From Escherichia coli (lineage in GTDB: Bacteria; Pseudomonadota; Gammaproteobacteria; Enterobacterales; Enterobacteriaceae): a DNA stretch of 64,000 nt. Shown here piece by piece: positions 1-64,000 of the stretch. How positions within the stretch are numbered: position 1 is the first letter of the stretch; the number at the start of each line of letters is the position of its first letter. The notes beneath the pieces were generated by a model. It saw only the letters and a list, made by a program, of their open reading frames with translations, did no database searches and was not told the DNA's origin. The stretch lies in assembly GCF_003018235.1 (NCBI RefSeq), contig NZ_CP027437.1; one strand, 5' to 3'. Both the position numbers and the translations under genes were made by a program.

Positions 1-5730
<5,730 letters not shown>

Positions 5731-7380
5731 GTGAACTGGCGCAGAATCGTCTGGCTATTGGCGTTGGTTACTCTGCCAACGCTTGCGGAGGAGACGCCGT
5801 TACAACTGGTGCTGCGCGGTGCGCAGCACGATCAACTGTATCAGCTGTCGTCATCAGGCGTGACTAAAGCCTCGACATTACCTGACTCGCTCACCACGCC
5901 GTTAGGGAGTTTGTGGAAACTGTATGTTTACGCCTGGCTGGAGGATACCCATCAACCGGAGCAGGCCTACCAGTGTCGTGGAAACTCCCCGGAAGAGGTT
6001 TATTGTTGTCAGGCTGGGGAGAGCATAACGCGCGATACCGCGCTGGTACGTTCCTGTGGGCTCTATTTTGCGCCGCAGCGGTTGCATATTAGCGCAGATG
6101 TGTGGGGGCAATACTGGCAACAGCGTCAGGCACCTGCGTGGTTAGCGTCTCTTACTACGCTGAAGCCAGAAACCTCGGTAACGGTTAAATCACTGCTTGA
6201 TTCATTAGCGACGTTACCCGCGCAAAACAAAGCTCAGGAAGTCTTACTGGATGTGGTGCTGGACGAGGCGAAAATCGGTGTCGCATCCATGCTCGGTAGT
6301 CGGGTACGGGTGAAAACCTGGAGCTGGTTTGCCGATGATAAGCAGGAAATCCGTCAGGGTGGTTTTGCTGGCTGGTTAACCGATGGTACACCGCTGTGGG
6401 CTACTGGCAGTGGCACCAGCAAAACGGTACTAACCCGTTATGCGACGGTGCTTAATCGAGTTTTGCCAGTGCCGATGCAGGTTGCCAGTGGGCAATGTGT
6501 AGAGGTGGAACTGTTTGCCCGCTATCCGCTGAAGAAAATCGCAGCGGAAAAGAGTACGACGGCAGTAAAACCCGGCGTACTTAATGGGCGCTATCGTGTG
6601 ACGTTCGCCAATGGTAACCACATTACGTTTGTCAGCCACGGTGAGACGACCTTACTGACCGAAAAGGGCAAACTGAAATTGCAGTCGCATCTCGATCGTG
6701 AAGAGTACGTTGCCAGAGTTCTGGATCGCGAGGCGAAAAGTACGCCCCCTGAGGCAGCGAAAGCCATGACCGTGGCGATTCGCACTTTTTTACAGCAAAA
6801 CGCCAATCGGGAAGGCGATTGCCTGACCATCCCCGACAGCAGCGCCACGCAGCGTGTTTCTGCTTCGCCAGCGACCACGGGGGCGCGAACGATGACCGCC
6901 TGGACGCAGGATCTCATCTATGCGGGCGATCCGGTTCATTATCACGGCAGTCGAGCTACCGAAGGGACGCTTTCCTGGCGGCAAGCCATGGCCCAGGCGG
7001 GGCAGGGGGAGCGTTACGACCAGATACTCGCGTTTGCTTATCCCGACAACAGCCTTAGCCGCTGGGGAGCGCCACGCTCAACCTGCCAGTTATTACCCAA
7101 AGCGAAAGCCTGGCTGGCGAAAAAAATGCCGCAGTGGCGGCGTATGTTACAAGGCGAGACGGGGTACAACGAACCAGACGTGTTTGCGGTCTGTCGTTTA
7201 GTCTCAGGTTTCCCCTATACCGATCGGCAGCAGAAACGGCTGTTTATTCGTAACTTCTTTACGCTTCAGGATCGGCTGGATTTAACCCATGAGTATCTGC
7301 ACCTGGCCTTTGATGGTTATCCCACCGGGCTTGATGAGAACTATATCGAAACGCTGACTCGACAATTATTAATGGACTAA
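5731..7380 (+). CDS. yfaQ: YfaQ (DUF2300) protein, with a GTG start
   Basis: 549-aa ORF with a signal-peptide-like N-terminus, directly after yfaS. The length matches K-12 YfaQ. Confidence 0.7.
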   Translation: MNWRRIVWLLALVTLPTLAEETPLQLVLRGAQHDQLYQLSSSGVTKASTLPDSLTTPLGSLWKLYVYAWLEDTHQPEQAYQCRGNSPEEVYCCQAGESITRDTALVRSCGLYFAPQRLHISADVWGQYWQQRQAPAWLASLTTLKPETSVTVKSLLDSLATLPAQNKAQEVLLDVVLDEAKIGVASMLGSRVRVKTWSWFADDKQEIRQGGFAGWLTDGTPLWATGSGTSKTVLTRYATVLNRVLPVPMQVASGQCVEVELFARYPLKKIAAEKSTTAVKPGVLNGRYRVTFANGNHITFVSHGETTLLTEKGKLKLQSHLDREEYVARVLDREAKSTPPEAAKAMTVAIRTFLQQNANREGDCLTIPDSSATQRVSASPATTGARTMTAWTQDLIYAGDPVHYHGSRATEGTLSWRQAMAQAGQGERYDQILAFAYPDNSLSRWGAPRSTCQLLPKAKAWLAKKMPQWRRMLQGETGYNEPDVFAVCRLVSGFPYTDRQQKRLFIRNFFTLQDRLDLTHEYLHLAFDGYPTGLDENYIETLTRQLLMD

Positions 7381-7384
7381 TGCT

Positions 7385-8161
7385 ATGCGAAAGATTTTTC
7401 TTCCGTTGTTACTGGTGGCGCTTTCGCCTGTTGCCCATGGCGAAGGTGTGCAGGAAGTCGAGATTGATGCACCACTCTCTGGCTGGCATCCGGCAGAGGG
7501 CGAAGATGCCAGTTTTTCACAATCGATCAATTACCCGGCGTCGTCCGTCAACATGGCAGATGATCAAAATATCTCAGCGCAGATCCGCGGCAAAATAAAG
7601 AATTATGCTGCGGCGGGTAAAGTTCAGCAGGGCCGGCTGGTGGTCAACGGTGCCAGTATGCCGCAGAGAATTGAATCCGATGGTTCATTTGCACGCCCTT
7701 ATATTTTCACTGATGGCAGCAACAGCGTGCAGGTCATCAGCCCAGATGGGCAAAGCCGACAAAAAATGCAGTTTTACTCAACGCCGGGCGCTGGAGTGAT
7801 CCGCGCGCGTTTACGGCTGGTTCTCTCCTGGGATACGGACAATACCGACCTCGACCTTCACGTTGTTACACCTGATGGCGAACACGCCTGGTACGGTAAC
7901 ACCGTGCTGAAAAACAGTGGTGCACTGGATATGGATGTCACGACGGGGTACGGCCCCGAGATTTTCGCCATGCCAGCGCCGATTCACGGACGTTATCAGG
8001 TGTATATCAACTACTATGGCGGACGCAGCGAAACGGAATTGACGACCGCCCAACTGACGCTGATCACCGATGAAGGATCGGTCAATGAGAAACAGGAAAC
8101 ATTTATTGTACCGATGCGTAACGCTGGCGAGCTGACGCTGGTGAAAAGTTTTGACTGGTGA
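7385..8161 (+). CDS. yfaP: YfaP (DUF2135) secreted protein
   Basis: 258-aa ORF with a signal peptide; last gene of the yfaS cluster. Confidence 0.7.
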   Translation: MRKIFLPLLLVALSPVAHGEGVQEVEIDAPLSGWHPAEGEDASFSQSINYPASSVNMADDQNISAQIRGKIKNYAAAGKVQQGRLVVNGASMPQRIESDGSFARPYIFTDGSNSVQVISPDGQSRQKMQFYSTPGAGVIRARLRLVLSWDTDNTDLDLHVVTPDGEHAWYGNTVLKNSGALDMDVTTGYGPEIFAMPAPIHGRYQVYINYYGGRSETELTTAQLTLITDEGSVNEKQETFIVPMRNAGELTLVKSFDW

Positions 8162-8169
8162 TTAATGGG

Positions 8170-8235
8170 GTTACCTTCGCCGTCGATGTTCAAGAAAACG
8201 CCCGATAACTTTCGCTATCGGGTGTTTTTATTGAT
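8170..8235. terminator. Bidirectional hairpin terminator between convergent yfaP and atoB
   Basis: cccgata...tatcggg inverted repeat followed by tgttttta, located between two stop codons. Confidence 0.5.
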
Positions 8236-9419
8236 TAATTCAATCGTTCAATCACTATCGCAATTCCCTGACCGCCACCAATGCACAGCGTTGCCAGACC
8301 CAGCGTTTTATCGTGTGCCTGCATTGCATGTAGCAGTGTGACCAGAATACGTGCACCGCTGGCACCGATAGGATGCCCCAGCGCGATAGCCCCGCCGTTG
8401 ACATTCACTTTCTCAGGATCAAAGCCCAGCGTTTTCCCTACAGCAAGGAACTGCGCGGCAAATGCTTCATTGGCTTCGATGAGATCAATGTCTGCCAGTT
8501 GCAGCCCCGCCAGTTGTAACGCTTTTTGCGTGGCAGGTACTGGCCCCATACCCATCATTGAGGGAGCCACGCCGCCGCTGGCATAACTTTTAATGCGTGC
8601 CAGTGGGGTAAGGCCTGCTGCCAGTGCCGCAGATTCTTCCATAATCACCAGTGCGGCAGCACCGTCGTTAATGCCAGACGCGTTCCCGGCGGTGACTGTT
8701 CCTGCTTTATCGAAGGCCGGGCGCAATGCGCCTAACGCTTCAGTCGTAGAATCCGCTTTCGGGAATTCGTCTTGACTGAAGACGAAGGTTTTCTTCCGAG
8801 TGACAACATTTACCGGGACGATTTCGGCTGTAAAAGCACCGGACTCAATTGCGGCTGCCGCTTTACGCTGTGAATGTAGCGCCAGTTCATCCTGCATTTC
8901 TCGGGTAATTCCGTACTCTTTGGCCACGTTCTCGGCGGTAATCCCCATATGATAACCATGGGTGGCGCACATCAGACCATCGCGCAGGATTACGTCATAA
9001 ACCTGTCCGTCTCCAAGACGATAACCAGAGCGTGCTTTTGCATCGAGTAAGTAGGGCGCTAAACTCATATTTTCCATACCCCCCGCCACAATGCTTTGCG
9101 CCTGACCTGCCTGAATTGCCTGGGCGGCAAGCGCCACACTTTTAAGACCCGAACCACACACTTTATTGACCGTGAATCCGCACACCGTTTCTGCCAGTCC
9201 GCTTTTTAACAGTGCCTGACGTGCCGGATTTTGCCCCAACCCGGCTTGCAACACGTTACCCATAATCACTTCATCAATGTGTAGTGAATCGATTTTTGCA
9301 CGTTCAATGGCGGCTTTAATTACTGTCGCCCCCAGGTCGATGGCGCTGGTGGAAGCGAGTGAACCGTTAAAACTACCGATAGCAGTACGTACCGCACTGA
9401 CGATGACACAATTTTTCAT
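8235..9419 (-). CDS. atoB: Acetyl-CoA acetyltransferase (thiolase II)
   Basis: 394-aa thiolase with the motifs VCGSGLKS and [17 protein letters not shown]. Last gene of atoDAEB. Confidence 0.9.
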
Positions 9420-9449
9420 TTTTTATTCCTTCTGTCTGTAGGGTTGCCG

Positions 9450-10772
9450 TCAGAACAGCGTTAAACCAATGACGAAAATGACGCCGGAGAAGAGCAGGGC
9501 AGTGATGCAATAGCCCATGATGTCGCGGACACCGAGTCCGGCGATTGCCAGTGCTGGCAGCGCCCAGAATGGTTGTGCCATGTTCATCCATTGCTCGCCG
9601 TAGGCGATCGCCATTACCGATTTACCGAGATCAGCGCCCAGCGCCTGGGCTGCGGGTATCACGAAAGGTCCCTGAATAACCCAGTGACCGCCGCCAGACG
9701 GAACGGCGAAGTTAATCAGTGCAGAACTAAAAAAGGTCATTACCGGGAAGGTGTCTTTGTTCGCAACATTGATGAAGAATTCGGTAATGAGTCCGCCCAG
9801 ACCGGAATGCTCCATCATCAGTTGGATCCCAGCGTAGAAGGGGAATTGCACCAGAATACCGGCAGTACTGCGTGCTGCCGCGCTGATAGCACGCATATAA
9901 GCCATTGGCGTTTTATGTAGCAGCAGACCCGCAATCATAAACATCAGGTTGACGGTATTGATGGTGATGTTGAAGCCATGTTCGCTGAAGTACATCGCAA
10001 GGTAAGCGATACCGAGTGCGCCGATGATCAACGTCAGAATGCGGCTTTCTTCCAGTCGCTCGGATGGTGGGGCATCTTTCGGTAGCTGCTTTTGAAAATC
10101 AGCCTCTTCCATGAGTAGTTTCGGATCGATACTCACCACGTCAGACGGTTTTGGCATCATCATGCGGGTGATAAATGGCATCACCACAATCAACGCCACA
10201 GTGATGAAAATGTTAAAACCACTGAACAGAGTATCGCCCACCGGGATCAGCCCGGCGATATGCTCAACCGGGTTGCCCGGTGTTGCAGCCAACAGAGGCA
10301 TTGAGCCAGAGAAACCGCCACCCCAGGTGAGAAAACCAATGTAGGCGCAGGCAATGAGCAACGGATAATCAGAACCGGGTACTCGGCGGGCGACTTCACG
10401 GGCAAACATTGCGCCGACAACCAAACCAAATCCCCAGTTGATGACACAAGCGACTGAACCGAAGAAAGTGACCAGCATGACGCCCTGTACGGGCGTCTTT
10501 GCGGCGGAGGCGGCAGTACGCAACAAACTTTTTACCGGAGCGGAGCTGGCAAGGGCATGACCGGTAACGATGATAAGCGCCATCTGCATACCAAACGCCA
10601 GTAAGTTCCAGAAACCGTCACCCCACATTTTCACCATGCTGATCGGCGTTTGTGGTGTTAACCAAAGCGCGATCACGAAAGTTAGCAATGTCAGCAACAT
10701 GGCAAAGATCAGTGGATCGGGAAGCCACCGGCTGACAAAACGCGTCATAAAACGCGATATGCGACCAATCAT
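9450..10772 (-). CDS. atoE: Short-chain fatty acid transporter
   Basis: 440-aa polytopic membrane protein between atoA and atoB. Confidence 0.85.
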   Translation of the reverse strand: MIGRISRFMTRFVSRWLPDPLIFAMLLTLLTFVIALWLTPQTPISMVKMWGDGFWNLLAFGMQMALIIVTGHALASSAPVKSLLRTAASAAKTPVQGVMLVTFFGSVACVINWGFGLVVGAMFAREVARRVPGSDYPLLIACAYIGFLTWGGGFSGSMPLLAATPGNPVEHIAGLIPVGDTLFSGFNIFITVALIVVMPFITRMMMPKPSDVVSIDPKLLMEEADFQKQLPKDAPPSERLEESRILTLIIGALGIAYLAMYFSEHGFNITINTVNLMFMIAGLLLHKTPMAYMRAISAAARSTAGILVQFPFYAGIQLMMEHSGLGGLITEFFINVANKDTFPVMTFFSSALINFAVPSGGGHWVIQGPFVIPAAQALGADLGKSVMAIAYGEQWMNMAQPFWALPALAIAGLGVRDIMGYCITALLFSGVIFVIGLTLF

Positions 10773-11419
10773 AAATCACCCCGTTGCGTATTCAGATCGG
10801 CGGCGACTTCAAACCGAGCTTCTGTTTTGGCACGCACGGTGGCTAAATCACACCCGTCGGCAATTTCGGTGAGCCACATTTTGCCGTCAATAAAACGAAA
10901 GACAGCCAGTTCAGTAACCAGCATATGCACCGCATGTTGCGCAGTGAGTGGCATGGTGCAGCGGCGCAAAATTTTTGCTGAACCATCTTTGGCGCAATGT
11001 TCCATGGCGATGATCACTTTGCGCGACCCGGTCACCAGATCCATCGCGCCACCCATACCGGGCACCATTTTCCCAGGCACTACCCAGTTCGCGAGGTTTG
11101 CTTCTTCGTCTACTTGCAAACCGCCGAGCACGCAGGCATCAATATGACCGCCGCGGATTAGCGCAAATGACATGGCGCTATCAAACATGGCTGCACCGGG
11201 TAAAACACCGCACGGTTGTCCGCCAGCGTTCACCAGATCTGGATGCGCTGTCGTGACCGGGCCTAAACCGAGGAAGCCGTTTTCCGATTGCAGAGTGATA
11301 TGAATACCCTCCGGTAAATAATTGGCGACCATTGTGGGTAAACCGATCCCTAAGTTAACGATGTCACCATCACGAAGCTCTTGCGCCACACGGCGCGCAA
11401 TACGTTGTTTCGCATCCAT
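10769..11419 (-). CDS. atoA: Acetate CoA-transferase beta subunit
   Basis: 216-aa 3-oxoacid CoA-transferase B subunit; it overlaps the atoE start. Confidence 0.85.
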   Translation of the reverse strand: MDAKQRIARRVAQELRDGDIVNLGIGLPTMVANYLPEGIHITLQSENGFLGLGPVTTAHPDLVNAGGQPCGVLPGAAMFDSAMSFALIRGGHIDACVLGGLQVDEEANLANWVVPGKMVPGMGGAMDLVTGSRKVIIAMEHCAKDGSAKILRRCTMPLTAQHAVHMLVTELAVFRFIDGKMWLTEIADGCDLATVRAKTEARFEVAADLNTQRGDL

Positions 11420-12081
11420 TATTTGCTCTCCTGTGAAACGATGATGTGGTCGATAACGGCACCAGGGGTGACAATATGGTCAGGTTGCAGCTCGCCGGTT
11501 TCGACCAGTTCATCCGGCTCTACCAGCGTGATATCAGCCGCAAGGGCTATCAGGGGGTTAAAGTTGCGGGCGCTAAGGTGATAGGTCAGGTTGCCAAGTG
11601 TGTCGCAACGATGAGCGCGAATTAGCGCCAGGTCGGCGCGCAGCGGGCGTTCAAGCAGCCAGGTTTTACCGTCGAGTGTCAGTGTCTGTTTGCCTTCCTC
11701 TACGACGGTGCCGACACCCGTTGGGGTGAGAAAACCACCAAGTCCAGCTCCACCACAGCGAATTTGCTCGATTAGCGTACCTTGCGGCACCAGAACGACG
11801 TCCATCTCACCAGATATCATGCGCCGACCTGTTTCCGGGTTGGTGCCGATATGTGAAGCAATCACTTTGCGGACTCGACCATTGACGATGAGCGGACCGA
11901 TGCCAGTATCAACAAACGCGGTATCATTGGCTATCAATGTCAGGTCGCGAACACCAGATTCCAGTAATGCTTCAACCAGGCGGGATGGAGTGCCAATCCC
12001 CATAAATCCGCCCACCATGATGGTCATGCCGTCACGAAAGAAGCCGGTGGCATCTTGTAATGTCATCAATTTTGTTTTCAT
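11419..12081 (-). CDS. atoD: Acetate CoA-transferase alpha subunit
   Basis: 220-aa CoA-transferase A subunit; first gene of the operon. Confidence 0.85.
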
Positions 12082-12126
12082 TTTTTATCCCTCTTGCATA
12101 CACCGTTGTGGGTACAGTCAGGGAAT

Positions 12127-12143
12127 AGCAAGGGGAGTGCCAG
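12127..12143 (-). promoter_or_regulatory. Sigma54 (-24/-12) promoter of atoDAEB
   Basis: Minus strand reads TGGCAC-tcccc-TTGCT, a textbook GG-N10-GC element about 45 nt upstream of the atoD start. The adjacent atoC encodes a sigma54 enhancer-binding protein. Confidence 0.75.
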
Positions 12144-12276
12144 AATGAGATTATTGGATTTTGTTATTTAACTAATTGAATATGAAGGGATAAATTGGAT
12201 GGGGATTTATAAGGAGAATGAGCGGCTATGCAGAAAATTGCGCACTGTGCAAATTTCTGCATAGCAAGTTTTGGCG

Positions 12277-13662
12277 TTATACATCCGCCGGATCGATACC
12301 GTATTCCTGGAGTTTATACATCAATGCACGGCGACTGATGCCCAGCATTAAAGCAGTGCGGGTTCGGTTTCCTTCTTGTTGTTCCAGCACTTCCATAATG
12401 ATGCGTTTTTCGACGCGTTTAATTTCCTCTTTTAAATTACGCTCTCCGACAGGGGATGTTTTTACCTCGCCAGCATTACAGACTGGCTGACGAATCTGCG
12501 GCGGAAGATCCTCAGAAAAAATGATCGGGCCTGAGTTCATCACGACGGCGCGTTCAATAACGTTGGAAAGCTCTCGAATATTTCCCGGCCATGACCAGGC
12601 GGTAAGCAGTGACATTGCCATCGGATCGATGTCGATAATATCGCGCTGATTCTCACTACTGAATTTTTGCAAAAAGTGATTAGCTAACAGGGAAATATCT
12701 TCCCGGCGATCGCGCAGAGGCGGCAGTATTAAATGAATAACGTTAAGGCGATAAAAGAGATCTTCACGGAAGGTGCCTTCTTTTACCATTGCCTGCAAGT
12801 CACGGTTGGTGGCAGCAATGATGCGGATATCAACTTTTATGGTCTGATGGCCGCCAATCCGTTCAAATTCCCGTTCCTGCAGAATGCGTAGTAATTTGGC
12901 TTGCAGTACGAGCGGCATTTCGCCAATTTCGTCGAGGAGAAGAGTACCTTCGTTGGCACGTTCAAATAATCCCTGACGCAAGGTTTGTGCACCAGTAAAT
13001 GCACCTTTTTCATGACCAAACAGTTCACTTTCGAGCAACGATTCCGGCAGCGCCGCGCAGTTGACTTTAATGAACGGCCCCTTTGCCCGCCGCGAATTGT
13101 AGTGAATCGCTCTGGCAATCAACTCTTTCCCGGTGCCGCTTTCACCGCTAATCAAGACGCTGGCCTGAGAAAGGGCAATTTTGGCGGTGTCTTTGCAGAT
13201 ATCCATCATCGCCGGGCTGTTGGTGAGAATGTGCCCCCATTGCCAGCTGGTGCTCAGTGCCTGGTGCAGATGACGGATCTCTTTTTTCATTGACTGGAGT
13301 TGTAAAGCGCGCTGAACGATTAAATTCAACTCATCGAGATCAAACGGTTTAATAACATAGTCGAAGGCCCCGCAGCGTAGCGCTTCGACGGCGGTTTCCA
13401 CTTCAGCATAGGCCGTCATCAGAATAACGGGGGTCCGTGTCTCATGGCTGCGCATCTCCTTGAGTGCCTTGATGCCGTCCATCTCTGGCATGCGGATATC
13501 CATCAACACCACGTCAGGGTGAATATCGACAAACAGGTGTAATGCTGTGCGTCCGTTGTTCGCACAATGTGTTTCGAATCCTTGTAGTGCAAAAGCGGTG
13601 CTCAGCATACGGCGAACATTATCTTCATCATCCACAATAAGGATGCGATTAATAGCAGTCAT
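12277..13662 (-). CDS. atoC: Sigma54-dependent response regulator AtoC
   Basis: Receiver domain (IVDDE...D), AAA+ sigma54-interaction domain (GESGTGKE) and C-terminal HTH; 461 aa. Confidence 0.9.
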   Translation of the reverse strand: MTAINRILIVDDEDNVRRMLSTAFALQGFETHCANNGRTALHLFVDIHPDVVLMDIRMPEMDGIKALKEMRSHETRTPVILMTAYAEVETAVEALRCGAFDYVIKPFDLDELNLIVQRALQLQSMKKEIRHLHQALSTSWQWGHILTNSPAMMDICKDTAKIALSQASVLISGESGTGKELIARAIHYNSRRAKGPFIKVNCAALPESLLESELFGHEKGAFTGAQTLRQGLFERANEGTLLLDEIGEMPLVLQAKLLRILQEREFERIGGHQTIKVDIRIIAATNRDLQAMVKEGTFREDLFYRLNVIHLILPPLRDRREDISLLANHFLQKFSSENQRDIIDIDPMAMSLLTAWSWPGNIRELSNVIERAVVMNSGPIIFSEDLPPQIRQPVCNAGEVKTSPVGERNLKEEIKRVEKRIIMEVLEQQEGNRTRTALMLGISRRALMYKLQEYGIDPADV

Positions 13663-15485
13663 ACAGTCTGATTTCCCTGCGGGTTGATCGGTAAAATAAG
13701 CGTGAAGGTTGCGCCGTAGCCCGGCAAACTGGCGACGCGAATATCACCCTGATGGGCATTAATGATGCGTTGACTTAACGCCAGACCAAGCCCGGTTCCA
13801 GAGGCTTTGGTGGTGAAAAAGGGATCGAAGATCTTTTTTTGCAGCGAGAGATCAATGCCACAGCCGTTGTCCTCTATCGAAATGGCCTGTTGTGAGTCGC
13901 TGTATTGCCAGGTTTGAATGCGAATTTTCCCTCGTGCGCTGATAGCCTGGACGGCATTGATCAGGATATTCAGTAGTACCTGTTTGAGCAGTTCACGATC
14001 GGCGTTAATCGGGCTTAATTCATTATCCAGTTCGCTTATGAAGTCGATCCGCGCTTGTACGCCAGCGGTTTGTACCAGTACCAGAGTTTCTTCAACCAAT
14101 GCATTGAGGCTGACTTGTTGCCATTGACTGTGGCGTGGACGTGAAAATTCGAGCAATTGCTGAATAACTTTGTTAATTGAATCGATTTCTTTGAGTACTA
14201 CGGACAGATATTCCTGATGTATTGGGTCGCTGGTTTGTTGGCGCAAGATCTGTACATAACCACGAATAGCCGTTAGCGGATTACGCACTTCATGCGCGAC
14301 GCCAGCCATCAGCTCACCCAGTGTGGCGAGGCGTTCTGCTTGCGCCATGCGGCGCTGGGTTTCTTTGCGGGCAGTTAAATCAGAGAAAATCACCAAAGCA
14401 CCTATCATTTCACCATGCGTGTTATGAATACGACTGGTAGTGACACTGAGTTCAATGGTGCGGTCACGGCCTGGAAAACTGATCTCCAGCGCTACATGTT
14501 CGGTGCCATGTTCCAGCGTATCCAGTACTGGACTGTAGAACTGAGTATTGTCGAACAACATGGAGTAAGGCTGCCCTACCAGTTCATGACGTTGATAGCC
14601 AGTGATGACTTCTGCTGCCGGGTTCATGGTGGTTACATCACCCTGGCGGTCAATGGCAATGACGCCATCGGCAGCGTTTTCAATAATCAGATCGTTAAGT
14701 GTCCGCGTTTCACGCAGTGCCTGGGCGAGGTTGTTAACACTCTGACTGATTTGCCCCATTTCACCGGGCAATTGTGGTAATCGAGTGGGAATATTTTGCG
14801 CCAGAGTCGAGAGGCCATCGGTGATGATATCAATATTGGCGCTCAGGCGACGGGAGAAAAGGACAATCAACAGCAGGCTTATCAGCAAACCGGCGGTGAG
14901 CACAATGATAATCCTCACATCCATTTTCCAGGCCTGGCGGCGAATATCTTCGGTTAATTCATTGGCCCAGATATAGCCGAGGATTTCACCATTACGCTCA
15001 ATGGGGATCATTGAATTCAAAATATCGCCGCGCACCTGCCTGCCTGAATAAACCAAAGGGGTATTTGTACGCATGACTTCGCGACCAGGGTGATCTGCGG
15101 CAATGGTAACGCCGACATTATTCTGATATAGCGCTGAAGGCGCGTAGGTGATTATCGCATCCAGCGTTTTGTTGTAATAACCAGCGCCGATGCCAGGGAA
15201 GGCGTGAGTGATATTTTCGGTAATGGGGGCAAGTTCTGCATTTAATGCGCGGATACGCTCCTCACGTGGTAAGTCGATGTAGAGATCATAGCGATCGCCT
15301 AGTGCCTGATTAAGCAGGTTGACCACGGCAGAAAGTTTTTTCTCTTTTTCAGATAAGACTGCTGAACGTCCTTCTGTTTCTACGATATAACCAATAGTAA
15401 GCGTTGGGACAATGACCATCAGGATTGCCATCAGAATCATTTGATTGCGTAAGCGGCGTGGATAAATCCACTTCATATAATGCAT
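13659..15485 (-). CDS. atoS: Sensor histidine kinase AtoS; the ORF extends to 15497 but the start is more likely the internal Met (MHYMKW...)
   Basis: Two TM segments, PAS, an H-box (HEVRNPL) and an ATPase domain; it overlaps the atoC start. Confidence 0.85.
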   Translation of the reverse strand: MHYMKWIYPRRLRNQMILMAILMVIVPTLTIGYIVETEGRSAVLSEKEKKLSAVVNLLNQALGDRYDLYIDLPREERIRALNAELAPITENITHAFPGIGAGYYNKTLDAIITYAPSALYQNNVGVTIAADHPGREVMRTNTPLVYSGRQVRGDILNSMIPIERNGEILGYIWANELTEDIRRQAWKMDVRIIIVLTAGLLISLLLIVLFSRRLSANIDIITDGLSTLAQNIPTRLPQLPGEMGQISQSVNNLAQALRETRTLNDLIIENAADGVIAIDRQGDVTTMNPAAEVITGYQRHELVGQPYSMLFDNTQFYSPVLDTLEHGTEHVALEISFPGRDRTIELSVTTSRIHNTHGEMIGALVIFSDLTARKETQRRMAQAERLATLGELMAGVAHEVRNPLTAIRGYVQILRQQTSDPIHQEYLSVVLKEIDSINKVIQQLLEFSRPRHSQWQQVSLNALVEETLVLVQTAGVQARIDFISELDNELSPINADRELLKQVLLNILINAVQAISARGKIRIQTWQYSDSQQAISIEDNGCGIDLSLQKKIFDPFFTTKASGTGLGLALSQRIINAHQGDIRVASLPGYGATFTLILPINPQGNQTV

Positions 15486-15651
15486 GCTGAAATCCACTAG
15501 TCTTGTCCGGTATATGACGATTATCAGAGGTTAAGGTGATGATTTCTCGGCGGTGTATCATATTCCAGAGAAGAGAGAACATTGCGGTAACACGCTTTTA
15601 CCGCTACCTTAACCACACTCCATCGGTCACCTGAGGCGGAGCTTCGCCCCT

Positions 15652-18496
15652 TTGAAATACCTTGCTTCTTTTCGTACAACCCTGAAAGCCTCGCGCTACA
15701 TGTTCAGAGCATTGGCGTTAGTGCTCTGGCTGTTGATTGCTTTTTCATCCGTTTTTTACATCGTTAATGCGTTACATCAGCGAGAATCGGAAATTCGTCA
15801 GGAATTTAATCTGAGTTCCGATCAGGCTCAGCGCTTTATTCAACGCACCTCTGATGTGATGAAAGAGCTGAAGTACATAGCTGAAAATCGCTTATCGGCA
15901 GAAAACGGTGTGCTTTCCCCGCGTGGACGAGAAACGCAGACGGATGTGCCTGCGTTTGAACCGCTGTTTGCTGACTCTGATTGTTCCGCAATGAGTAACA
16001 CCTGGCGAGGCTCTCTGGAGTCATTGGCGTGGTTTATGCGCTACTGGCGCGATAATTTTTCTGCGGCTTACGATCTCAACCGGGTATTTTTAATCGGCAG
16101 CGATAACCTCTGCATGGCCAATTTCGGTCTGCGTGATATGCCAGTGGAACGCGATACCGCGTTGAAAGCGTTGCATGAACGCATCAATAAATATCGAAAT
16201 GCACCACAAGATGATAGCGGCAGTAACCTCTACTGGATCAGCGAAGGTCCGCGCCCTGGCGTCGGGTATTTTTACGCGTTGACGCCAGTTTATCTGGCGA
16301 ACCGGTTGCAGGCGCTTTTGGGTGTCGAGCAGACTATCCGGATGGAGAACTTTTTCTTACCTGGTACGTTGCCGATGGGGGTTACCATTCTTGATGAAAA
16401 TGGTCATACCCTGATTTCGCTTACCGGACCAGAAAGCAAAATTAAGGGCGATCCTCGCTGGATGCAGGAACGCTTCTGGTTTGGCTATACGGAAGGGTTC
16501 CGGGAGCTGGTGCTGAAGAAAAATCTGCCACCCTCATCGCTAAGCATCGTGTATTCGGTGCCGGTTGATAAGGTGCTGGAACGCATTCGCATGTTGATCC
16601 TTAACGCAATTTTGCTGAATGTGCTTGCCGGAGCTGCATTGTTTACTCTCGCGCGGATGTACGAGCGACGTATTTTCATTCCGGCGGAAAGCGACGCCCT
16701 GCGACTGGAAGAACATGAGCAGTTTAATCGCAAGATTGTCGCCTCCGCGCCAGTGGGTATCTGCATTTTGCGTACCGCTGATGGCGTCAATATTTTAAGT
16801 AACGAACTGGCGCATACCTATCTCAATATGCTTACGCATGAGGATCGCCAACGGCTGACACAAATTATCTGTGGGCAGCAGGTCAATTTTGTTGATGTCC
16901 TGACCAGCAACAATACCAATCTGCAAATCAGCTTCGTCCATTCGCGCTATCGTAATGAAAACGTGGCCATTTGTGTGCTGGTGGATGTTTCTTCGCGCGT
17001 GAAGATGGAAGAGTCGTTGCAGGAGATGGCACAAGCAGCGGAACAGGCGAGCCAGTCAAAATCGATGTTCCTTGCCACCGTCAGTCATGAGCTGCGAACG
17101 CCGCTGTATGGCATTATCGGTAACCTGGATCTGTTGCAAACCAAAGAGTTACCGAAAGGCGTCGATCGGCTGGTGACGGCAATGAACAACTCTTCCAGCC
17201 TGTTGTTGAAAATTATCAGCGATATTCTCGATTTCTCGAAAATTGAATCAGAACAGTTGAAGATCGAACCGCGTGAGTTTTCACCGCGTGAAGTGATGAA
17301 CCACATCACCGCCAACTATTTGCCGCTGGTGGTACGCAAGCAGCTAGGCTTGTACTGCTTTATTGAACCGGATGTGCCAGTGGCCTTAAATGGCGACCCA
17401 ATGCGTTTACAGCAGGTCATCTCCAACCTGTTGAGTAACGCCATAAAATTCACCGATACCGGCTGTATAGTTTTGCATGTTCGCGCTGATGGCGATTATC
17501 TCTCTATCCGTGTTCGCGATACCGGCGTGGGGATTCCGGCGAAAGAAGTCGTGCGCTTGTTTGATCCCTTCTTCCAGGTCGGAACGGGCGTACAGCGTAA
17601 CTTCCAGGGGACCGGTCTGGGTCTGGCGATTTGTGAAAAACTGATCAGCATGATGGACGGCGATATCTCGGTAGATTCAGAACCGGGAATGGGCAGCCAG
17701 TTTACCGTGCGTATTCCGTTGTACGGCGCTCAGTACCCGCAGAAAAAAGGCGTGGAAGGGTTGAGTGGTAAACGCTGCTGGCTGGCGGTCCGCAATGCGT
17801 CGCTCTGTCAGTTCCTGGAAACCAGTTTGCAGCGCAGCGGCATCGTCGTTACAACATACGAAGGGCAGGAACCGACTCCCGAAGATGTGTTAATTACTGA
17901 CGAGGTAGTGAGTAAAAAATGGCAGGGTAGAGCGGTAGTGACCTTCTGTCGTCGCCATATTGGTATTCCGCTGGAGAAAGCGCCAGGGGAGTGGGTACAC
18001 AGTGTGGCTGCCCCGCATGAGCTACCGGCATTGTTGGCGCGTATTTATTTGATCGAGATGGAGAGCGACGATCCTGCTAACGCTCTGCCGTTAACGGACA
18101 AAGCGGTCAGCGATAACGACGATATGATGATTCTGGTCGTGGATGATCATCCGATTAACCGGCGTCTTCTGGCAGATCAGTTGGGATCGTTGGGCTATCA
18201 ATGTAAAACCGCGAATGATGGCGTCGATGCGCTTAATGTACTTAGCAAGAATCATATTGATATCGTGCTTAGCGACGTCAACATGCCAAATATGGATGGT
18301 TACCGCTTGACGCAACGCATTCGTCAGTTGGGACTGACGTTGCCGGTAATCGGAGTAACTGCTAATGCGTTGGCTGAAGAGAAGCAGCGGTGTCTGGAGT
18401 CCGGTATGGACAGCTGCCTGTCGAAGCCGGTAACGCTGGATGTGATAAAACAGACGCTAACGGTATATGCCGAGAGGGTCAGGAAATCGCGGGATT

Positions 18497-18501
<5 letters not shown>
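15652..18501 (+). CDS. rcsC: Hybrid sensor kinase RcsC
   Basis: 949 aa with an HisKA H-box (SHELRTP), ATPase domain and C-terminal receiver. It is convergent with rcsB. Confidence 0.9.
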
Positions 18502-18700
<199 letters not shown>

Positions 18701-18702
<2 letters not shown>

Positions 18703-19351
18703 AGTCTTTATCTGCCGGACTTAACGTCACTGAAGAGAGATAATTCAGCAGGGCGATATCGTTCTCGACACCCAACTTCATCATCGCAGATTTCTTCTGG
18801 CTACTGATGGTTTTAATACTGCGGTTCAGCTTTTTAGCGATCTCGGTCACCAGGAAGCCTTCCGCAAACAGGCGCAGAACTTCACTCTCTTTTGGCGAGA
18901 GACGCTTGTCACCGTAACCACCAGCACTGATTTTTTCCAACAGGCGAGAAACGCTTTCCGGGGTAAATTTCTTCCCTTTCTGCAGCGCGGCGAGAGCTTT
19001 CGGCAGATCGGTCGGTGCACCTTGTTTCAGCACGATCCCTTCGATATCCAGATCCAATACCGCACTAAGAATCGCCGGGTTGTTGTTCATGGTCAGAACG
19101 ATGATCGACAGGCTTGGGAAATGGCGCTTGATGTACTTGATTAAGGTAATGCCATCGCCGTACTTATCGCCAGGCATGGAGAGATCGGTAATCAACACAT
19201 GCGCATCCAGTTTCGGCAGGTTGTTGATCAGTGCTGTAGAGTCTTCAAATTCGCCGACAACATTCACCCACTCAATTTGCTCAAGTGATTTGCGAATACC
19301 GAACAAGACTATCGGATGGTCATCGGCAATAATTACGTTCATATTGTTCAT
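18701..19351 (-). CDS. rcsB: Response regulator RcsB (LuxR/FixJ family); the six-frame ORF runs to 19396 but the start MNNMNVIIADDHP at 19351 is the likely one
   Basis: Receiver domain plus C-terminal LuxR HTH; 216 aa from the internal Met. Confidence 0.9.
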
Positions 19352-19367
19352 GTAATAGGCTACCTTG

Positions 19368-22040
19368 CTACAGCAAGCTCTTGACATAACTGTCAATGTC
19401 GCTGATGTATTTTTCTATTCCTGGAACATCCTTTTCACGAATCAGATGTTCCAGCGTTTCACATAACTGCTTGCCGGGTACCAGATTTAGCATGGCAAAT
19501 ACGCCTTTAAGACGATGAGCCGTTTGGGCTAACGCAGCAAAGTCACTGGTTGCTGCTTCAGTATACAGCCTCTTAACATCATCCGGTACTGTGTCTACAA
19601 AGAGCGCATAATAGCCGCTGGCATGGAGTTGCGCATTTTCATCTCCGCCCAGAGGCGATTCTGTCACCTCTTCCTGCGCCAGTTGCACTTCAATTAATTG
19701 TAAGACCGCTTCCTGCATAGCGTTGCTCATATTGAAGTTGACGCACAATTGACCAGGCCCAATTTCCCGTACGCCAGACTCATCATCGCTTAAAAGCAAG
19801 CCAGAGGCAGTAAGATTAGACGGATTATCCGTTAAAAAGATATCATAATCTTGACTAATTAATCTTTCATCGGGTGTGATACAGGTTGCACCCCAATTTT
19901 CTAACTGGCGAGTGACAATATTCCGAATTTCTGCCGAAGTAACATCCACCATTACGCAGACATCATCCAGTAAACGCTCTTCTTCCTCTTCAACTTCTGG
20001 GTCAGCTGCGAGCATTTTGATATGCACAGAGTAACGTGTACCAAGCCCATCCCGCGTTTTGATGTTTAAATGACCGCCCAGTTTACGTGCCAGTTGATCG
20101 CTCAGCCAGAATGCCAGCGGGTCCGCCTTGCCATAGCGATCGTTTTGGGTCTGGTTGATAAACGGGAAGTGCAAATTATCCATTTCATGAATGCTTACGC
20201 CTTCTCCGGTGTCAAGAATGCGGAACGTCAGGCGGTCTTCGGAGGACTCATCCTGATCAACCTCAAGGGTGATTTTTCCCAATTGCGTTGAGGTCACGGC
20301 ATATTGCATCAGTAGCAGCAAAATACGTCGTAAGGCATCGCGATCGCCGCGGCGCATATCGTGTGCTTTCAGATGATTGTTAATCAGCAGTTGCAGACCT
20401 TTACGCTTGATGGCAGGCAACACTGAAGGCACAACTTCATCAATCAAATCCTGCACGGAGAACAGCACCGTCTCACTTTTCCAGCTATCGTCCGCAAGCA
20501 TGTTCGCTAACTGTATTTCATCGACCAGCCGCACCAGCACATCTGCCTGATTCGCCAGTTGTTTGCTTTCCGGGGCGTTGAGTTTAGCCGCGCTCTCTGC
20601 CAGGGACTGTGCGGGTTCTTTCAGCGCATCGCCAATGTTTTTCATAAAGGTCATCCGCCCCTGCTGGTTTTTCTCATACAGACGCTGCGCCTGCTTGAGT
20701 TTCTTGTTTACCAGCACTTCGCGATCCTGATCGCGAATAATGAAAATTTGTGTGCGCGGCGCAACCTGGCTGCGGAACATGCGGATCTCATACAGCTCGT
20801 TATTGATCGTCGCCTGAATAATCCCCTGATGCTGTTCCGCCATGGTGGTGATGTTTTGCAGATTCAAATGCGGCAGCAAATGATCGGCAATTTTGTTACT
20901 TATGACAGTGCGGTTCGATTCCTGATCGTGAACCAGCAGGCCAAGCGGCAGCAGTGAGACTATCTCTTCATTGATTGCCCGTAAAATGCGCAATTCGTTA
21001 TTGACCGCCGTGCTGGGGACGCTTTCTGTACTGCGGCTGGAGAAATGGCGGAATGTGGTATAGCCAAATAACGCCAGCGCCAGCAAACCAATGTTCAGCA
21101 GCAGTGGCAGCAGAATGTTTTGCAACGTATCCAGCAATAAGGTGCCATAAGGAACCTGCCAGACCAGGCGCATATCGGTAGAGTTGAGTGCCGAGGAGAT
21201 TTCAATCTTCGTACTGTTAAAGTGGATACTGACGCTATCCGTCCCTTCTTTCTCATTATCATTGTTTCCCGTTGCCGTCGCGTCTGGCTCAAGGCGGAAA
21301 CTGTCCAGCGGCATACCCGGTGGGATCAAATCATTAATCGGCAGATCAAAAGCCACGACCGTTGCCAGATGTCCCGGCTGGTTGAACGTGGTACGCAAGG
21401 TAAAGTAATGACCGTTCTGCCAGGCCAGGCGGCGCATGTTAGAAAAGCTTTCGCGTTCATCGAGGGCGTTGGCCTGTTGCAACATCTCTGCACGACGTGA
21501 ATCAACAATGTCGCTGACGGTCGATTCTTTAAATCCGGAGGTGAGATCTTTGAGGGGCAGGGTTGAGATCAGCACCAGACTGTTATCCTGACCATTCAGG
21601 TAATACATCGACCACGGTACATTTTCTGCGCCCCACAATGTATCCAGATAAGTGGACATCCGTTGAGTCATCTCAAGCGTTGAGTTGTCGTGAGAGCCAA
21701 AGATTAACGCTTCCGTTTTGCGGCGTGGTTTCTCCAGATAGTAGACATCCTGTTTCAGGCGCGTCTCTTGTAAACCTTCGCCGGAGGAGGGGGAGGTCGT
21801 CGCGGCAATGTTGTCGTAGATCTGCCAGGTCACGTAACGCCAGGTATCGACGCGCTTTTGGATAGCGTGGGTAATGTCGACAATCTGGTAACTTTTATCT
21901 TTCAGCCAGGCGTTAACGGCGCTTTGTACCATTACCCCCATCGTCACCAGTAACACAATGATCAACAGTAAAAAGAAGCGGGTAATGCTCCCCGGTAGGA
22001 GTGAAAAGCGGGTCGTGGCCGTTGTCTCTTTCTGACGCAT
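19368..22040 (-). CDS. rcsD: Phosphotransfer protein RcsD (YojN)
   Basis: 890 aa with an N-terminal TM/periplasmic domain and a C-terminal HPt-like domain, immediately upstream of rcsB. Confidence 0.85.
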   Translation of the reverse strand: MRQKETTATTRFSLLPGSITRFFLLLIIVLLVTMGVMVQSAVNAWLKDKSYQIVDITHAIQKRVDTWRYVTWQIYDNIAATTSPSSGEGLQETRLKQDVYYLEKPRRKTEALIFGSHDNSTLEMTQRMSTYLDTLWGAENVPWSMYYLNGQDNSLVLISTLPLKDLTSGFKESTVSDIVDSRRAEMLQQANALDERESFSNMRRLAWQNGHYFTLRTTFNQPGHLATVVAFDLPINDLIPPGMPLDSFRLEPDATATGNNDNEKEGTDSVSIHFNSTKIEISSALNSTDMRLVWQVPYGTLLLDTLQNILLPLLLNIGLLALALFGYTTFRHFSSRSTESVPSTAVNNELRILRAINEEIVSLLPLGLLVHDQESNRTVISNKIADHLLPHLNLQNITTMAEQHQGIIQATINNELYEIRMFRSQVAPRTQIFIIRDQDREVLVNKKLKQAQRLYEKNQQGRMTFMKNIGDALKEPAQSLAESAAKLNAPESKQLANQADVLVRLVDEIQLANMLADDSWKSETVLFSVQDLIDEVVPSVLPAIKRKGLQLLINNHLKAHDMRRGDRDALRRILLLLMQYAVTSTQLGKITLEVDQDESSEDRLTFRILDTGEGVSIHEMDNLHFPFINQTQNDRYGKADPLAFWLSDQLARKLGGHLNIKTRDGLGTRYSVHIKMLAADPEVEEEEERLLDDVCVMVDVTSAEIRNIVTRQLENWGATCITPDERLISQDYDIFLTDNPSNLTASGLLLSDDESGVREIGPGQLCVNFNMSNAMQEAVLQLIEVQLAQEEVTESPLGGDENAQLHASGYYALFVDTVPDDVKRLYTEAATSDFAALAQTAHRLKGVFAMLNLVPGKQLCETLEHLIREKDVPGIEKYISDIDSYVKSLL

Positions 22041-22351
22041 TCGTGTTTATGACCTGTTAAAACTTCGCGAAGTGATAGGGCAGTATAAAGGGTACAGTGT
22101 GAAATTCCAGACTCTTACCTGATTGATGATTTTCTATTCTCCCGTGATATTTATCATCCTGCATTGGGGGAAATAGATGTACAAGCGCCATTTTGCTGTA
22201 CAAATAACCTACAAAAAGCCCAACGAAATTAATTGCAAATAAACGAAGATTGCTGGAAATTATGCTGATGTTAATTATTTGTGAAATAGTTAACAAGCGT
22301 TATAGTTTTTCTGTGGTAGCACAGAATAATGAAAAGTGTGTAAAGAAGGGT

Positions 22352-22444
22352 AAAAAAAACCGGATGCGAGGCATCCGGTTGAAATAGGGGTAAACAGACA
22401 TTCAGAAATGAATGACGGTAATAAATAAAGTTAATGATGATAGC
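22352..22444 (-). ncRNA. micF: MicF antisense sRNA
   Basis: The plus strand carries the exact reverse complement of the micF body (…gctatcatcattaactttatttattaccgtcattcatttctgaatgtctgtttacccctatttcaaccggatgcctcgcatccggtttttttt), divergent from ompC. Confidence 0.9.
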
Positions 22445-22763
22445 GGGAGTTATTCTAGTTGCGAGTGAAGGTTTTGTTTTGACATTCAGTGCTGTCAAAT
22501 ACTTAAGAATAAGTTATTGATTTTAACCTTGAATTATTATTGCTTGATGTTAGGTGCTTATTTCGCCATTCCGCAATAATCTTAAAAAGTTCCCTTCTAT
22601 TTACATTTTGAAACATCTATAGCGATAAATGAAACATCTTAAAAGTTTTAGTATCATATTCGTGTTGGATTATTCTGCATTTTTGGGGAGAATGGACTTG
22701 CCGACTGATTAATGAGGGTTAATCAGTATGCAGTGGCATAAAAAAGCAAATAAAGGCATATAA

Positions 22764-23906
<1,143 letters not shown>

Positions 23907-24017
23907 TCTCGATGGATATCGAACAAAGGGCCTGCTGGCCCTTTTTTCATTGTTTTCAGCGTACAAACACAGTTTTTTGGTGTACTCTTGCGACCGTTCG
24001 CATGAGGATAATCACGT

Positions 24018-25073
24018 ATGGAAATAAGCTTTACCCGCGTGGCACTGCTGGCTGCCGCGCTCTTCTTTGTTGGTTGCGATCAAAAACCACAACCCGCCAA
24101 AACCCACGCTACTGAAGTTACCGTCCTTGAAGGCAAAACTATGGGTACCTTCTGGCATGCCAGCATTCCGGGCATTGACGCCAAACGCAGTGCCGAACTT
24201 AAAGAAAAGATTCAAACCCAGCTGGACGCCGACGATCAGCTGCTTTCGACCTATAAAAAAGATTCCGCGCTGATGCGATTTAACGACTCGCAAAGTTTAT
24301 CGCCGTGGCCGGTAAGTGAAGCGATGGCCGATATCGTCACTACCTCGCTACGCATTGGCGCGAAGACCGATGGCGCGATGGATATAACCGTCGGGCCGCT
24401 GGTGAATCTGTGGGGTTTCGGTCCGGAACAACAGCCGGTTCAAATTCCGAGCCAGGAACAGATCGATGCGATGAAAGCCAAAACCGGCTTACAGCACCTG
24501 ACGGTGATTAATCAGTCCCACCAGCAATATCTGCAAAAAGACCTGCCGGATTTATATGTCGATCTCTCTACCGTCGGTGAAGGTTATGCGGCGGATCACC
24601 TGGCACGCTTGATGGAGCAGGAAGGGATTTCCCGCTATCTGGTGTCGGTGGGCGGCGCGCTGAACAGCCGTGGTATGAACGGTGCAGGCCAGCCGTGGCG
24701 GGTAGCGATTCAAAAACCAACCGATCAGGAAAATGCGGTTCAGGCGGTGGTGGATATCAACGGTCATGGCATTAGCACCTCTGGCAGCTACCGTAACTAT
24801 TACGAACTGGACGGCAAACGTCTTTCCCATGTTATCGATCCGCAAACCGGGCGTCCCATCGAACACAATCTGGTATCCGTGACGGTGATTGCTCCGACGG
24901 CGCTGGAAGCCGATGCCTGGGATACTGGCTTGATGGTACTCGGGCCGGAGAAAGCCAAAGAGGTTGTTCGCCGGGAAGGGCTGGCGGTTTATATGATCAC
25001 CAAAGAAGACGATAGCTTTAAAACCTGGATGTCACCACAGTTTAAAAGCTTCCTTGTCAGCGAAAAAAATTAA
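24018..25073 (+). CDS. apbE: FAD:protein FMN transferase ApbE
   Basis: 351-aa lipoprotein (LAAALFFVGC) of the ApbE family. Confidence 0.85.
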   Translation: MEISFTRVALLAAALFFVGCDQKPQPAKTHATEVTVLEGKTMGTFWHASIPGIDAKRSAELKEKIQTQLDADDQLLSTYKKDSALMRFNDSQSLSPWPVSEAMADIVTTSLRIGAKTDGAMDITVGPLVNLWGFGPEQQPVQIPSQEQIDAMKAKTGLQHLTVINQSHQQYLQKDLPDLYVDLSTVGEGYAADHLARLMEQEGISRYLVSVGGALNSRGMNGAGQPWRVAIQKPTDQENAVQAVVDINGHGISTSGSYRNYYELDGKRLSHVIDPQTGRPIEHNLVSVTVIAPTALEADAWDTGLMVLGPEKAKEVVRREGLAVYMITKEDDSFKTWMSPQFKSFLVSEKN

Positions 25074-25146
25074 AGCGCAAGATTGTTGGTTTTTGCGTGA
25101 TGGTGACCGGGCAGACTAAAGGCTATCCTTAACCAAGGAGCTGATT

Positions 25147-26211
25147 ATGAAAAACGCCACATGCTTAACTGACGATCAACGCTGGCAATCTGTCTTAGCC
25201 CGCGACCCGAATGCCGACGGCGAATTCGTTTTCGCCGTGCGCACCACGGGTATCTTTTGCCGTCCGTCTTGCCGCGCCAGACATGCCTTGCGGGAAAATG
25301 TCTCCTTCTACGCAAATGCCAGCGAGGCACTCGCCGCCGGATTTCGCCCCTGCAAACGTTGTCAGCCAGACAAAGCCAATCCCCGGCAACATCGCCTTGA
25401 TAAAATTACCCACGCCTGCCGACTGCTGGAACAGGAAACGCCTGTAACGCTGGAGGCCTTAGCCGATCAGGTGGCGATGAGTCCGTTCCATCTGCATCGA
25501 TTGTTTAAAGCCACCACCGGGATGACACCGAAAGCCTGGCAACAGGCCTGGCGCGCTCGCCGTTTGCGCGAGTCGTTAGCGAAAGGGGAGAGCGTGACTA
25601 CATCTATTCTTAACGCCGGATTCCCCGACAGCAGCAGTTACTACCGCAAAGCCGACGAAACGCTGGGCATGACGGCTAAACAATTCCGTCACGGTGGCGA
25701 AAATCTGGCGGTGCGTTACGCGCTGGCTGATTGTGAGCTGGGCCGTTGCCTGGTGGCAGAAAGCGAGCGGGGGATTTGCGCGATATTGCTGGGCGATGAT
25801 GACGCGACACTAATCAGCGAGTTGCAGCAGATGTTTCCCGCTGCCGACAAAGCGCCTGCCGATCTGACGTTTCAGCAACATGTGCGTGAAGTGATCGCCA
25901 GCCTCAATCAACGCGATACGCCGCTGACGTTACCGCTGGATATTCGCGGCACTGCTTTTCAGCAACAAGTCTGGCAGGCACTGCGCACGATACCTTGTGG
26001 TGAAACCGTCAGTTATCAGCAACTGGCGAACGCCATCGGCAAACCGAAAGCGGTACGTGCCGTTGCCAGCGCCTGTGCCGCCAACAAGCTGGCTATCATA
26101 ATACCCTGTCATCGGGTGGTCCGTGGTGATGGCACACTTTCCGGTTACCGCTGGGGCGTGTCGCGCAAAGCGCAACTGCTGCGCCGCGAAGTTGAAAATG
26201 AGGAGAGGTAA
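25147..26211 (+). CDS. ada: Ada: O6-methylguanine-DNA methyltransferase and AraC-type regulator
   Basis: N-terminal Zn Cys cluster (CRPSCRARH), AraC HTH, and C-terminal PCHRV active site. Confidence 0.9.
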   Translation: MKNATCLTDDQRWQSVLARDPNADGEFVFAVRTTGIFCRPSCRARHALRENVSFYANASEALAAGFRPCKRCQPDKANPRQHRLDKITHACRLLEQETPVTLEALADQVAMSPFHLHRLFKATTGMTPKAWQQAWRARRLRESLAKGESVTTSILNAGFPDSSSYYRKADETLGMTAKQFRHGGENLAVRYALADCELGRCLVAESERGICAILLGDDDATLISELQQMFPAADKAPADLTFQQHVREVIASLNQRDTPLTLPLDIRGTAFQQQVWQALRTIPCGETVSYQQLANAIGKPKAVRAVASACAANKLAIIIPCHRVVRGDGTLSGYRWGVSRKAQLLRREVENEER

Positions 26212-26861
26212 TGTTGGATCTGTTTGCCGATGCTGAACCGTGGCAAGAGCCACTGGCGGCTGGAGCGGTGATTTTACGGCGTTTTGCTTTTAACGCTGCG
26301 GAGCAACTGATCCGCGATATTAATGATGTTGCCAGCCAGTCGCCGTTTCGCCAGATGGTCACTCCAGGCGGATATACCATGTCGGTGGCGATGACCAACT
26401 GTGGGCATCTGGGCTGGACGACCCATCGGCAAGGTTATCTCTATTCGCCCATTGATCCGCAAACAAATAAACCGTGGCCCGCCATGCCACAAAGCTTTCA
26501 TGATTTATGTCAACGTGCGGCTACGGCGGCGGGCTATCCAGATTTCCAGCCAGATGCTTGTCTTATCAACCGCTACGCTCCTGGCGCGAAACTGTCGCTG
26601 CATCAGGATAAAGACGAACCGGATCTGCGCGCGCCGATTGTTTCTGTTTCTCTGGGCTTACCCGCGATTTTTCAATTTGGCGGCCTGAAACGAAATGATC
26701 CGCTAAAACGTTTGTTGTTGGAACATGGCGATGTGGTGGTATGGGGCGGTGAATCGCGGCTGTTTTATCATGGCATTCAACCGTTGAAAGCGGGGTTTCA
26801 TCCACTCGCCGGCGACTGCCGCTACAACCTGACATTCCGGCAGGCAGGTAAAAAAGAATAA
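26211..26861 (+). CDS. alkB: AlkB Fe(II)/2-oxoglutarate DNA dioxygenase
   Basis: 216 aa; its start overlaps the ada stop (ATGTTGGAT). HxD...H motif context. Confidence 0.9.
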   Translation: MLDLFADAEPWQEPLAAGAVILRRFAFNAAEQLIRDINDVASQSPFRQMVTPGGYTMSVAMTNCGHLGWTTHRQGYLYSPIDPQTNKPWPAMPQSFHDLCQRAATAAGYPDFQPDACLINRYAPGAKLSLHQDKDEPDLRAPIVSVSLGLPAIFQFGGLKRNDPLKRLLLEHGDVVVWGGESRLFYHGIQPLKAGFHPLAGDCRYNLTFRQAGKKE

Positions 26862-26936
26862 AAATAAGAATTATTATTGCTGTGTGCGCGAAGATGTTTA
26901 AACTGCGGGCTGTAATTCATTGTCCGGGTTTTCTGC

Positions 26937-28580
26937 ATGGAACTTCTTGTACTTGTCTGGCGGCAGTATCGCTGGCCATTTATCAGTGTGATGGCGCTAA
27001 GCCTCGCCAGTGCGGCTTTAGGCATTGGCTTAATTGCTTTTATCAATCAGCGCCTTATCGAAACGGCGGATACCAGTCTGCTGGTGTTGCCGGAGTTTCT
27101 GGGATTATTGCTGCTGTTGATGGCAGTCACTCTCGGATCGCAACTGGCGCTCACCACTTTGGGGCATCACTTCGTTTACCGACTGCGTAGTGAATTTATC
27201 AAGCGGATTCTTGATACTCACGTCGAGCGCATTGAACAACTCGGTAGCGCCTCGTTGCTGGCGGGATTAACCAGCGATGTGCGCAATATCACCATTGCTT
27301 TTGTGCGTCTGCCGGAACTGGTGCAGGGGATCATCCTCACTATCGGTTCCGCGGCGTACTTGTGGATGCTGTCGGGCAAAATGTTGCTGGTAACGGCTAT
27401 CTGGATGGCAGTCACCATCTGGGGCGGTTTTATACTGGTGGCGCGGGTGTACAAACATATGGCGACCCTGCGTGAAACCGAAGATAAGCTGTACACGGAT
27501 TTTCAAACCGTACTCGAAGGGCGCAAAGAGCTGACTCTGAACCGTGAACGCGCCGAGTATGTGTTTAACAACCTCTACATTCCTGATGCGCAAGAGTATC
27601 GCCATCATATTATCCGCGCAGACACCTTCCATCTTAGTGCCGTGAACTGGTCAAACATCATGATGCTGGGCGCAATCGGCCTGGTGTTCTGGATGGCGAA
27701 CAGTCTCGGTTGGGCTGATACCAACGTTGCCGCGACCTATTCGTTGACGCTGTTATTCCTGCGTACGCCGCTGCTTTCGGCGGTTGGCGCATTACCGACG
27801 CTGCTGACGGCGCAGGTGGCGTTTAACAAGCTGAACAAATTCGCGCTCGCACCTTTCAAAGCAGAGTTTCCACGCCCACAGGCGTTTCCCAACTGGCAAA
27901 CGCTGGAGCTGCGTAACGTGACGTTTGCTTATCAGGATAATGCGTTTTCCGTTGGGCCGATTAACCTCACCATTAAACGTGGCGAGCTGCTGTTTCTGAT
28001 TGGTGGCAACGGTAGTGGAAAATCGACGCTGGCGATGTTGCTGACGGGCTTGTATCAGCCACAAAGCGGCGAAATCTTGCTGGATGGCAACCCTGTCAGC
28101 GGCGAACAACCGGAAGATTATCGCAAACTGTTTTCGGCAGTGTTTACCGATGTCTGGCTGTTTGATCAACTGCTGGGGCCGGAGGGGCAACCCGCTAACC
28201 CGCAACTGGTTGAGAAGTGGCTGGCGCAGCTGAAAATGGCTCATAAGCTTGAGTTAAGTAACGGGCGTATTGTTAACCTGAAGTTATCGAAAGGGCAGAA
28301 AAAACGCGTGGCGCTGTTGCTGGCGCTGGCAGAAGAACGCGATATTATCCTGCTGGATGAATGGGCGGCGGATCAGGATCCACACTTCCGTCGTGAGTTT
28401 TATCAGGTGCTGCTGCCGCTGATGCAGGAGATGGGTAAAACGATTTTCGCCATCAGTCATGATGATCATTACTTTATCCACGCTGACCGCCTGCTGGAAA
28501 TGCGCAACGGGCTACTTAGCGAGCTGATAGGCGAAGAGCGCGATGCTGCTTCGCGTGATGCCGTTGCCCGGACGGCATAA
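26937..28580 (+). CDS. yojI: ABC exporter fusion protein (microcin J25 efflux) YojI
   Basis: 547 aa with an N-terminal 6-TM domain and a C-terminal ABC ATPase ([25 protein letters not shown]). Confidence 0.85.
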
Positions 28581-28785
28581 TATTACGACGCTGACCTGGC
28601 GGACTGCTGCCGCCAGGTTAATATGCTAAAAATCCCTTCATTTCTAATAACCCTATAATTAATCAACGAAATTATAATGTTTCTAAAATTAGAATATAAT
28701 TTATAAACATTATTTAAATGTTGTTACTTAAGTGTTACCGTTGATGCCGCGCAAATCTCACCTGCAATAAAGCGACTAAAAGTAA

Positions 28786-30444
<1,659 letters not shown>

Positions 30445-30449
30445 TGATG

Positions 30450-30575
30450 TGCCACATCCGGCATGGTATGCCGGATGTGGCGTATGCTGATAAGACGCGC
30501 CAGCGTCGCATCAGGCAACCGGCTCGGGCGTTGGATCGGATGCGGCGTGACCGCCTTATTCGGCCTACGGGTTGC
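30450..30575. repeat. REP/BIME element between mqo and eco
   Basis: gccggatgtggcgt... / gatgcggcgtgaccgccttattcggcctac palindromic units. Confidence 0.8.
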
Positions 30576-30591
30576 AGCACTTCACAGTAGT

Positions 30592-31080
30592 TTAGCGAAC
30601 AACCGCGTTGTCAATTTTCTCTTCCGCCTTCCAGACGCGGTACTTCACATCCACATTGTCTGGCGTATACACCACGATCGGCAGCTTGCTGTTGTAACGC
30701 AGCATTCCGGCATCGCCCAGATACGCGGTGACAAATTTCTTCTCTTTCTTGCCATCCGGGCAGGCCATCATCGTGGAAACCGGCGAGCTAACTTTATCAA
30801 AGACATAATAATCATAACCCCAGCCTTCCAGCGTTTTGCTTTCCAGCTTCCCGCCGAGACGATGCAAATTGCAGTCGACTTCCAGCGTCTGGCCGATTAA
30901 CAGTTCTACTTTCAGGGTAGATTCATCTTCTTGCGGGGTTAACTGAATCACCTGGCGCTTCATGCCTTTTTCAGCTTGTGGATAAGGCGCGATTTTTTCC
31001 AGTGGCTGGACGCTTTCTGCCGCCCAGGCGGAAGTGGTGGCGAAAGCGGCAAACAATACTGCAGGTAGAATGGTCTTCAT
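30592..31080 (-). CDS. eco: Ecotin, periplasmic serine protease inhibitor
   Basis: 162 aa with a signal peptide. The sequence matches ecotin. Confidence 0.9.
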
Positions 31081-31487
31081 TTTTTTGCTTTCCTTCTTTA
31101 TTTATAGGTTTTCACCGATGATGTCGCTGAAGGTTAACATATTCATCAGATTTATTAATTTGCTTTATGAATAACTTAAAGAACATTCAGACAATTTTAC
31201 CTGCTCTTTTAGTGTTAAATTCTGATGAGAGAGCAAACCAACAGAAATATTTCTGGTTAATTAATCGCTATATAAATATGTTTATAACCATTTGAAATGT
31301 GAGCAAAAGCCCGTTTTTGCCACGCTTCCCGCCACTCTTTTGATCCTGCTACAGGTTTTACCCCGATCGGGGTATGCATCTTTGACACATCCTTTAATAT
31401 CTTAGCGGCTATAAAAATGGCTTATTAATTATGCGGTTTATTTGGTCGCTCTCAATTTTCAGAGCGCGTTAATGATGGAAGGTCAAT

Positions 31488-31982
31488 GTGAAGATTGATG
31501 CATCCCGTCGGGGCATACTCACTGGTCGCTGGCGCAAAGCCAGTAACGGTATCCGTCCGCCCTGGTCCGGTGATGAATCTCATTTTCTGACCCATTGCAC
31601 CCGCTGCGACGCCTGTATTAATGCTTGTGAAAACAACATTCTGCAACGCGGCGCGGGCGGCTATCCGAGCGTTAATTTCAAAAATAACGAGTGCAGCTTC
31701 TGTTACGCCTGCGCGCAGGCTTGCCCCGAATCGCTATTTTCTCCGCGCCACACCAGGGCCTGGGATTTGCTGTTCACCATCGGGGAGGCGTGCCTGGCGT
31801 ATCAAACAGTTGAATGCCGCCGCTGTCAGGATAGCTGTGAGCCAATGGCAATTATCTTTCGCCCGACGCTCTCCGGGATCTACCAGCCGCAACTTAATAG
31901 CCAACTTTGCAACGGATGTGGAGCATGTGCAGCCAGCTGTCCGGTATCAGCCATAACTGCGGAGTATCTCCATGCACACTAA
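31488..31982 (+). CDS. napF: Ferredoxin-type protein NapF
   Basis: Four CxxCxxCxxxCP 4Fe-4S motifs; 164 aa. Confidence 0.9.
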   Translation: MKIDASRRGILTGRWRKASNGIRPPWSGDESHFLTHCTRCDACINACENNILQRGAGGYPSVNFKNNECSFCYACAQACPESLFSPRHTRAWDLLFTIGEACLAYQTVECRRCQDSCEPMAIIFRPTLSGIYQPQLNSQLCNGCGACAASCPVSAITAEYLHAH

Positions 31983-32235
31983 CTGGCAAGTTTGCAGCCT
32001 GGTCGTGCAGGCCAAAAGCGAACGAATTTCAGACATCAGCACCCAACTGAACGCCTTTCCCGGCTGTGAAGTTGCTGTCAGCGACGCGCCGAGCGGTCAG
32101 TTGATTGTGGTGGTGGAAGCAGAAGACAGCGAAACGCTGATCCAAACCATTGAGTCAGTACGCAACGTAGAGGGCGTGCTGGCGGTGTCGCTGGTTTATC
32201 ACCAGCAGGAAGAGCAAGGTGAGGAAACACCATGA
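31972..32235 (+). CDS. napD: NapA chaperone NapD
   Basis: 87 aa between napF and napA. Confidence 0.85.
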
Positions 32236-34718
32236 AACTCAGTCGTCGTAGCTTTATGAAAGCTAACGCCGTTGCGGCCGCTGCGGCGGCTGCCGGTCTC
32301 AGCGTGCCGGGCGTTGCCCGCGCCGTTGTTGGTCAGCAGGAAGCCATCAAATGGGATAAAGCGCCGTGCCGTTTCTGCGGTACTGGTTGCGGCGTTCTGG
32401 TCGGAACGCAGCAGGGGCGTGTGGTGGCCTGTCAGGGCGACCCGGACGCACCGGTTAACCGTGGTCTGAACTGCATTAAGGGCTATTTCCTGCCCAAAAT
32501 CATGTACGGTAAAGACCGTTTGACGCAGCCGCTTCTGCGTATGAAAAACGGTAAATATGACAAAGAAGGCGAATTTACCCCAATCACCTGGGATCAAGCC
32601 TTCGATGTGATGGAAGAGAAATTCAAAACCGCCCTGAAAGAAAAAGGGCCGGAATCGATCGGTATGTTCGGTTCTGGTCAGTGGACTATCTGGGAAGGTT
32701 ATGCCGCGTCCAAGCTGTTTAAAGCGGGATTCCGTTCGAACAACATCGACCCGAACGCGCGTCACTGTATGGCGTCGGCGGTAGTTGGCTTTATGCGTAC
32801 CTTTGGTATGGATGAGCCGATGGGCTGCTATGACGACATCGAGCAGGCTGATGCGTTTGTGCTGTGGGGCGCGAACATGGCGGAAATGCACCCGATCCTC
32901 TGGTCGCGCATCACTAACCGTCGTCTCTCTAACCAGAACGTCACCGTGGCGGTGCTTTCTACCTACCAGCATCGTAGCTTCGAGCTGGCGGATAACGGCA
33001 TCATCTTTACGCCGCAATCAGACCTGGTGATCCTGAACTACATCGCCAACTATATCATTCAAAACAATGCGATAAATCAGGACTTCTTTAGCAAACACGT
33101 TAACCTGCGCAAAGGGGCGACGGACATCGGCTACGGTTTACGTCCGACCCATCCGCTGGAAAAAGCAGCGAAGAATCCAGGTTCTGACGCCTCCGAACCG
33201 ATGAGCTTTGAAGATTACAAAGCCTTCGTTGCTGAGTATACGCTGGAAAAAACCGCCGAAATGACCGGCGTGCCGAAAGACCAGTTAGAACAACTGGCGC
33301 AGCTGTATGCCGATCCGAACAAGAAAGTCATCTCCTACTGGACGATGGGCTTCAACCAGCATACCCGTGGTGTATGGGCCAACAACCTGGTCTACAACCT
33401 GCACCTGCTGACCGGCAAAATTTCCAAGCCGGGTTGCGGTCCGTTCTCCCTGACCGGGCAGCCTTCCGCGTGTGGTACTGCGCGTGAAGTGGGCACCTTT
33501 GCTCACCGTCTGCCTGCGGACATGGTGGTAACTAACGAGAAACATCGTGATATCTGCGAGAAGAAGTGGAATATCCCGAGCGGCACCATTCCGGCGAAAA
33601 TCGGTCTGCATGCGGTAGCACAAGACCGTGCGCTGAAAGACGGCAAGCTGAATGTTTACTGGACCATGTGTACCAACAACATGCAGGCCGGGCCGAACAT
33701 CAATGAAGAGCGTATGCCGGGCTGGCGCGATCCGCGCAACTTCATCATCGTCTCCGATCCGTATCCGACAGTCAGTGCGCTGGCAGCGGACTTGATTCTG
33801 CCGACCGCAATGTGGGTAGAGAAAGAGGGGGCTTACGGTAACGCCGAACGCCGTACTCAATTCTGGCGTCAGCAGGTAAAGGCACCGGGCGAAGCGAAAT
33901 CGGATCTCTGGCAGTTAGTCCAGTTCTCCCGCCGCTTCAAAACCGAAGAAGTATGGCCGGAAGATCTGCTGGCGAAGAAACCGGAACTGCGTGGCAAAAC
34001 GCTGTACGAAGTTCTGTATGCCACCCCGGAAGTGAGCAAATACCCTGTATCCGAACTGGCGGAAGATCAGCTGAACGATGAATCCCGCGAGCTGGGCTTC
34101 TATCTGCAAAAAGGGCTGTTCGAAGAGTACGCATGGTTTGGTCGCGGTCACGGTCACGATCTGGCACCGTTCGATGATTACCACAAAGCACGCGGTCTGC
34201 GCTGGCCGGTAGTGAACGGTAAAGAAACGCAGTGGCGTTACAGCGAAGGTAACGACCCATACGTGAAAGCGGGCGAAGGCTACAAGTTCTACGGTAAACC
34301 GGATGGCAAAGCGGTGATCTTCGCGCTGCCGTTCGAACCGGCGGCGGAGGCACCGGATGAAGAGTACGACCTGTGGCTCTCTACCGGACGCGTCCTGGAG
34401 CACTGGCATACCGGCAGTATGACTCGCCGTGTACCGGAACTGCACCGTGCCTTCCCGGAAGCGGTCCTGTTTATTCACCCGTTGGATGCGAAAGCGCGCG
34501 ATCTGCGCCGTGGCGACAAAGTGAAAGTGGTTTCTCGCCGTGGCGAAGTGATCTCGATTGTCGAAACGCGCGGTCGTAACCGTCCGCCGCAGGGCCTGGT
34601 GTACATGCCGTTCTTCGACGCCGCACAGCTGGTTAACAAACTGACGCTGGATGCGACCGATCCGCTCTCGAAAGAGACGGACTTCAAGAAGTGCGCGGTC
34701 AAACTGGAGAAGGTGTAA
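32232..34718 (+). CDS. napA: Periplasmic nitrate reductase catalytic subunit NapA
   Basis: 828 aa with a Tat signal ([15 protein letters not shown]), a Cys cluster (CRFCGTGCG) and a molybdopterin domain. Confidence 0.95.
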
Positions 34719-34724
34719 GCCATT

Positions 34725-35420
34725 ATGTCCCGGTCAGCGAAACCTCAAAATGGTCGCCGCCGCTTTCTGCGCGATGTCGTTCGCACAGCTGGCGGGCTGG
34801 CTGCCGTGGGTGTGGCGCTGGGGTTACAACAGCAAACCGCACGCGCATCTGGCGTGCGGTTGCGCCCGCCCGGAGCCATAAACGAGAACGCCTTTGCCAG
34901 TGCCTGTGTGCGTTGCGGTCAGTGTGTTCAGGCTTGCCCTTATGACACCTTAAAACTGGCGACGCTGGCTTCTGGCCTGTCGGCGGGCACGCCATATTTT
35001 GTCGCACGGGATATTCCTTGCGAAATGTGTGAGGACATTCCGTGCGCCAAAGTGTGCCCGAGCGGTGCGCTGGATCGTGAGATCGAATCGATCGACGACG
35101 CGCGGATGGGGCTGGCGGTACTGGTGGACCAGGAAAACTGTCTCAACTTTCAGGGGCTGCGCTGCGATGTTTGTTATCGCGAATGCCCGAAAATTGATGA
35201 GGCAATCACCCTGGAGCTGGAGCGCAACACGCGTACCGGTAAGCACGCCCGCTTTCTGCCGACGGTTCACAGCGACGCCTGTACCGGCTGCGGTAAGTGC
35301 GAAAAAGTGTGCGTGCTGGAACAACCGGCAATCAAGGTGTTACCGCTGTCACTGGCGAAAGGGGAGTTAGGTCACCATTACCGCTTCGGCTGGCTGGAGG
35401 GGAACAATGGCAAATCGTAA
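34725..35420 (+). CDS. napG: Ferredoxin-type NapG
   Basis: 231 aa with a Tat signal and multiple 4Fe-4S motifs. Confidence 0.9.
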
Positions 35421-36270
35421 ACGTGACGCCGGGCGCGAGGCGCTGGAGAAAAAAGGCTGGTGGCGCAGCCACCGTTGGCTGGTGTTACGTCGCCTTTGTC
35501 AGTTCTTCGTGCTGGGGATGTTTTTGAGCGGTCCGTGGTTTGGTGTGTGGATCTTGCACGGCAACTACAGCAGTAGCCTGTTATTCGACACCGTTCCGCT
35601 GACCGATCCGCTGATGACGCTGCAAAGTCTTGCCAGCGGTCATCTGCCTGCCACGGTGGCGTTGACCGGTGCGGTAATTATCACCGTGCTCTACGCCCTG
35701 GCAGGAAAGCGATTATTTTGCAGCTGGGTCTGCCCGCTGAACCCGATTACCGACTTAGCGAACTGGTTACGCAGGCGCTTTGACCTCAATCAGTCTGCGA
35801 CGATCCCTCGCCACATTCGCTACGTGCTGTTGGTGGTCATTCTGCTGGGATCGGCCTTAACCGGCACACTCATCTGGGAATGGATCAACCCCGTTTCCCT
35901 GATGGGGCGCAGTCTGGTAATGGGATTCGGCAGCGGCGCGCTGCTTATTCTCGCGCTGTTTTTATTTGATCTACTGGTCGTTGAACACGGCTGGTGCGGG
36001 CACATTTGTCCGGTTGGCGCGCTGTATGGCGTGCTGGGTAGCAAAGGTGTCATTACCGTTGCGGCCACCGATCGGCAGAAATGTAACCGCTGTATGGATT
36101 GTTTTCATGTTTGCCCGGAACCGCATGTGCTACGTGCCCCGGTGCTGGATGAACAAAGCCCGGTGCAGGTCACCAGCCGCGATTGCATGACGTGCGGTCG
36201 CTGCGTGGATGTCTGTTCTGAGGATGTATTTACAATAACTACACGATGGAGTTCGGGAGCGAAATCATGA
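35407..36270 (+). CDS. napH: Membrane ferredoxin NapH
   Basis: 287 aa with TM helices and C-terminal Cys clusters. Confidence 0.9.
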
Positions 36271-36716
36271 AAAGCCATGACCTGAAGAAAGCGCTGTGTC
36301 AATGGACGGCGATGCTGGCCCTGGTGGTGAGCGGCGCGGTTTGGGCGGCTAATGGCGTCGATTTTAGCCAGTCGCCGGAAGTATCCGGGACGCAGGAAGG
36401 GGCCATTCGGATGCCAAAAGAGCAGGATCGGATGCCGCTGAACTATGTGAATCAGCCGCCAATGATCCCGCATAGCGTTGAAGGTTATCAGGTAACGACC
36501 AATACCAACCGCTGCTTGCAGTGCCACGGTGTCGAAAGCTATCGCACCACTGGCGCGCCGCGCATCAGTCCTACTCACTTTATGGACAGCGACGGCAAAG
36601 TGGGCGCGGAAGTGGCTCCACGTCGTTACTTCTGTCTGCAATGTCACGTGCCGCAGGCTGATACCGCGCCAATCGTGGGGAATACCTTTACCCCGTCAAA
36701 AGGTTACGGGAAATAA
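36267..36716 (+). CDS. napB: Diheme cytochrome c NapB; start taken at MKSHDLKK
   Basis: Two CxxCH motifs (CLQCH) and a signal peptide. Confidence 0.9.
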   Translation: MKSHDLKKALCQWTAMLALVVSGAVWAANGVDFSQSPEVSGTQEGAIRMPKEQDRMPLNYVNQPPMIPHSVEGYQVTTNTNRCLQCHGVESYRTTGAPRISPTHFMDSDGKVGAEVAPRRYFCLQCHVPQADTAPIVGNTFTPSKGYGK

Positions 36717-36725
36717 GAGGTTATT

Positions 36726-37328
36726 ATGGGAAATTCTGACCGTAAGCCTGGTCTGATTAAGCGCCTGTGGAAATGGTGGCGTACCCCCAGCCATCTGGCG
36801 CTGGGGACGCTGCTGTTGATCGGCTTTGTTGGCGGCATCGTCTTCTGGGGCGGCTTTAACACCGGGATGGAAAAAGCCAATACCGAAGAGTTCTGCATTA
36901 GCTGCCACGAAATGCGTAACACGGTGTATCAGGAATACATGGATTCCGTGCACTACAACAACCGTAGCGGCGTCCGTGCGACCTGTCCGGATTGTCACGT
37001 TCCGCACGAGTTTGTGCCGAAGATGATACGCAAGCTCAAAGCAAGTAAAGAGCTGTATGGTAAAATTTTTGGCGTTATTGACACGCCGCAGAAATTTGAA
37101 GCTCATCGCCTGACGATGGCACAGAATGAGTGGCGGCGCATGAAGGACAATAACTCGCAGGAGTGCCGTAACTGTCACAACTTCGAGTATATGGATACAA
37201 CCGCCCAGAAATCGGTTGCCGCGAAGATGCATGACCAGGCGGTGAAAGATGGGCAAACCTGTATTGATTGCCATAAAGGGATAGCGCACAAGCTGCCCGA
37301 TATGCGCGAAGTCGAGCCAGGTTTTTAA
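36726..37328 (+). CDS. napC: Tetraheme cytochrome c NapC
   Basis: Four CxxCH motifs (CISCH, CPDCH, CRNCH, CIDCH) and an N-terminal TM anchor. Confidence 0.9.
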   Translation: MGNSDRKPGLIKRLWKWWRTPSHLALGTLLLIGFVGGIVFWGGFNTGMEKANTEEFCISCHEMRNTVYQEYMDSVHYNNRSGVRATCPDCHVPHEFVPKMIRKLKASKELYGKIFGVIDTPQKFEAHRLTMAQNEWRRMKDNNSQECRNCHNFEYMDTTAQKSVAAKMHDQAVKDGQTCIDCHKGIAHKLPDMREVEPGF

Positions 37329-37340
37329 CAGGGTTATTGC

Positions 37341-37964
37341 GTGGGTATGCTTGAAGCCAGAGAGTTACTTTGCGAGCGGGATGAACGAACCTTATTTAGT
37401 GGCTTGTCATTTACGCTGAACGCAGGAGAGTGGGTACAAATCACCGGTAGCAACGGCGCGGGGAAGACAACGCTTCTCCGTTTGCTGACGGGGTTGTCTC
37501 GCCCTGATGCGGGAGACGTTCTCTGGCAAGGGCAGCCCTTGCATCAGGTACGCGACAGCTACCATCAAAACCTGTTATGGATAGGCCATCAGCCGGGGAT
37601 CAAAACCCGGCTGACGGCGTTAGAAAATCTGCACTTTTATCATCGCGATGGCGATACCGCACAATGTCTGGAAGCCCTGGCGCAGGCCGGGCTTGCCGGA
37701 TTCGAAGATATTCCGGTAAATCAACTTTCTGCCGGGCAACAACGCCGCGTCGCTTTAGCGCGTCTGTGGTTGACCCGTGCCACGTTATGGATCCTCGACG
37801 AGCCTTTTACCGCGATTGACGTTAACGGCGTCGATCGTCTGACCCAGCGTATGGCGCAGCATACGGAGCAGAGGGGGATTGTGATTCTGACTACCCACCA
37901 GCCGCTCAACGTTGCTGAAAGTAAAATTCGCCGCATTTCACTGACGCAAACGAGGGCCGCATGA
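37341..37964 (+). CDS. ccmA: Heme exporter ATPase CcmA
   Basis: Walker [10 protein letters not shown], signature LSAGQQRR, Walker B ILDEP. Confidence 0.9.
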
Positions 37965-38623
37965 TGTTCTGGCGCATTTTCCGTCTTGAGCTGCGCGTAG
38001 CGTTTCGCCATAGCGCCGAAATCGCCAACCCGCTGTGGTTCTTCCTGATTGTCATTACCCTTTTTCCGCTCAGTATCGGTCCGGAGCCGCAACTGCTGGC
38101 GCGTATTGCACCGGGCATTATCTGGGTTGCTGCGCTGCTTTCATCCTTGCTGGCGCTGGAACGACTGTTCCGTGACGATTTGCAGGACGGCAGTCTTGAA
38201 CAATTGATGTTGTTGCCGTTACCCTTGCCCGCCGTTGTGCTGGCGAAGGTGATGGCGCACTGGATGGTAACCGGTCTGCCGTTACTCATCCTTTCGCCAC
38301 TGGTAGCAATGCTACTGGGAATGGATGTTTATGGCTGGCAAGTGATGGCGCTGACGCTGCTGCTGGGAACGCCTACGCTTGGCTTTCTCGGTGCACCGGG
38401 CGTGGCGCTGACAGTGGGACTTAAGCGCGGTGGTGTGCTGCTCAGCATACTGGTGTTACCGCTGACTATCCCATTACTCATCTTTGCCACCGCCGCGATG
38501 GACGCGGCTTCCATGCATTTGCCCGTTGACGGGTATCTGGCAATTTTAGGCGCGTTGCTGGCAGGCACCGCGACATTAAGTCCTTTTGCGACGGCGGCAG
38601 CGTTACGAATCAGCATTCAATAA
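37961..38623 (+). CDS. ccmB: Heme exporter permease CcmB
   Basis: 220-aa polytopic membrane protein. Confidence 0.9.
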
Positions 38624-38664
38624 CGCTGGATTACTGATTTTTGTTCGAGTCTGGTATCGAAACT

Positions 38665-39402
38665 ATGTGGAAAACACTGCATCAACTGGCGATCCCACCA
38701 CGGCTGTATCAAATCTGTGGCTGGTTTATACCGTGGCTGGCAATTGCCAGTGTGGTCGTGCTTACCGTCGGCTGGATCTGGGGATTCGGCTTTGCTCCGG
38801 CTGATTATCAACAGGGAAATAGCTATCGCATTATCTACCTGCATGTGCCTGCGGCGATCTGGTCGATGGGCATTTATGCATCAATGGCGGTGGCGGCGTT
38901 TATTGGCCTTGTCTGGCAGATGAAAATGGCCAACCTGGCGGTGGCGGCGATGGCCCCCATTGGTGCCGTGTTTACCTTTATTGCCCTGGTTACCGGCTCT
39001 GCATGGGGAAAACCGATGTGGGGCACCTGGTGGGTATGGGATGCACGTCTGACTTCTGAACTGGTGCTGCTGTTTTTGTATGTGGGTGTGATTGCCCTGT
39101 GGCACGCCTTCGACGACCGCCGTCTGGCGGGCCGTGCGGCAGGTATCCTGGTGCTGATTGGCGTGGTGAATCTGCCGATTATTCATTACTCCGTGGAGTG
39201 GTGGAACACCCTGCATCAGGGATCAACGCGGATGCAGCAAAGTATCGATCCGGCGATGCGTTCGCCGCTGCGCTGGTCGATTTTTGGCTTCCTGCTGCTG
39301 TCTGCCACGCTGACGCTGATGCGGATGCGTAATTTGATTTTGCTGATGGAAAAACGCCGTCCGTGGGTGAGTGAACTGATACTGAAAAGAGGCCGTAAAT
39401 GA
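38665..39402 (+). CDS. ccmC: Heme exporter CcmC; start taken at MWKTLHQ
   Basis: WGxxWxWD tryptophan-rich motif (WGTWWVWDARL). Confidence 0.9.
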   Translation: MWKTLHQLAIPPRLYQICGWFIPWLAIASVVVLTVGWIWGFGFAPADYQQGNSYRIIYLHVPAAIWSMGIYASMAVAAFIGLVWQMKMANLAVAAMAPIGAVFTFIALVTGSAWGKPMWGTWWVWDARLTSELVLLFLYVGVIALWHAFDDRRLAGRAAGILVLIGVVNLPIIHYSVEWWNTLHQGSTRMQQSIDPAMRSPLRWSIFGFLLLSATLTLMRMRNLILLMEKRRPWVSELILKRGRK

Positions 39403-39608
39403 CCCCTGCATTTGCTTCCTGGAATGAATTTTTCGCAATGGGCGGTTACGCCTTTTTTGTCTGGCTGGCGGTAGCGATGACCGTTATTCCGCTGGTGATT
39501 TTAGTCGTGCACTCGGTGATGCAGCATCGCGCAATTCTGCGTGGCGTGGCGCAACAGCGGGCGCGTGAGGCGCGTTTACGTGCTGCGCAACAGCAGGAGG
39601 CTGCATGA
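39399..39608 (+). CDS. ccmD: CcmD
   Basis: 69-aa single-TM protein; overlapping starts and stops with neighbours. Confidence 0.85.
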
Positions 39609-40084
39609 ATATTCGCCGTAAAAACCGCTTGTGGATTGCCTGTGCCGTTTTGGCGGGGCTGGCGCTTACTATCGGTCTGGTGCTGTATGCGCTGCGCTCG
39701 AATATCGATCTCTTTTATACGCCGGGGGAAATTCTCTACGGCAAGCGTGAAACTCAGCAGATGCCGGAAGTCGGTCAGCGTCTGCGCGTTGGCGGGATGG
39801 TGATGCCGGGTAGCGTGCAGCGCGATCCCAATTCGCTGAAAGTGACCTTCACCATTTACGATGCTGAAGGCTCAGTGGATGTTTCTTACGAAGGCATTTT
39901 GCCGGATCTGTTCCGTGAAGGGCAGGGCGTTGTGGTGCAGGGCGAGCTGGAAAAAGGCAATCATATCCTCGCGAAAGAAGTGCTGGCGAAACATGATGAA
40001 AACTACACGCCGCCAGAAGTTGAGAAAGCGATGGAAGCTAACCACCGTCGCCCGGCGAGTGTTTATAAGGACCCAGCATCATGA
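39605..40084 (+). CDS. ccmE: Heme chaperone CcmE
   Basis: 159 aa with an N-terminal TM anchor and OB-fold. Confidence 0.9.
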
Positions 40085-42024
40085 TGCCAGAAATTGGTAA
40101 CGGGCTGCTGTGCCTGGCGTTAGGGATTGCGCTGCTGCTGTCCGTGTATCCGCTATGGGGCGTGGCGCGCGGAGATGCGCGCATGATGGCGTCTTCCCGC
40201 TTGTTTGCCTGGCTGCTGTTTATGTCTGTAGCTGGCGCATTTCTGGTGCTGGTCAATGCTTTCGTGGTCAACGACTTTACCGTCACCTATGTTGCCAGCA
40301 ACTCCAATACCCAGCTTCCGGTGTGGTATCGCGTGGCGGCTACCTGGGGCGCGCATGAAGGTTCGCTTCTGCTGTGGGTGCTGCTGATGAGCGGCTGGAC
40401 CTTTGCGGTGGCGATTTTTAGTCAGCGTATTCCGCTGGATATTGTGGCCCGCGTACTGGCGATAATGGGGATGGTCAGTGTCGGCTTTTTGCTGTTCATT
40501 CTATTTACCTCTAACCCATTCTCACGCACGCTTCCGAATTTCCCGATTGAAGGGCGCGATCTTAACCCGCTGTTGCAGGATCCGGGGCTGATCTTCCATC
40601 CGCCTCTGCTCTATATGGGGTACGTCGGTTTCTCGGTGGCGTTTGCTTTCGCCATTGCTTCTTTGTTGAGTGGGCGTCTGGACAGCACTTATGCGCGTTT
40701 TACTCGTCCGTGGACGCTGGCAGCGTGGATTTTCCTGACGCTCGGCATTGTGCTTGGTTCCGCATGGGCCTATTACGAACTCGGCTGGGGTGGCTGGTGG
40801 TTCTGGGATCCGGTAGAAAACGCCTCGTTTATGCCGTGGCTGGTGGGGACTGCGCTGATGCACTCACTGGCGGTCACTGAACAACGCGCCAGCTTCAAAG
40901 CGTGGACATTACTGCTGGCAATCAGTGCCTTCTCGTTGTGTCTGCTGGGGACTTTCCTGGTGCGTTCCGGCGTGCTGGTATCGGTACACGCGTTTGCCTC
41001 TGATCCGGCACGCGGTATGTTTATCCTCGCCTTTATGGTGCTGGTGATTGGCGGTTCGCTGCTGCTGTTTGCCGCGCGTGGACACAAAGTTCGTTCACGC
41101 GTAAACAATGCGCTGTGGTCGCGGGAATCTCTGCTGTTAGCGAACAACGTTTTGCTGGTCGCCGCGATGCTGGTGGTGTTGCTGGGGACGCTGCTGCCGC
41201 TGGTGCACAAGCAACTGGGACTGGGCAGTATTTCGATTGGCGAACCGTTCTTCAACACCATGTTTACCTGGCTGATGGTGCCGTTTGCGCTACTGCTGGG
41301 TGTCGGTCCTCTGGTGCGCTGGGGGCGCGATCGCCCACGTAAAATCCGCAATTTATTGATTATCGCCTTCATCTCAACGCTGGTGCTGTCGCTGCTGTTG
41401 CCGTGGCTGTTCGAAAGCAAAGTTGTGGCGATGACGGTGCTCGGCCTGGCAATGGCCTGCTGGATTGCGGTACTGGCAATTGCGGAAGCTGCGCTGCGTA
41501 TTTCACGCGGCACGAAAACCACCTTCAGTTATTGGGGGATGGTGGCGGCTCACCTGGGGCTGGCAGTGACAATTGTTGGTATTGCCTTTAGCCAGAACTA
41601 TAGCGTTGAGCGTGATGTGCGCATGAAGTCCGGCGATAGTGTCGATATTCATGAATATCGCTTCACCTTCCGTGATGTCAAAGAGGTGACTGGCCCGAAC
41701 TGGCGTGGCGGTGTGGCGACTATCGGCGTAACGCGCGATGGCAAGCCGGAAACGGTGCTGTATGCGGAAAAACGTTATTACAACACTGCCGGGTCGATGA
41801 TGACCGAAGCGGCGATTGACGGCGGCATCACGCGTGACCTGTACGCCGCGCTCGGTGAAGAGCTGGAAAACGGCGCGTGGGCTGTGCGTCTTTACTACAA
41901 ACCATTTGTTCGCTGGATTTGGGCGGGCGGGCTGATGATGGCGTTGGGCGGACTGCTGTGTCTGTTTGATCCTCGCTATCGTAAGCGCGTGACCCCGCAG
42001 AAAACTGCGCCGGAGGCTGTATGA
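40081..42024 (+). CDS. ccmF: Cytochrome c heme lyase subunit CcmF
   Basis: 647-aa polytopic membrane protein with a [12 protein letters not shown] motif. Confidence 0.9.
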
Positions 42025-42578
42025 AGCGCAAAGTATTGTTAATTCCGTTGATTATCTTCCTGGCGATTGCCGCGGCGCTACTGTGGCAGCTGGCGCGTAA
42101 TGCCGAAGGGGATGATCCGACCAATCTGGAATCGGCGCTCATTGGCAAGCCAGTGCCGAAGTTTCGCCTCGAATCACTGGACAATCCGGGGCAGTTTTAT
42201 CAGGCGGATGTGCTGACTCAGGGCAAACCAGTGCTGCTTAACGTCTGGGCGACCTGGTGTCCGACCTGCCGTGCGGAACATCAATATCTGAATCAGCTTT
42301 CTGCGCAGGGCATCCGCGTGGTCGGCATGAACTATAAAGACGATCGCCAGAAGGCAATCAGCTGGCTGAAAGAGCTGGGCAATCCTTACGCACTAAGCCT
42401 GTTTGATGGCGACGGCATGTTAGGGCTGGATCTCGGTGTCTATGGCGCGCCAGAAACGTTCCTTATTGACGGCAACGGCATCATTCGCTATCGCCATGCG
42501 GGCGATCTCAATCCTCGCGTCTGGGAAGAAGAGATCAAGCCGCTGTGGGAGAAATACAGTAAGGAGGCCGCACAATGA
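42021..42578 (+). CDS. ccmG: Thiol:disulfide interchange protein CcmG/DsbE
   Basis: Thioredoxin-fold WCPTC motif. Confidence 0.9.
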   Translation: MKRKVLLIPLIIFLAIAAALLWQLARNAEGDDPTNLESALIGKPVPKFRLESLDNPGQFYQADVLTQGKPVLLNVWATWCPTCRAEHQYLNQLSAQGIRVVGMNYKDDRQKAISWLKELGNPYALSLFDGDGMLGLDLGVYGAPETFLIDGNGIIRYRHAGDLNPRVWEEEIKPLWEKYSKEAAQ

Positions 42579-43627
42579 GGTTTTTATTGGGCGTGCTGAT
42601 GCTGATGATCTCCGGCTCAGCGCTGGCGACCATCGACGTGTTGCAGTTTAAGGATGAAGCGCAGGAGCAGCAGTTCCGGCAACTCACTGAAGAACTACGC
42701 TGCCCGAAATGCCAGAACAACAGCATTGCCGATTCCAACTCGATGATTGCCACCGACCTGCGCCAGAAAGTGTATGAACTGATGCAGGAAGGTAAAAGTA
42801 AAAAAGAGATTGTCGATTATATGGTGGCGCGTTACGGCAACTTCGTCACTTACGATCCGCCGTTAACGCCGCTGACCATGCTGCTGTGGGTGCTTCCGGT
42901 AGTGGCTATTGGCATTGGCGGTTGGGTCATATACGCCCGCTCGCGGCGTCGGGTACGCGTGGTGCCGGAAGCGTTTCCTGAACAAAGCGTGCCGGAAGGT
43001 AAGCGTGCCGGATATGTTGTTTATCTGCCGGGTATTGTGGTGGCGTTAATTGTGGCTGGCGTCAGCTACTACCAGACGGGCAATTATCAGCAGGTGAAAA
43101 TCTGGCAGCAGGCCACGGCACAGGCTCCGGCGTTACTGGACAGGGCGCTGGATCCGAAAGCCGATCCGCTCAACGAAGAAGAGATGTCGCGCCTTGCGCT
43201 GGGGATGCGTACTCAACTGCAAAAAAATCCGGGAGATATAGAAGGCTGGATTATGTTGGGCCGCGTTGGCATGGCGCTGGGTAACGCCAGTATCGCCACC
43301 GATGCATACGCTACTGCGTATCGCCTCGATCCGAAGAACAGCGATGCTGCACTGGGATACGCTGAAGCGTTGACACGTTCATCTGATCCCAACGACAACC
43401 GCCTCGGCGGTGAACTGCTACGTCAGCTGGTGAGAACGGATCATAGTAATATTCGTGTGTTAAGCATGTACGCGTTTAATGCCTTTGAGCAGCAGCGATT
43501 TGGCGAAGCCGTTGCCGCGTGGGAGATGATGTTGAAACTCTTACCTGCCAACGATACTCGCCGTGCGGTGATTGAACGTAGTATCGCGCAGGCGATGCAA
43601 CATTTGTCGCCGCAGGAGAGTAAATAA
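42575..43627 (+). CDS. ccmH: Heme lyase subunit CcmH (CcmH/CcmI fusion)
   Basis: LRCPKCQNNSIADS motif and TPR-like C-terminal half; 350 aa. Confidence 0.9.
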   Translation: MRFLLGVLMLMISGSALATIDVLQFKDEAQEQQFRQLTEELRCPKCQNNSIADSNSMIATDLRQKVYELMQEGKSKKEIVDYMVARYGNFVTYDPPLTPLTMLLWVLPVVAIGIGGWVIYARSRRRVRVVPEAFPEQSVPEGKRAGYVVYLPGIVVALIVAGVSYYQTGNYQQVKIWQQATAQAPALLDRALDPKADPLNEEEMSRLALGMRTQLQKNPGDIEGWIMLGRVGMALGNASIATDAYATAYRLDPKNSDAALGYAEALTRSSDPNDNRLGGELLRQLVRTDHSNIRVLSMYAFNAFEQQRFGEAVAAWEMMLKLLPANDTRRAVIERSIAQAMQHLSPQESK

Positions 43628-43631
43628 TAAG

Positions 43632-43662
43632 AGGCCCGATGGTGATGCCATCGGGCTATTTT
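43632..43662. terminator. Bidirectional hairpin between ccmH and narP
   Basis: gcccgatggtgatgccatcgggc perfect hairpin, followed by tattttta. Confidence 0.6.
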
Positions 43663-44309
43663 TATTGTGCCCCGCGTTGTTGCAGGAACAGAATGGTGGC
43701 CGCCACGCGTGAGCGGACATTGAGTTTACGCAGCAGATTGCGAATGTGTACTTTTACTGTCTGCTCGGAAATATTCAACACCGAGGCAATCTGTTTATTT
43801 GACAGCCCCTGTGCCAGCTCGTGCAGAACATCCAGCTCGCGCTCCGTCAGCACGCTGAAGGGATCTTCTTCTGCGCCAAACATTTCACGTTCACGTAAGT
43901 ACTGATTGACGCGTTCGCTAAAGACTTTGCTGCCTTTCGCTCCGGCACGAATCGCTTCCAGCAACACTTCCGGGTCGCTGTCTTTCAACAGATAACCGTC
44001 TGCGCCTGCGTCTATCAGCGCAAAGACATCGCTGGAGGCATCTGATACAGTCAGGATAATAATTTGCGCGGTAACGCCATCCCTGCGCAAGGCATTGAGG
44101 GTATCCAGGCCACTCATACCTTTCATATTGAGATCCAGCAAGATCACGTCGATATCCAGTCTATTCGCCAGATCGATCGCGCTCGCGCCGTCGCCCGCTT
44201 CGGCGACCACTTCAAAGCCAGGATCAAGCTCCAGTAACTGACGAACACCGCGTCGCATAAGTGGATGATCATCCACAATCATCACCTGAAAAGGCGTTGC
44301 TTCAGGCAT
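43662..44309 (-). CDS. narP: Nitrate/nitrite response regulator NarP; start at MPEATPFQ
   Basis: Receiver domain plus LuxR HTH. 215 aa counted from the internal Met; the ORF extends to 44339. Confidence 0.85.
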   Translation of the reverse strand: MPEATPFQVMIVDDHPLMRRGVRQLLELDPGFEVVAEAGDGASAIDLANRLDIDVILLDLNMKGMSGLDTLNALRRDGVTAQIIILTVSDASSDVFALIDAGADGYLLKDSDPEVLLEAIRAGAKGSKVFSERVNQYLREREMFGAEEDPFSVLTERELDVLHELAQGLSNKQIASVLNISEQTVKVHIRNLLRKLNVRSRVAATILFLQQRGAQ

Positions 44310-44628
44310 AGTAGTCTCCTGAGGTTTTATTAGAATCATTATGTTTGAGCGTAGCGTTGGTAACGCTACCAGGCGCGTGAATGTTACCCCATTTTATGTA
44401 TGGACATGTAGCGAAAACTACAACCTTGTCGTTCGCTTTGGCATCATTTTCATTATAAAGACGGAATTTTGCATCAGCTTCTCATCAAGAAAAACAACTA
44501 AAAAATCAATCACAATACTTGTGCATTTCTTTAAACAGTTTTTAAAAACTGACTCCGGGTATGGAGCTATGGGTATTTTCTCTACCCAATGCTTTTAACA
44601 GCAATTAATTTCATAGGATGAAAGCTCA

Positions 44629-47220
44629 ATGCATCAATCTGGTTCTGTTTCTCTTTGTCGTTCCGCAATATCTGTTCTGGTGGCTACAGCGTTATATTCA
44701 CCCATAGCATTGGCATCAACAGTTGAGTATGGTGAGACAGTTGATGGTGTTGTCCTGGAAAAAGATATCCAGCTGGTTTATGGGACCGCCAATAATACGA
44801 AAATCAATCCTGGCGGAGAACAGCATATTAAAGAATTTGGTATAAGTAGTAATACTGAAATTAACGGCGGGTATCAGTACATTGAAATGAATGGCACCGC
44901 AGAATACTCAGTATTAAATGATGGTTATCAAATTGTTCAAATGGGTGGTGCGGCAAACCAGACTACCCTCAATAATGGTGTGCTACAGGTTTATGGCGCA
45001 GCGAATGATACTACCATTAAAGGCGGGCGCTTAATTATTGAAAAAGATGGGATTACCGTCTTTGCCGCTATCGAAAAGGGAGGATTACTGGAGGTTAAAG
45101 AGGGGGGGTTAGCATTTGCGGTAGATCAGAAAGCCGGCGGTGCTATTAAAACAACCACGCGGGCCATGGAGGTATTCGGAACAAACCGTCTCGGTCAGTT
45201 CGATATCAAGGATGGTATTGCTAATAATATGTTGTTGGAAAACGGCGGAAGTTTGCGAGTTGAAGAAAATGACTTCGCTTATAATACCACTGTGGATAAT
45301 GGCGGCTTACTGGAGGTTATGGATGGCGGGACTGCAACTGGCGTTGATAAAAAAGCAGGCGGAAAATTAATTGTCTCAACGAATGCGCTGGAAGTGAGTG
45401 GTACAAACAGTAAAGGCCAATTTAGTATAAAAGATGGTGTGTCCAAAAATTATGAACTGGATGATGGTTCCGGGCTCATTGTTATGGAGGACACGCAGGC
45501 CATTGACACTATCCTTGATGAGCATGCCACTATGCAATCGCTGGGAAAGGATACTGGTACGAGAGTGCAGGCAAATGCGGTATATGATCTCGGTCGATCA
45601 GATCAGAATGGAAGTATCACGTATTCCTCTAAAGCCATCTCTGAAAATATGGTTATCAACAATGGCCGCGCTAATGTCTGGGCTGGCACAATGGTTAACG
45701 TTTCAGTCAGAGGGAATGATGGCATTCTTGAGGTCATGAAGCCGCAAATAAATTATGCACCCGCTATGTTGGTGGGTAAGGTAGTGGTTTCTGAGGGCGC
45801 TTCTTTTAGAACGCATGGTGCCGTGGATACCAGCAAAGCGGATGTTTCGCTCGAAAATAGCGCATGGACCATCATTGCCGATATCACTACGACGAACCAA
45901 AACACTCGCCTCAACTTAGCCAACCTTGCGATGTCTGGCGCAAATGTGATTATGATGGCTGAGCCAGTGACTCGTTCATCTGTGACGGCAAGTGCGGAAA
46001 ATTTCACTACGTTGACCACCAATACCCTATCGGGAAACGGCAATTTTTATATGCGTACCGATATGGCTAATCATCAGAGCGATCAGCTCAACGTCACCGG
46101 TCAGGCAACAGGTGATTTCAAAATATTCGTTACGGACACCGGTGCCAGCCCGGCAGCAGGTGATAGCCTTACACTGGTAACAACGGGCGGCGGTGATGCT
46201 GCATTTACGTTGGGCAATGCCGGAGGCGTTGTTGATATCGGTACGTATGAATATACCTTGCTGGATAATGGCAACCATAGCTGGAGCCTCGCAGAGAATC
46301 GCGCGCAAATTACCCCTTCAACCACTGATGTGCTGAATATGGCGGCAGCACAACCGCTGGTATTTGATGCAGAACTGGACACCGTGCGTGAGCGTATTGG
46401 TAGCGTAAAAGGCGTTAATTACGATACGGCGATGTGGAGTTCGGCAATTAACACCCGCAACAACGTGACCACTGATGCGGGAGCTGGCTTTGAGCAAACA
46501 TTGACCGGGCTGACGCTCGGTATCGATAGCCGTTTCTCCCGTGAAGAAAGCAGCACAATTCGCGGCTTGTTCTTTGGTTACTCTCATTCTGATATTGGTT
46601 TTGATCGCGGCGGCAAAGGTAATATCGATAGCTATACCCTGGGGGCTTATGCTGGTTGGGAGCATCAGAACGGTGCCTATGTTGATGGGGTGGTGAAAGT
46701 TGACCGTTTTGCCAACACTATCCATGGCAAGATGAGTAATGGGGCAACAGCGTTTGGCGATTACAGTAGTAACGGCGCGGGTGCTCATGTCGAGAGCGGG
46801 TTCCGTTGGGTTGACGGATTGTGGAGTGTTAGACCCTATCTGGCCTTTACCGGCTTTACCACAGATGGTCAGGACTACACGTTATCAAACGGCATGCGCG
46901 CGGATGTGGGAAATACCCGCATATTACGCGCTGAAGCGGGAACAGCGGTAAGCTATCACATGGACCTGCAAAACGGTACGACGCTGGAACCCTGGCTGAA
47001 AGCCGCCGTACGTCAGGAATACGCCGATTCTAACCAGGTGAAAGTTAATGACGATGGCAAATTTAATAATGATGTGGCTGGAACCCGTGGCGTTTATCAG
47101 GCTGGGATAAGGTCATCGTTTACCCCGACGTTAAGCGGTCATTTGTCTGTCAGCTATGGCAATGGCGCAGGGGTAGAATCACCGTGGAATACTCAGGCGG
47201 GTGTGGTCTGGTCGTTCTGA
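44629..47220 (+). CDS. yejO: Intact autotransporter YejO (passenger domain plus C-terminal beta-barrel)
   Basis: 863 aa with a signal peptide, repetitive passenger domain and autotransporter beta-domain ending ...GVVWSF. It is not IS-disrupted as in K-12. Confidence 0.8.
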   Translation: MHQSGSVSLCRSAISVLVATALYSPIALASTVEYGETVDGVVLEKDIQLVYGTANNTKINPGGEQHIKEFGISSNTEINGGYQYIEMNGTAEYSVLNDGYQIVQMGGAANQTTLNNGVLQVYGAANDTTIKGGRLIIEKDGITVFAAIEKGGLLEVKEGGLAFAVDQKAGGAIKTTTRAMEVFGTNRLGQFDIKDGIANNMLLENGGSLRVEENDFAYNTTVDNGGLLEVMDGGTATGVDKKAGGKLIVSTNALEVSGTNSKGQFSIKDGVSKNYELDDGSGLIVMEDTQAIDTILDEHATMQSLGKDTGTRVQANAVYDLGRSDQNGSITYSSKAISENMVINNGRANVWAGTMVNVSVRGNDGILEVMKPQINYAPAMLVGKVVVSEGASFRTHGAVDTSKADVSLENSAWTIIADITTTNQNTRLNLANLAMSGANVIMMAEPVTRSSVTASAENFTTLTTNTLSGNGNFYMRTDMANHQSDQLNVTGQATGDFKIFVTDTGASPAAGDSLTLVTTGGGDAAFTLGNAGGVVDIGTYEYTLLDNGNHSWSLAENRAQITPSTTDVLNMAAAQPLVFDAELDTVRERIGSVKGVNYDTAMWSSAINTRNNVTTDAGAGFEQTLTGLTLGIDSRFSREESSTIRGLFFGYSHSDIGFDRGGKGNIDSYTLGAYAGWEHQNGAYVDGVVKVDRFANTIHGKMSNGATAFGDYSSNGAGAHVESGFRWVDGLWSVRPYLAFTGFTTDGQDYTLSNGMRADVGNTRILRAEAGTAVSYHMDLQNGTTLEPWLKAAVRQEYADSNQVKVNDDGKFNNDVAGTRGVYQAGIRSSFTPTLSGHLSVSYGNGAGVESPWNTQAGVVWSF

Positions 47221-47282
47221 TAACAGAAAATAAACAGGCCGTGATGTGTCGCGGTCTGTTTATCGAATTAAATGCAGATATA

Positions 47283-47314
47283 AAAAAACCAACCGCAAAG
47301 GTTGGTTTTTTTTG
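47283..47314 (+). terminator. Rho-independent terminator of yejO
   Basis: accaaccgcaaaggttggt hairpin followed by tttttttt. Confidence 0.8.
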
Positions 47315-47377
47315 GGATTTTTGCACGAGAGTAGTTTAATTGAGTATGTAACTACATGATTTAAAATAATTTGTCTA

Positions 47378-47410
47378 ATTCAACTTTTAAACCGTATAAC
47401 CAAACGTATA
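47378..47410. promoter_or_regulatory. Left-arm integrase binding repeats (cgtataaccaa / cgtataactaa)
   Basis: The same 11-mer family as the four copies between int and proL at 57450-57530. Confidence 0.55.
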
Positions 47411-47620
47411 ACTAAAATGATTTGCTGAAAAAGTGTACAATTTAAAGACAGATTTTCCCGGGGGTTATAAAACTGCGAAAATTTCGTAGTTATCCCGATA
47501 CGGGGATCACCATATCGGGATTGGATACCTGGCTTTTTTTCCGGTTAACTCTTAATCATCTGCGTGATCATAATGATGATTCAGCCAGCGCAATTTTGCG
47601 TTATCGGGAATATCAGCAAG

Positions 47621-47902
47621 TTACCGCCGTAACCGCTCCGGCTTCTTCCAGTGGTAGGTAATTTTTTCTTTCTCCCGATACATCTCCACGCGGCGCTTGT
47701 AGGCCAGCATTTCAAGAACGCGGATCCGTATGTCGCGCATATCCACATCATTAAGCTGGATACCATCACGGCGCATCACCTCAGCAACCACACACGCATA
47801 ATTTTCGGCGGTCACGCAGTCCGGCTGCGTAGCCTGTTCGTCAGCCTGCTGGCTGATTCCGGCAACTCGGCGGATTAATCGCAGTAGTTCGGCTTCTGTC
47901 AT
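47621..47902 (-). CDS. Hypothetical 93-aa island cargo protein
   Basis: ORF only; I recognise no domain. It is the leftmost gene of the island, downstream of the capsid gene. Confidence 0.4.
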   Translation of the reverse strand: MTEAELLRLIRRVAGISQQADEQATQPDCVTAENYACVVAEVMRRDGIQLNDVDMRDIRIRVLEMLAYKRRVEMYREKEKITYHWKKPERLRR

Positions 47903-48043
47903 TGTGCCCCCTCGCGCTGGTTAAGAAAACAAGCTCAGATTTTTTGTAAAGAATCTGTCACGCTAAAAGATGTCGAACAAAAAACAATCACCTTCATCAT
48001 CTTTTTTACATAAAAACAATTAAAAACAATAATTTACATACAT

Positions 48044-48141
48044 GATGATGATGGCGATAAAATCATAAAAATGCGCTTTTTTCCGCGCCGACCCGCCCCG
48101 TGGACAGGCCCACCCCACCAGGAGGACCCGCAAAAAAGGCG
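48044..48141. repeat. Copy 1 of a roughly 100-bp island-internal direct repeat (TGAT-N9-ATCA dyad ... ccgcgccgacccgccccgtgga...accaggaggaccc)
   Basis: About 80% identical to 50594..50690. Each copy sits just past the terminator of one minus-strand gene and upstream of the next. Confidence 0.7.
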
Positions 48142-48169
48142 GCATATTTGCCGCCCTGTAAACTGTGTA

Positions 48170-50065
48170 TCAGCCGGAAGCCGTACCGCTCGATTTGACC
48201 ATGCCGCGATAGTCCAGCGCGGCCACACCGGCATCAATACGAACCTTCCAGGCGACACCGTCAACGATGAAGCCTTCCTGCTGTTCAAGGTAAGGCTCGT
48301 CATTACCATCAAGATAAGCCACCTCGATTGTGTCCGTTCCCTGTGCTGAAAGCATGTACCATTGATTCACACTAACATCATCCAGACGAGGATCGACAAT
48401 AATATCCAGTAGCTTGTGATACGGGTTAAATATGCCGCTGTTTTTATCGGCCCCGAAAGGTGCGGTTGAATTAATCATTTGCAACGCGCGATCTTCCAGT
48501 GCTGCCGGAACTAACAGGAATTTAGGTGCAATGTTCAGCACCTCGCCGTTTTTATCTTTCTGTATGCGCATAGCGTGACGTGCTGCACTAAGCCCCGGCG
48601 TCGTCATGCCAAGATCGATAAGGTTGTTGTGTTTTTTATCAAACAAGGCCACACCATCAGACAGCTTGCCGTTTCCTGTAAGTACCAGATTAACCAGATT
48701 GCCAACCGTTCTGGCTGCTGCACGCCCCATAGCCATTGGCACGGTAGACAACTGATCAAGGTCATCATTGATTATCGCCTGGCGGGTAATACTGAAAATA
48801 TTCCCGTATGTAGCCAGCGCGATTGGCTCACCGCGATCGCTGGTGGTGATGTATTTATATTCTGCCCCTTCCGGCACTTTGTTTAATGTTGAAAAACCAT
48901 TCAGGCCAACGCGGCGGGCTTCACGGAAGTTTGACAGAGAACCTTTTTTAGTCCACTGGCGGAATGTTTCGCCGCTGTGCTCCCAGCCTGCCAGCACTGA
49001 TTTTTCAGCGCCACCAGCCAGGATGTAAGTAAAATCGCTGCTGCTGTGAGTGAATGCCGCATTAACAATCTGCGAACGCGTGCTGTAGCTGCCTGTGCTT
49101 ATGCCACGATGGGTTAATGATGCCTGTGCCATATCGAAAAGGCTCATCATGGCGTAAGGATTGCCGCGTTCGGCCTGTTCGTGACCAAGACGTGCGTTAA
49201 GCCCCTGACGCATGGCATCGCCGGTTATGTTGCCGTTATCCGTATACGCGTAGTAAAGATTTGCGGGGGTGTTTTTGTTGGTGGGTGTCGATTCCTTGCC
49301 CATAGCCAATAAAAGGCGTTCGCGCGCATCCTCAACGCTACAACCTGCGTCTGCCAGGCAGTTAATAGCCAGGTCGTTATATTTCCCGTTGAACGTGCCA
49401 AACAATTCGCGAATGCCGTTTAGTCGTTCCTGTTCGCCGCTGGCTTTGTTCTGGTTGATCATGTTTTTGATACTTTCCGGCATATTTGAAAAATCTCCGA
49501 TTCGTTTTGATTCAATTCTGGCCATTGCTGTAATCGCGGGTATAACCTCATCTGCGAAGCCGTTAGCCTTACACTCATTGCCATCCATCCAGGTTTCCGC
49601 CTCCATCATGGCGGTGATTTCCTGTTTGCTTTTTCCCGTTCTTCCGGCGTAGGTTTCCGCCATCGTGTCGCCCAGCTTGTCCATCAGGTCAGCAAAGCGG
49701 CGAACGTCGCCCGACACGCCAGAAGTAACACCACGGGGGGCATGTATCATCATCATTGCGTTAGCGGGCATCACGATGTGATCGCCACACATGGCAATAA
49801 ACGAGGCCATAGAAGCCGCTATGCCTTCAATGTGTACGATTTTTTTCGCCGGATGATTTTTCAGGGCGTTATAGATAGCCAGCCCCTGAAAGATGTCGCC
49901 GCCTGGTGAATGGATACGCAAATGGATTTCAGACACGTCACCACACGCGCTTATCTGGTCGGTTAATGTTGACGCCTGTACACCGTAACCGCCTATTTCG
50001 TCATAAATGCGAACGTGAAGGGCGTCGGCTTTTGCCTGTATGCTGTACCAGGATTTCATAGCCAT
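48170..50065 (-). CDS. Prohead protease (ClpP/S49-like) fused to an HK97-fold major capsid protein
   Basis: 631 aa. The N-terminal roughly 200 aa have the ClpP-type motif HSPGGDIF and a Ser/His context. The C-terminal roughly 400 aa resemble HK97-family major capsid proteins. A terminator hairpin ggcggcaaatatgccgcc+T6 follows the stop. Confidence 0.7.
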   Translation of the reverse strand: MAMKSWYSIQAKADALHVRIYDEIGGYGVQASTLTDQISACGDVSEIHLRIHSPGGDIFQGLAIYNALKNHPAKKIVHIEGIAASMASFIAMCGDHIVMPANAMMMIHAPRGVTSGVSGDVRRFADLMDKLGDTMAETYAGRTGKSKQEITAMMEAETWMDGNECKANGFADEVIPAITAMARIESKRIGDFSNMPESIKNMINQNKASGEQERLNGIRELFGTFNGKYNDLAINCLADAGCSVEDARERLLLAMGKESTPTNKNTPANLYYAYTDNGNITGDAMRQGLNARLGHEQAERGNPYAMMSLFDMAQASLTHRGISTGSYSTRSQIVNAAFTHSSSDFTYILAGGAEKSVLAGWEHSGETFRQWTKKGSLSNFREARRVGLNGFSTLNKVPEGAEYKYITTSDRGEPIALATYGNIFSITRQAIINDDLDQLSTVPMAMGRAAARTVGNLVNLVLTGNGKLSDGVALFDKKHNNLIDLGMTTPGLSAARHAMRIQKDKNGEVLNIAPKFLLVPAALEDRALQMINSTAPFGADKNSGIFNPYHKLLDIIVDPRLDDVSVNQWYMLSAQGTDTIEVAYLDGNDEPYLEQQEGFIVDGVAWKVRIDAGVAALDYRGMVKSSGTASG

Positions 50066-50250
50066 GCCCCTAACGTGTGCCCATACCAGTACTCTACCGC
50101 GCTGCGTGCAATTTGCCCTTTGGTCGGTACTGGCATTCCTGGGTGATTTTCCCTTATGAACTGCTGATAGCGTTCAATCTTCTCCATCGTTCCGGCGTCT
50201 ATGTGCACTGTTGCGCTTTTATCCGGTTTTCTGGTGTTGTTCTCTGGCAT
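50056..50250 (-). CDS. Hypothetical 64-aa protein translationally coupled to the capsid gene (MPENNTRKPD start)
   Basis: A strong GGAGG RBS lies 7 nt upstream of the ATG at 50250. It overlaps the capsid start by 10 nt. The six-frame ORF extends to 50283. Confidence 0.45.
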   Translation of the reverse strand: MPENNTRKPDKSATVHIDAGTMEKIERYQQFIRENHPGMPVPTKGQIARSAVEYWYGHTLGAWL

Positions 50251-50406
50251 AAATCCGCCTCCGTTTTGATTAACGGGCATCATTATTGATCGATAAAAGT
50301 AATAGATAAATCATTTTCTACCTAAAAATCAGATTATGATTTTTCTGATTATTTCGAGAAAAGCAAATCATTTGACGCATTATTGCTATTTTGGCAATAT
50401 TAAGTC

Positions 50407-50482
50407 TCATTCATTCCGGTAGTAGAAGTTCGTTTGTCGTACTAAAGCGCCTCCGGTAGCACCATCGGGGGCGCTTTTTTTG
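50407..50482 (+). ncRNA. Candidate small RNA, antisense to the leader of the capsid operon
   Basis: TTGACG-17 bp-CAATAT promoter-like element at 50372-50400. A GC-rich hairpin gcgcctccggtagcaccatcgggggcgc followed by ttttttt lies at 50447-50482. There is no ORF in this 425-bp gap. Confidence 0.35.
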
Positions 50483-50593
50483 TGCCTGTTTTTTTTGTAA
50501 ATATTTTCGGGAATGTTCCAGTGGTGAACAAAAAACAACCATAATCGACACTGAAATTTTTATCAGCCAAATATATCAATAAGTTATGTTAGT

Positions 50594-50690
50594 GGTGATG
50601 GTGCCATAAAAATCAAAAAATGCGCCTTTTTCCGCGCCGACCCGCCCCGTGGATGCCCCCACCAACCAGGAGGACCCACAAAAAAGCCGG
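50594..50690. repeat. Copy 2 of the roughly 100-bp direct repeat (TGAT-N12-ATCA dyad ... ccgcgccgacccgccccgtgga...accaggaggaccc)
   Basis: See copy 1. It is located after the perC-like terminator and 340 bp upstream of the capsid operon. Confidence 0.7.
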
Positions 50691-50708
50691 ATTGCTCCGG
50701 CTGTGTGC

Positions 50709-50984
50709 TCACTTCTGCGGGTAGTTGCGCCATACTGCTTTACCAATACCAGCTATCCCCATTTGTTTTTCAGTGCGATTAACTGACCTTTTCAGAGCGC
50801 CTAAATCATCCGGCGGCTCCGGTGGCCTCTGTGCCTTCCTGGAACATTCCTGCCGTCGCATTGCCACCTGTGCGCGTTCCTTGTCTGTCTCCACCAGCAT
50901 CATCACTTCACCCCATCGCGCCGCCGCCCTCCTGTAAAATCCTTTCGCCTCGAGTTCCTCCGCTATACGGTCATGTACCATCAT
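50709..50984 (-). CDS. PerC-family transcriptional activator-like protein
   Basis: 91 aa with the N-terminal motif VHDRIAEELEAKGFYRRAAARW, typical of PerC/Pch-like proteins. A terminator hairpin gccggagcaatccggc+T6 follows the stop. Confidence 0.55.
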   Translation of the reverse strand: MMVHDRIAEELEAKGFYRRAAARWGEVMMLVETDKERAQVAMRRQECSRKAQRPPEPPDDLGALKRSVNRTEKQMGIAGIGKAVWRNYPQK

Positions 50985-51994
50985 TCACCACCTCCCGCAG
51001 ATGGCGATAAGCTGGCTTTGCCTCCAAGTGGATTAAACCTTATCGCCTCTGTCAGAAAATCCGGCGCAAAATGCGCGTAAACCATTGTCTGTTGTATGCT
51101 CGCGTGCCCCAGTATCCTTTGCAGTGTGATTATATTCCCCCCGTTCATCATGAAATGTGTCGCGAATGTGTGCCGTAATACGTGGGTGGCCTGGCCTTTT
51201 GGTAAGTCCGGTTTTACTGACTTGATGACCTCCCTGAACTCCAGATAATCCACATCAAACAACTGTCCCTTTTTACCTCTCGTTACAAGTTCCAGAACGT
51301 CATCAGACACCGGAACAGCTCGCGCCCGTCCGTTCTTCGTCTCCGTAAACATTACCTTGTTACTGACTATATTTTCCCGTCGTAGCGTCGATGACTCCCC
51401 ATAACGCGCCCCCGTCGAAAGACACAAAACAGCCAGCGCGAGACAGTCGCCTTTGGCAATATTCAGTAAATGATTAACCTCATCATCACCAAGAAAACTC
51501 ATAGCCTTGTTTGGTGCTTTCAGCTTGCGTAATCCACTCAAAGGGTTTTCACCGTGATACATACCGCATTCGATTAGCCCCCTGAACATTCCTGATATAA
51601 CCGACAAATCACGGTTAACAGTCAACGGACTAAGGCCGCATCCCAGCTTGTCGGCTCTGTATTCCATGAGCATTGCGCGGGTTATGTTGCAGATTCGTGG
51701 ATCCCCCATTTCACGGATAACCTTCATCATGCGCATAAACGATTGTTCGCCGTATTCCTCCGATCTTCCGATAAACTCCATCCATAAGTTAGCCAGATCA
51801 GATAACAGGCGAATATCTGCGGCGCGTGACTCCCAGGGCTTATTATGACAATGAAGCAGTATGTATTTTTCGTAATCACGGGCTTTTGTCTGCGAGGGAA
51901 AAATCTTTCTTATCCGTCGCCCGTAAGCGCCATTTGGCCTTACGTCAACCAGCCAGCGACCATCCTCACACTTCCTTATCGCCATGCTCCACAC
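50981..51994 (-). CDS. Internal tyrosine recombinase (phage integrase family)
   Basis: 337 aa with a C-terminal catalytic region HVLRHTFAT...HASIQQTMVYAHF (H-x-x-R ... Y). Overlapping start and stop with flanking genes. Confidence 0.75.
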   Translation of the reverse strand: MWSMAIRKCEDGRWLVDVRPNGAYGRRIRKIFPSQTKARDYEKYILLHCHNKPWESRAADIRLLSDLANLWMEFIGRSEEYGEQSFMRMMKVIREMGDPRICNITRAMLMEYRADKLGCGLSPLTVNRDLSVISGMFRGLIECGMYHGENPLSGLRKLKAPNKAMSFLGDDEVNHLLNIAKGDCLALAVLCLSTGARYGESSTLRRENIVSNKVMFTETKNGRARAVPVSDDVLELVTRGKKGQLFDVDYLEFREVIKSVKPDLPKGQATHVLRHTFATHFMMNGGNIITLQRILGHASIQQTMVYAHFAPDFLTEAIRFNPLGGKASLSPSAGGGE

Positions 51995-52226
51995 CCTTAA
52001 CGTTGATGGTTGTTACCTGTTCCGCTTCGGCTATCTCCCGTTCGGTCAGCGTGGCAAAGTTTGCCGCCGCTGTGGTCATGAATGCGCTTATCAGTTCGGG
52101 ATGTGCTTTCGCGTATCCTTCTCCCGTGTTGCGGTCTATCGTTCTGATTGCCACCTTTAAGGCGTGCTCTGTCATGTCTAATGCGCGATATTTTGGCGCT
52201 GCCTTATCTCTGGTTTTTCTGGTCAT
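51966..52226 (-). CDS. Hypothetical 86-aa protein
   Basis: ORF between the iterons and the internal recombinase; it overlaps the recombinase start. Confidence 0.4.
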   Translation of the reverse strand: MTRKTRDKAAPKYRALDMTEHALKVAIRTIDRNTGEGYAKAHPELISAFMTTAAANFATLTEREIAEAEQVTTINVKGVEHGDKEV

Positions 52227-52234
52227 TCCTCACC

Positions 52235-52430
52235 ACTCCTCACTTTTACTCCTCACTTTTTGTTATTCCTCGCCTGCTCCTCACCTGTTTTTTTTGCTTC
52301 TGTAATGCGTTGTTTTGCAATGTATTTTTTATTCCTCACTTTTTGACCTATATACAGGTGAGAAAGTGAGGAGTAGCGCTGATTTTTTGTTAAATTACTC
52401 GCTACCCTCACTTTTACTCCTCACTTTTTA
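52235..52430. repeat. Iteron array (CCTCACTTTTT, at least 6 direct copies and 1 inverted) - candidate origin of replication
   Basis: Copies at 52237, 52249, 52280 (variant), 52333, 52405, 52417 and an inverted gtgaggag at 52361. They lie immediately 3' of the rep gene, AT-rich, as in SaPI/PICI origins. Confidence 0.7.
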
Positions 52431-53828
52431 CAGTGGGTGCACATCATCGCCATCAATAGCGATTACGCCGTCACCTTCCAGCTTGTACAGCCAGCGCCGG
52501 AAATTTTTCATCTCATACCCCAGCTTTTTCATATCGTCGCGGAGAAGGGCGATAGTGCACGCCTCCCCGTGTGCTGTCCTCGTTCTGATGCACTGCCATA
52601 GCGCGGCGTGATTCTCCGTCTTGTTTCCGGCCTCCTCGATGCGCTCCAGTTCAACGGGTGGGCGCGGTTTATCCACAACCACCAGCGACGTGATTAACTC
52701 CCCGTCAGCGTCGGTAAAAAGCTCCACCACACGTAAATCGTATGCGGCCTCTTTCAGTTCCTCCGCGTCCTTCATTTTGGTGCAGGAGATAACCAGGGCT
52801 TCACAGTCCGCACCTTCACGGCGAATACGGTATTCAGCGTCCAGAGATGCACGAAATGCACTGGAACCACGCGCCCCTTTCGTCTCATCCTTGCCGGAAT
52901 GGTGAACCACCAGCACCGTGGCCCCTGTGCGTCGTTTCAGTTCGTCACATCCACGGATAAACGCCCCCATGTCACGGGAATCATTTTCATCATTGCCGCC
53001 AAAGCAACGCGCCAGCGTATCCAGAATAATCATGCGTACAGGTTTACCCGTTTCCCGCTCCACCTGGCTGGCTGCGATAACCATTTCATCAACATCAAGC
53101 GGGGCCGCCGGAAAAATGGGACGGTTTACCAGATACAGATTTTTCACCTGCTCACCGTGCACAACCTCCCAGGCTTTTACACGACGTGGAACGCCGATAC
53201 CGCCTTCACCAACCACATAGAGAACCGCACCATGTGCAACCCTGCGGCCTCCCCAGTAGCGACCTGTGGAAACGTGACACGCCCACGATCCGGCAAGGAA
53301 TGATTTATAGGAACCGCTCGCCCCGTATATGCTGCATAGCGATACCGCCGGAATAATTCCCTTAACCACGTAATCAAGTTGCGTGTCGTATCCGGCAGAA
53401 CCAATGCTCATCGGTAGTTTGGTTTTCCGCTGGTGGCTTTTTTCTTCCTCCTGCGCTTTACCGCGCTCCCGTTCCAGATATTCGCGCCAGTTCTCCCGCT
53501 TCTGGCTGTGCATCCCATCTGGGTAATAATTCGCATCCCGTACACCTGCTGCCGCCAGCTTTTGCGCTATGGCATTAATGCTCGATGGCTTGATATGGCC
53601 TGCCCTGTACAGACGGACGCAATAGCGGCCCTCGTCGATGATTCTCAGGTCTGGCAGTTCAGCCAGTTGATCATCAGCCAGCACAACGGGAGGCACATTA
53701 TCGCCAGCAAGTCGCCCGTCCTGCTCCTGCCACTGCTTCGCGTGTGCCCAGGCATCACTACCCGCAAAAATAATGACTTCTGTCATTTTGTCGTAAGGCT
53801 GTTTTCTTAAGTTCGGTGCGCTCTTCAT
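52428..53828 (-). CDS. Replication protein: RecA/DnaB-fold (RepA-like) AAA ATPase with an N-terminal extension
   Basis: 466 aa with Walker A GASGSYKS and Walker B MIILDTLAR, consistent with the RepA/primase-associated helicase-loader family of satellite elements. Confidence 0.7.
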   Translation of the reverse strand: MKSAPNLRKQPYDKMTEVIIFAGSDAWAHAKQWQEQDGRLAGDNVPPVVLADDQLAELPDLRIIDEGRYCVRLYRAGHIKPSSINAIAQKLAAAGVRDANYYPDGMHSQKRENWREYLERERGKAQEEEKSHQRKTKLPMSIGSAGYDTQLDYVVKGIIPAVSLCSIYGASGSYKSFLAGSWACHVSTGRYWGGRRVAHGAVLYVVGEGGIGVPRRVKAWEVVHGEQVKNLYLVNRPIFPAAPLDVDEMVIAASQVERETGKPVRMIILDTLARCFGGNDENDSRDMGAFIRGCDELKRRTGATVLVVHHSGKDETKGARGSSAFRASLDAEYRIRREGADCEALVISCTKMKDAEELKEAAYDLRVVELFTDADGELITSLVVVDKPRPPVELERIEEAGNKTENHAALWQCIRTRTAHGEACTIALLRDDMKKLGYEMKNFRRWLYKLEGDGVIAIDGDDVHPL

Positions 53829-54121
53829 TTGCCTTTTCTCCCTCTGGCTATCTGGTTGCGTAACTCCGCTATGTGCTGTGCTATCGTTCCTGAATCATCA
53901 CAGCAATATTTCTTTTCCTTCAGAGGCGTAAAATCCTTCTCAAATTGCAACCGGAACATCACATTCTCAAATAAATATCCAGAACGTATAAAAGTAATAA
54001 ATGTGCTGTTAACTCTCGTCACTGTCACATAATTACCGTCACCATCCAGATAAATATCACCTTTAATAATTTCAGGGCGAGGAAGGCCGCTGGCAGTTGC
54101 GCCAGTATTTTTCTTTTTCAT
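53825..54121 (-). CDS. Hypothetical 98-aa protein
   Basis: ORF overlapping the rep start by 4 nt (coupled). No recognisable domain. Confidence 0.45.
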   Translation of the reverse strand: MKKKNTGATASGLPRPEIIKGDIYLDGDGNYVTVTRVNSTFITFIRSGYLFENVMFRLQFEKDFTPLKEKKYCCDDSGTIAQHIAELRNQIARGRKGK

Positions 54122-54137
54122 GGTATTTACCTTTCTG

Positions 54138-54419
54138 TTATTCGTCGTTCTGAATAAAACGTTGTTCTCTTATTTCAGAAAGTATCCTGTAAACATTCTT
54201 ATCACTTACCACTTGATGATAATCATCATCCTCAATAAAACACATCAGCGCCTTATTACGGATATATATTTCTCTGGAAAGAAACTGTATCGCCGCGACT
54301 GCCCTTTCTTCTGTAATTCCGTTCATTGACTCACGTTCAATAATAATATTAAGTGCGGCGGATGCGTCTTCCAGTTCAATAAGGTAAGCAGCGAGGTTAT
54401 TTTTTATTCCATTAGACAT
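54138..54419 (-). CDS. Hypothetical 93-aa acidic protein
   Basis: ORF in the operon upstream of rep. Confidence 0.45.
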   Translation of the reverse strand: MSNGIKNNLAAYLIELEDASAALNIIIERESMNGITEERAVAAIQFLSREIYIRNKALMCFIEDDDYHQVVSDKNVYRILSEIREQRFIQNDE

Positions 54420-54615
54420 GGCTCACCCCCTGACAGATTTTTGCAGCGAATACAGCAACACAACCGGACGGGCAAAGGTTACGCGCTTCGCGTTCCGTCC
54501 AGGCGGTTACGTGGATGATTTGATGGTCTGACGCGCCAAAGGCAATAAAGCGCCAGGTGAATTTATTCAGGTTGTGCGAGTCCCGCCCTTGCGGGTGTGT
54601 GATATGATTTAACAT
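54412..54615 (-). CDS. Hypothetical 67-aa protein (MLNHITHPQGRD...); the real gene inside the 353-aa six-frame ORF
   Basis: ATG at 54615 with a GAGGT RBS 6 nt upstream. The rest of the 54412..55473 ORF runs antisense through a promoter region and other genes and is implausible. Confidence 0.5.
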   Translation of the reverse strand: MLNHITHPQGRDSHNLNKFTWRFIAFGASDHQIIHVTAWTEREARNLCPSGCVAVFAAKICQGVSHV

Positions 54616-54712
54616 AGCTACCTCGATACTATTGCTATCGTTGGTGGTTAGAAGCCTGTGGGTGTTAGCGGCACCTACGGGCTTCGCAGTTTCTGAACCT
54701 TGAACACTCAAG

Positions 54713-54794
54713 GTGTAAGACACAACATAAAACAACAGTGTCTTACACGTCAACCCTTTAAAATAGTTTTTTTTCGTGTATATTGTCTTACACC
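54713..54794. promoter_or_regulatory. Divergent promoter/operator region with three GTGTCTTACAC sites (one inverted)
   Basis: gtgtaagacac at 54713, gtgtcttacac at 54739 and tgtcttacacc at 54784. They lie between the minus-strand 67-aa gene and the plus-strand 61-aa gene. Confidence 0.6.
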
Positions 54795-54814
54795 AAAAAC
54801 ATGAGGGGTTAGAC

Positions 54815-55000
54815 ATGGCAACAGGTCCAAAGAATGCAAAATCACAATCTGTAACTGCACGTATTGCCCATGAAATTATTGAAGGCATGGAAAACGTGAA
54901 AGAAGATGGCGAAAGTACAGGGCAGTTTATAAGCGCAGCCATGCGTGGCGAGATCAAACGCCGCCAACGGAAAAAAACCAAAGAATCAGATAAGGAATAA
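54815..55000 (+). CDS. Small 61-aa basic protein (MATGPKNAKSQS...), candidate repressor/regulator of the switch region
   Basis: ATG at 54815 preceded by a GAGGGG RBS. The six-frame ORF begins at an upstream GTG at 54776, inside operator site 3. Confidence 0.45.
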   Translation: MATGPKNAKSQSVTARIAHEIIEGMENVKEDGESTGQFISAAMRGEIKRRQRKKTKESDKE

Positions 55001-55003
55001 CTT

Positions 55004-55147
55004 ATGCAGCAAGTACTATACTGGCTTGGCTCTTTGTTTTTATTTGCTTTCCTCCTGGGAAATTGCATCAGCAATGAACACGTCAGTAATGAGCGTGTAT
55101 GCAGGAGTGATGAAAAAAAGATTCCACGCCTCATATACAATGATTGA
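55004..55147 (+). CDS. Candidate 47-aa hydrophobic peptide (MQQVLYWLGSLFLFAFLLGNC...)
   Basis: ATG 4 nt after the upstream stop, with an AAGGAA RBS. It has a single predicted TM helix. It is below the 60-aa ORF cut-off, and a competing 68-aa ORF lies in another frame at 54945..55151. Confidence 0.25.
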   Translation: MQQVLYWLGSLFLFAFLLGNCISNEHVSNERVCRSDEKKIPRLIYND

Positions 55148-55477
55148 TTAGCTCGTGCAGCACTAAAGCAACGCAAGGCCAAAGAGCAGGAATAGCCCAC
55201 CAGCAAGCCAGCGCACTGATCACATTGCCCACCAGCCGCAAATGTGGCATTGTTGGCTATGCTCATGCGTTGGGGATAACGTGTAGCTTGTGTCGAGGGG
55301 CCACCGTAGCGGGTGGCCTTTGTTTTGCCTGTTATCCGGCAATTGTGGCGCTTCGCCACACGGTTGATATAATTCCCCTGCACTGATCCATTTTTTTCGC
55401 AGCAGGTTAATTGTTCGCAAGGGCGCTCCGGCAACGGGGCGCTTTTTGTTATGTTCATCGCGTTACGCCTCACACCA

Positions 55478-55684
55478 TTACGCAGCCGTTCCGCGCGCTT
55501 CTTCCTCGCGCTCTTTCAGCCAGGCCAGCACTTCATCTTCATACCAGCCAACACGACGCAGACCGATTTTGAAGCCTTTCGGGAATTTTCCGGCGTTGAT
55601 CATGTCCTGTAGCGAACTGTCCGCCTTGATGCGAAGAATATTTTTTACTTCCTGACGGGTGAGTATTTTTCTGATTACTTCCAT
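55478..55684 (-). CDS. alpA: AlpA-family phage/island transcriptional regulator (MerR-like HTH)
   Basis: 68 aa; ...LRIKADSSLQDMINAGKFPKGFKIGLRRVGWYEDEVLAWL... matches the AlpA/Xis-like HTH pattern. Confidence 0.7.
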   Translation of the reverse strand: MEVIRKILTRQEVKNILRIKADSSLQDMINAGKFPKGFKIGLRRVGWYEDEVLAWLKEREEEARGTAA

Positions 55685-55724
55685 CGTGTTTTACCTCATT
55701 AATCCGGCGTGTTCCGGTGATAAA

Positions 55725-55790
55725 TACGGTAAAACAGGGAAGGGCGGGAAAAACAGTACCTACCGTTTTAAAACGGTACCCACTGTTTTT
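55725..55790. promoter_or_regulatory. alpA upstream operator: 40-bp near-perfect palindrome centred on TACCGTTTTAAAACGGTA, plus an extra ACGGTAAAAC half-site
   Basis: aaacagtacc-taccgttttaaaacggta-cccactgtttt at 55750-55790; an additional half-site lies at 55727-55737. Confidence 0.6.
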
Positions 55791-55821
55791 TATCTCGTTG
55801 ATTGTGCTTCTTTTTGCAAAA

Positions 55822-55850
55822 AATAGCGACCGCAAGGGGCCGCTATTGTG
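55822..55850 (-). terminator. Rho-independent terminator between the 77-aa gene and alpA
   Basis: Minus strand reads atagcggccccttgcggtcgctat followed by tttttgc. Confidence 0.5.
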
Positions 55851-55851
55851 A

Positions 55852-56085
55852 TTACCGTCTCCACTTCTTAGGTCGCCCACCGCATTTAAGGCTGGTGGGC
55901 CTCAGCACCTTGTCGATGCTTTCAGCCAGATTTTTCGATACGCCACGTGAGCGCAAAAAACTGACTACCTCGTGTTTTGTGGGGGCTGTTGATTTGTCTT
56001 CCGGATCGTACGTTGACCAGAATTCACGGCTTACCAGTACAGCCAGTTCAAGCCCGTCACAAGTGCCATTGATGTTTGTTTGCAT
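55852..56085 (-). CDS. Hypothetical 77-aa protein (possible excision/regulatory factor)
   Basis: ORF directly downstream of int, with a basic C-terminus CGGRPKKWRR. Confidence 0.45.
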   Translation of the reverse strand: MQTNINGTCDGLELAVLVSREFWSTYDPEDKSTAPTKHEVVSFLRSRGVSKNLAESIDKVLRPTSLKCGGRPKKWRR

Positions 56086-56189
56086 GTTGATGCTCTCTTC
56101 ATGTTTGGCGGCCTTTGGGGGTAACGAGATAATGCAACTATACGACGGTTTTACATGGTTTTCATCGTTTTTGCTGGTTTTGTGTACAG

Positions 56190-57449
56190 TTATACCGCAC
56201 GGATACCCCTTTTACCACCAGCAAGGGTAACGCCCGTTGCCGCTGCCTCAACAAATTCCCCCCACCAGCGCATCAGCACAATGCGTTTTTCCAGGTAGTT
56301 ACTGCGGTTGTAGGCTCTCCTTACTTCGTTGGTGTCCACGTGGGCCAGTGCGGCCTCGATTACGTCCGGCTCGAATCCTTCCTCGTTTGCTGCTGTGCTG
56401 AATATGGCGCGTAATCCATGAGACACCAGCACGCCAGCGAACCCCATGCGCCGTAATGCTGCGTTGGCGGTCTGGCTGTTCATCGGCTGGCGTGGGTCTT
56501 TCAGGCTCGGGAAAACATGCTCGCGGTGGTGGCTGATTGGTTTCATGGCCTCCAGCACTGCCATAGCCTGACCGCAAAGCGGGATAACGTGATCACGTCG
56601 CATCTTCATACGTCCGGCTGGTATCGTCCATTGTTGCTCGTCCAGGTCGATTTCTTCCCAGCGTGCTGACGATGCCTCAACAGGACGGGTTACGGTAAGT
56701 AGCTGCCACTCAATCAGTAGTCTTGTCTGCCGTTCTGTTGCCGATACGGATAAAGCCCGCATAAGCTCCGGTAGCTGCTCGGGGCGGATTGTTGGCATAT
56801 GTTTTTTTACTGGGGTGGGGAAGGCCTTGCGCACGTTTGTAGCCGGATTGGTATCAATCATCCCGCTGTTGGCGGCGTAATCCATAACTTCATTGATGCG
56901 CTGTAAAACCCGCTTGAGCGTTTCCAGGTTGCCGCGTTCCTTGATGGGGGTGAGTATCTCCACGAACCTGCGGGCGGTGAGGGTGTCTACTGGCGTGTCA
57001 CCGATGAACGGGAATACATATTTCTCCAGCGATCTCCATATGTCTTTAATTGTGTTGGGTGCAAGATTCTGGCTGATTTTCACCTGGTACCATGCCGCTG
57101 CTACATTTTCGAACGTGTTGCCCTGTCTCCGTTCCTCTGCTTCGCGTTTTCGTCGCTCGTGTTCCTGTGGGTCGGTGCCGGAAGAAATTAACGTCCTGTA
57201 CTCGCTACGGCGTTTTCTGGCATCAGCCAAGGAAACATCATCAAGCGATCCAAAACTCAGCAATATTCTTTTTTTGTCCAATGGGCGGTAGTAGGAAAAT
57301 CGCCAGAGTTTTGATCCAGACGGTTTGACCAGGAGAAAAAGCCCTCCGCCGTCCTGTAGGGTGTACTCCTTTTCCGCTGGTCTGGCTGCTTTGATCTGCA
57401 CTGTGGTTAATGGGGTTGTTTTTCTCGCCATATGTCTATGATTCCACAC
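56190..57449 (-). CDS. int: P4-type tyrosine integrase (N-terminal DUF4102 arm-binding domain)
   Basis: 419 aa. The N-terminus LTTVQIKAARPAEKEYTLQDGGGLFLLVKPSGSKLWRFSY is characteristic of P4/CP4-57-type integrases. C-terminal HGLR...Y catalytic residues. Adjacent to the tRNA. Confidence 0.85.
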   Translation of the reverse strand: MWNHRHMARKTTPLTTVQIKAARPAEKEYTLQDGGGLFLLVKPSGSKLWRFSYYRPLDKKRILLSFGSLDDVSLADARKRRSEYRTLISSGTDPQEHERRKREAEERRQGNTFENVAAAWYQVKISQNLAPNTIKDIWRSLEKYVFPFIGDTPVDTLTARRFVEILTPIKERGNLETLKRVLQRINEVMDYAANSGMIDTNPATNVRKAFPTPVKKHMPTIRPEQLPELMRALSVSATERQTRLLIEWQLLTVTRPVEASSARWEEIDLDEQQWTIPAGRMKMRRDHVIPLCGQAMAVLEAMKPISHHREHVFPSLKDPRQPMNSQTANAALRRMGFAGVLVSHGLRAIFSTAANEEGFEPDVIEAALAHVDTNEVRRAYNRSNYLEKRIVLMRWWGEFVEAAATGVTLAGGKRGIRAV

Positions 57450-57530
57450 GAAAAAATGGGGTTTTAGTTATACGGCTTTAGTTATACGTCAGCCCGTATA
57501 ACTAAACGTATAACTAAAAAATCCGGCTGA
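57450..57530. promoter_or_regulatory. attR-proximal integrase arm-type sites (TTAGTTATACG x2, CGTATAACTAA x2)
   Basis: Four 11-mers in alternating orientation between the int start and proL. The same motif occurs at the left end of the island. Confidence 0.6.
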
Positions 57531-57649
57531 TAGCTTATAAATCCGGTGATGTCCGGTGACTAAAAACCATAAAAAAACCCGCCAATCAAGTGATTAGCGG
57601 GCTTTTCGTGTCTGAAACTGTTATTTCCGGTGGTATCCGGTGGGCGATT

Positions 57650-57726
57650 TGGTCGGCACGAGAGGATTTGAACCTCCGACCCCCGACACCCCATGACGGT
57701 GCGCTACCAGGCTGCGCTACGTGCCG
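57650..57726 (-). tRNA. proL: tRNA-Pro (GGG)
   Basis: Plus strand is the exact reverse complement of CGGCACGUAGCGCAGCCUGGUAGCGCACCGUCAUGGGGUGUCGGGGGUCGGAGGUUCAAAUCCUCUCGUGCCGACCA. Confidence 0.95.
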
Positions 57727-57800
57727 ACTCGTGGCTGCTAATACTACCGTTTTCCACACCGATTGCAAGTAAGATATTTTGCTAACTGATTTATAATTAA

Positions 57801-59561
57801 TCAGTTAGCGATAAAACGCTTCTCGTCTGTCAGTACTTGCAATAACAAACTTAACTGTGGTTTTTCATCTTTCACTCTTTCACCACGTAAGTTGTAAGTA
57901 CGGTATTTACCGTTATTGTTCAGCACCAGCGTCTTTTTCGGGGTGGTAATTGCCAGCGTATCGTTATCCGCGGCGGTAACCCAGTAATGACGGCGTTGAG
58001 GGTTGAACAAATCCTGACCTTGCGAATATTCGCTGGCAGGTGTGCTGACATGTAGCAGGCGTTGCATCAGCGTCGTCATCAGATCGGTATGATCAGTCAG
58101 AGCATTAATACGCTGCGCCGGCGTACCTGGCCAGTGAATCACTAATGGTACCTGCAGATGACCGTGGGACCAGTCAAAGGTTTCTTCCTCTTCGCTCAGC
58201 GGAATACCCCGACCGGCAGTGATAATCACCACCGTATTGTCCAGTTTGCCAGAATCACGCAGTGCATTGAGCACGCGGTTGATTTGGTCATCGACATTGC
58301 CTGCCGCCCGGCTATATTTCCGTGCAAATGCCTGCTGATTGCTGTCGTCAATGTTAGTGCCATTGAAAGAGATCCACGAGAACCAGCGGTTATCTTCTTG
58401 TGCGTAGCGGCCCAGCCAGTTGATCCACTGCGTGGCGGTCTGCTCGTCGGATTGGGTGCGTACGCTCGGCATCGAGAAATCTGACAACAATGCCTGGCGA
58501 TACAGCGGGCTGGTAAAGCCATCTGATGAGAATAACCCCAGCTGATAGCCTTGCTGATTAAGCGCAGTAATTAATGCCGCAGGCGTACGGGTCGACAGAA
58601 TACCGTCCATATAGCTCGGCGAGATGCCATAGAACAGGCCAAAGATGCCGTTGTCTGTAGTGTTGCCGGAGCTCATATGGCGCGTGAACGAAATATTTTG
58701 CTCAGCAAAACCTGCCAGCGCAGGCATCTGCTTCTCGAAGCGTGAGTAGTTCAGGCCATCGACAGTAATCAACAGCACATTCTGCCCGGTGCCCATATCG
58801 CGATAGCGCAGTTCGCTTAACGGATACTGAACGGAAACGGCGTCTGGATTACCTTGCTCAATGAGACGGCGTTGATACTCCTGCGCATCAAGCAGACCAT
58901 GCTTCTCAAGAAAACGTCGCGCCGTCATCGGGTACGAAAGCGGTAGGTTAGCGCGCTGCATGGTGATCGGGCGATAGAAGTTGGCATCGGCCCAGATATA
59001 CACCACATGCGAGGCGATAAAGGCGATAAATAAGAATGCGGCCAGCGGGCGCGCGAAGCGTCGACGACGCGTCAGGCTTCGCAGCTTTTGCCAGCTCCAC
59101 GTCGCAAACACCAGTTCAAGCAATAAAATAACCGGCACGCTGATGAACATCAGCTGCCAGTCGCGCGCCATCTCATTTTCGTCTGGGTTGATAACCAGTT
59201 GCCAGACGATGGGATTAAGATGGAGATGGAAACGAGTAAAGACTTCGCTATCGATCAGTAATAGCGTCATTCCCGCCGTTGCCAGAATGACGGACAAAAA
59301 CCTCATCAGCCTCTGGGAGCCGACGATAAAGGTCAGCGGGAAGAGGATCAGCAAGTAGGTGGCGAACACCAGGAAGCTGAAATGGCCGATAATGCTTACG
59401 TAGGAATAAATGCGACCAGCAAGCGTTGTCGGCCAGTCGGCGATAAACAGGTAACGGCTGCCAATGACGAGCGAAAGCAGAATATTGAACAGTGCAAACC
59501 AGTGCCCCCAACTGACCATCTGGGAGACTTTTTCACGGTAGCGCTGACGATGAGTTACCAT
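57801..59561 (-). CDS. yejM: Inner-membrane sulfatase-family protein YejM (PbgA)
   Basis: 586 aa with N-terminal 5-TM domains and a periplasmic sulfatase-like domain. Confidence 0.85.
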   Translation of the reverse strand: MVTHRQRYREKVSQMVSWGHWFALFNILLSLVIGSRYLFIADWPTTLAGRIYSYVSIIGHFSFLVFATYLLILFPLTFIVGSQRLMRFLSVILATAGMTLLLIDSEVFTRFHLHLNPIVWQLVINPDENEMARDWQLMFISVPVILLLELVFATWSWQKLRSLTRRRRFARPLAAFLFIAFIASHVVYIWADANFYRPITMQRANLPLSYPMTARRFLEKHGLLDAQEYQRRLIEQGNPDAVSVQYPLSELRYRDMGTGQNVLLITVDGLNYSRFEKQMPALAGFAEQNISFTRHMSSGNTTDNGIFGLFYGISPSYMDGILSTRTPAALITALNQQGYQLGLFSSDGFTSPLYRQALLSDFSMPSVRTQSDEQTATQWINWLGRYAQEDNRWFSWISFNGTNIDDSNQQAFARKYSRAAGNVDDQINRVLNALRDSGKLDNTVVIITAGRGIPLSEEEETFDWSHGHLQVPLVIHWPGTPAQRINALTDHTDLMTTLMQRLLHVSTPASEYSQGQDLFNPQRRHYWVTAADNDTLAITTPKKTLVLNNNGKYRTYNLRGERVKDEKPQLSLLLQVLTDEKRFIAN

Positions 59562-59580
59562 AACCTGTTATCTGTTTCCC

Positions 59581-59808
59581 TTAGTGCGCTTTGTCTTCGT
59601 TGATAGAGGACTGTAAGGCGCGGGCAAAAGAGTTGGCAATTGCCTGGCGTTGGGCCGGGGCAATGCTGGTGTTGATAAGGTTAGTGACCATGTTGCCTAA
59701 CACCATCAGGGAAAGGTCGGTCGGAGCCTTATGTTTTTCCAGTACGTTGAGCAGCTCTGCGAGCAATTGTTCAACCTGTTCATCACTGTAGCGGGAAATT
59801 TGTGGCAT
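59581..59808 (-). CDS. yejL: UPF0352 protein YejL
   Basis: 75 aa; position and sequence match. Confidence 0.8.
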
Positions 59809-59989
59809 AAATCGAAATCAGTTAGTTGATGAAAGGGCAACATATTACCGTAGCAACGGTTTTTTTTCTGCTTTTTTATGCGTTAAATCATTCTCGTTAC
59901 GCTGCCTTCTGTAAAATGACCGCCATCTTTTATTGCGTCGCTTAACCGGCGGTGGTTGAATACCGCCCGGTCTTAAAGGAGAGTTTATC

Positions 59990-60997
59990 ATGAGTCTGGA
60001 TGTCAACCAGATTGCTCTGCACCAGCTTATCAAGCGTGATGAGCAGAACCTTGAGCTGGTGTTGCGCGATTCATTGCTGGAACCGACGGAAACCGTCGTT
60101 GAGATGGTGGCAGAACTGCATCGGGTCTATAGCGCCAAAAATAAAGCTTACGGCTTGTTTAGCGAAGAGAGTGAACTGGCGCAGACGCTGCGCTTACAGC
60201 GTCAGGGCGAAGAGGACTTTCTGGCATTTAGCCGCGCGGCAACCGGTCGCCTGCGTGACGAATTAGCGAAATATCCTTTTGCTGACGGTGGATTCGTGCT
60301 GTTTTGCCACTATCGCTATCTGGCGGTGGAGTATCTGCTGGTGGCAGTTCTGAGTAACCTGAGCAGTATGCGTGTTAACGAAAATCTCGACATCAACCCA
60401 ACTCATTATCTTGATATCAATCATGCGGATATTGTTGCGCGTATCGATTTAACCGAGTGGGAAACCAATCCAGAGTCGACCCGCTATCTCACTTTCCTGA
60501 AAGGGCGAGTAGGGCGCAAAGTGGCGGATTTCTTTATGGATTTCCTCGGTGCCAGCGAAGGGTTAAACGCGAAAGCGCAAAACCGTGGGCTGTTGCAAGC
60601 GGTCGATGATTTCACTGCCGAAGCACAACTGGATAAAGCAGAGCGACAGAACGTGCGCCAGCAGGTTTATAGCTACTGTAATGAGCAGCTACAGGCAGGT
60701 GAAGAGATTGAACTGGAATCGCTGTCGAAAGAGCTGGCAGGCGTCAGCGAAGTGAGCTTCACGGAGTTTGCGGCTGAAAAAGGCTACGAACTGGAAGAGA
60801 GCTTCCCGGCAGACCGTAGCACACTGCGTCAGTTGACGAAGTTTGCCGGTAGCGGCGGTGGCTTGACTATTAACTTTGATGCGATGCTGTTAGGTGAACG
60901 CATCTTCTGGGATCCAGCCACCGATACCCTGACCATTAAAGGCACGCCGCCGAATTTGCGCGATCAATTGCAGCGCCGGACGTCTGGCGGCAATTAA
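59990..60997 (+). CDS. yejK: Nucleoid-associated protein YejK (NdpA)
   Basis: 335 aa; [19 protein letters not shown]... Confidence 0.85.
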
Positions 60998-61015
60998 TCG
61001 GTTTTGTGTTCTGAA

Positions 61016-61050
61016 TGCCAGATGCGGCGTGAACGCCTTATCTGGCCTGC
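61016..61050. repeat. REP element downstream of yejK
   Basis: gccagatgcggcgtgaacgccttatctggcctgc. Confidence 0.8.
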
Positions 61051-61135
61051 AAAAAATAGCAATACCGTAATCAGGCATATTCTGCAGATACAAAAAACCC
61101 CGCCGGAGCGGGGTTTTTTACAACTTATTCAGCAA

Positions 61136-61528
<393 letters not shown>

Positions 61529-61544
61529 TCAATCAAAACTACCA

Positions 61545-63305
61545 TTAACCGCGTAATTCGTGCGCCCGACGAAAACGACCTTCGTAATCGAACACTTTTT
61601 CACGCACTTGCCAGTACTGACCTTTCATGCGGGCGACGACAAAATCCGGGTGTCGCAGTAATGCTTGCTGGGCGAGGATATCGGCGGCGGTGATCCAGCG
61701 CAGAGGGATGCCCGGTGTGCGCGTATGCGGACGGATAAAAAGTTGTTCGAAGGCGGTACGCTGGGCGGGCGTTTGTAGACGGAAACGCTCACTCACATCC
61801 GCGCCGTCTTCATCGTAATAGGTGATTTTCAACCATTCGCCTTTCTCGTCGTGCCCATGCTGCAAAGACATGCCGCTACAGCGTAATACCAGCGCGTCTT
61901 TCAGTCGTAGCGCCGCTTTTAACATATCATCCGGATCAACCAGTACGGTGTCACATTCGCGGCAGCGGCGGGCGGCAATATCATTTTCTGCGTTACATTG
62001 CGGGCAATTTTTAAAACGGAAACGGAAGTCACACTGTTCTCGATGACCGTCGTCATCTTCAAACCATCCCTGACAGCGACGACCAAAGTGTTCAATCAAT
62101 GTCCCGTCAGCGGTCGTTTTCCCCCAAAAGGTGTTGGCAAAACCGCAGGCAGGGCAGAAAACCTGTACCGGGACGTTGTCACTTTTGCCTTTCGGTGTAC
62201 CAACTTCCGGCGCGTAGAGATCGTGAGGATTACCCGCATAATCAAGAATTAAGCAATCAGTCTTGCCAGGAGCGAGACGCAGACCGCGCCCGACAATTTG
62301 TTGGTAAAGACTCACCGATTCGGTAGGGCGCAGAATGGCGATAAGATCGACGTGCGGGGCGTCAAATCCGGTGGTCAGTACCGCGACGTTGACCAGATAG
62401 CGAAAACGCTGGGCTTTAAAATCTTCAATTAACACATCGCGCTCAGCGCCGGGTGTGTCTCCAGTAATCAGTGCAGCATCTTCGGCAGGCAGCAGTCCCA
62501 CTATCTCCTTGGCGTGTTCAACGGTGGCGGCGAAAATCATCACTCCTTTACGCTTTTCGGCGAACTCCATAATCTGGCTGATGATGTGGGGGGTAATACG
62601 TTGCTGTTTTTTCAGCTCACGGTTGAGATCGGCTTCACTGAACAAACCGTTACTCTGTGCCTGCAAGCGGCTGAAATCGTATTGCACTACTGGCATATCC
62701 AGTCGTTCTGGCGGCGTCAGATAGCCGTGTTTAATCATATAACGCAGCGGCAGCTCATAAATGCAGTCACGGAAAAGGGCTTTCTCATCCCCGCGTACCA
62801 TGCCGTGATAATGGAACTGGTAGATCCAGCCTTTGCCCAGTCGAAAAGGCGTGGCAGTCAGCCCCAGCAGGCGTAAGTGGGGATTCACTTTGGTCAGGTG
62901 AGTGAGGATTTGCTGATACTGGCTCTCTTCATCGTCACCAATACGGTGACATTCATCGACAATCAACAGCGAAAATTCACCCTGAAAGGCATCAAGATTA
63001 CGGGCGACCGACTGCACGCTGCCAAATACCACTTTACCGTGGCTCTCTTTGCGCTTTAGCCCGGCGGCAAAAATATCGGCTTCCAGTCCCAGTGCCTGAT
63101 ATTTTGCATGGTTTTGCGCCACCAGTTCTTTAACATGTGCCAGCACCAGCACGCGACCACGAGCCAGCCGCGCCAGTTCCGCTATCACCAGGCTTTTACC
63201 TGCACCGGTGGGCAGCACGATAACGGCAGGGGTTTTATGACGACGAAAATGGTTGAGCGTGGCATCCACGGCTTCTTGCTGATATGGGCGGAGTGTAAAA
63301 ATCAT
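61545..63305 (-). CDS. radD: ATP-dependent DNA helicase RadD (YejH), SF2
   Basis: 586 aa with Walker [13 protein letters not shown] box, and a C-terminal zinc-finger Cys cluster. Confidence 0.85.
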
Positions 63306-63454
63306 GGTCTCGCGTAGGTAGATTATTCTGCTAATAGTATGCCACGGATCTTTTTCCCTTGAGGGAAGTTATTAGACCGCTATACTGGGCAGACAACAGT
63401 TCAGATTTTCGGGTCATTACCCGACCTCCGTTTTTTACAGGCAAAATCACACAC

Positions 63455-64000
63455 ATGCGACTTGATAAATTTATCGCACAGCAACTCGGCGTTAGCCGTG
63501 CTATTGCCGGGCGTGAAATCCGCGGCAATCGTGTCACCGTCGATGGCGAAATCGTCCGTAATGCAGCGTTCAAACTGCTCCCTGAACATGATGTCGCTTA
63601 CGATGGCAACCCGCTGGCGCAGCAACACGGTCCACGTTACTTCATGCTCAATAAGCCTCAGGGCTATGTTTGCTCCACGGACGACCCTGATCACCCAACG
63701 GTGCTCTATTTTCTGGATGAACCGGTAGCGTGGAAACTGCACGCCGCAGGGCGTCTGGATATCGATACCACCGGTCTGGTGCTGATGACAGATGATGGTC
63801 AGTGGTCGCACCGCATTACTTCTCCGCGCCATCATTGTGAGAAGACCTATCTGGTGACGCTGGAATCACCCGTAGCTGACGATACGGCAGAGCAATTTGC
63901 TAAAGGCGTGCAGCTGCATAACGAAAAAGATCTCACTAAGCCGGCGGTGCTGGAAGTGATTACCCCAACGCAGGTTCGTTTGACCATCAGCGAAGGGCGT
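63455..64000 (+). CDS. rsuA: 16S rRNA pseudouridine516 synthase RsuA (5' part; continues beyond the window)
   Basis: [23 protein letters not shown]... S4 domain followed by a pseudouridine synthase core. No stop before the window end. Confidence 0.8.

Follow-up and report, generated by a model that had tools for sequence, protein, structure and literature searches.

A probable intact cos-type phage-inducible chromosomal island of the EcCICFT073 lineage at the proL tRNA gene of Escherichia coli

The stretch of Escherichia coli DNA analyzed here, referred to as the window (64,000 nt, contig NZ_CP027437.1), carries an insert at the tRNA gene proL, and the question it raises is what kind of element this is, whether it is still mobile and whether it brings anything new to its host. 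A preliminary description had proposed one intact satellite, of either the phage-inducible chromosomal island (PICI) or the P4-like type. The analysis indicates that the insert is very probably an intact cos-type PICI of the Gram-negative EcCICFT073 lineage, which its own P4-family integrase inserted at the 3' end of proL. Islands of this type are small and travel in the particles of a lambda-like helper phage; the present one is genuine but ordinary for its known family and has no recognizable new defence system. The features on which this reading is built are listed in Table 1.

Table 1. Features of the proL island and its borders (positions in the window).
Feature	Position	Strand	Basis or remark
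Distal att core (attR, prophage convention)	47322-47331		TGCACGAGAG, the 3'-terminal 15 nt of proL in shortened form, without GTCGG
Two arm-type repeats, P' arm	47393-47415	-	TTGGTTATACG + TTAGTTATACG; conserved in sister islands
93-aa conserved PICI protein, last island gene	47621-47902	-	phrog_1561, E = 1e-54; 87% identical to last gene of EcCICFT073
cos copy A	48054-48142	-	cosQ-like GGGTCCTCCTGG, cosN-like GGGCGGGTCGGC, proximal cosB; closest to helper-type phage cos
ClpP-like prohead protease/major capsid fusion, 631 aa	48170-50065	-	Pfam CLP_protease + Phage_capsid_4; NF045540, 881 bits
Small protein, 64-75 aa	50056-50283	-	phrog_4934, E = 2.5e-48; overlaps capsid gene start by 10 nt
cos copy B	50603-50690	-	Same orientation as A, 2,549 bp apart; diverges from A on cosB side
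PerC-family regulator	50709-50984	-	PF06069, E = 6.5e-39; 69% identical to EcCICFT073 PerC
Int2, P2-family tyrosine recombinase	50981-51985	-	Int_N + Phage_integrase domains
86-aa conserved PICI protein	51966-52226	-	phrog_1231, E = 7e-48; 87.5% identical to EcCICFT073 gene
Replication origin	52236-52426		Six AAGTGAGGAG iterons (one inverted) around A-rich spacer, directly 3' of repA
RepA-family helicase/initiator	52428-53828	-	AAA_25, E = 5e-42
DUF4222 protein	53825-54121	-	Pfam; EcCICFT073 comparison
93-aa hypothetical protein, variable 'Bro' zone	54138-54419	-	ORF call; no family match
Icd-like protein	54412-54615	-	NF033153, E = 1e-16; phrog_6196
YlcI/YnfO-family protein, divergently transcribed	54815-55000	+	NF041551, E = 3.8e-18; 66% identical to EcCICFT073 homologue
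Small divergent ORF (80 aa)	55144-55386	+	Inside 236-nt block 93% identical to EcCICFT073
AlpA-family regulator	55478-55684	-	PF05930, E = 4.5e-8
42-nt palindrome upstream of alpA	55749-55790		Inverted repeat, 86% complementary, no spacer
77-aa hypothetical protein, int-alpA accessory slot	55852-56085	-	No family or defence match
Main integrase, P4-family tyrosine recombinase	56190-57449	-	Arm-DNA-bind_3, Phage_int_M, Phage_integrase domains
Four arm-type repeats TTAGTTATACG, P arm	57464-57517		Two direct + two inverted; repeat search
proL tRNA-Pro(GGG)	57650-57726	-	3' 15 nt (57650-57664) = proximal att core

Comparison of the window borders with the proL-yejO intergenic region of K-12 places an insert of approximately 10,318 bp (47332-57649) directly at the 3' end of the tRNA gene, as had been proposed; the earlier limits of 47315-57649 were accurate to within 17 bp. 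On the yejO side the match to K-12 extends to ...GGGATTTT. The terminal 15-mer of proL, TGGTCGGCACGAGAG, recurs at the distal end with 5 of its 15 nt missing, and the 8-nt block CACGAGAG is complete in both att sites. The 11-nt arm repeat TTAGTTATACG (at most one mismatch) occurs six times in the 64 kb, always at the island ends, where 0.62 occurrences are expected by chance and none of 100 shuffles reaches six. With every ORF of the island intact and arm repeats at both of its ends, the insert looks like a single intact unit.

The shortened distal core bears directly on whether the insert is instead a dead remnant, a once-mobile PICI that became fixed at proL and can no longer excise through its damaged att site. 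All nine island copies examined have a shortened distal tRNA-end copy, and degraded att repeats in all relatives had been proposed beforehand as the sign of such a remnant. The pattern, however, corresponds to one already published: PICIs at tRNA-Pro show deletions of variable length in the displaced tRNA fragment, starting from one fixed position in the acceptor stem, which are associated with integration and have been termed 'tRNA attR damage' (PMC10111431). In the proL islands the lengths of the deletion likewise vary between copies while its end base is constant, just before CACGAGAG in all the sister islands examined, and because the deletions differ yet all end at the same base, the shortening is, judging by this pattern, attR damage and not random decay. 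A crossover to the left of the deleted bases (TTTGGTC) was also considered and dropped, since a deletion of approximately 35 nt at another locus, L023, ends at the same CACGAGAG boundary and the published damage fits the pattern. Excision could be impaired if the integrase requires the shortened distal flank. Nevertheless, the intact ORFs, the arm sites conserved at both ends and the complete block in both att sites speak against a remnant, and so does locus L023 itself, whose island differs from that of the window at 2 positions in 10,318 bp (99.98% identity) while its flanks are just 97.75–98.84% identical and another scar marks its distal end. The presence of a nearly identical island in a diverged E. 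coli background, with another junction scar, points to recent transfer. A dead remnant is thus quite unlikely, and the preferred reading remains that of an intact PICI.

The gene content agrees with this reading. The size of the island lies within the PICI range (approximately 10–15 kb), its backbone genes are all encoded on the minus strand, and the four zones described for PICIs (integration, Bro, replication and late; Tommasini, Mageeney and Williams 2023, PMC10111431) fit it. The arm-binding P4-family integrase at proL, AlpA, the Rep protein with its iteron origin, PerC and the capsid gene bear out the proposal of a PICI-type satellite. The PICI model of SatelliteFinder (de Sousa 2023, PMC10085698) has five core components, namely an integrase, an alpA/stl-type regulator, a primase-replicase, capsid morphogenesis and a small terminase. 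By gene content the island has int, alpA, a replicase and a capsid gene but no terS, and would be Type B in that scheme, although its RepA-type protein may not match the pri-rep profile.

The reference Gram-negative cos PICI is EcCICFT073 of E. coli CFT073 (NC_004431, 1377930-1388654), in which the roles of AlpA, int, pri-rep and cos have been shown experimentally (Fillol-Salom 2018, PMC6092414; 2019, PMC6739421). The two elements have in common the order int, alpA, divergent YlcI, Icd-like gene, DUF4222, Rep and iteron origin, followed after the origin by the 86-aa protein, a variable slot, PerC, a small ORF, the capsid gene(s) and the 93-aa protein. Backbone proteins are 35–89% identical at the amino acid level and the 236-nt regulatory block is 93% identical in nucleotides; homology covers this block, YlcI, Icd, DUF4222, the N-terminus of Rep, the 86-aa protein, PerC and the terminal 93-aa protein. 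The differences are found elsewhere. The integrases are only 24% identical, and the att site is proL here and beside roxA in CFT073; the variable slot holds a P2-type integrase (Int2) instead of SSB; and the ClpP-protease/capsid fusion takes the place of the lambda-type capsid, decoration, 137-aa and RppA genes.

In the regulatory region, alpA lies downstream of int and is read in the direction of the replication and late genes, and by analogy with EcCICFT073 its product is the predicted master activator (PMC6092414); the 42-nt palindrome upstream of it is a candidate operator. A 353-aa ORF in this region (54412-55473) was rejected as a gene, as it covers the Icd-like gene and two conserved genes on the opposite strand. 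In the replication zone, the iteron AAGTGAGGAG has 10 matches across the window, 6 of them in 52236-52426, against 2.35 expected, and none of 100 shuffles reaches 10. The first 122 residues of RepA are common to the EcCICFT073 primase (66% identical), and Rep type and iteron type co-vary, with GTGAGG iterons accompanying the RepA helicase in the proL island and GGTAGA iterons the primase in EcCICFT073. The reference PICIs have a 'pri-rep' and not a replicase of this RepA type, which counts against the reading as an EcCICFT073-type PICI.

The late zone contains two cos sites which, together with the second, P2-type integrase, had been missed by the preliminary description; the packaging of the island would hinge on these cos sites. 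EcCICFT073 also has two late-zone cos sites (PMC6092414), but the gene intervals differ, the copies are direct here and inverted there, and cosN is GGGCGGGTCGGC here in contrast to lambda's GGGCGGCGACCT there. Phages Stx2_95, VT1-Sakai and 1720a-02 carry, between Rz and terS, a site with approximately 90% identity to copy A over 105 nt, and the right end of mEp460 matches copy A as well; the 21 phage records hit by the cos sites include lambdoid phages and no P2-like phage. The single capsid-type gene that had been noted is present, though it actually encodes a fusion of a ClpP-like prohead protease and a major capsid protein, whose best matches, at 51% identity along 99% of its length, are the head protease-capsid fusions of mEp460 and the Stx phages. 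The same phages thus match both cos copy A and the capsid fusion, and since the island shares their cosQ-cosN-cosB arrangement and a diverged version of their fusion, the predicted helpers are lambdoid siphophages of the mEp460/Stx-phage (VT1-Sakai, Stx2_95) head type. Given that the island cosN differs in length by one base from that of Stx2_95 (GGGCGGGTCGGC vs. GGGCGGGCGGC), cutting by the helper terminase is not guaranteed.

These observations also bear on two other classifications. The first is a P4-like satellite exploiting a P2-type helper, to which the P4-type arm-binding domain of the integrase, the AlpA/Vis-like protein and the proximity of Int2 to integrases of P2-like phages would all lend themselves; satellite P4 also resembles the island in its location at a tRNA gene and in packaging by way of a helper cos, which is predicted for the island. 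Nevertheless, homologues of psu, delta, sid, epsilon and the alpha primase are absent in the Pfam, PHROGs and NCBIfam scans (seven-component model in PMC10085698), so that only int and alpA are held in common; the cos sites are lambdoid and not of P2 type, the capsid gene likewise belongs with those of lambdoid phages (mEp460 type) and the synteny is with EcCICFT073. No immunity RNA (C4, isrK or CI type) was found in the island by an Rfam scan (E ≤ 0.1), which returned only the tRNA and a chance match of a miRNA model to the iterons. The P4-like alternative, one of the two offered initially, is accordingly very hard to sustain. The second classification, a capsid-forming PICI (cfPICI) or a decayed lambdoid prophage that retained only its head gene, is suggested by the fact that the element encodes its own protease/major capsid protein. 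The island nevertheless lacks the portal, head-tail adaptor/connector, TerL, TerS and HNH genes that distinguish cfPICIs (PMC10085698); tail, lysis, portal and terminase genes, large and small, are absent according to ORF, Pfam, PHROGs and NCBIfam scans and the RefSeq annotation of a sister copy, no repressor or Q/N-type genes occur in it, and its backbone is PICI-specific. This possibility is as improbable as the P4-like one.

The capsid fusion is probably a captured late gene of helper type. Its product most likely co-assembles with the helper capsid protein or replaces it, perhaps for island-sized heads, which it might form on the helper portal. Deletion of the capsid and decoration genes of EcCICFT073 left both transfer and interference unaffected (PMC6092414), and the fusion may for this reason be dispensable. 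A Gram-positive parallel, cited in PMC6092414, is Ccm of SaPIbov5, likewise a satellite-borne homologue of the major capsid protein of a cos-type helper; it makes small capsids and is unrelated in sequence, whereas the proL protein is fused to a ClpP-type protease. Capture of late-zone genes, additional late-zone integrases and PICIs bearing CLP_protease have already been described (PMC10111431). Where the island has its small ORF beside the capsid gene, EcCICFT073 and Salmonella PICIs have a small ORF as well.

In contrast to EcCICFT073, no Rpp, the protein by which helper TerS is redirected to the island cos, was found: the rppA gene of EcCICFT073 (c1503) has no tblastn match in the island, there is no island ORF of 140–155 aa, and the 75-, 86- and 93-aa island proteins have no PDB matches. 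Since no homologue was found, the packaging-redirection step known from EcCICFT073 would be either absent or accomplished in another way. Rpp is a feature of PICIs that depend on lambda or phi80 and not a requirement of the family; the proL island seems instead to mimic the helper cos directly. The cycle that can be proposed, in which induction, helper identity and packaging rest on homology, would begin with a lambdoid helper phage turning on alpA, as in EcCICFT073. AlpA would switch on the leftward operon, the integrase would excise the island via the CACGAGAG core, and the RepA helicase would replicate it from the AAGTGAGGAG iteron origin; the helper terminase would then cut at the island cos site(s), and the DNA would enter particles by means of the portal, tail and lysis functions of the helper.

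Int2 is the only variable cargo. Its catalytic R, K, HxxR, H and Y residues are invariant, and its best phage matches are P2-like myophages (57%). It is a gene-sized cassette whose reading frame overlaps its neighbours in the late operon, and relative to the otherwise collinear island L013, which lacks it, the insertion is exactly gene-sized. An att site of its own was sought by comparing the att-proximal DNA of two P2-like prophages with the island (short-word BLAST), and only chance matches were obtained. The exact protein occurs in 84 assembly blocks, the six places that were detailed all being the proL island, and Salmonella PICIs with other outer integrases and chromosomal sites have a 66% identical protein in the corresponding slot, upstream of their ClpP/capsid gene. 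Int2 would be a P2-family integrase that was captured and is expressed with the late operon. It has been reported that the extra integrases of PICIs resemble those of helper prophages (PMC10111431); here Int2 is of the P2 family while cos and capsid indicate a lambdoid helper. A more ambitious proposal, that PICIs have domesticated this integrase for a new job in trans and that it is not a passive passenger, is rather doubtful, although the intact catalytic residues, the overlap with neighbouring late genes, the lack of a nearby att site of its own and the conservation in Salmonella PICIs speak for it; the jobs that are possible include the resolution of packaged island multimers to monomers after injection and action on att sites that belong to P2-like prophages or P4-like satellites already resident.

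There remains the expectation that an undescribed system would most probably be found in this insert. In its strongest form, the satellite would have been selected mainly for undescribed anti-phage or helper-interference cargo, with Int2 or the small proteins as candidates, and this is not without basis: defence hotspots are known in E. coli PICIs and P4-like satellites (PMC9122126), five small proteins have no assigned function, and Int2 is conserved in Salmonella PICIs. The evidence from the island itself runs the other way. A search of ten island proteins against PADLOC-DB 2.0, a set that included all unannotated minus-strand proteins and left out int, alpA, perC, YlcI and the 80-aa divergent ORF, gave no matches to anti-phage defence, and for every gene but Int2 a syntenic counterpart exists in EcCICFT073 or a sister proL island. 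Of the five small proteins, those of 75 and 86 aa and the terminal one of 93 aa fall into backbone PHROG families, and the latter two have homologues in EcCICFT073 as well. The int-alpA slot holds just the 77-aa ORF here, in comparison with genes of 211–293 aa in the Salmonella relatives, and Int2, with its catalytic residues intact, is a standard integrase. The expectation was consequently not borne out, and its strong form is very unlikely; what the island contains is, on this evidence, the ordinary equipment of a PICI.

Sister PICIs at the same site, for instance in the E. coli strains MDP9-27 (NZ_CP146515, L013) and 08-00022 (NZ_CP013662, L014), show approximately 87% nucleotide identity over 61–73% of a query span that includes about 0.7 kb of flank. 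They share with the window island the type of integrase, the arm repeats, the ClpP/capsid fusion, PerC and the att site with its shortened distal core, but the 'Bro' zone differs; L013 has RepA and no Int2, while in L014 the replicon is of the primase type and an additional PerC is present. A proL junction of this type is present in 295 of 5,426 complete E. coli genomes, which makes proL a common PICI site in the species (approximately 5% of complete genomes, including Nissle 1917).

The main gain from the proL island is better annotation. Two of its features, the P2-type integrase that recurs in the late operon and the systematic damage seen at the displaced end of the tRNA gene, raise small questions without amounting to a new class of system. 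The island is, moreover, a clear case of modular PICI evolution, in which the cos site and the capsid gene switch together with the presumed type of helper. The prediction that follows is that lambdoid phages of the mEp460/Stx type should mobilize the proL island without Rpp, and mobilization by Stx-type phages would bear on gene flow around Shiga-toxin phages.

The junctions of the island place it at the 3' end of proL, the gene for tRNA-Pro(GGG), which was identified by both ARAGORN and Rfam. When the proL-yejO intergenic region of K-12 was aligned with both borders, collinearity extended on the yejO side to ...GGGATTTT and resumed on the other side at the 3' end of the tRNA gene, with 10,318 bp being extra relative to K-12, and this bears out the earlier claim of an insert of about 10.3 kb for which K-12 represents the empty site. 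The matching arm repeats proposed at both borders also proved real: the 11-mer TTAGTTATACG, with at most one mismatch, occurs six times in the 64 kb, every copy at the island ends, against 0.62 occurrences expected by chance, and none of the shuffled sequences gave six. GC skew is mostly negative over 48001-56000, where every large island gene is encoded by the minus strand, and the core DNA to either side has positive skew; positions 1-44000 hold ordinary-looking E. coli core genes and no other island. The neighbouring yejO is an intact autotransporter ORF of 863 aa; in K-12 it has become a pseudogene interrupted by IS5, and elsewhere it is truncated beside the island in SCU-111 (a genome with a near-identical island) and at two further island-carrying loci, L023 and L024, and has an internal stop in two other strains with proL islands.

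Domain searches confirmed each gene named in the preliminary description: the main integrase carries Arm-DNA-bind_3, Phage_int_M and Phage_integrase domains, and AlpA, an AAA_25/RepA ATPase, PerC and a capsid gene were identified. The capsid-type gene is indeed present, but it is actually a fusion of a ClpP-like prohead protease and a major capsid protein (NF045540, 881 bits against a cut-off of 475), and the island also holds a second integrase (Int2) and two cos sites, both absent from that description. The RefSeq annotation of SCU-111, the one near-identical complete genome (98.8% identity, same locus), gives the same gene list. The origin, directly 3' of repA, has six AAGTGAGGAG iterons around an A-rich spacer; across the window this iteron has 10 matches against 2.35 expected, a number reached in none of 100 shuffles. 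A sub-threshold Rfam match to mir-7578 on the inverted iterons of the origin (52353-52430, minus strand; 30 bits against a gathering score of 60) was rejected as a chance resemblance to the hairpin that these iterons can form, and an ORF at 54412-55473 was rejected as an artefact that covers the Icd-like gene and two conserved opposite-strand genes.

What decides the identity of the island is a comparison with EcCICFT073, the E. coli PICI characterised by experiment, whose position in CFT073 was established (locus L005). Gene for gene, the island and EcCICFT073 are syntenic: int, alpA, divergent YlcI/YnfO with a small ORF, an Icd-like gene, small ORFs and DUF4222 are followed by the replication protein, the iteron origin, an 86-aa protein, one variable gene and PerC, and then by a small ORF, the capsid gene or genes and a 93-aa protein.

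Coordinates of island features and their identity to EcCICFT073
Feature	Position in the window	Identity to EcCICFT073
yejO (+)	44629-47220	
Shortened tRNA copy, TGCACGAGAG	47322-47331	
Island	47332-57649	
Arm repeats, 2 copies	47393-47415	
cos copy A	48054-48142	
cos copy B	50603-50690	
Terminal 93-aa protein		87%
PerC		69%
Int2	50981-51985	
86-aa protein		87.5%
Origin	52236-52426	
Rep protein (RepA)	52428-53828	66% over its first 122 aa
DUF4222		35%
Icd-like	54412-54615	62%
YlcI		66%
Regulatory block		93% nt over 236 nt
Palindrome, 42 nt	55749-55790	
Arm repeats, 4 copies	57464-57517	
Terminal 15 nt of tRNA gene, TGGTCGGCACGAGAG	57650-57664	
tRNA-Pro(GGG), proL (-)	57650-57726	

The preliminary description had left open whether the element was a PICI or a P4-like satellite, and this synteny upholds the former, whereas the P4-like hallmarks psu, delta, sid, epsilon and alpha were not found in Pfam, PHROGs and NCBIfam scans. 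The portal, adaptors, TerL and TerS that mark cfPICIs were looked for and also not found. Of the features that define a Gram-negative PICI and can be tested, the island lacks only Rpp, a protein peculiar to the lambda/phi80 subgroup.

Within this shared order, three modules differ. For replication, the island has a RepA helicase and GTGAGG iterons, while EcCICFT073 has a primase and GGTAGA iterons, and across relatives the type of iteron follows the type of replicase. RepA and the primase are nonetheless alike over their N-termini (L005 4642-5016 in EcCICFT073), with proteins otherwise unrelated and iterons different, and this common segment may be an adaptor or regulatory domain in both. The variable slot holds Int2, a tyrosine recombinase of 334 aa, in the island and SSB in EcCICFT073, and the late module is the single ClpP/capsid fusion in the former and a lambda-type capsid, a decoration protein, a 137-aa protein and RppA in the latter. 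The zone between alpA and DUF4222 varies even among islands with identical Int2 protein; at L024 (6961-7575) a 204-aa Phage_ASH protein stands in place of the 67-aa Icd-like gene, an exchange in keeping with the 'Bro zone' of PICIs, which has been described as dynamic. A palindrome (AAAAACAGTACCTACCGTTTT / AAAACGGTACCCACTGTTTTT) that precedes alpA by about 65 nt is a candidate operator for a helper-encoded inducer.

The two cos sites were detected by a repeat finder as a direct repeat of about 90 nt (84-85% identity), one copy of which closely follows perC and the other the capsid gene. Two functional cos sites are known in EcCICFT073 (PMC6092414), where they flank rppA in the late zone and carry the lambda cosN GGGCGGCGACCT. 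The cos copies of the island share the architecture of these sites, being made up of a terminator hairpin, a cosQ-like GGGTCCTCCTGG, ACG, a 12-nt cosN-like GGGCGGGTCGGC and GCGGAAAAA..GCGCATTTTT, but their cosN differs from that of lambda. In a search of 50,697 phage records, copy A matched 21 phages, the best matches (88-93% over 95-106 nt) being the Stx-converting lambdoid phages Stx2_95, VT1-Sakai, 1720a-02 and CP-1639; a further match is the right end of the mEp460 record. The Stx2_95 match falls between terS and the gene for the Rz endopeptidase, where lambdoid phages canonically have their cos, and the alignment covers cosQ and cosN and continues for about 90 nt on the cosB side. An independent tblastn search with the ClpP/capsid fusion returned the same Stx/mEp460-type phages as best matches (51% identity over 99% of its length), and this coincidence indicates that cos and the capsid gene have been exchanged together. 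Thus, while EcCICFT073 mirrors lambda and phi80, the island mirrors the mEp460/Stx-phage head-packaging type, and a lambdoid phage of this type is its predicted helper. No Rpp homologue was found in the island, either by tblastn with EcCICFT073 rppA or by a PDB search with the 75-, 86- and 93-aa proteins, and direct mimicry of the helper cos would be the simplest route to packaging, since copy A resembles the helper on the cosB side too.

Int2 has Int_N and Phage_integrase domains, and its relatives all keep the catalytic residues R194, K217, H268, R271, H294 and Y303. Among phage proteins it is closest to P2-like myophage integrases (57% identity), and in true P2-like prophages relatives at 59-61% identity are neighbours of C, Cox and GpA. 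The otherwise collinear sister PICI at L013 lacks Int2, and the extra DNA that separates the 86-aa gene from perC in the island has exactly the size of the Int2 gene. Int2 overlaps both neighbours at its start and stop codons and is flanked by no non-coding DNA or att-like sequence; att-proximal DNA of two P2-like prophages gave only chance matches in the island. The exact protein is on record in 84 assembly blocks, and the six places for which details were returned all lie in this island at proL. Salmonella PICIs with different outer integrases, at two different chromosomal sites, carry a homologue (66% identity) in the same late-zone position upstream of a ClpP/capsid fusion, and a 60% relative follows the primase of another Salmonella satellite. 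The Salmonella islands L007 and L008 (1446-12248), which have Int2 and the ClpP/capsid late module, separate ugpC from the permease genes of the ugp transporter and end with a hok/gef-type toxin gene; L009 is a related PICI adjoining mug-rpoD. Extra late-zone integrase genes have already been noted in PICIs and are said to resemble helper-prophage integrases (PMC10111431), whereas the source family of Int2 is P2-like and the predicted helper lambdoid. A genuinely new role for Int2 is unlikely.

Islands of this kind, alike in integrase, arm repeats and junction, are common: the yejO-side junction is present in 295 of 5,426 complete E. coli genomes, Nissle 1917 included, and a PICI-type ClpP/capsid gene in 142 genomes at 80% nucleotide identity or more. 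In every inspected copy the distal tRNA fragment is shortened, by differing lengths and always to the same base before CACGAGAG: one base is missing at L019 and L022, two at L001/L020, L014 and L024, four at L013, five in the window and at L021, and about 35 at L023. Degraded att repeats in all relatives had been named as the sign of a dead remnant, yet damage to the displaced tRNA-Pro fragment of PICIs is already published (PMC10111431), so the shortening does not point to decay. Each island end retains an intact 8-nt CACGAGAG block, in which the crossover region presumably lies. Excision is expected to leave proL with a damaged acceptor stem, and an addiction-like effect has been proposed (PMC10111431). 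At L023, where yejO is truncated and the distal scar is unlike that of the window, the island has 2 differences in 10,318 bp, with flanks 97.75% (ccm-narP) and 98.84% (yejM-yejK) identical; at L022 the island is 99.57% identical against 98.65-98.9% for the flanks. Both loci argue for recent movement of the island.

The sequence itself shows where the island integrated, its arm sites, the genes it holds, how its origin is built, the resemblance of its cos to that of a defined phage group and its recent horizontal spread, and the life cycle can be modelled on experiments with EcCICFT073 (PMC6092414, PMC6739421). By this analogy, a helper-encoded factor would activate alpA and AlpA would switch on the operon; the island would then be excised by Int and replicated from the iterons by Rep, and the helper terminase would cut cos, so that helper-built particles would be filled with island DNA. 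A more speculative idea is that the ClpP/capsid fusion assembles together with head proteins of the helper and perhaps gives small heads; capsid and decoration knockouts in EcCICFT073 had no phenotype (PMC6092414). Should full-size heads be used, those of a helper with a genome of about 44-46 kb would have room for four 10.3-kb copies.

The expectation that the island carries anti-phage cargo or an undescribed system was not borne out. PADLOC gave no match for the 10 island proteins scanned, which included every minus-strand protein that lacks an annotation, and Rfam gave no match to an immunity RNA in the island. There is published precedent for all its unusual features, namely the late-zone ClpP/capsid genes, the extra late-zone integrase, the damage to the displaced tRNA-Pro and the two cos sites, and the island therefore belongs to an already known kind. 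Unsurprising as it is to a specialist, it helps annotation and cleanly illustrates how modules are swapped to match the helper.

What the first reader, a model, noticed from the sequence alone, without database searches (positions are those of the whole stretch)
48170..50250. Single protease-major-capsid fusion as the only morphogenetic gene of the island
The 631-aa product joins a ClpP/S49-type prohead protease domain (HSPGGDIF...) to an HK97-fold capsid domain. No portal, terminase, scaffold or head-tail connector genes are present. Capsid-forming PICIs normally carry a whole head module. A lone protease-MCP fusion, plus a 64-aa coupled partner, suggests one of two things. It may form small capsids using helper portal and terminase, or it may act as a dominant-negative capsid decoy that interferes with helper assembly.
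Basis: inference. Interest (0 to 1): 0.7.

Follow-up and report, generated by a model that had tools for sequence, protein, structure and literature searches.

The report
Satellite island's own fused capsid gene
The gene is a real, intact protease-plus-capsid fusion carried by a 10-kb phage satellite (PICI) of E. coli; it copies the head protein of the satellite's helper phages. A lone capsid gene is a documented feature of such satellites, so this is a new member of a known kind whose precise job is still untested.

Summary
ORF 48170-50065 (-) encodes 631 aa: a ClpP-like protease with an intact Ser-His-Asp triad, a helical linker, and an HK97-fold capsid domain. The capsid fold is supported by an AlphaFold model plus Foldseek. 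No portal, terminase or connector gene lies anywhere in the window.

It is not unusual. The protein belongs to a curated family, NF045540 (881 bits). That fusion is the normal head protein of lambdoid phages such as mEp460, cdtI, Gifsy-2 and VT1-Sakai.

The island is a 10.3-kb Gram-negative PICI at tRNA-Pro. The literature says a lone capsid gene is the commonest late gene in such PICIs (21 of 29 reference elements) and records PICIs with a CLP_protease gene.

- The satellite copies form their own lineage, 51% identical to phage copies.
- They are under purifying selection as strong as in phages (dN/dS 0.05-0.19).
- They lack the 30-45-residue linker that every phage copy has.
- They are always preceded by a small coupled ORF and flanked by two helper-type cos sites.
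- Relatives sit inside helper prophages.

Most likely it is an assembly-competent shell subunit used during helper-dependent packaging. Small capsids or interference remain untested. Interest is modest.

The parts
48170..50065 (-). Protease-linker-major capsid protein fusion gene, 631 aa (629 aa from the ATG at 50059). ClpP-like protease is about residues 18-178, with S85, H108 and D172. Helical scaffold-like segment is about residues 197-257, followed by a disordered stretch at 258-278. The HK97-fold capsid domain is about residues 280-627.
   Evidence: dN/dS is 0.05-0.19.
50056..50250 (-). 64-aa ORF translationally coupled to the fusion by an ATGA overlap. Function unknown (PHROG 4934). It is a satellite-specific partner found upstream of every satellite-type fusion examined and absent from the phage loci.
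   Evidence: No Pfam or PDB match.
47975..48142 (-). cos-like copy A, between the fusion and the 93-aa ORF. The cosN-like core is at 48078-48102. It is 84-85% identical to the region just upstream of TerS in VT1-Sakai and long-tailed Stx phages.
50526..50690 (-). cos-like copy B, between perC and the 64-aa ORF. The cosN-like core at 50627-50651 is identical to that of copy A. The flanking cosB-like part resembles CP-1639 and other PICIs.
47621..47902 (-). 93-aa terminal PICI gene (PHROG 1561, function unknown). It is 87% identical to the last gene of the model PICI EcCICFT073.
50709..50984 (-). PerC-family transcriptional activator, followed by a hairpin terminator at 50685-50702.
50981..51994 (-). 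Second tyrosine recombinase (Int_N plus Phage_integrase) in the late zone.
   Evidence: The literature notes extra integrases in PICI late zones.
52428..53828 (-). RepA/AAA_25 replication helicase. Iteron-like repeats at 52238-52429 just downstream are a probable ori.
   Evidence: family D2.
55478..55684 (-). AlpA-type regulator.
56190..57449 (-). Main PICI integrase, next to the attachment site.
57650..57726 (-). tRNA-Pro(GGG), the integration target. A 9-nt core, GCACGAGAG, occurs at 57656-57664 and again at 47323-47331. This bounds an island of about 10.33 kb.

Best explanation
The gene encodes the satellite's own version of its helper phage's head shell protein. One polypeptide carries a ClpP-like maturation protease, a helical scaffold-like linker and an HK97-fold major capsid domain.

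The gene sits in the late zone of a 10.3-kb Gram-negative phage-inducible chromosomal island (PICI) integrated at tRNA-Pro. With the coupled 64-aa ORF, two helper-type cos sites and the 93-aa terminal gene it forms the island's packaging module.

Shown here:
- The identity of the protein: domains, catalytic triad and fold.
- The PICI context.
- The helper family: lambdoid phages of the mEp460, cdtI, Gifsy-2 and VT1-Sakai type, whose only capsid protein is the same fusion.
- A separate, long-lived satellite lineage of the gene under phage-like purifying selection.
- A satellite-specific shortening of the linker.

Inferred mechanism:
- During helper late growth the protein is made and assembles, alone or mixed with helper subunits, on the helper portal into procapsids.
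- It trims off its own protease and scaffold part.
- The helper terminase fills these shells from the island's cos sites.

Because protease, scaffold and shell are in one chain, this single gene supplies three of the head functions. Only portal, terminase, connectors and tail need be borrowed. Whether the shells are helper-sized or small is open. The shortened internal linker is compatible with a smaller shell but does not show it.
For: Identity:
- NF045540 at 881 bits against a cutoff of 475; Pfam domains.
- ClpP alignment with the Ser-His-Asp triad, invariant in relatives.
- HK97 fold by AF2 plus Foldseek and by profile against PDB capsids.

Helper family:
- Full-length tblastn hits of 50-52% identity lie next to portal genes in Stx, VT1-Sakai, mEp460, cdtI and Gifsy-2 phages.
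- mEp460 has no other capsid gene.
- Both island cos copies align with the region upstream of TerS in these phages.
- Sister PICIs carry a TerS that is 65% identical to mEp460 TerS.
- Relatives are embedded in such prophages, inside the helper's own fusion gene or its TerL gene.

PICI membership: integrase, AlpA, RepA plus iterons, about 10.3 kb, tRNA att site, no lysis or tail genes. The late-zone layout parallels EcCICFT073, with the terminal gene 87% identical.

Functional maintenance:
- dN/dS is 0.05-0.19 between satellite copies in both the protease and capsid domains. This equals the 0.06-0.19 seen between phage copies.
- Full-length copies occur in 142 of 5426 complete E. coli genomes.

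Satellite signature:
- The linker is 10-16 residues in all 119 close homologs that span the linker and in 8 of 8 species-level PICI loci.
- It is 29-59 residues in 72 of 72 phage loci.

Precedents: SaPIbov5 Ccm, a capsid homolog, makes small capsids, and PmCI172 carries a capsid homolog and gives small heads.
Against: - No experiment on this gene was found in the papers searched.
- In the model PICI EcCICFT073, deleting the capsid or decoration gene did not relieve interference with lambda. [quoted passage not shown] That island is packaged in phage-sized heads.
- No convincing sigma-70 promoter was found upstream of the 64-aa ORF, and a terminator precedes it. How the cassette is expressed is unknown.
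- Island size of 10.1-11.1 kb fits both four copies in a helper-sized head and one copy in a small head. It does not discriminate.
- The linker argument for small shells is geometric reasoning only.
Confidence: 0.55

Rival explanations
1. Interference only. The satellite protein co-assembles with helper subunits as a poison or decoy and lowers helper yield. It builds no capsids that the island uses.
For: - At 51% identity to the helper protein, it is close enough for mixed assembly and far enough for misfit.
- Classical PICIs do interfere with their helpers.
- The satellite-specific linker deletion could disturb co-assembly.
Against: - A decoy needs neither an active protease nor full-length constraint. 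Yet the triad is invariant, and both domains show dN/dS equal to that of phage genes.
- Deleting the capsid gene of EcCICFT073 did not relieve interference with lambda.
- The gene lies within the cos-bounded packaging module rather than with defence-type cargo.
Confidence: 0.15
2. Redundant captured late gene. It is a spare copy of the helper head gene that can substitute for the helper's. This would be useful when the satellite sits inside and interrupts a helper late gene, but it is dispensable for a tRNA-integrated island like this one.
For: - Relatives interrupt the helper's own fusion gene at about codon 105-116, or the TerL gene.
- The literature proposes exactly this 'backup copy' role and reports that a PICI capsid knockout was tolerated.
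Against: - The satellite lineage is old and distinct: 51% identity to phage copies, with two sub-lineages 63% identical to each other. It is not a recent capture.
- It carries its own conserved partner ORF and a shared linker deletion.
- Strong purifying selection persists in tRNA-integrated islands.
Confidence: 0.2
3. Decaying remnant of a longer head operon with no present function.
For: It is the only head gene left. PICI late zones are known to capture and then lose phage late-gene clusters.
Against: - The ORF is intact and full length, aligning over residues 10-627 with 6-652 of mEp460.
- The triad is intact.
- dN/dS is 0.05-0.19.
- 142 full-length copies occur among complete E. coli genomes, with the same architecture in Kluyvera, Trabulsiella, Rahnella, Pectobacterium, Buttiauxella and Moellerella.
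Confidence: 0.03

Closest known systems
EcCICFT073, the model Gram-negative PICI of E. coli (Fillol-Salom 2018, 2019)
   Same: - Same order of regulatory and replication genes: integrase, AlpA, replication gene.
- Same late zone: PerC, a small ORF overlapping the start of a lone capsid gene, two cos sites, and the same 93-aa terminal gene at 87% identity.
- Helper-type cosN; dependent on helper terminase.
   Different: - Its capsid gene is a lambda E-type protein of 351 aa with a separate decoration gene. It matches lambda and phi80 helpers and has no protease.
- It carries a 144-aa ORF of the reported RppA length (identity with RppA not tested), which this island lacks.
- Its two cosN sites are inverted and flank that 144-aa ORF. 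Here they are direct repeats flanking the capsid cassette.
Head protein of mEp460, cdtI, Gifsy-2, VT1-Sakai and CP-1639 lambdoid phages (NCBIfam NF045540)
   Same: Same three-part architecture, same catalytic triad and same capsid domain. Identity is 50-52% over the full length.
   Different: - The phage genes lie between the portal and decoration genes in a full head operon. They have a 29-59-residue Pro/Ala/Thr-rich linker.
- The satellite gene stands alone, has a 10-16-residue linker and has a dedicated upstream 64-69-aa ORF.
Helper-embedded PICIs and CLP_protease-bearing PICIs (Mageeney et al. 2023, PMC10111431)
   Same: - Same gene family and satellite type.
- Relatives found here (Kluyvera L016, Rahnella L018) are inserted at the published site C:CLP_protease:110.
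- The O157:H7 F3113 relative is inside the helper TerL gene.
   Different: The island in the window is integrated in a chromosomal tRNA-Pro gene using a different integrase. It is not inside a prophage.
SaPIbov5 Ccm (Staphylococcus aureus cos-type satellite)
   Same: A satellite-encoded homolog of the helper major capsid protein in a cos-packaged island. It is shown to redirect assembly to small capsids.
   Different: - It comes from an unrelated lineage (Gram-positive).
- Ccm has no fused protease.
- Its function is demonstrated, whereas here nothing is demonstrated.
Capsid-forming PICIs (EcCIEDL933 type)
   Same: Same integrase, AlpA and replication backbone, and a satellite-encoded HK97 capsid protein.
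   Different: cf-PICIs also encode protease, portal, connectors, HNH, TerS and TerL, and borrow only tails. None of these is present here apart from the protease domain fused to the capsid protein.

Membership tests
NCBIfam NF045540 ClpP-like prohead protease/major capsid protein fusion | Whole-protein score above the curated cutoff of 475 bits | tested here: met
   881.4 bits, E 4.5e-265. PGAP gives the same name to the identical gene in SCU-111.
NCBIfam NF045540 ClpP-like prohead protease/major capsid protein fusion | ClpP-type (S14) serine protease domain with a Ser-His-Asp triad | tested here: met
   S85, H108 and D172 align with ClpP catalytic residues. They are invariant in 25 of 25 aligned relatives and read SHD in the window copy. 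Catalysis itself was not tested.
NCBIfam NF045540 ClpP-like prohead protease/major capsid protein fusion | HK97-fold major capsid domain at the C terminus | tested here: met
   AF2 pLDDT 79.6. Foldseek gives 237 PDB hits at E<=1e-3, with the top hits all HK97-fold capsids or encapsulins. Profile hit to solved Mu GpT-type capsid proteins at 1e-9.
Gram-negative PICI (classical) | Small island (10-20 kb) at a specific att site with an integrase at one end | tested here: met
   About 10.33 kb between 9-nt cores at 47323-47331 and 57656-57664 in tRNA-Pro. The integrase is at 56190-57449.
Gram-negative PICI (classical) | alpA regulator and own replication gene with adjacent ori, with genes co-oriented | tested here: met
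   AlpA at 55478-55684. RepA/AAA_25 at 52428-53828, with iterons at 52238-52429. The recognised genes are on the minus strand.
Gram-negative PICI (classical) | No lysis, tail or full head module; helper cos site or terS for packaging | tested here: met
   No such genes were found. There are two helper-type cos copies.
Gram-negative PICI (classical) | Induction, packaging and transfer by a helper phage; interference with the helper | not testable with these tools
   Only indirect evidence is available: relatives embedded in helper prophages and cos homology.
Capsid-forming PICI (cf-PICI) | Own portal, head-tail connectors, HNH, TerS and TerL | tested here: not met
   None was detected by Pfam, NCBIfam or PHROG on the island ORFs or by tblastn of mEp460 head genes on the whole window.
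P4-like satellite | sid/psu/delta capsid-size and transactivation genes and an alpha primase | tested here: inconclusive
   No such names or domains appear among the PGAP products of the identical island or the Pfam and PHROG hits. No dedicated Sid, Psu or Delta profile search was run on every small ORF.
Rpp-type packaging redirection (EcCICFT073) | Rpp protein of 144-153 aa with a TerS-like winged helix next to cos | tested here: inconclusive
   No ORF of that size or similarity lies in the late zone. The 93-aa and 64-aa ORFs have no similarity to the EcCICFT073 144-aa ORF and no PDB hit. Only sequence-level comparison was possible.

The most novel reading that the evidence does not exclude
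This satellite lineage uses a one-gene capsid kit. The shortened protease-scaffold-capsid fusion, perhaps guided by the coupled 64-aa protein, would by itself build satellite-sized (T=3 or T=4) shells on the helper portal. A 10-11 kb genome bounded by the cos sites would then be packaged into them. That would make these islands an intermediate between classical PICIs, which borrow everything, and capsid-forming PICIs, which borrow only tails. The linker length would act as the size determinant.
Probability: 0.2. Interest if true: 0.6.

Novelty: new member of a known kind. Interest (0 to 1): 0.3.

Why it matters
What the capsid genes of Gram-negative PICIs do is an open question. They are the most common late gene in these satellites, yet the one knockout tested showed no phenotype.

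This family offers a clean test case:
- The helper group is identifiable, including Shiga-toxin phages of STEC.
- The gene is under strong selection.
- The satellite allele differs from every phage allele by one discrete feature, the missing linker. That feature can be swapped experimentally.

If the fusion redirects capsid size or helper yield, it would bear on the mobilisation of islands and on the output of Stx phages in pathogenic E. coli. As it stands, the finding is an ordinary, already annotated component of a known satellite type.

Tried and rejected
1. A full-length AlphaFold run on a 25-sequence alignment gave a confident protease domain but an unusable capsid domain (pLDDT 20-50). 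A second run on residues 200-631 with 65 more diverse sequences worked.

3. I asked whether the 64-aa ORF is a relic of the helper portal or TerS and whether the 93-aa ORF is a decoration or connector homolog. There was no similarity to any mEp460 head protein. There were no PDB hits and no Pfam hits even at E<=10.
   - By eye, both the 64-aa ORF and the EcCICFT073 68-aa ORF have a strand-helix-helix pattern like ribbon-helix-helix proteins. Nothing supports this computationally.

4. I tested whether the 93-aa ORF is an Rpp homolog. It is too short and shows no similarity to the EcCICFT073 144-aa ORF.

5. I first thought the duplicated cos site might be new. Two functional cos sites are already published for EcCICFT073. 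Only the direct orientation around the capsid cassette differs.

6. The promoter scan gave nothing above the shuffled expectation.

7. An Rfam scan found no P4-type CI/C4 RNA in the island.

8. Island size was considered as a discriminator between small and full-sized heads. It fits both.

9. The chimeric proteins P0207 and P0210 have a satellite N terminus and a phage capsid domain. They come from short metagenome scaffolds and may be assembly artefacts, so they were not used as evidence.
Full report
**1. The observation**

The minus-strand ORF 48170..50065 encodes 631 aa.
- Pfam places a CLP_protease domain at residues 43-175 (1e-32) and a Phage_capsid_4 domain at 333-625 (3e-54), with a weaker Mu-like gpT match.
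- NCBIfam gives 881 bits to NF045540, 'ClpP-like prohead protease/major capsid protein fusion protein' (cutoff 475). It also matches the ClpP-related head maturation protease domain model.
- PHROG 133 and 4523 ('head maturation protease', 'major head and protease protein') agree.
- Against solved structures, the N-terminal part aligns with bacterial ClpP (best E 9e-15). AASM(A/G), MIH(A/Q)P and G(F/L)(A/I)DEV line up, so S85, H108 and D172 correspond to the ClpP triad.

- A full-length model from a shallow alignment was confident only for the protease.
- A model of residues 200-631 from a 65-sequence alignment reached pLDDT 79.6 and pTM 0.71.
- Foldseek against the PDB returned 237 hits at E<=1e-3. 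The top hits were all HK97-fold capsids or encapsulins, including LME-1, FCWL1, phiXacJX1, T5, SaPI1, the P4 procapsid and Myxococcus EncA.
- A sequence profile of this part hits solved Mu-GpT-type capsid proteins at 1e-9.
- The model shows three helices at full-length residues about 208-257, a disordered stretch at about 258-278, and then the capsid fold.

The 64-aa partner (50250..50056) has a GGAGG ribosome-binding site. Its stop overlaps the ATG at 50059 as ATGA.

No other head gene exists in the island or anywhere in the 64-kb window.

**2. What the island is**

The left flank holds ccmF/G/H, narP and an autotransporter. The right flank holds tRNA-Pro(GGG), yejM and yejL. This is the E. 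coli proL region.

Between a 9-nt core repeated at 47323-47331 and 57656-57664 lie about 10.33 kb. In order, on the minus strand, they carry:
- an integrase and an AlpA-type regulator;
- small ORFs and a DUF4222 protein;
- a RepA/AAA_25 helicase followed by iterons;
- an 86-aa ORF, a second tyrosine recombinase and PerC;
- the 64-aa ORF, the fusion, and a 93-aa ORF.

This is the organisation of a classical Gram-negative PICI.
- The late zone of the model element EcCICFT073 reads PerC, a 68-aa ORF overlapping the capsid start, an E-type capsid gene, a decoration gene, a 137-aa ORF, a 144-aa ORF (the reported length of RppA) and a 93-aa ORF.
- That last gene is 87% identical to the 93-aa ORF here.
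- An almost identical island (98.8%) occurs in one complete genome, E. coli SCU-111. PGAP already names the fusion there.
- Alleles of the cassette at about 89% nucleotide identity occur in 150 of 5426 complete E. coli genomes. Among the sampled hits are O157:H7, O145:H28, O111:H8 and O178:H19 strains.

**3. Where the gene comes from**

tblastn against phage genomes gives 82 full-length matches.
- The best are at 50-52% identity, each adjacent to a portal gene.
- They lie in long-tailed Stx phages, VT1-Sakai, CP-1639, mEp460, mEp213, mEp043, cdtI, Gifsy-2 and others.
- In mEp460 the head operon is TerS, TerL, adaptor, portal, fusion, decoration. There is no separate capsid gene.

So the fusion is the ordinary shell protein of that lambdoid group and not a satellite invention.

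Protein searches show the satellite copies fall in two sub-lineages: 92-98% and 63-64% identity to the window protein. Both lie in about 10-kb islands with integrase, AlpA, primase or RepA, the small upstream ORF and the 93-aa ORF, at several different att sites.

A species-level scan of GTDB genomes returned 80 loci.
- Eight have the satellite-type protein. They come from Kluyvera (two species), Trabulsiella, Rahnella, Pectobacterium, Buttiauxella, Phytobacter and Moellerella. All show satellite features such as the small upstream ORF, a primase or RepA, an integrase or a TerS-like gene.
- The 72 others lie beside portal and terminase genes.

**4. Link to the helper**

- The intergenic segment between the fusion and the 93-aa ORF matches, at 84-85%, the segment between Rz and TerS of VT1-Sakai and Stx phages. 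It matches the right end of mEp460 at 73-76%. This is the phages' cos region.
- Its core, CACGGGGCGGGTCGGCGCGGAAAAA, resembles lambda cosN. The EcCICFT073 copies carry ACGGGGCGGCGACCTCGCGG.
- A second copy lies between perC and the 64-aa ORF. The two direct repeats, 2549 bp apart, bracket the capsid cassette.
- Both copies are present in every satellite relative examined.
- Copy A resembles the Sakai flavour of the cosB-like flank. Copy B resembles the CP-1639 flavour.
- Two functional cos sites are already known for EcCICFT073. There they are inverted around the 144-aa ORF.
- Sister islands of the 63% lineage carry a DUF1441 protein 65% identical to mEp460 TerS, just after the downstream cos. 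The window island lacks it.

Relatives are physically embedded in helper prophages.
- In Kluyvera (L016) and Rahnella (L018) the satellite interrupts the helper's own fusion gene at about codon 105-116. This is the published site C:CLP_protease:110.
- In E. coli O157:H7 F3113 it interrupts the helper TerL gene, 3.7 kb from the helper's 659-aa fusion.

**5. Is the gene functional?**

- It is full length relative to the phage proteins.
- dN/dS between satellite copies is 0.05-0.19 over the whole gene and in the protease and capsid domains separately. For window versus L007, the values are 0.089 overall, 0.129 for the protease and 0.060 for the capsid domain, at dS 0.49.
- Phage-phage comparisons give 0.06-0.19.
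- The catalytic triad is conserved.

**6. A satellite-specific feature**

Satellite and phage proteins differ in the segment between the protease domain and the helical segment.
- Phage proteins have a Pro/Ala/Thr/Gln-rich linker plus part of a helix, 29-59 residues between two invariant anchor positions.
- Satellite proteins have 10-16 residues.
- The split is complete: 119 of 119 close homologs spanning the linker and 8 of 8 species-level satellite loci are short, and 72 of 72 phage loci are long.
- The only short-linker proteins in the phage-query set are two apparent chimeras from short metagenome scaffolds, which may be artefacts.

Each capsid subunit drags its protease and linker into the procapsid interior. 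A shorter internal part is what a smaller shell would require. This is geometric reasoning, not evidence.

**7. Mechanism**

The best-supported reading is an assembly-competent, self-processing shell subunit made by the satellite and used in helper-dependent packaging. One gene supplies protease, scaffold-like linker and shell. Portal, terminase, connectors and tail come from the helper.

For:
- identity and conservation of the protein;
- its position inside the cos-bounded packaging module;
- the match between satellite capsid type and helper capsid type. EcCICFT073 carries E plus D for lambda-type helpers, and this family carries the fusion for mEp460- and Sakai-type helpers;
- the precedents of SaPIbov5 Ccm and PmCI172.

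Against:
- Deleting the EcCICFT073 capsid or decoration gene did not relieve interference with lambda. That island uses full-sized heads.
- No promoter for the cassette is evident.

Rivals are interference only, a redundant backup copy, and a decaying remnant. The last is effectively excluded by the selection analysis.

**8. Comparison with what is known, and novelty**

- The protein family is curated.
- The literature states that a lone capsid gene is the commonest late gene of Gram-negative PICIs, present in 21 of 29 reference elements.
- It also notes that extra integrases occur in late zones and that PICIs bearing a CLP_protease gene exist.

The finding is a new member of a known kind. Three things appear not to be described in the papers I read:
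- the complete linker dichotomy;
- the dedicated small upstream ORF;
- the direct cos repeats bracketing the cassette.

These give handles for experiments. Interest is modest, at 0.3.

Noticed in passing
window 47975-48142 and 50526-50690: Two direct copies of a helper-type cos region (about 84% identical to each other, with identical cosN-like cores) bracket the 64-aa ORF plus the fusion. Both copies are conserved in all satellite relatives examined. Their cosB-like flanks resemble different phages (VT1-Sakai versus CP-1639), which might widen helper range. Two cos sites are known in EcCICFT073, but there they are inverted around a 144-aa ORF.
   Followed up: partly
window protein residues about 203-214 (nt about 49424-49459): All satellite-borne fusion proteins lack the 30-45-residue Pro/Ala/Thr-rich linker present in every phage-borne homolog. 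The count is 10-16 versus 29-59 residues between invariant anchors. The only overlap is two possibly artefactual chimeras.
   Followed up: yes
L016 3200-16200 (Kluyvera), L018 2600-15800 (Rahnella), L097 9000-19500 (E. coli O157:H7 F3113): Relatives of the island are helper-embedded. They are inserted in the helper prophage's own protease-capsid fusion gene at about codon 105-116, or in its TerL gene. One cell then holds a satellite and a helper copy of the fusion a few kb apart.
   Followed up: yes
window 50981-51994 and 50709-50984: A second tyrosine recombinase (337 aa) and a PerC-family activator sit in the late zone just upstream of the capsid cassette. The role of the extra recombinase is unknown. 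PerC homologs of PICIs are reported to activate LEE in some strains.
   Followed up: no
window 50056-50250; L098 463-669: The 64-aa ORF here and the unrelated 68-aa ORF of EcCICFT073 both overlap the start of their capsid gene. By eye, both have a strand-helix-helix pattern reminiscent of ribbon-helix-helix DNA binders. No database support was found.
   Followed up: partly
window 52238-52429: Three copies of CCTCACTTTTACTCCTCACTTTTT, spaced 83-85 bp apart with an inverted copy between them, lie immediately downstream of the RepA gene. They look like the island's replication origin iterons.
   Followed up: no
L095 (metagenome scaffold), proteins P0207 and P0210: These chimeric proteins have a satellite-type N terminus (short linker, preceded by the 69-aa ORF) and an mEp460-type capsid domain, followed by phage decoration genes. 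They are either satellite-helper recombinants or assembly artefacts.
   Followed up: partly
window 54412-55473: The 353-aa minus-strand ORF listed mechanically here is probably not a gene. In the identical island of SCU-111, PGAP annotates small genes in this stretch instead: Icd-like, YlcI/YnfO and a hypothetical on the other strand.
   Followed up: no
window 44629-47220: The autotransporter gene next to the island's left end is an intact 863-aa ORF in the window. In SCU-111, which carries the same island, it is annotated as a truncated, frameshifted pseudogene.
   Followed up: no

What the first reader, a model, noticed from the sequence alone, without database searches (positions are those of the whole stretch)
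50283..50708. 425-bp ORF-free region with a candidate plus-strand sRNA antisense to the capsid operon leader
The gap between the capsid operon start and the perC-like stop has no ORF. On the plus strand it carries a sigma70-like promoter (TTGACG-17-CAATAT, 50372-50400) and then a strong GC hairpin with a T7 run (50447-50482). This predicts a roughly 75-nt transcript complementary to the 5' UTR of the minus-strand capsid operon. P4-type satellites use small immunity RNAs for transcription termination control, so an antisense immunity or packaging-control RNA is plausible.
Basis: seen in the sequence. Interest (0 to 1): 0.55.

Follow-up and report, generated by a model that had tools for sequence, protein, structure and literature searches.

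The report
Short divergent RNA unit beside satellite cos site
The gene-free gap belongs to a phage satellite island and is mostly its DNA-packaging (cos) site, next to a conserved small promoter-plus-terminator unit that could make a ~78-nt non-coding RNA but probably does not overlap the capsid gene leader as first proposed.

Summary
Window 50284-50708 has no conserved ORF. It carries TTGACG-17-CAATAT on the + strand, then the strongest hairpin-plus-T-run in the whole 64 kb.

- **The island is not P4-like.** It is a Gram-negative PICI of the EcCICFT073/EcCI042 type, integrated at tRNA-Pro.
It is lambda-type (cosQ GGGTCCT, N23, GGGCGGGTCGGC, an IHF box) and 72-85% identical to the cos regions of mEp460/Stx-type phages. 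A second direct copy lies 2.5 kb away.
- **The promoter and terminator look selected, but the RNA sequence does not.** Across three island lineages, neutral sites are 68% identical. The -35, the -10 key bases and the stem are conserved (100%, 91%, 95-100%). The RNA body is at the neutral level (61%), and no covariation is available.
- **The RNA probably does not overlap the capsid leader.** Distant homologues place the capsid-operon promoter within about 100 nt of a conserved 64-aa ORF. The + strand RNA (about 50404-50482) would therefore be divergent from that leader, not antisense to it.

Best reading: a short, self-contained non-coding unit. Its terminator shields cos and the upstream genes, and any RNA role is cis. 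No expression data exist. Interest is modest.

The parts
50709..50984 (-). PerC-family gene, last gene of the upstream (replication/accessory) block of the island
   Evidence: Pfam PF06069, E 6.5e-39.
50679..50702 (-). Intrinsic terminator ending the perC transcription unit (AGCCGGAGCAATCCGGCT + T6)
   Evidence: Terminator scan. The same hairpin follows PerC in EcCICFT073 and pchE in Sakai Sp7.
50671..50677 (-). cosQ-like GGGTCCT
   Evidence: Aligns with lambda GGGTCCT, 23 nt before the cohesive-end nick. Exact pattern match GGGTCCT-N23-GGGCGG, 0.12 expected.
50636..50647 (-). cosN-like core. By analogy to lambda the 12-nt cohesive end is GGGCGGGTCGGC, with the nick between 50648 and 50647
   Evidence: Aligned to the ends of the lambda record and to the start of the mEp460_4F5 record.
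50497..50635 (-). cosB-like stretch shared with lambdoid phages. It includes an IHF consensus TATCAATAAGTTA at 50574-50586 (+)
   Evidence: 72-85% identity to Stx phages, CP-1639, 1720a-02 and mEp460, at the position between the lysis genes and terS. IHF pattern.
50444..50482 (+). Intrinsic terminator facing against the island's genes: 14-bp stem, 6-nt loop, T7. A second T8 run lies at 50489-50496
   Evidence: The U.G and G.U pairs of the + strand stem become A.C mismatches on the minus strand. The + strand is more stable in all 5 variants. Fixed at -225 +/- 1 from the small-ORF ATG in all E. coli-subfamily loci surveyed.
50404..50443 (+). Body of the predicted ~78-nt RNA (start inferred about 50404-50409). 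No ORF, no conserved structure
   Evidence: 61% identity to the main lineage, against a neutral benchmark of 68%. RNAalifold finds only a weak 5' hairpin.
50372..50400 (+). Sigma70-like promoter TTGACG-17-CAATAT (extended -10 TG in the window)
   Evidence: The -35 is invariant in the main lineage and TTGACT in the L062 group. The -10 is CAATAT/CAGTAT/CACAAT, keeping A2 and T6, while flanking spacers are 55-72% identical.
50327..50350 (.). Inverted repeat AATCAGA-N10-TCTGATT between the two divergent promoters; candidate operator (inferred)
   Evidence: Read from the sequence. It lies in a block that is 91-95% conserved. TCTGAT-type repeats recur in the Kluyvera-type homologues.
50282..50310 (-). 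Best candidate promoter of the small-ORF/capsid operon: -35 TTTATC, 17 nt, -10 AATAAT (8/12)
   Evidence: Relaxed scan. The block is 99% conserved against 68% neutral and alignable across genera. In L007 the scan finds TTTACG-17-TATGAT between the terminator and the ATG. The exact hexamers are inferred.
50056..50250 (-). Conserved 64-aa ORF (listed as 75 aa from ATG 50283) that overlaps the capsid-fusion start by 10 nt; first gene of the capsid operon
   Evidence: Conserved in E. coli 042, O157, Kluyvera, Yersinia and Moellerella. PHROG 4934, unknown function. Not annotated by PGAP.
48170..50065 (-). ClpP-like prohead protease / HK97-type major capsid fusion gene
   Evidence: Pfam PF25209 3e-54 and PF00574 1.1e-32. 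PGAP gives the same name to homologues.
47975..48156 (-). Second, direct cos-like copy (cos2), preceded by its own terminator (48132-48155). cosQ is at 48123-48129 and GGGCGGGTCGGC at 48087-48098, with N24 spacing
   Evidence: Direct repeats D1, D2 and D8, spaced 2548-2551 bp. Sequence. The second copy is present in the IMG/VR homologues.

Best explanation
The gap is the packaging and regulatory junction of a roughly 10-kb phage-inducible chromosomal island (PICI, EcCICFT073/EcCI042 type) integrated at tRNA-Pro.

Read along the island's own (minus) strand it contains, in order:
1. the perC terminator;
2. a lambda-type cos site (cosQ, cosN, an IHF box and phage-like cosB);
3. a strong hairpin whose U-tract is on the opposite strand;
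4. about 40 unconstrained bases;
5. a + strand sigma70-like promoter;
6. an inverted repeat;
7. the promoter and short 5' UTR of a conserved 64-aa ORF plus the protease-capsid fusion.

The + strand promoter and hairpin together form a self-contained transcription unit of about 78 nt with no coding potential. It points away from the capsid operon and stops at the edge of cos.

Selection has kept where transcription starts and stops, not what is transcribed. The most likely role is therefore local, and it has two parts. First, the terminator confines divergent transcription from the capsid-promoter region, so that it does not run antisense through cos and the upstream perC and recombinase genes. 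Second, the RNA, or the act of making it, can at most work in cis against minus-strand transcripts that escape the perC terminator and read across cos toward the capsid genes.

**Shown here:** the sequence elements, their strand bias, their conservation pattern, the cos homology, and the position of the capsid promoter region in relatives.

**Inferred:** that the promoter fires, the RNA ends, and the insulating or cis role.
For: - **Terminator strength and strand bias.** It ranks first of 171 sites in 64 kb. The + strand is favoured in every variant (-23.0 against -16.3 kcal/mol in the window), because the stem's wobble pairs are valid only on +.
- **Fixed position.** The T-run starts at -225 +/- 1 from the small-ORF ATG in every E. 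coli-subfamily locus surveyed.
- **Conservation pattern.** Among 26 unique variants in 3 lineages, identity to the window in the main lineage is: -35 1.00; -10 0.91; 5' stem 1.00; 3' stem 0.95. In contrast the upstream spacer is 0.55, the promoter spacer 0.72, the body 0.61 and the loop 0.57. Four-fold degenerate sites of the adjacent capsid gene are 0.68 identical.
- **Promoter uniqueness.** It is the only + strand site scoring at least 9/12 within 900 nt upstream of the terminator.
- **Cos assignment.** Supported. It matches published PICI biology, with two functional cos sites in EcCICFT073 (PMC6092414, PMC6739421).
- **Non-overlap with the capsid leader.** Co-directional terminators lie 105-114 nt upstream of the ATG in Kluyvera-, Yersinia- and Moellerella-type relatives. 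The block 50240-50353 is 95-100% conserved in the main lineage and alignable to them.
- **A parallel in EcCICFT073.** The PerC-capsid gap there also has a second hairpin with T7 on the antisense strand, directly after the PerC terminator.
- **Precedent within this island.** The other strong + strand terminator (about 55415-55447) follows the + strand ORFs in the island's regulatory region.
Against: - No transcript data of any kind were available.
- The promoter match by itself is at chance level, and one common lineage has the weaker -10 CAGTAT.
- There are only three lineages, so the conservation contrasts are post hoc and of low power.
- The stem never shows compensatory change (covariation term +0.45). 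The changes seen are a G:C to G:U, a C.A mismatch and a 1-nt deletion.
- The unit is absent from the 62%-identity subfamily, so it is not essential to this kind of island.
- The EcCICFT073 hairpin is symmetric and could simply be a bidirectional or backup terminator.
- A variable 5' part with a conserved 3' terminator is also the pattern reported for the trans-acting anti-sRNAs AgvB and AsxR (PMC4104026). Neutral-looking divergence therefore does not exclude a targeting domain.
Confidence: 0.45

Rival explanations
1. First reader's model. A ~75-nt cis-antisense RNA pairs with the 5' UTR of the capsid operon and controls it, as an immunity or packaging-control RNA in the manner of P4.
For: The promoter and terminator unit exists and is conserved. 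A cis-antisense RNA needs no sequence conservation of its own, which fits the variable body. A weak minus-strand promoter-like site at 50528-50500 (8/12) could give a long leader crossing the hairpin.
Against: Comparative placement puts the operon promoter within about 100 nt of the ATG, downstream of the RNA. The 50528-50500 site is not conserved: TTCACC becomes TTCATC and AATATT becomes AACATT in the main lineage. The island is a PICI, not P4-like. No C4/CI family match was found at E <= 10.
Confidence: 0.12
2. A trans-acting, chaperone-dependent sRNA with a conserved terminator/Hfq module and a lineage-specific 5' targeting domain. It would act on host or helper-phage RNAs, like prophage anti-sRNAs.
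For: Size, a stable terminator hairpin with a long U tail, an unstructured 5' part, and horizontally acquired context. The conserved-3'/variable-5' pattern matches AgvB and AsxR (PMC4104026).
Against: No Rfam match. No conserved seed: the body is at the neutral level. No target within the island stands out against shuffled RNAs. It is not PasB or Esr41.
Confidence: 0.12
3. No RNA gene. The hairpin is a backup or bidirectional terminator for the upstream perC operon, and the promoter-like hexamers are a chance match or serve another purpose, such as an operator.
For: The promoter match is at chance frequency. In EcCICFT073 the equivalent hairpin abuts the PerC terminator and folds equally well on both strands. 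A7 and A8 tracts precede the hairpin on the minus strand.
Against: On the minus strand only UUU follows the stem, and the stem has two A.C mismatches (-16.3 against -23.0 kcal/mol). The -35 and the -10 key positions are conserved amid neutral flanks.
Confidence: 0.2
4. A DNA-level element of the packaging site. The GC-rich palindrome and flanking A/T tracts would form part of an island-specific cosB or bend, bound by terminase, by the 64-aa protein or by IHF.
For: It lies about 160-200 bp from the cosN-like nick, where lambda has its R2/R1 inverted repeat. EcCICFT073 uses an island-specific cosB (PMC6739421). The arms are conserved and the centre is variable.
Against: It is absent from cos2 and from all phage cos regions that share the rest of the site. 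The asymmetric wobble pairs and conserved T-run point to an RNA hairpin on one strand. No Rpp homologue was found in the two small ORFs tested.
Confidence: 0.08

Closest known systems
cos1/cos2 region of Gram-negative PICIs (EcCICFT073, EcCI042; Fillol-Salom et al. 2018 PMC6092414 and 2019 PMC6739421)
   Same: The gene order is the same: int, regulators, DUF4222, primase/helicase, PerC, a gap, a small ORF, a capsid homologue, then the 93-aa ORF. There are two cos sites with lambda-like cosQ and cosN. No terminase gene is present. The E. coli 042 copy is a direct homologue of the window region at 85%.
   Different: Here cos1 sits between perC and the capsid module and keeps a phage-like cosB. 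The two copies are direct and flank the capsid module. In EcCICFT073 cos1 precedes the rpp gene, cos2 is inverted, and the PerC-capsid gap holds no cos. The capsid gene here is a protease-capsid fusion.
Phage lambda cos (cosQ-cosN-cosB with IHF site I1)
   Same: GGGTCCT lies 23 nt before GGGCGG. There is an IHF consensus between cosN and the distal part. The site occupies the place between the upstream operon and the first head gene.
   Different: The last six bases of the 12-nt end differ (GGGCGGGTCGGC against GGGCGGCGACCT). No lambda R sites were seen. Cleavage was not tested.
P4 CI RNA / C4 antisense RNA family (satellite and P1/P7 immunity RNAs)
   Same: A short non-coding RNA in a phage satellite, proposed to control late functions.
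   Different: There is no covariance-model match. The element family, helper type and location all differ. Published CI/seqA-like elements in PICIs lie in the Bro/alpA zone, not here (PMC10111431).
Prophage anti-sRNAs AgvB/AsxR and other island sRNAs (Tree et al. 2014 PMC4104026)
   Same: A short RNA with a conserved terminator half and a variable 5' half, convergent to neighbouring transcription, in horizontally acquired DNA.
   Different: There is no sequence or model similarity. The position differs: beside cos in a PICI rather than the moron site after PR'. No expression or Hfq data exist.

Membership tests
Gram-negative PICI (EcCICFT073 type) | Integrase at one end next to a specific attachment site | tested here: met
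   Tyrosine integrase at 56190-57449, next to tRNA-Pro(GGG) at 57650-57726.
Gram-negative PICI (EcCICFT073 type) | Unidirectional alpA/primase-replication block followed by a small late zone. About 10-20 kb, with no terminase, tail or lysis genes | tested here: met
   DUF4222, an AAA_25/RepA-type helicase, PerC and the capsid fusion all lie on the minus strand within about 10 kb. No terminase or tail ORFs are present. The order matches EcCI042 and EcCICFT073. alpA itself was not identified by a family search.
Gram-negative PICI (EcCICFT073 type) | Carries the helper phage cos sequence(s) | tested here: met
   Two cos-like copies. cos1 is 72-85% identical to lambdoid phage cos regions.
Gram-negative PICI (EcCICFT073 type) | Induction, replication and high-frequency transfer by a helper phage | not testable with these tools
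   Needs experiments. Shown for EcCICFT073 only (PMC6092414).
Lambda-type cos site | cosQ heptamer at fixed distance from a cosN nicking core | tested here: met
   GGGTCCT-N23-GGGCGG exact match, 0.12 expected by chance. Aligned to the lambda termini.
Lambda-type cos site | cosB with terminase small-subunit sites and an IHF site | tested here: inconclusive
   IHF consensus at 50574-50586 and homology to phage sequence up to the terS start. The binding sites themselves are unknown.
Lambda-type cos site | Cleavage by terminase to give cohesive ends | not testable with these tools
   Only indirect support: the mEp460_4F5 record starts 5 nt before the homologous GGGCGGG.
Intrinsic (Rho-independent) terminator | GC-rich stem-loop immediately followed by a U-tract on the transcribed strand | tested here: met
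   A 14-bp stem with 8 GC pairs, followed by T7 on the + strand. Strongest in the window. The minus strand has only UUU.
Sigma70 promoter | -35 and -10 hexamers at 16-18 nt spacing | tested here: met
   TTGACG-17-CAATAT, or 18-AATATT at 9/12. Not above chance by count; conserved across lineages.
Sigma70 promoter | Initiates transcription in vivo | not testable with these tools
   No transcript data.
C4/CI antisense immunity RNA (P1/P7/P4) | Match to the family's sequence-structure model | tested here: not met
   No hit in the window at gathering score, and none in 50150-50850 at E <= 10.
Cis-antisense RNA to the capsid operon leader | Overlap with the operon's own 5' UTR | tested here: not met
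   The promoter region of the operon is confined to within about 100 nt of the ATG in relatives, and the conserved block ends at about 50353. The RNA starts at 50404 or beyond. This is an inference from comparison, not from mapped ends.
Trans-acting Hfq-type sRNA | Conserved single-stranded seed | tested here: not met
   The body is 61% identical against 68% at neutral sites.
Trans-acting Hfq-type sRNA | Terminator hairpin with a U-tail able to bind Hfq; chaperone binding | tested here: inconclusive
   The hairpin and U7 are present. Binding is not testable.

The most novel reading that the evidence does not exclude
A previously undescribed PICI-encoded small RNA, made divergently from the capsid-module promoter and ending at the border of the cos site. 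It would have a conserved terminator/chaperone-binding half and a lineage-specific 5' half. It would tune either read-through expression of the satellite's capsid genes and transcription across cos, or host or helper RNAs in trans. The antisense-facing hairpin in the unrelated EcCICFT073 gap would then mark a general PICI feature.
Probability: 0.15. Interest if true: 0.55.

Novelty: new member of a known kind. Interest (0 to 1): 0.3.

Why it matters
If the RNA exists and acts, it would be the first regulatory RNA described in the late or packaging region of a Gram-negative PICI. That would bear on how these satellites keep capsid genes silent until a helper phage is induced. More immediately, the work re-annotates the gap in three ways:
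- It is a cos site, with a second copy flanking the capsid module.
- It reveals a conserved but unannotated 64-aa first gene of the capsid operon.
- It gives a clear, cheap experimental test.

As it stands the element is a plausible but unverified short transcription unit in an already known kind of island.

Tried and rejected
- **Rfam.** The whole window at gathering score, and 50150-50850 at E <= 10, gave nothing credible. The best hits (Aar E 0.21, STnc130 E 0.39) match only the terminator.
- **Known EHEC/EPEC island sRNAs.** Esr41 lies in SpLE1. The Pas sRNAs lie in lambdoid prophages. PasB is far more frequent and also occurs in phage genomes, unlike this stretch.
- **Sakai Sp7.** It is a different, capsid-forming PICI carrying pchE, and it lacks the hairpin. 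The published Hfq-CRAC data for Sakai therefore could not be used.
- **Coding potential.** There is no conserved ORF on either strand. The 28-aa + ORF is truncated in E. coli 042.
- **Covariation.** The stem is invariant, so there is no support either way.
- **Trans targets inside the island.** The best duplex is not better than for shuffled RNAs. The duplex energies from that script looked inflated and are used only relative to shuffles.
- **LexA box upstream of the small ORF in Yersinia/Moellerella-type relatives.** The spacing is CTG-N9-CAG, not N10, so this was rejected (read).
- **Leader attenuator in the window.** The AATCAGA/TCTGATT hairpin is too weak, unlike the 14-bp leader hairpin of EcCICFT073.
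- **Fold of the 64-aa protein.** There was no Pfam or PDB sequence hit. The single-sequence model (pLDDT 68.7) shows two helices after a disordered N-terminus, and Foldseek found nothing. Ribbon-helix-helix remains a guess.
- **Rpp homologue.** There were no PDB hits for the 93-aa and 75-aa ORFs.
- **Intermediate lineages.** Genome, viral and metagenome scans gave only the ~92% and ~62% capsid-identity classes.

Full report
**Context**

The window is E. coli chromosome (ccm genes, narP, yejO, yejM, rplY). A roughly 10-kb island lies between yejO and tRNA-Pro(GGG) at 57650-57726. All of the island's main genes lie on the minus strand:
- an integrase at 56190-57449;
- a DUF4222 protein;
- an AAA_25/RepA-type helicase at 52428-53828;
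- a second tyrosine recombinase at 50981-51994;
- a PerC-family gene at 50709-50984;
- then the gap in question;
- a small ORF, and a ClpP-protease/HK97-type capsid fusion at 48170-50065.

The same gene order is found in E. coli 042 and in CFT073. These are the published Gram-negative phage-inducible chromosomal islands EcCI042 and EcCICFT073. Such islands carry PerC variants, a capsid homologue and two cos sites, and are packaged by lambdoid helpers (PMC6092414, PMC6739421, PMC10111431). The island is therefore a PICI, not a P4-type satellite.

**Checking the observation**

The gap has no conserved ORF. The short ORFs listed there differ between homologous islands, because indels in the T-runs shift the frames.

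The + strand promoter-like site is as described: TTGACG at 50372-50377, 17 nt, CAATAT at 50395-50400. It scores 9/12 in the 18-nt register. On its own it is not above chance, with 4 sites found against 4.0 expected in 3 kb.

The hairpin is real and exceptional:
- It has a 14-bp stem at 50444-50477, T7 at 50475-50481 and a further T8 at 50489-50496.
- It is the most stable of 171 hairpin-plus-T-run sites on both strands of the 64 kb.
- It is clearly a + strand element. Its U.G and G.U pairs become A.C mismatches on the minus strand.
- In all five sequence variants the + strand hairpin is 3-9 kcal/mol more stable (z -4.18 against -2.41).
- Only UUU follows it on the minus strand.

Window 50482-50684 is 72-85% identical to lambdoid phages: Stx phages, CP-1639, 1720a-02 and mEp460. 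In phage 1720a-02 the match lies between the lysis genes and the terminase genes. In mEp460 it lies at the end of the record. A related record starts within it.

Aligned to the termini of the lambda record, the island's minus strand reads GGGTCCT (lambda cosQ), 23 nt, then GGGCGGGTCGGC where lambda has its cohesive end GGGCGGCGACCT. The pattern GGGTCCT-N23-GGGCGG occurs once in the window, against 0.12 expected. An IHF consensus lies at 50574-50586.

A minus-strand intrinsic terminator at 50702-50685 ends the perC unit just before cosQ.

A second, direct cos-like copy lies 2.55 kb away, downstream of the capsid gene at 47975-48142. It also follows a terminator, and it has N24 spacing. It is present in the homologous islands too. 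Two cos sites per island is the published situation for EcCICFT073, although their placement there differs.

**The capsid operon and its promoter**

The small ORF upstream of the capsid fusion is conserved in E. coli 042 and O157, and in Kluyvera, Yersinia and Moellerella relatives. It always overlaps the capsid start by 10 nt.

The homologues begin at the position of the window's internal ATG at 50250, which has a GGAGG Shine-Dalgarno. The protein is therefore 64 aa, and the non-coding stretch is 458 nt.

In many relatives of the 62%-identity subfamily, a terminator on the same strand as the operon lies 105-114 nt upstream of that ATG. The sequence between terminator and ATG is alignable to window 50251-50353. 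That block is 95-100% identical between the window and the main E. coli lineage. The operon's promoter must therefore lie within about 100 nt of the ATG.

The best candidate in the window is TTTATC-17-AATAAT at 50310-50282. In Yersinia the scan finds TTTACG-17-TATGAT in the same zone.

Every minus-strand candidate below 50410 would start transcription downstream of the predicted + strand RNA. The two units are therefore back-to-back and do not overlap.

The only candidate that would give an overlapping leader is at 50528-50500. It is weak and not conserved.

**Conservation of the + strand unit**

The stretch 50290-50500 occurs in 143 of 5426 complete E. coli genomes, always at full length. It does not occur in phage records. 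From 37 loci I obtained 26 unique variants in three lineages.

Four-fold degenerate sites of the adjacent capsid gene are 68% identical between the window and E. coli 042. Against that benchmark, identity to the window in the main lineage is:

| Element | Identity |
|---|---|
| Spacer upstream of the -35 | 55% |
| -35 hexamer | 100% (TTGACT in the third lineage) |
| Promoter spacer | 72% |
| -10 hexamer | 91% |
| RNA body | 61% |
| 5' stem | 100% |
| Loop | 57% |
| 3' stem | 95% |

The -10 reads CAATAT, CAGTAT or CACAAT, always keeping A2 and T6.

As a rough, post hoc figure, 12 of 12 hexamer bases identical at 68% background has probability about 0.01. For 28 of 28 stem bases it is about 2e-5.

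The terminator's T-run starts at -225 +/- 1 from the ATG in every locus of the E. coli subfamily.

There is no covariation. The stem is nearly invariant. The only changes are a G:C to G:U, one C.A mismatch and a one-base deletion.

The pattern says that the start and stop signals are under selection and the transcribed sequence is not.

**Interpretation**

The most economical reading is a short, self-contained, non-coding transcription unit. It runs from about 50404 to 50482, is divergent from the capsid-operon promoter, and ends at the border of cos1.

Its terminator would keep + strand transcription out of cos1 and out of the antisense strand of perC and the recombinase gene. The RNA could act only in cis, against minus-strand transcripts that escape the perC terminator and cross cos toward the capsid genes.

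Two observations fit this reading:
- The other very strong + strand terminator of the island (about 55415-55447) follows the + strand ORFs in its regulatory region.
- In EcCICFT073 the unrelated PerC-capsid gap also has, directly after the PerC terminator, a second hairpin with T7 on the antisense strand. That hairpin is symmetric, however, and could be a plain bidirectional terminator.

I put this reading at about 0.45. The rivals are:
- **No RNA gene.** A backup or bidirectional terminator plus a chance promoter match (about 0.2).
- **A trans-acting sRNA.** Its variable 5' half would be a targeting domain, as reported for AgvB and AsxR (PMC4104026; about 0.12).
- **A DNA-level cosB element** (about 0.08). 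This is disfavoured because the hairpin is absent from cos2 and from all phage cos regions, and because of its strand asymmetry.

**Comparison with known RNAs**

No Rfam family matches. That includes the C4/CI immunity RNAs, which the P4 analogy would predict. Published CI/seqA-like elements of PICIs are in the Bro/alpA zone (PMC10111431). The candidate is not Esr41 or a Pas sRNA. A literature search found no RNA described at this position in PICIs.

**Verdict**

The sequence features are real. The gap is mainly a known kind of element, namely a PICI cos site plus terminators and a promoter region. The small + strand unit is a plausible, conserved but unverified non-coding transcription unit. 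It is more likely an insulator or cis-acting element than a P4-style immunity RNA. One Northern blot or dRNA-seq/Term-seq experiment on E. coli 042 would settle it.

Noticed in passing
window 47975-48156 and 50497-50702: Two direct cos-like copies (84-85% identical cores, 2549 bp apart) bracket the small ORF and the protease-capsid fusion. Each is preceded by an intrinsic terminator. cos1 has the lambda cosQ-cosN spacing (N23) and cos2 has N24. Which copy is used, and why the capsid module is flanked by cos sites, is unknown.
   Followed up: partly
window 50056-50250 (-): A conserved 64-aa ORF (PHROG 4934, unknown function) is the first gene of the capsid operon in E. coli, Kluyvera, Yersinia and Moellerella islands, yet PGAP does not annotate it in E. 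coli 042 or O157. The model shows a disordered N-terminus plus two helices, and no fold or family match was found. A ribbon-helix-helix DNA binder is a guess.
   Followed up: partly
L004 (NZ_CP066759.1 1752437-1766854): In this O157:H7 strain the homologous island sits inside a prophage terminase large-subunit gene, with split terL fragments on both sides. This is the helper-embedded PICI configuration described in PMC10111431.
   Followed up: no
window 50709-50984; L101 14959-15207; L097 11773-12045: A PerC-family gene (pchE in Sakai Sp7) lies immediately upstream of the capsid or packaging module in three different PICI types. In each it is followed by nearly the same terminator, GCCGGAG(C/A)AATCCGGC. 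The native job of PerC/Pch proteins might be to activate the satellite's weak late promoter.
   Followed up: no
L101 15380-15440 (EcCICFT073): The leader of the EcCICFT073 capsid module has a palindromic ATGATTATAATCAT, giving TATAAT on both strands. It is followed by a 14-bp hairpin plus T6 just before the ribosome-binding site. This looks like a leader terminator that would need antitermination.
   Followed up: partly
window 50327-50350: An inverted repeat AATCAGA-N10-TCTGATT lies between the two divergent promoter candidates, in a 91-95% conserved block. TCTGAT repeats recur in the Kluyvera-type relatives. It is a candidate operator.
   Followed up: no
window 50981-51994 (-): This island has a second tyrosine recombinase (Int_N + Phage_integrase) between the helicase and perC. 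The E. coli 042 and O157 islands have an SSB gene at that place.
   Followed up: no
window about 55415-55447 (+): The second-strongest terminator-like hairpin in the window (-22.7 kcal/mol) also faces against the island's main gene direction. It follows + strand ORFs at 54776-55000 and 55144-55386. E. coli 042 and CFT073 have an oppositely oriented YlcI/YnfO-family gene in the equivalent zone.
   Followed up: no
L005 1690-1930; L007 2440-2680: Runs of short direct repeats (GGTGAACA- and GTCTCCACC-type) lie just after the primase gene in the Kluyvera and Yersinia relatives. They look like the iteron-type replication origin described for PICIs.
   Followed up: no
window 22352-22445, 18501-18691, 61442-61467: Ordinary chromosomal RNA elements detected by Rfam: MicF, two naRNA4/REP-type repeats and the L25 leader.
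   Followed up: no

What the first reader, a model, noticed from the sequence alone, without database searches (positions are those of the whole stretch)
50709..52226. Second intact tyrosine recombinase plus PerC-like activator embedded in the middle of the island
Besides the att-adjacent P4-type integrase, a 337-aa recombinase with intact R...HxxR...Y residues sits internally. It is translationally coupled to an 86-aa ORF upstream and to a PerC-family regulator downstream. Two explanations are possible. One is a tandem or composite origin from two elements integrated at proL. The other is that the internal enzyme has a non-integrative role, such as multimer resolution or inversion. The PerC-like gene next to it could activate host virulence or island late genes.
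Basis: partly seen in the sequence, partly recalled or inferred. Interest (0 to 1): 0.55.

Follow-up and report, generated by a model that had tools for sequence, protein, structure and literature searches.

The report
Extra P2-type integrase inside a PICI
The island at tRNA-Pro is an ordinary E. coli phage satellite (a PICI) that carries, as a rare single-gene insert with no DNA target site of its own, an intact second integrase of the phage-P2 family. This insert is not a sign of two fused elements, and what the enzyme does has not been tested.

Summary
Three overlapping minus-strand genes are present: orf86, a 334/337-aa tyrosine recombinase, and perC.

The island (about 47323-57664) is a single EcCICFT073-type Gram-negative PICI at proL. 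It has one att pair, a P4-type Int with AlpA, a RepA helicase, ori iterons, two lambdoid cos sites and a ClpP/capsid fusion gene.

orf86 and perC are backbone genes, found in 1389 of 5426 complete E. coli genomes. The recombinase ("Int2") is a 1,014-bp insert made of the ORF alone. It sits in a slot that is otherwise empty or holds ssb.

Int2 belongs to the P2 integrase family and keeps all six catalytic residues. It is under strong purifying selection (dN/dS 0.075). With Salmonella satellite Int2s it forms a satellite-borne clade (99% bootstrap). No att site travels with it.

The tandem or composite origin is refuted. The most likely role is a trans-acting recombinase that works on P2-family phage att sites. 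In Klebsiella spallanzanii, a P4-like satellite carries an equally att-less Int2 that is 94% identical to the co-resident P2-like prophage's Int.

Secondary internal integrases in PICIs were already noted by Mageeney et al. (2023), so novelty is modest. The function remains open.

The parts
47323..47331 (.). Left att core: a 9-bp copy of the proL 3' end (GCACGAGAG). This is the left boundary of the PICI.
   Evidence: Read directly. An 18-nt proL 3' pattern has no other match within 3 mismatches.
47392..47417 (.). Arm-type direct repeat (CGTATAAC x2) for the primary P4-type integrase. Its partners lie at 57466-57519.
   Evidence: D7 (96% identical copies 10,102 bp apart); sequence. Binding by the integrase is inferred.
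47621..47902 (-). 93-aa backbone ORF (phrog_1561), function unknown.
   Evidence: Present in related PICIs.
47930..48142 (-). cos-like copy A (cosQ/cosN-like), downstream of the capsid gene.
   Evidence: Repeat D1/D5/D15. It matches the region upstream of terS in lambdoid phage mEp460. Two cos sites are published for EcCICFT073 (PMC6739421).
48170..50065 (-). ClpP-like prohead protease / HK97-type major capsid fusion gene.
   Evidence: Pfam CLP_protease plus Phage_capsid_4. 51% identity to mEp460, VT1-Sakai and cdtI lambdoid phages.
50056..50283 (-). 75-aa backbone ORF (phrog_4934), function unknown.
50480..50690 (-). cos-like copy B, immediately downstream of perC.
50685..50702 (-). Intrinsic-terminator-like hairpin plus T-run that ends the orf86-int2-perC unit.
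   Evidence: This is a consensus match only.
50709..50984 (-). perC: PerC-family regulator, a backbone gene of the PICI family.
   Evidence: Pfam PF06069, E=6.5e-39. Present in Int2-less PICIs.
50981..51994 (-). int2: accessory P2-family tyrosine integrase. The probable start is the ATG at 51985 (334 aa). It is a single-ORF cassette.
   Evidence: family; cassette boundaries 50983-51996; dN/dS 0.075; catalytic residues; satellite clade, 99% bootstrap.
51966..52226 (-). orf86 (phrog_1231): a backbone gene. Its last codons are supplied by whatever occupies the slot.
   Evidence: The AlphaFold2 single-sequence model has low confidence (pLDDT 60).
52227..52430 (.). Replication origin: GTGAGGAGTAAAAGTGAGG iterons and a 23-nt palindrome, directly after the replicase gene.
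   Evidence: D2, I1, I7; sequence. The position matches the published PICI ori location (PMC10111431). Origin function is inferred.
52428..53828 (-). RepA-family replicative helicase (AAA_25).
53825..54121 (-). DUF4222 protein. Conserved just upstream of the replicase gene in the PICI loci examined, and also in the Salmonella satellite L025, which has a DUF927 primase and no capsid gene.
55478..55684 (-). AlpA-family HTH regulator/excisionase.
   Evidence: ORF. Pfam Phage_AlpA is recorded on the orthologue in L002.
56190..57449 (-). Primary P4-type integrase, adjacent to att.
   Evidence: Pfam Arm-DNA-bind_3, Phage_int_M and Phage_integrase.
57650..57726 (-). tRNA-Pro (GGG), proL. Its 3' end is the attachment site and the right boundary.

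Best explanation
What it is (shown). Positions 50709-52226 are the distal end of the replication operon of one EcCICFT073-type Gram-negative PICI at proL.

orf86 and perC are backbone genes of that family. Between them lies a 1,014-bp cassette that consists of nothing but the ORF of a full-length P2-family integrase (Int2). The enzyme has an arm-binding N-domain, a core-binding domain, a catalytic domain and an intact RKHRHY set. The cassette occupies a slot that holds ssb or nothing in more than a thousand related PICIs.

The P4-type Int, AlpA, and the single att pair with its arm repeats account for the integration module at proL; that they carry out integration and excision is inferred, not shown. 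Int2 brings no att DNA with it.

How it most likely works (inferred). Int2 is probably co-transcribed with the replicase and made when the PICI cycle is switched on. It then acts in trans as a site-specific recombinase on att-type sites carried by another replicon, most plausibly those of P2-family (Peduoviridae) phages and prophages.

The effect would be either to supply integrase activity, which P2-type prophages are poor at making after derepression, or to interfere with these very common competitors.

The identity of the element and the 'not a composite' conclusion are near certain. I put the trans-acting mechanism at about 0.35-0.4, and the confidence value given refers to that mechanism.
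For: Single PICI:
- One att pair and one set of arm repeats.
- Gene order int-alpA-...-DUF4222-RepA-ori-...-cos-capsid-cos, matching published GN-PICIs.

Cassette is the ORF alone:
- Window 50983-51996 replaces 16 nt in the Int2-less proL island L016 and a 427-nt ssb in L017. The flanking junctions are shared.

Functional enzyme:
- Six of six catalytic residues are invariant.
- dN/dS is 0.075 at dS 0.85 against the 88%-identical allele in L010, the lowest value among the island's genes.
- Int2 is 65% identical to the Salmonella orthologue in the same slot, compared with 40-54% for neighbouring genes.

No cis site found:
- No inverted-repeat core lies inside the ORF.
- No non-coding k-mer is conserved only in Int2+ satellites.
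- The Salmonella copy is followed only by terminator-like hairpins.

Target appears independent of the backbone:
- The allele in L018 is about 45% identical over the N-terminal 262 aa, yet shares 97-100% nt identity from about 51200 through perC and 85-93% in ori/orf86.
- Related Int2 genes sit next to the replicase/ori module (directly downstream of it in all but L098/L104) in at least five unrelated satellite backbones with four replicase types.

Direct analogy:
- In K. spallanzanii SB6411, a P4-like satellite carries an Int2 that is 94% identical to the Int of the co-resident P2-like prophage.
- The homology covers only the ORF (9987-10964), again without att DNA.

Precedents in the literature:
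- Secondary PICI integrases close to helper integrases (PMC10111431).
- A PICI-encoded helper-like excisionase that aids helper excision (PMC11773190).
Against: - The packaging helper implied by the cos sites and capsid gene is a lambdoid siphovirus, not a P2-like phage. The mEp460 integrase is unrelated to Int2.
- No prophage integrase closer than about 62% identity was seen among 5.8 billion proteins (contexts). A cognate P2-like phage with matching att specificity is therefore not identified.
- No Cox/RDF gene accompanies Int2, so only integrative-type reactions could occur without a phage partner.
- Int2 always sits next to the replication module, which could equally point to a replication-linked cis role.
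- A short core site of about 30 bp hidden in the backbone would escape my comparisons.
- The gene is rare: 1 of 1389 PICI-bearing complete E. coli genomes.
Confidence: 0.38

Rival explanations
1. Cis-acting, replication-linked recombinase. Int2 would resolve or generate multimers of the replicating PICI circle, or monomerise the concatemer after injection, at a short site in the PICI backbone. This would resemble Cre/lox or ResD/rfsF.
For: - Int2 lies directly after the replicase and ori, in the slot otherwise used by ssb.
- Most satellite backbones examined show the same position just downstream of the replicase/ori module; in the Rahnella loci L098/L104 Int2 lies upstream of the primase.
- EcCICFT073-type PICIs are packaged as multimers in phage-sized heads (PMC10111431; PMC6739421).
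- The gene appears to be co-transcribed with the replication genes, with a terminator only after perC.
Against: - The cassette is the ORF alone and has moved between unrelated backbones with different iterons and flanks.
- No core-type inverted repeat is in the ORF.
- No Int2-specific conserved non-coding element was found.
- Int2-less relatives are collinear.
- The enzyme keeps a phage-type arm-binding domain, which simple resolution recombinases lack.
- The Klebsiella satellite copy is 94% identical to a genuine prophage integrase.
Confidence: 0.2
2. Module-exchange recombinase. Int2 would promote gain or swapping of accessory genes at the satellite's variable region, in an integron-like way, or capture of phage genes.
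For: - In P4-like satellites Int2 is followed by toxin-antitoxin and other accessory genes: HicAB, Gp49/HI1420, hok.
- The slot itself is variable: empty, ssb or int2.
- Mageeney et al. suggest integrases may take part in gene capture.
Against: - No repeated recombination sites flank the slot or its neighbours.
- The junctions look like ordinary homologous exchange within conserved coding flanks.
- In this PICI, Int2 is followed by backbone genes, not cargo.
Confidence: 0.08
3. A second integration module that gives the PICI an alternative chromosomal attachment site.
For: - Int2 is a complete heterobivalent phage-type integrase.
- Dual integrases would widen the choice of sites.
Against: - No attP-like DNA accompanies the gene.
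- All 23 contigs read for the exact protein, and the 88% variant, sit at proL next to the primary integrase.
- Other Int2-bearing satellites sit at the sites of their own primary integrases.
Confidence: 0.07
4. A functionless passenger: a recent accidental capture of a prophage int gene.
For: - It is rare in complete genomes.
- Mageeney et al. describe such genes as occasional captures.
Against: - dN/dS is 0.075 over dS 0.85.
- The catalytic residues are intact across deep divergence.
- There is a satellite-borne clade spanning E. coli and Salmonella with 99% bootstrap.
- No close prophage donor exists; the nearest is about 62% identical.
Confidence: 0.05
5. Tandem or composite island: two elements integrated one after the other at proL.
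For: Two integrase genes lie within 10 kb.
Against: - There is a single att pair and no internal proL repeat.
- There is only one replication module (the two cos copies are a known feature of a single EcCICFT073-type PICI), and all genes form one co-oriented PICI.
- The Int2-less island at the same site differs only by the ORF.
Confidence: 0.02

Closest known systems
EcCICFT073-type Gram-negative PICIs (Fillol-Salom et al. 2018, PMC6092414; 2019, PMC6739421)
   Same: - Size of about 10 kb.
- Terminal P4-type int followed by alpA.
- Co-oriented genes, with the replicase followed by ori iterons.
- A PerC homologue.
- Two cos sites resembling those of lambdoid helpers.
- A capsid gene but no tail or lysis genes.
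   Different: - This one uses a RepA/AAA_25 helicase and a ClpP-capsid fusion.
- No Rpp homologue could be recognised.
- It carries the extra int2 gene.
Secondary internal integrases ('Int2') of GN-PICIs and helper-embedded PICIs (Mageeney et al. 2023, PMC10111431)
   Same: - An internal tyrosine integrase in addition to the terminal one.
- It falls outside the PICI/P4 integrase clade and among phage integrases.
   Different: - That paper treats them as occasional captures from helper prophages in the 'Late zone'.
- Here the gene is P2-family although the helper signature is lambdoid.
- It sits at the replication/packaging boundary in a fixed slot.
- It is strongly constrained and belongs to a satellite-borne clade with no close prophage donor.
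Bacteriophage P2 integrase and the C-Int-attP module of P2-like prophages (PDB 5c6k)
   Same: - Same three-domain architecture, similar length (334 aa from the ATG, 337 from the GTG, vs 337) and the same catalytic residues.
- 46% identity to P2 Int and 57-62% to P88-like or 186-like prophage integrases.
   Different: - The canonical gene follows the C repressor at the prophage end next to attP, with Cox nearby. This holds for 72 of 79 species-representative loci.
- Here there is no C, no Cox and no attP.
P4-like satellites carrying an internal P2-family integrase (seen here in Salmonella, Klebsiella and Rahnella)
   Same: - An att-less, ORF-only int2.
- It sits immediately next to the satellite replicase/ori.
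   Different: - Those satellites have Ogr/Delta and P2-type capsid genes, so P2-like phages are their helpers.
- In K. spallanzanii the Int2 is 94% identical to the resident helper-type prophage Int.
- No such partner is known for the E. coli PICI.
EcCIMP1 AlpA_1, a PICI-encoded helper-like excisionase (PMC11773190)
   Same: - A satellite carries a component of another phage's site-specific recombination system.
- It acts in trans on the prophage.
   Different: - There it is an excisionase related to the actual helper, and it was tested experimentally.
- Here it is an integrase, it is untested, and it is not related to the presumed helper.
Cre/loxP, XerCD/dif and ResD/rfsF multimer-resolution systems
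   Same: A tyrosine recombinase encoded next to a replication module.
   Different: - Those enzymes lack an arm-binding domain and have an adjacent simple core site.
- Neither holds here.

Membership tests
Gram-negative PICI (EcCICFT073 type) | Terminal tyrosine integrase plus AlpA at one end, next to a specific att site | tested here: met
   P4-type int at 56190-57449, alpA at 55478-55684, and the proL att core at both ends.
Gram-negative PICI (EcCICFT073 type) | Replicase gene followed by an iteron-type origin | tested here: met
   RepA/AAA_25 at 52428-53828, with iterons at 52227-52430. Origin activity was not tested.
Gram-negative PICI (EcCICFT073 type) | Small size, co-oriented genes, no lysis or tail genes, helper-type cos site(s) | tested here: met
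   10.3 kb. The annotated genes are co-oriented on the minus strand, apart from two small plus-strand ORFs in the regulatory zone of SCU-111. Two cos-like copies match the mEp460 cos region.
Gram-negative PICI (EcCICFT073 type) | Rpp protein that redirects helper TerS | tested here: inconclusive
   The small ORFs at 47621-47902 and 50056-50283 have no PDB or Pfam match.
Gram-negative PICI (EcCICFT073 type) | Helper-induced excision, replication and packaging | not testable with these tools
   This needs induction experiments.
P2-family (Int_N) phage integrase | Int_N plus Phage_integrase domains and an N-terminal arm-binding segment homologous to P2 Int | tested here: met
   PF24624 at 8e-25 and PF00589 at 3e-19. 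5c6k at E=1e-85. The alignment runs from residue 1.
P2-family (Int_N) phage integrase | Catalytic R-K-H-R-H-Y residues | tested here: met
   R194, K217, H268, R271, H294 and Y303 are invariant.
P2-family (Int_N) phage integrase | Encoded beside its attP and the C repressor/Cox switch, at the end of the element it integrates | tested here: not met
   The cassette is the ORF alone, between orf86 and perC. No C or Cox is present. The canonical arrangement is seen.
P2-family (Int_N) phage integrase | Catalyses attP x attB recombination | not testable with these tools
   No substrate is known.
PerC/Pch family regulator | PerC domain across the whole protein | tested here: met
   PF06069, 132 bits, residues 2-90.
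PerC/Pch family regulator | Activates LEE1/ler or other targets | not testable with these tools
   The literature is mixed: some PICI PerC homologues activate, some do nothing, and one represses.
Tandem/composite integrative elements | Three att copies (attL, an internal hybrid att, attR) and two sets of element core genes | tested here: not met
   There are only two copies of the proL core and only one replication module and one regulatory set; the two cos copies are a known feature of a single PICI of this type.
Multimer-resolution tyrosine recombinases (Cre/Xer/ResD type) | Adjacent simple core site (inverted repeats around a 6-8 bp spacer) and no arm-binding domain | tested here: not met
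   No such site lies in or beside the cassette. The arm-binding domain is present.
Known anti-phage defence proteins (PADLOC) | Match to a defence-system profile | tested here: not met
   No hit for Int2, orf86, PerC or the small ORFs.

The most novel reading that the evidence does not exclude
Phage satellites of several kinds keep an att-less copy of a P2-family integrase as a tool aimed at P2-like prophages. This would apply both to lambdoid-dependent PICIs and to P4-like elements.

The satellite would supply in trans the Int that a derepressed P2-type prophage cannot make, since P2 int is transcribed with the repressor gene. That would drive excision of the prophage. Alternatively, it would trap or mis-recombine incoming P2-like genomes.

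In the E. coli PICI this would be recombinase-based interference with, or exploitation of, a phage that is not its packaging helper.
Probability: 0.2. Interest if true: 0.7.

Novelty: new member of a known kind. Interest (0 to 1): 0.4.

Why it matters
PICIs and P4-like satellites are very common in enterobacteria, and they shape both phage sensitivity and virulence-gene regulation. A conserved, catalytically intact integrase with no attachment site of its own implies a DNA substrate on another replicon.

If that substrate is a P2-like prophage, this would be a new kind of cross-talk between mobile elements, in which a satellite controls the integration state of a phage. It would also explain why 'secondary integrases' recur in satellites.

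For annotation, it is a warning that two integrases in one island do not imply two elements.

Tried and rejected
- Internal att search. No third copy of the proL 3' end was found. The repeats near 52230 and 50600 proved to be ori iterons and a cos site.
- Search for a cis recombination site. There are no core-type inverted repeats in the ORF. No non-coding 13-mer is conserved between E. coli and Salmonella Int2+ satellites and absent from Int2-less ones. The regions upstream and downstream of Int2 in P4-like satellites share only replicase-specific iterons.
- Helper-type origin for this PICI. This was rejected because the mEp460 integrase is unrelated to Int2.
- Correlation of the Int2 allele with the primary att site. 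This was rejected because the two tRNA-Met(CAT)-site PICIs carry alleles only 48% identical.
- Defence-system profiles: none matched.
- Rfam: only the tRNA reached threshold, and there was no C4/isrK-type immunity RNA.
- Plasmid homologues: few and uninformative.
- orf86 structure. The single-sequence AlphaFold2 model has pLDDT 60, so no fold search was run. There are no PDB sequence matches for the three small ORFs.
- An epsilon-like 'Derepression' domain is present in Salmonella satellite L025 but not detectable in the window's PICI.
- The divergent L018-type allele is absent from the 5426 complete E. coli genomes.
- The right-hand att of the leuX satellite L023 was not found within 3 mismatches.
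Full report
**1. The observation**

- perC covers the whole Pfam PerC model (E=6.5e-39).
- The recombinase has Int_N (PF24624) and Phage_integrase domains.
- orf86 has no Pfam match and belongs to phrog_1231, of unknown function.
- The int2 stop and the perC start overlap in ATGA. orf86 reads 20 nt past the ATG at 51985, which NCBI uses as the start of a 334-aa product.
- The best solved-structure match is bacteriophage P2 integrase (5c6k, E=1e-85).
- In an alignment with P2 Int and seven relatives, R194, K217, H268, R271, H294 and Y303 are invariant.
- The att-adjacent integrase (56190-57449) is P4-type and shows no significant similarity to the internal one.

**2. What the island is**

The window is E. 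coli chromosome. On the left are ccm-narP-yejO and on the right proL-yejM. Strain SCU-111 is 99.7% identical across the finding, and assembly GCA_025137755.1 is 99.99% identical over 47000-57900.

The island runs from a 9-bp copy of the proL 3' end (47323-47331) to proL itself (core at 57656-57664). Doubled CGTATAAC arm-type repeats lie near both ends. No third proL-like core exists.

Gene order, all in one direction, is:

- P4-type int
- alpA (55478-55684)
- a variable regulatory zone with an Icd-like gene
- DUF4222
- RepA/AAA_25 helicase
- a 200-bp block of GTGAGG iterons and a palindrome (52227-52430)
- orf86, int2 and perC
- a terminator-like hairpin (50685-50702)
- a cos-like element
- a 75-aa ORF
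- a ClpP-protease/major-capsid fusion gene
- a second cos-like element
- a 93-aa ORF

The two elements of about 165-210 nt (47930-48142 and 50480-50690) are 84-85% identical to each other. Both match the sequence just upstream of terS in the lambdoid phage mEp460, including a lambda-like cosQ/cosN core. The capsid fusion is 51% identical to that of mEp460, VT1-Sakai and cdtI phages.

This matches the published anatomy of EcCICFT073-type Gram-negative PICIs. That anatomy includes the two cos sites, the ori downstream of the replicase, and a PerC homologue (PMC6092414, PMC6739421, PMC10111431).

**3. The recombinase is a single-ORF cassette in a defined slot**

DNA flanking the recombinase (orf86 and perC) is found in 1389 of 5426 complete E. 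coli genomes, but the recombinase itself in only one.

- Strain 95-3322 carries an island at the same proL site that is collinear with the window, except that window 50983-51996 replaces 16 nt.
- In strain TUM9803 the same slot holds a 427-nt ssb gene, with the same junctions.
- A spread sample of hits shows the slot either empty or holding ssb.

So orf86 and perC are backbone genes, and the recombinase (Int2 from here on) is an accessory gene. The inserted DNA is the ORF and nothing else.

The exact protein occurs on at least 45 contigs. All 23 that were read have it in this slot at proL. An allele 88% identical sits in the same slot at proL.

These facts refute a tandem or composite origin.

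**4. It is maintained, and it is old**

Between the window and the 88% allele, Int2 has dN/dS 0.075 at dS 0.85. This is the lowest ratio among the six island genes compared.

A Salmonella satellite with the same backbone logic carries an Int2 that is 65% identical. Its order is DUF4222, RepA, an 87-aa ORF overlapping by 20 nt, Int2, then a ClpP/capsid fusion. It lacks perC and uses a different primary integrase at a tRNA site. Its neighbouring genes are only 40-54% identical to the window's.

With the N-terminal 258 residues, the E. coli and Salmonella satellite Int2s form a clade with 99% bootstrap support. The clade is nested among P2-like prophage integrases.

The nearest homologues found in a genuine prophage context are only 57-62% identical. 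That context is Cox, C repressor and Int at the prophage end.

In 79 loci from species-representative genomes, 72 show the canonical C-Int arrangement.

**5. Alleles are swapped and the gene recurs in other satellites**

A third E. coli PICI (L018) has a different primary integrase and a lambda E/D/Nu1-type late module, yet keeps Int2 in the same orf86-Int2-perC slot.

- Its first 262 residues are about 45% identical to every other allele.
- From about window position 51200 through perC the DNA is 97-100% identical to the window. This is higher than in the flanking ori/orf86 region, which is 85-93%.
- The DNA-recognition part of the enzyme has therefore been exchanged on an otherwise similar local backbone.

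P2-family Int2 genes also sit next to the replicase and iterons in P4-like satellites that carry Ogr/Delta and P2-type capsid genes. These are found in Salmonella (L014/L015, L023 at leuX, L024), in a DUF927-primase satellite (L025), and in Klebsiella and Rahnella.

Across these backbones there are four replicase types and unrelated flanks.

The clearest case is Klebsiella spallanzanii SB6411. The satellite Int2 is 94% identical to the Int of a P2-like prophage in the same genome. The DNA homology (90%) covers only positions 9987-10964, again the ORF alone without att DNA.

**6. How it most likely works**

Shown:
- The enzyme is full length and constrained.
- It is not needed to explain the island's ends.
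- It carries no att DNA.
- Its recognition domains vary independently of the local backbone.
- The same design occurs in satellites whose helpers are P2-like, once with near identity to the resident helper's integrase.

Inferred:
- Int2 is probably co-transcribed with the replicase operon. No promoter-like site was found upstream of orf86 on the minus strand, and a terminator follows perC.
- It acts in trans on att-type sites located elsewhere, most plausibly those of P2-family phages.

From established P2 biology (my own knowledge, not tested here), P2 int is transcribed with the repressor gene from Pc, and Cox shuts Pc off. Derepressed P2 prophages are therefore short of Int and excise poorly. 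A satellite-supplied Int would remove that block.

For the E. coli PICI the link is weaker. Its cos sites and capsid gene point to a lambdoid packaging helper. The integrase of the representative lambdoid phage checked, mEp460, is unrelated to Int2. No close prophage partner is known. Interference with P2-like phages is as likely as assistance.

I give the trans-acting reading about 0.35-0.4.

The main rival is a cis-acting multimer-processing role, at about 0.2. It is favoured by the constant position next to the replication module and the exchange with ssb. It is disfavoured by the absence of any co-inherited site and by the phage-type arm-binding domain.

**7. PerC**

perC is a backbone gene of the family and is independent of Int2.

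Lambdoid phages such as mEp460 also encode a PerC-domain protein next to their replication gene.

The literature reports PICI PerC homologues that activate LEE1, others that have no effect, and one that represses it. Its target here cannot be inferred.

**8. Comparison with what is known, and novelty**

The island is a member of a known kind, the GN-PICIs.

Secondary internal integrases in GN-PICIs were reported by Mageeney et al. 2023. They described them as lying outside the PICI integrase clade and, in two cases, as close to the helper's integrase. No function was tested. My full-text searches turned up no other paper that uses the term 'secondary integrase' for satellites.

What this analysis adds:
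- The P2-family identity of Int2.
- The ORF-only cassette in a fixed ssb/empty slot.
- The strength of purifying selection.
- The satellite-borne clade.
- The allele swapping.
- The recurrence next to ori in P4-like satellites.
- The 94% match to a co-resident prophage Int in Klebsiella.

This is a modest advance that poses a clear experimental question. It is not a new kind of system.

Noticed in passing
window 47930-48142 and 50480-50690: Two direct copies (84-85% identical) of a lambdoid cos-like element flank the 75-aa ORF and the capsid gene. Both match the region upstream of terS in phage mEp460. This is the cos1/cos2 pair described for EcCICFT073.
   Followed up: yes
L008 11296-11391 (assembly GCA_019379415.1), compared with window 48047-50690: The same Int2+ PICI has lost the 2.55 kb between the two cos copies, which held the 75-aa ORF and the ClpP/capsid gene. 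The junction lies inside the cos repeat, so the loss is a cos-to-cos deletion. The capsid gene is therefore dispensable for keeping the island.
   Followed up: partly
window 52227-52430: A dense set of GTGAGGAGTAAAAGTGAGG iterons and a 23-nt palindrome lies between the replicase stop and orf86. This is the presumed PICI origin. A weak Rfam 'mir-7578' hit here is an artefact of the repeats.
   Followed up: partly
window 47323-47331 vs 57656-57664: The left-end copy of the proL 3' end is only about 9 bp long. This agrees with the published remark that PICIs leave 'damaged' tRNA fragments at att sites.
   Followed up: partly
L076 9987-10964 and L073 9987-10964 (Klebsiella spallanzanii SB6411): A P4-like satellite carries an integrase 94% identical to that of a P2-like prophage in the same genome. 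The gene is inserted as the ORF alone between the primase gene and the satellite's iterons.
   Followed up: partly
L023 9626-9849, L014 9600-9900, L024 9605-9990: In P4-like satellites the replicase-specific iterons (GGTGATACA, GGTGTAACA, TATCTACCT) lie directly upstream of Int2. Toxin-antitoxin pairs (HicAB, Gp49/HI1420, PemK/MazE) follow it.
   Followed up: no
L098 and L104 (Rahnella), about 7190-13750: Here the P2-family integrase lies between the P4-type integrase and the alpha-like primase. This is a different position from all the other satellites seen.
   Followed up: no
window 50981-51994 vs L010 10001-11005: Int2 synonymous divergence (dS 0.85) is about twice that of the flanking orf86, perC and RepA genes (0.28-0.46). 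The int2 alleles therefore appear older than, or were exchanged independently of, the local backbone.
   Followed up: partly
L025 6631-6852: A Salmonella satellite whose Int2 belongs to the same clade as the window's also encodes a P4 epsilon-like 'Derepression' protein (PF25738, 29 bits). No such domain was detected in the window's PICI.
   Followed up: partly
L022 (phage mEp460) 35287-35775: A lambdoid phage encodes a PerC-family protein directly after its replication gene. This is the same relative position as perC in the PICI.
   Followed up: no
window 44629-47220: The yejO-like autotransporter next to the island is an intact 863-aa ORF here. It is annotated as a frameshifted, truncated pseudogene in SCU-111 and 95-3322.
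   Followed up: no
window 22001-23000: There is a sharp G+C dip (0.385 against about 0.52) far from the island. It was not examined.
   Followed up: no

What the first reader, a model, noticed from the sequence alone, without database searches (positions are those of the whole stretch)
52235..52430. Iteron-type origin immediately 3' of the rep gene
At least six direct CCTCACTTTTT repeats plus one inverted copy, in AT-rich context, directly follow the stop of the 466-aa RepA-like ATPase. This is the SaPI/PICI ori architecture, in which the replication initiator binds iterons downstream of its own gene. It supports an autonomously replicating, helper-induced element.
Basis: seen in the sequence. 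Interest (0 to 1): 0.5.

Follow-up and report, generated by a model that had tools for sequence, protein, structure and literature searches.

The report
Replication origin of a phage satellite
The repeat cluster is real and is almost certainly the replication origin of a small phage-satellite island (PICI) in E. coli, bound by the helicase encoded just upstream; this origin layout is already published, so it is a well-supported but ordinary find.

Summary
In 52228-52429 there are 10 copies of one short motif (CCTCAC on the + strand, AAAAGTGAGG on the gene strand). Eight are direct, one is inverted, and one is an inverted half-site. CCTCAC occurs 8 times here against 0.04 expected. The cluster starts on the stop codon of a 466-aa RepA-family helicase and ends at the start of the next gene.

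The roughly 10-kb island next to tRNA-Pro has the gene order of EcCICFT073, whose rep-ori segment was shown to replicate (Fillol-Salom 2018). The repeats occupy the same slot as that origin.

In 70 informative homologous loci, the residue before recognition-helix 3 (K-X-F-x-R-W) tracks the base after GTG in the repeat: N with A, H or K with G, S with C, without exception. Flanking genes and the Rep N-terminal domain do not track repeat type.

Nothing was tested functionally. Verdict: a new member of a known kind. The helicase core is RecA-fold (SF4-like), unlike the SF3 or SF6 cores of characterised SaPI Reps. Interest is modest.

The parts
52428..53828 (-). rep gene: a 466-aa RepA-family helicase. 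It has an N-terminal domain (residues 1-125), a RecA-fold AAA_25 ATPase core (residues 147-315 by Pfam) and a C-terminal winged-helix domain.
   Evidence: ORF. Pfam AAA_25 at E=5e-42. Annotated 'helicase RepA family protein' in RefSeq. The fold search of the full model hits RadA/Rad51 RecA-fold cores. The protein matches phrog_2850 over its full length.
52431..52643 (-). Coding region for the predicted C-terminal winged-helix domain of Rep (residues 396-466), the proposed iteron reader. The Asn442 codon is 52503-52505.
   Evidence: AF2 models give pLDDT 85-95, with helices 405-419, 426-435 and 443-452 followed by a beta hairpin. Foldseek matches DtxR/IdeR, IclR, MarR and LexA winged-helix DNA-binding domains at TM about 0.6-0.68 and rmsd 2.0-2.6 A, with weak E-values as expected for a 65-residue domain. 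Residue 442 is the only two-state Rep column that separates iteron classes.
52406..52429 (-). Rep-proximal iteron block: two direct copies (cores 52406-52411 and 52419-52424). The second overlaps the rep stop codon.
   Evidence: The positions are conserved in 10 E. coli loci and in other genera.
52376..52405 (.). Spacer 2 (30 bp, 63% A+T). It contains the least stable 20-mer of the neighbourhood (52381-52400).
52334..52375 (.). Central inverted pair of iterons: a direct core at 52334-52339, an inverted core at 52366-52371 and an inverted half-site at 52357-52363. They flank a conserved TATATACA centre (52349-52356).
   Evidence: Inverted repeat I1, 23-nt arms, 83% complementary. The T.TATACA columns are invariant in 10 E. 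coli loci. A TGTATATA-like centre between an inverted pair is present in all four iteron classes across genera.
52286..52333 (.). AT-rich spacer 1 (48 bp, 75% A+T), the candidate unwinding region.
   Evidence: Its stacking free energy is at the 98th percentile of all 48-mers in the window. Its sequence varies between loci while its length is kept.
52228..52284 (-). Rep-distal iteron block: five direct copies (cores at 52228, 52238, 52251, 52268 [CCTCGC] and 52279). The last copy on the gene strand abuts the ATG of the 86-aa ORF and supplies AGGAG/GAGG Shine-Dalgarno-like sequence.
51966..52226 (-). 86-aa ORF immediately downstream of the origin. It is conserved across islands whatever their iteron type.
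   Evidence: It is 88% identical to the ORF downstream of the EcCICFT073 ori, where the iterons are unrelated. It matches phrog_1231.

Best explanation
The 52228-52429 region is the replication origin of an EcCICFT073-type phage-inducible chromosomal island.

The proposed mechanism is as follows.
1. When the island's operon is switched on (by AlpA, by analogy with EcCICFT073), the 466-aa Rep is made.
2. Rep's C-terminal winged-helix domain binds the roughly 10 GTGAGG iterons. These lie in three blocks: 2 at the rep stop, an inverted pair around a TATATACA centre, and 5 before the next gene.
3. The RecA-fold (RepA/DnaB-like) core assembles into hexamers. DNA opens at the TATATACA centre and/or the 48-bp AT-rich spacer.
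4. Rep then acts as its own replicative helicase without DnaA, DnaB or DnaC, and host primase and Pol III do the rest.

What is shown here: the repeat cluster, its position, its conservation, concerted repeat changes linked to Rep residue 442 and its equivalents, the predicted winged-helix fold, and positional equivalence to a tested origin.

What is inferred: binding, melting site, self-loading, helicase polarity, and dependence on host factors.
For: - The cluster is highly non-random and unique in the window.
- It sits in the same genomic slot as the EcCICFT073 ori, between Rep and an 88%-identical 85/86-aa ORF and downstream of DUF4222. The EcCICFT073 rep-ori was shown to support plasmid replication (PMC6092414).
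- In 10 E. coli relatives the roughly 200-bp region keeps the same repeat positions. All copies change together: CCTCAC, CCCCAC, CTCAC or GCCCAC.
- In 70 informative of 88 loci from more than 20 genera, the residue X in K-X-F-x-R-W predicts the base after GTG. N goes with A in 28 of 28 loci, H with G in 13 of 13, K with G in 22 of 22, and S with C in 7 of 7.
- Among the E. coli Reps, position 442 is the only clean two-state column that separates iteron classes. The last 48 residues of the window and L002 Reps differ at 4 positions, yet every iteron switches from A to G.
- Residue 442 sits at the N-cap of helix 3 of a confidently predicted winged helix.
- Other candidates do not track iteron type. 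L002 and L005 carry the identical DUF4222 protein but different iterons. The Rep N-terminal domain type differs between L002 and L004, which share iterons. The 86-aa ORF and the Rep N-terminal domain are conserved in CFT073, whose iterons are unrelated.
- No DnaA box with 2 or fewer mismatches, no sigma-70 promoter and no terminator was found in the region.
- Relatives with the same three-block layout or the same island type exist as small circular records: CP018459.1 (17 kb) and NZ_CP148328.1 (10.8 kb).
- The SaPI precedent is an initiator-helicase with a C-terminal winged helix that reads iterons 3' of rep (PMC9371898).
Against: - No functional data exist for this element or this Rep type. 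The tested EcCICFT073 Rep has an unrelated (SF3, D5-like) helicase and DNA-binding part, so the experimental support is by position and analogy only.
- The covariation counts are not phylogenetically independent. I can point to only two clearly independent N/H switches within E. coli, plus the deeper class splits.
- The helicase core of the AF2 model is poorly predicted (mean pLDDT 67).
- Foldseek E-values for the winged helix are weak, 0.05 or worse.
- The island ends (att sites) were not resolved, so the integrity of the element is not proven.
- The circular 'plasmid' records could be assembly products of induced or excised islands rather than stable replicons.
Confidence: 0.85

Rival explanations
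1. The repeats are Rep-binding sites with a purely regulatory role. They might act as a transcriptional roadblock or autoregulator between rep and the downstream operon, or in copy-number 'handcuffing'. The true initiation site would then lie elsewhere.
For: The cluster lies inside a co-directional operon with no predicted terminator or promoter. The distal iterons overlap the ribosome-binding region and abut the ATG of the 86-aa ORF, so bound Rep could modulate downstream expression. Iterons in plasmids are known to do both jobs (established knowledge of iteron plasmids).
Against: There is no second iteron cluster in the island that could serve as the real origin. The cluster has the inverted pair, easily melted centre and AT-rich spacer expected of an origin. 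The equivalent region in EcCICFT073 is required for replication (PMC6092414). A regulatory role would add to origin function rather than exclude it.
Confidence: 0.07
2. The repeats are binding sites for a different protein, such as a packaging (cos/pac) recognition site for a terminase small subunit, or an operator for AlpA, PerC, DUF4222 or the 86-aa protein.
For: Phage satellites carry packaging sites made of short repeats. Several small DNA-binding proteins are encoded nearby.
Against: Repeat type follows the Rep C-terminal domain and not the neighbours. DUF4222 is identical in L002 and L005, which have different repeats. The 86-aa ORF is 88% conserved in CFT073, where the repeats are unrelated. 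This island encodes no terminase, yet shares the repeat layout with elements that do.
Confidence: 0.04
3. The cluster is a chance or low-complexity feature, or a decayed remnant with no present function.
For: The region is T-rich and pyrimidine-skewed on the + strand. The island differs from fuller relatives, having no SSB and no portal or terminase.
Against: P is about 1e-16 for the hexamer cluster. Five 10-mers are exact. Repeat positions are conserved across E. coli and other genera, with concerted changes. Rep is full length, with intact Walker A (GASGSYKS) and conserved motifs.
Confidence: 0.02

Closest known systems
EcCICFT073 and other Gram-negative PICI origins (Fillol-Salom et al. 2018, ISME J, PMC6092414)
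   Same: The island shares gene order with EcCICFT073: int, AlpA, Icd-like, DUF4222, Rep, ori, 85/86-aa ORF, PerC, capsid gene, and a terminal 93-aa ORF. The origin sits immediately 3' of rep, with sets of iterons flanking an AT-rich stretch. The first 125 residues of Rep are 66% identical and the downstream ORF is 88% identical.
   Different: The remainder of Rep is unrelated. EcCICFT073 has D5_N/DUF5906/Pox_D5 domains (SF3), whereas this Rep has AAA_25 (RecA fold) plus a winged helix. The iterons are also unrelated: TCTACC/GGTAGA there, GTGAGG here. The helicase, DNA-binding domain and iterons look exchanged as one cassette. The paper mentions four Pri-Rep 'allelic variants' in E. coli PICIs. 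I could not see its Fig. 2a to check whether this type is drawn there.
SaPI origins and Rep self-loading helicases (Ubeda et al.; Qiao et al. 2022, NAR, PMC9371898)
   Same: The logic is the same: N-terminal domain, ATPase and C-terminal winged helix in one initiator-helicase; 6-12 penta- or hexanucleotide iterons directly after the rep ORF; an AT-rich region inside the cluster; and iteron specificity residing in the C-terminal domain.
   Different: SaPI Reps are SF3 or SF6 (MCM-like) AAA+ helicases that translocate 3'-5'. This Rep has a RecA-fold RepA/DnaB-like core, for which 5'-3' polarity would be expected (an inference). The layout here has three blocks with a single inverted pair around a TATATACA centre, rather than two opposed half-sets.
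cf-PICIs such as EcCIEDL933 (Alqurainy et al., bioRxiv 10.1101/2022.09.08.507074)
   Same: The O157:H7 element L002 and the K. pneumoniae record CP018459.1 carry the same Rep family and the same three-block origin, together with a full capsid and packaging module.
   Different: The window island has only a ClpP-protease/major-capsid fusion gene. It has no portal, connector or terminase genes, so it does not meet the cf-PICI definition.
IncQ plasmid RSF1010 RepA helicase and RepC-iteron system
   Same: The Rep core belongs to the same Pfam family (AAA_25, 'helicase RepA family'), and replication starts at iterons next to an AT-rich segment (established knowledge of IncQ replication).
   Different: In RSF1010 the iteron binder (RepC), the helicase (RepA) and the primase (RepB) are separate proteins. 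Here the helicase carries its own winged-helix iteron reader and no primase domain is detectable.
Satellite phage P4 alpha protein with ori and crr
   Same: Both are satellite elements of E. coli with an initiator-helicase that binds short repeats through a C-terminal DNA-binding domain. AlpA/Vis-like and Icd-like genes are also present.
   Different: P4 alpha is a primase plus SF3 helicase and needs two separated repeat sites (ori and crr). Only one cluster exists here, and the helicase class differs.

Membership tests
SaPI/PICI-type replication origin | The origin lies immediately 3' of the replication-initiator gene. | tested here: met
   The first iteron overlaps the rep TAA stop at 52428-52430.
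SaPI/PICI-type replication origin | About 6-12 short (penta- or hexanucleotide core) iterons are present. | tested here: met
   There are 10 sites with a GTGAGG core: 8 direct, 1 inverted and 1 inverted half-site.
SaPI/PICI-type replication origin | An AT-rich region lies inside the cluster, with iterons on both sides. | tested here: met
   A 48-bp spacer of 75% A+T and a 30-bp spacer are each flanked by iterons. The least stable 20-mers of the neighbourhood lie here.
SaPI/PICI-type replication origin | [quoted passage not shown] | tested here: inconclusive
   Only one inverted copy and one half-site oppose the other eight. The outer blocks share one orientation.
SaPI/PICI-type replication origin | The initiator is a helicase with a C-terminal winged-helix domain that sets iteron specificity. 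| tested here: met
   By prediction and covariation only: AAA_25 core, winged-helix model and fold matches, and residue 442 class tracking the iteron base in 70 of 70 informative loci.
SaPI/PICI-type replication origin | Rep binds the iterons, and rep-ori drives autonomous replication. | not testable with these tools
   This needs EMSA or footprinting and a plasmid-maintenance assay.
Gram-negative PICI (EcCICFT073 type) | The element is about 10-15 kb, with int at one end, an AlpA regulator, a rep-ori module, unidirectional transcription and no lysis or tail genes. | tested here: met
   About 10.4 kb lies between the yejO pseudogene and tRNA-Pro. Int, AlpA and Rep are all on the minus strand, and the gene order matches CFT073.
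Gram-negative PICI (EcCICFT073 type) | Defined att sites flank the island. | tested here: inconclusive
   A 16-bp direct repeat occurs at 47402 and 57504. The empty site reconstructed from it is found in no E. coli genome.
Gram-negative PICI (EcCICFT073 type) | A helper phage induces the island, which is then packaged and transferred. | not testable with these tools
   This is an experimental property.
cf-PICI (capsid-forming PICI) | The element encodes its own capsid, protease, portal, connectors and small and large terminase subunits. | tested here: not met
   Only a ClpP-protease/MCP fusion is present. No portal or terminase is annotated or detected.
Classical iteron plasmid origin (Rep_3/RepA-WH1-WH2 type, e.g. 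pPS10, F, R6K) | A Rep_3-type dimeric initiator works with DnaA boxes and depends on host DnaB/DnaC. | tested here: not met
   Pfam finds only AAA_25 in Rep. No DnaA box with 2 or fewer mismatches lies in 52150-52500.
P4-like satellite replicon | An alpha-type primase/SF3 helicase acts on two separate repeat sites (ori and crr). | tested here: not met
   There is a single cluster in the island, and the helicase is AAA_25 rather than D5/SF3.

The most novel reading that the evidence does not exclude
This Rep/ori pair may represent an uncharacterised class of self-loading initiator-helicase. It would be built on a RecA-fold (SF4-like) core rather than the SF3 or SF6 cores known from SaPIs. Its origin specificity would be set largely by one residue at the N-cap of the winged-helix recognition helix: Asn reading A, His or Lys reading G, and Ser reading C at the base after GTG. 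That would define at least four replicon specificity groups across Enterobacterales. The helicase, winged helix and iterons would move as a swappable cassette behind a common N-terminal domain that is shared with the SF3-type EcCICFT073 Pri-Rep.
Probability: 0.45. Interest if true: 0.45.

Novelty: new member of a known kind. Interest (0 to 1): 0.3.

Why it matters
The origin marks this 10-kb island as a probable self-replicating phage satellite. The island carries a PerC-family virulence regulator and sits in a commensal-type E. coli.

The comparison also yields a simple, testable recognition rule: one amino acid paired with one iteron base. That rule could predict which satellite replicons cross-react or are incompatible, and it could be used to build orthogonal replicons.

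The origin architecture itself is already published for E. coli PICIs and for SaPIs. The gain is therefore in annotation and detail, not in concept.

Tried and rejected
- Sigma-70 promoter and intrinsic terminator scans of 51800-52800 found nothing. I dropped the idea that the repeats frame a promoter or terminator.
- DnaA-box (2 or fewer mismatches), IHF-consensus and GATC scans of 52150-52500 found nothing.
- A PDB sequence search with Rep gave no hit. The Foldseek search of the full-length model returned only generic RecA-fold hits. The C-terminal domain had to be modelled alone to see the winged helix.
- For the island ends, I took the 16-bp direct repeat at 47402 and 57504 as a candidate att core. 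The reconstructed empty site matched no E. coli genome over 80% or more of its length, so the boundaries stay unresolved.
- Literature searches for the iteron strings returned only unrelated primer matches. The iteron sequences of Fillol-Salom 2018 Fig. 2a are not in the searchable text, so I could not check whether this exact iteron type has been drawn before.
- I considered DUF4222, the 86-aa ORF and the Rep N-terminal domain as the iteron binder. All were rejected because they do not track iteron type.
- I considered filing the island as a cf-PICI. This was rejected because portal and terminase genes are absent.

Full report
**What is in the sequence**

The genes here run on the minus strand. 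A 466-aa ORF (52428-53828) ends with TAA at 52428-52430, and an 86-aa ORF starts at 52226. The 201-bp gap between them is packed with one short motif. It reads CCTCAC(TTTT) on the + strand and AAAAGTGAGG on the gene strand.

- The exact 10-mer CCTCACTTTT occurs five times (52238, 52251, 52334, 52406, 52419) and nowhere else in the 64-kb window.
- At the hexamer level there are eight direct copies. Seven are CCTCAC (52228, 52238, 52251, 52279, 52334, 52406, 52419) and one is CCTCGC (52268).
- There is one inverted copy (52366-52371) and an inverted half-site (52357-52363).
- CCTCAC on either strand occurs 20 times in the window. Eight of those lie in 211 bp, against 0.04 expected (P about 1e-16).
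- There is no second cluster in the island.

The sites form three blocks:
- two copies at the rep stop (52406-52429);
- an inverted pair around a TATATACA centre (52334-52375);
- five copies reaching the next gene's ATG (52228-52284).

The blocks are separated by a 30-bp spacer and a 48-bp spacer of 75% A+T. These spacers hold the least stable 20-mers of the neighbourhood.

**The element**

The window matches the E. coli SCU-111 chromosome. Identity is 100% over 51900-54200 and about 98% across most of the island, with a replaced segment at 54994-55398, so the window probably comes from a related strain.

About 10.4 kb lies between the yejO pseudogene and tRNA-Pro (57650-57726). It encodes, all on the minus strand:
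- a tyrosine integrase;
- an AlpA-family regulator;
- an Icd-like protein;
- a DUF4222 protein;
- the RepA-family helicase (Pfam AAA_25, E=5e-42);
- the repeat region;
- the 86-aa ORF;
- a second integrase-like gene;
- a PerC-family regulator;
- a ClpP-protease/major-capsid fusion;
- a terminal 93-aa ORF.

This is the gene order of EcCICFT073, the prototype Gram-negative PICI, which I located in CFT073 next to phoQ. In EcCICFT073 the 288-bp gap after the Pri-Rep gene holds its own iterons (TCTACC/GGTAGA). The ORF that follows is 88% identical to the window's 86-aa ORF.

Fillol-Salom et al. [quoted passage not shown] They also showed that the EcCICFT073 rep-ori segment, but not ori or rep deletions, maintains a temperature-sensitive plasmid (PMC6092414). 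The window's repeats occupy that same slot.

**Who reads the repeats**

Homologous regions from nine other E. coli genomes keep the same roughly 200-bp length and the same repeat positions. The core changes in all copies at once: CCTCAC, CCCCAC, CTCAC or GCCCAC.

I then examined 80 further loci from other Enterobacterales, including Xenorhabdus, Serratia, Pectobacterium, Morganella, Pantoea, Kosakonia, Kluyvera and Erwinia. The region after the rep stop again holds a three-block iteron array with an inverted pair around a TGTATATA-like centre. It comes in four sequence classes.

The class is predicted by one residue, X, in the C-terminal motif K-X-F-x-R-W:

| Residue X | Iteron | Loci agreeing (of those with 3 or more scorable sites) |
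|---|---|---|
| Asn | GTGAGG | 28 of 28 |
| His | GTGGGG | 13 of 13 |
| Lys | GTGGGGG | 22 of 22 |
| Ser | GTGCGG | 7 of 7 |

There are no exceptions.

- Among the ten E. coli Reps, position 442 (N or H) is the only clean two-state column that separates the iteron classes.
- The window and L002 differ at only four of the last 48 residues, yet every iteron differs.
- A second N/H switch occurs in a different C-terminal background (L005 against L009).
- AlphaFold models place residues 400-466 in a confident (pLDDT 85-95) helix-helix-helix-hairpin fold. Residue 442 caps helix 3.
- Foldseek matches this domain to the winged-helix DNA-binding domains of DtxR/IdeR, IclR, MarR and LexA, at TM about 0.6-0.68 and rmsd 2.0-2.6 A, with weak E-values as expected for 65 residues.
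- The pairings Asn with adenine, and Lys or His with guanine, fit general protein-DNA recognition preferences (established knowledge, not tested here).

Other candidates fail the same test:
- The identical DUF4222 protein accompanies different iterons in L002 and L005.
- L002 and L004 share iterons but have different Rep N-terminal domains.
- The 86-aa ORF and the Rep N-terminal 125 residues are conserved in CFT073, where the helicase (D5_N/DUF5906/Pox_D5, SF3) and the iterons are both unrelated.

The helicase core, winged helix and iterons therefore behave as one exchangeable cassette.

**Mechanism proposed**

Rep binds the iterons through its winged helix and assembles on the DNA. It opens the duplex at the TATATACA centre and/or the AT-rich spacer, and then serves as its own replicative helicase.

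- The absence of DnaA boxes fits a self-loading initiator-helicase.
- This is the logic described for SaPI Reps: N-terminal domain, ATPase, C-terminal winged helix, and 6-12 iterons right after rep with an AT-rich centre (PMC9371898).
- The difference is the motor. SaPI Reps are SF3 or SF6, whereas this one has a RecA fold. A 5'-3' polarity is therefore expected, which is an inference.
- No primase domain is detectable, so host DnaG would be needed, which is also an inference.
- No promoter or terminator is predicted in the gap. The distal iterons overlap the ribosome-binding region of the next gene, so Rep binding may also affect downstream expression. I keep this as a minor, non-exclusive rival.

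**Supporting context**

- The same Rep family and origin layout occur in full capsid-forming relatives, such as L002 in O157:H7.
- They also occur in a 16,971-bp circular K. pneumoniae record deposited as a plasmid (CP018459.1). That record carries an RKSFPRWL Rep and GTGCGGCA iterons.
- A 10.8-kb circular E. coli record (NZ_CP148328.1) is the same island type, with another Rep variant.
- These records are consistent with episomal forms but could be assembly products.
- No deposited phage genome carries a close homologue; the best phage hits are below 60% identity and partial.

**Limits**

- Nothing here tests binding or replication.
- The experimental precedent (EcCICFT073) uses a different helicase and different iterons, so it supports position and architecture only.
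- Covariation counts are inflated by shared ancestry.
- The att sites were not resolved.
- I could not see the figure in the 2018 paper that lists iteron sequences.

**Verdict**

This is a new member of a known kind, an E. coli PICI origin. It comes with a neat and apparently undescribed residue-to-base specificity rule and a RecA-fold initiator-helicase. Interest is modest (0.3).

Noticed in passing
window 53454-53828 (-), Rep residues 1-125; L092 11242-11616: The Rep N-terminal domain is 66% identical to the N-terminus of the EcCICFT073 Pri-Rep, but the rest of the two proteins belongs to different helicase superfamilies (AAA_25 RecA fold against D5_N/DUF5906/Pox_D5 SF3). The domain has no Pfam hit, is confidently modelled as an alpha/beta fold, and weakly matches part of a PHROG 'DNA primase' family.
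   Followed up: partly
window 50981-51994 (-): A second tyrosine recombinase (337 aa, Int_N plus Phage_integrase) sits where relatives carry an SSB gene, between the 86-aa ORF and PerC. The island therefore has two integrase-family genes.
   Followed up: no
window 48170-50065 (-): A 631-aa ClpP-protease/major-capsid fusion is the only morphogenesis gene. No portal, connector or terminase is present. The same fusion occurs in islands L004, L008, L009 and in the circular record L094.
   Followed up: partly
L093 (CP018459.1, 16,971 bp) and L094 (NZ_CP148328.1, 10,790 bp): Two records deposited as small non-mobilizable circular 'plasmids' are in fact PICI or cf-PICI-like elements, with int, AlpA, Rep, iterons and capsid genes. 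They suggest episomal or excised forms captured by assembly.
   Followed up: partly
L092 13180-13225; L039, L041, L042, L084, L088, L093 origin spacers: A CATTACTGG-containing hairpin lies in the AT-rich spacer of many origins. It is present whatever the iteron class or helicase type, including EcCICFT073, but it is not recognisable in the window's own spacer. It might be a priming or host-factor signal.
   Followed up: no
window 52349-52356 and the equivalent position in all loci: A TGTATATA/TATATACA-like centre between the inverted iteron pair is conserved across all four iteron classes and many genera. It is invariant in the 10 E. coli loci.
   Followed up: partly
L012, L019, L034, L089 (Xenorhabdus): A sub-group keeps Asn at the key position but has ATGAGGAAT iterons instead of GTGAGGA. 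These loci share a distinct wing sequence (KLENDGLITRN...QRNDD), which hints at a second specificity contact.
   Followed up: no
window 54412-55473 (-) and 54994-55398: A 353-aa minus-strand ORF with no Pfam hit spans the region where SCU-111 has an Icd-like gene and two plus-strand small genes. The window also differs from SCU-111 by a replaced segment here, so the window comes from a related but not identical strain.
   Followed up: no
window 47402-47417 and 57504-57519: The 16-bp direct repeat AAACGTATAACTAAAA lies near both island ends and is a candidate att core. The reconstructed empty site was not found in any of 5426 E. coli genomes, so the island boundaries remain open.
   Followed up: yes
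window 50709-50984 (-): A PerC-family transcriptional activator (Pfam E=6.5e-39) is carried as island cargo. PICI-borne PerC homologues have been reported to activate the LEE pathogenicity island.
   Followed up: no
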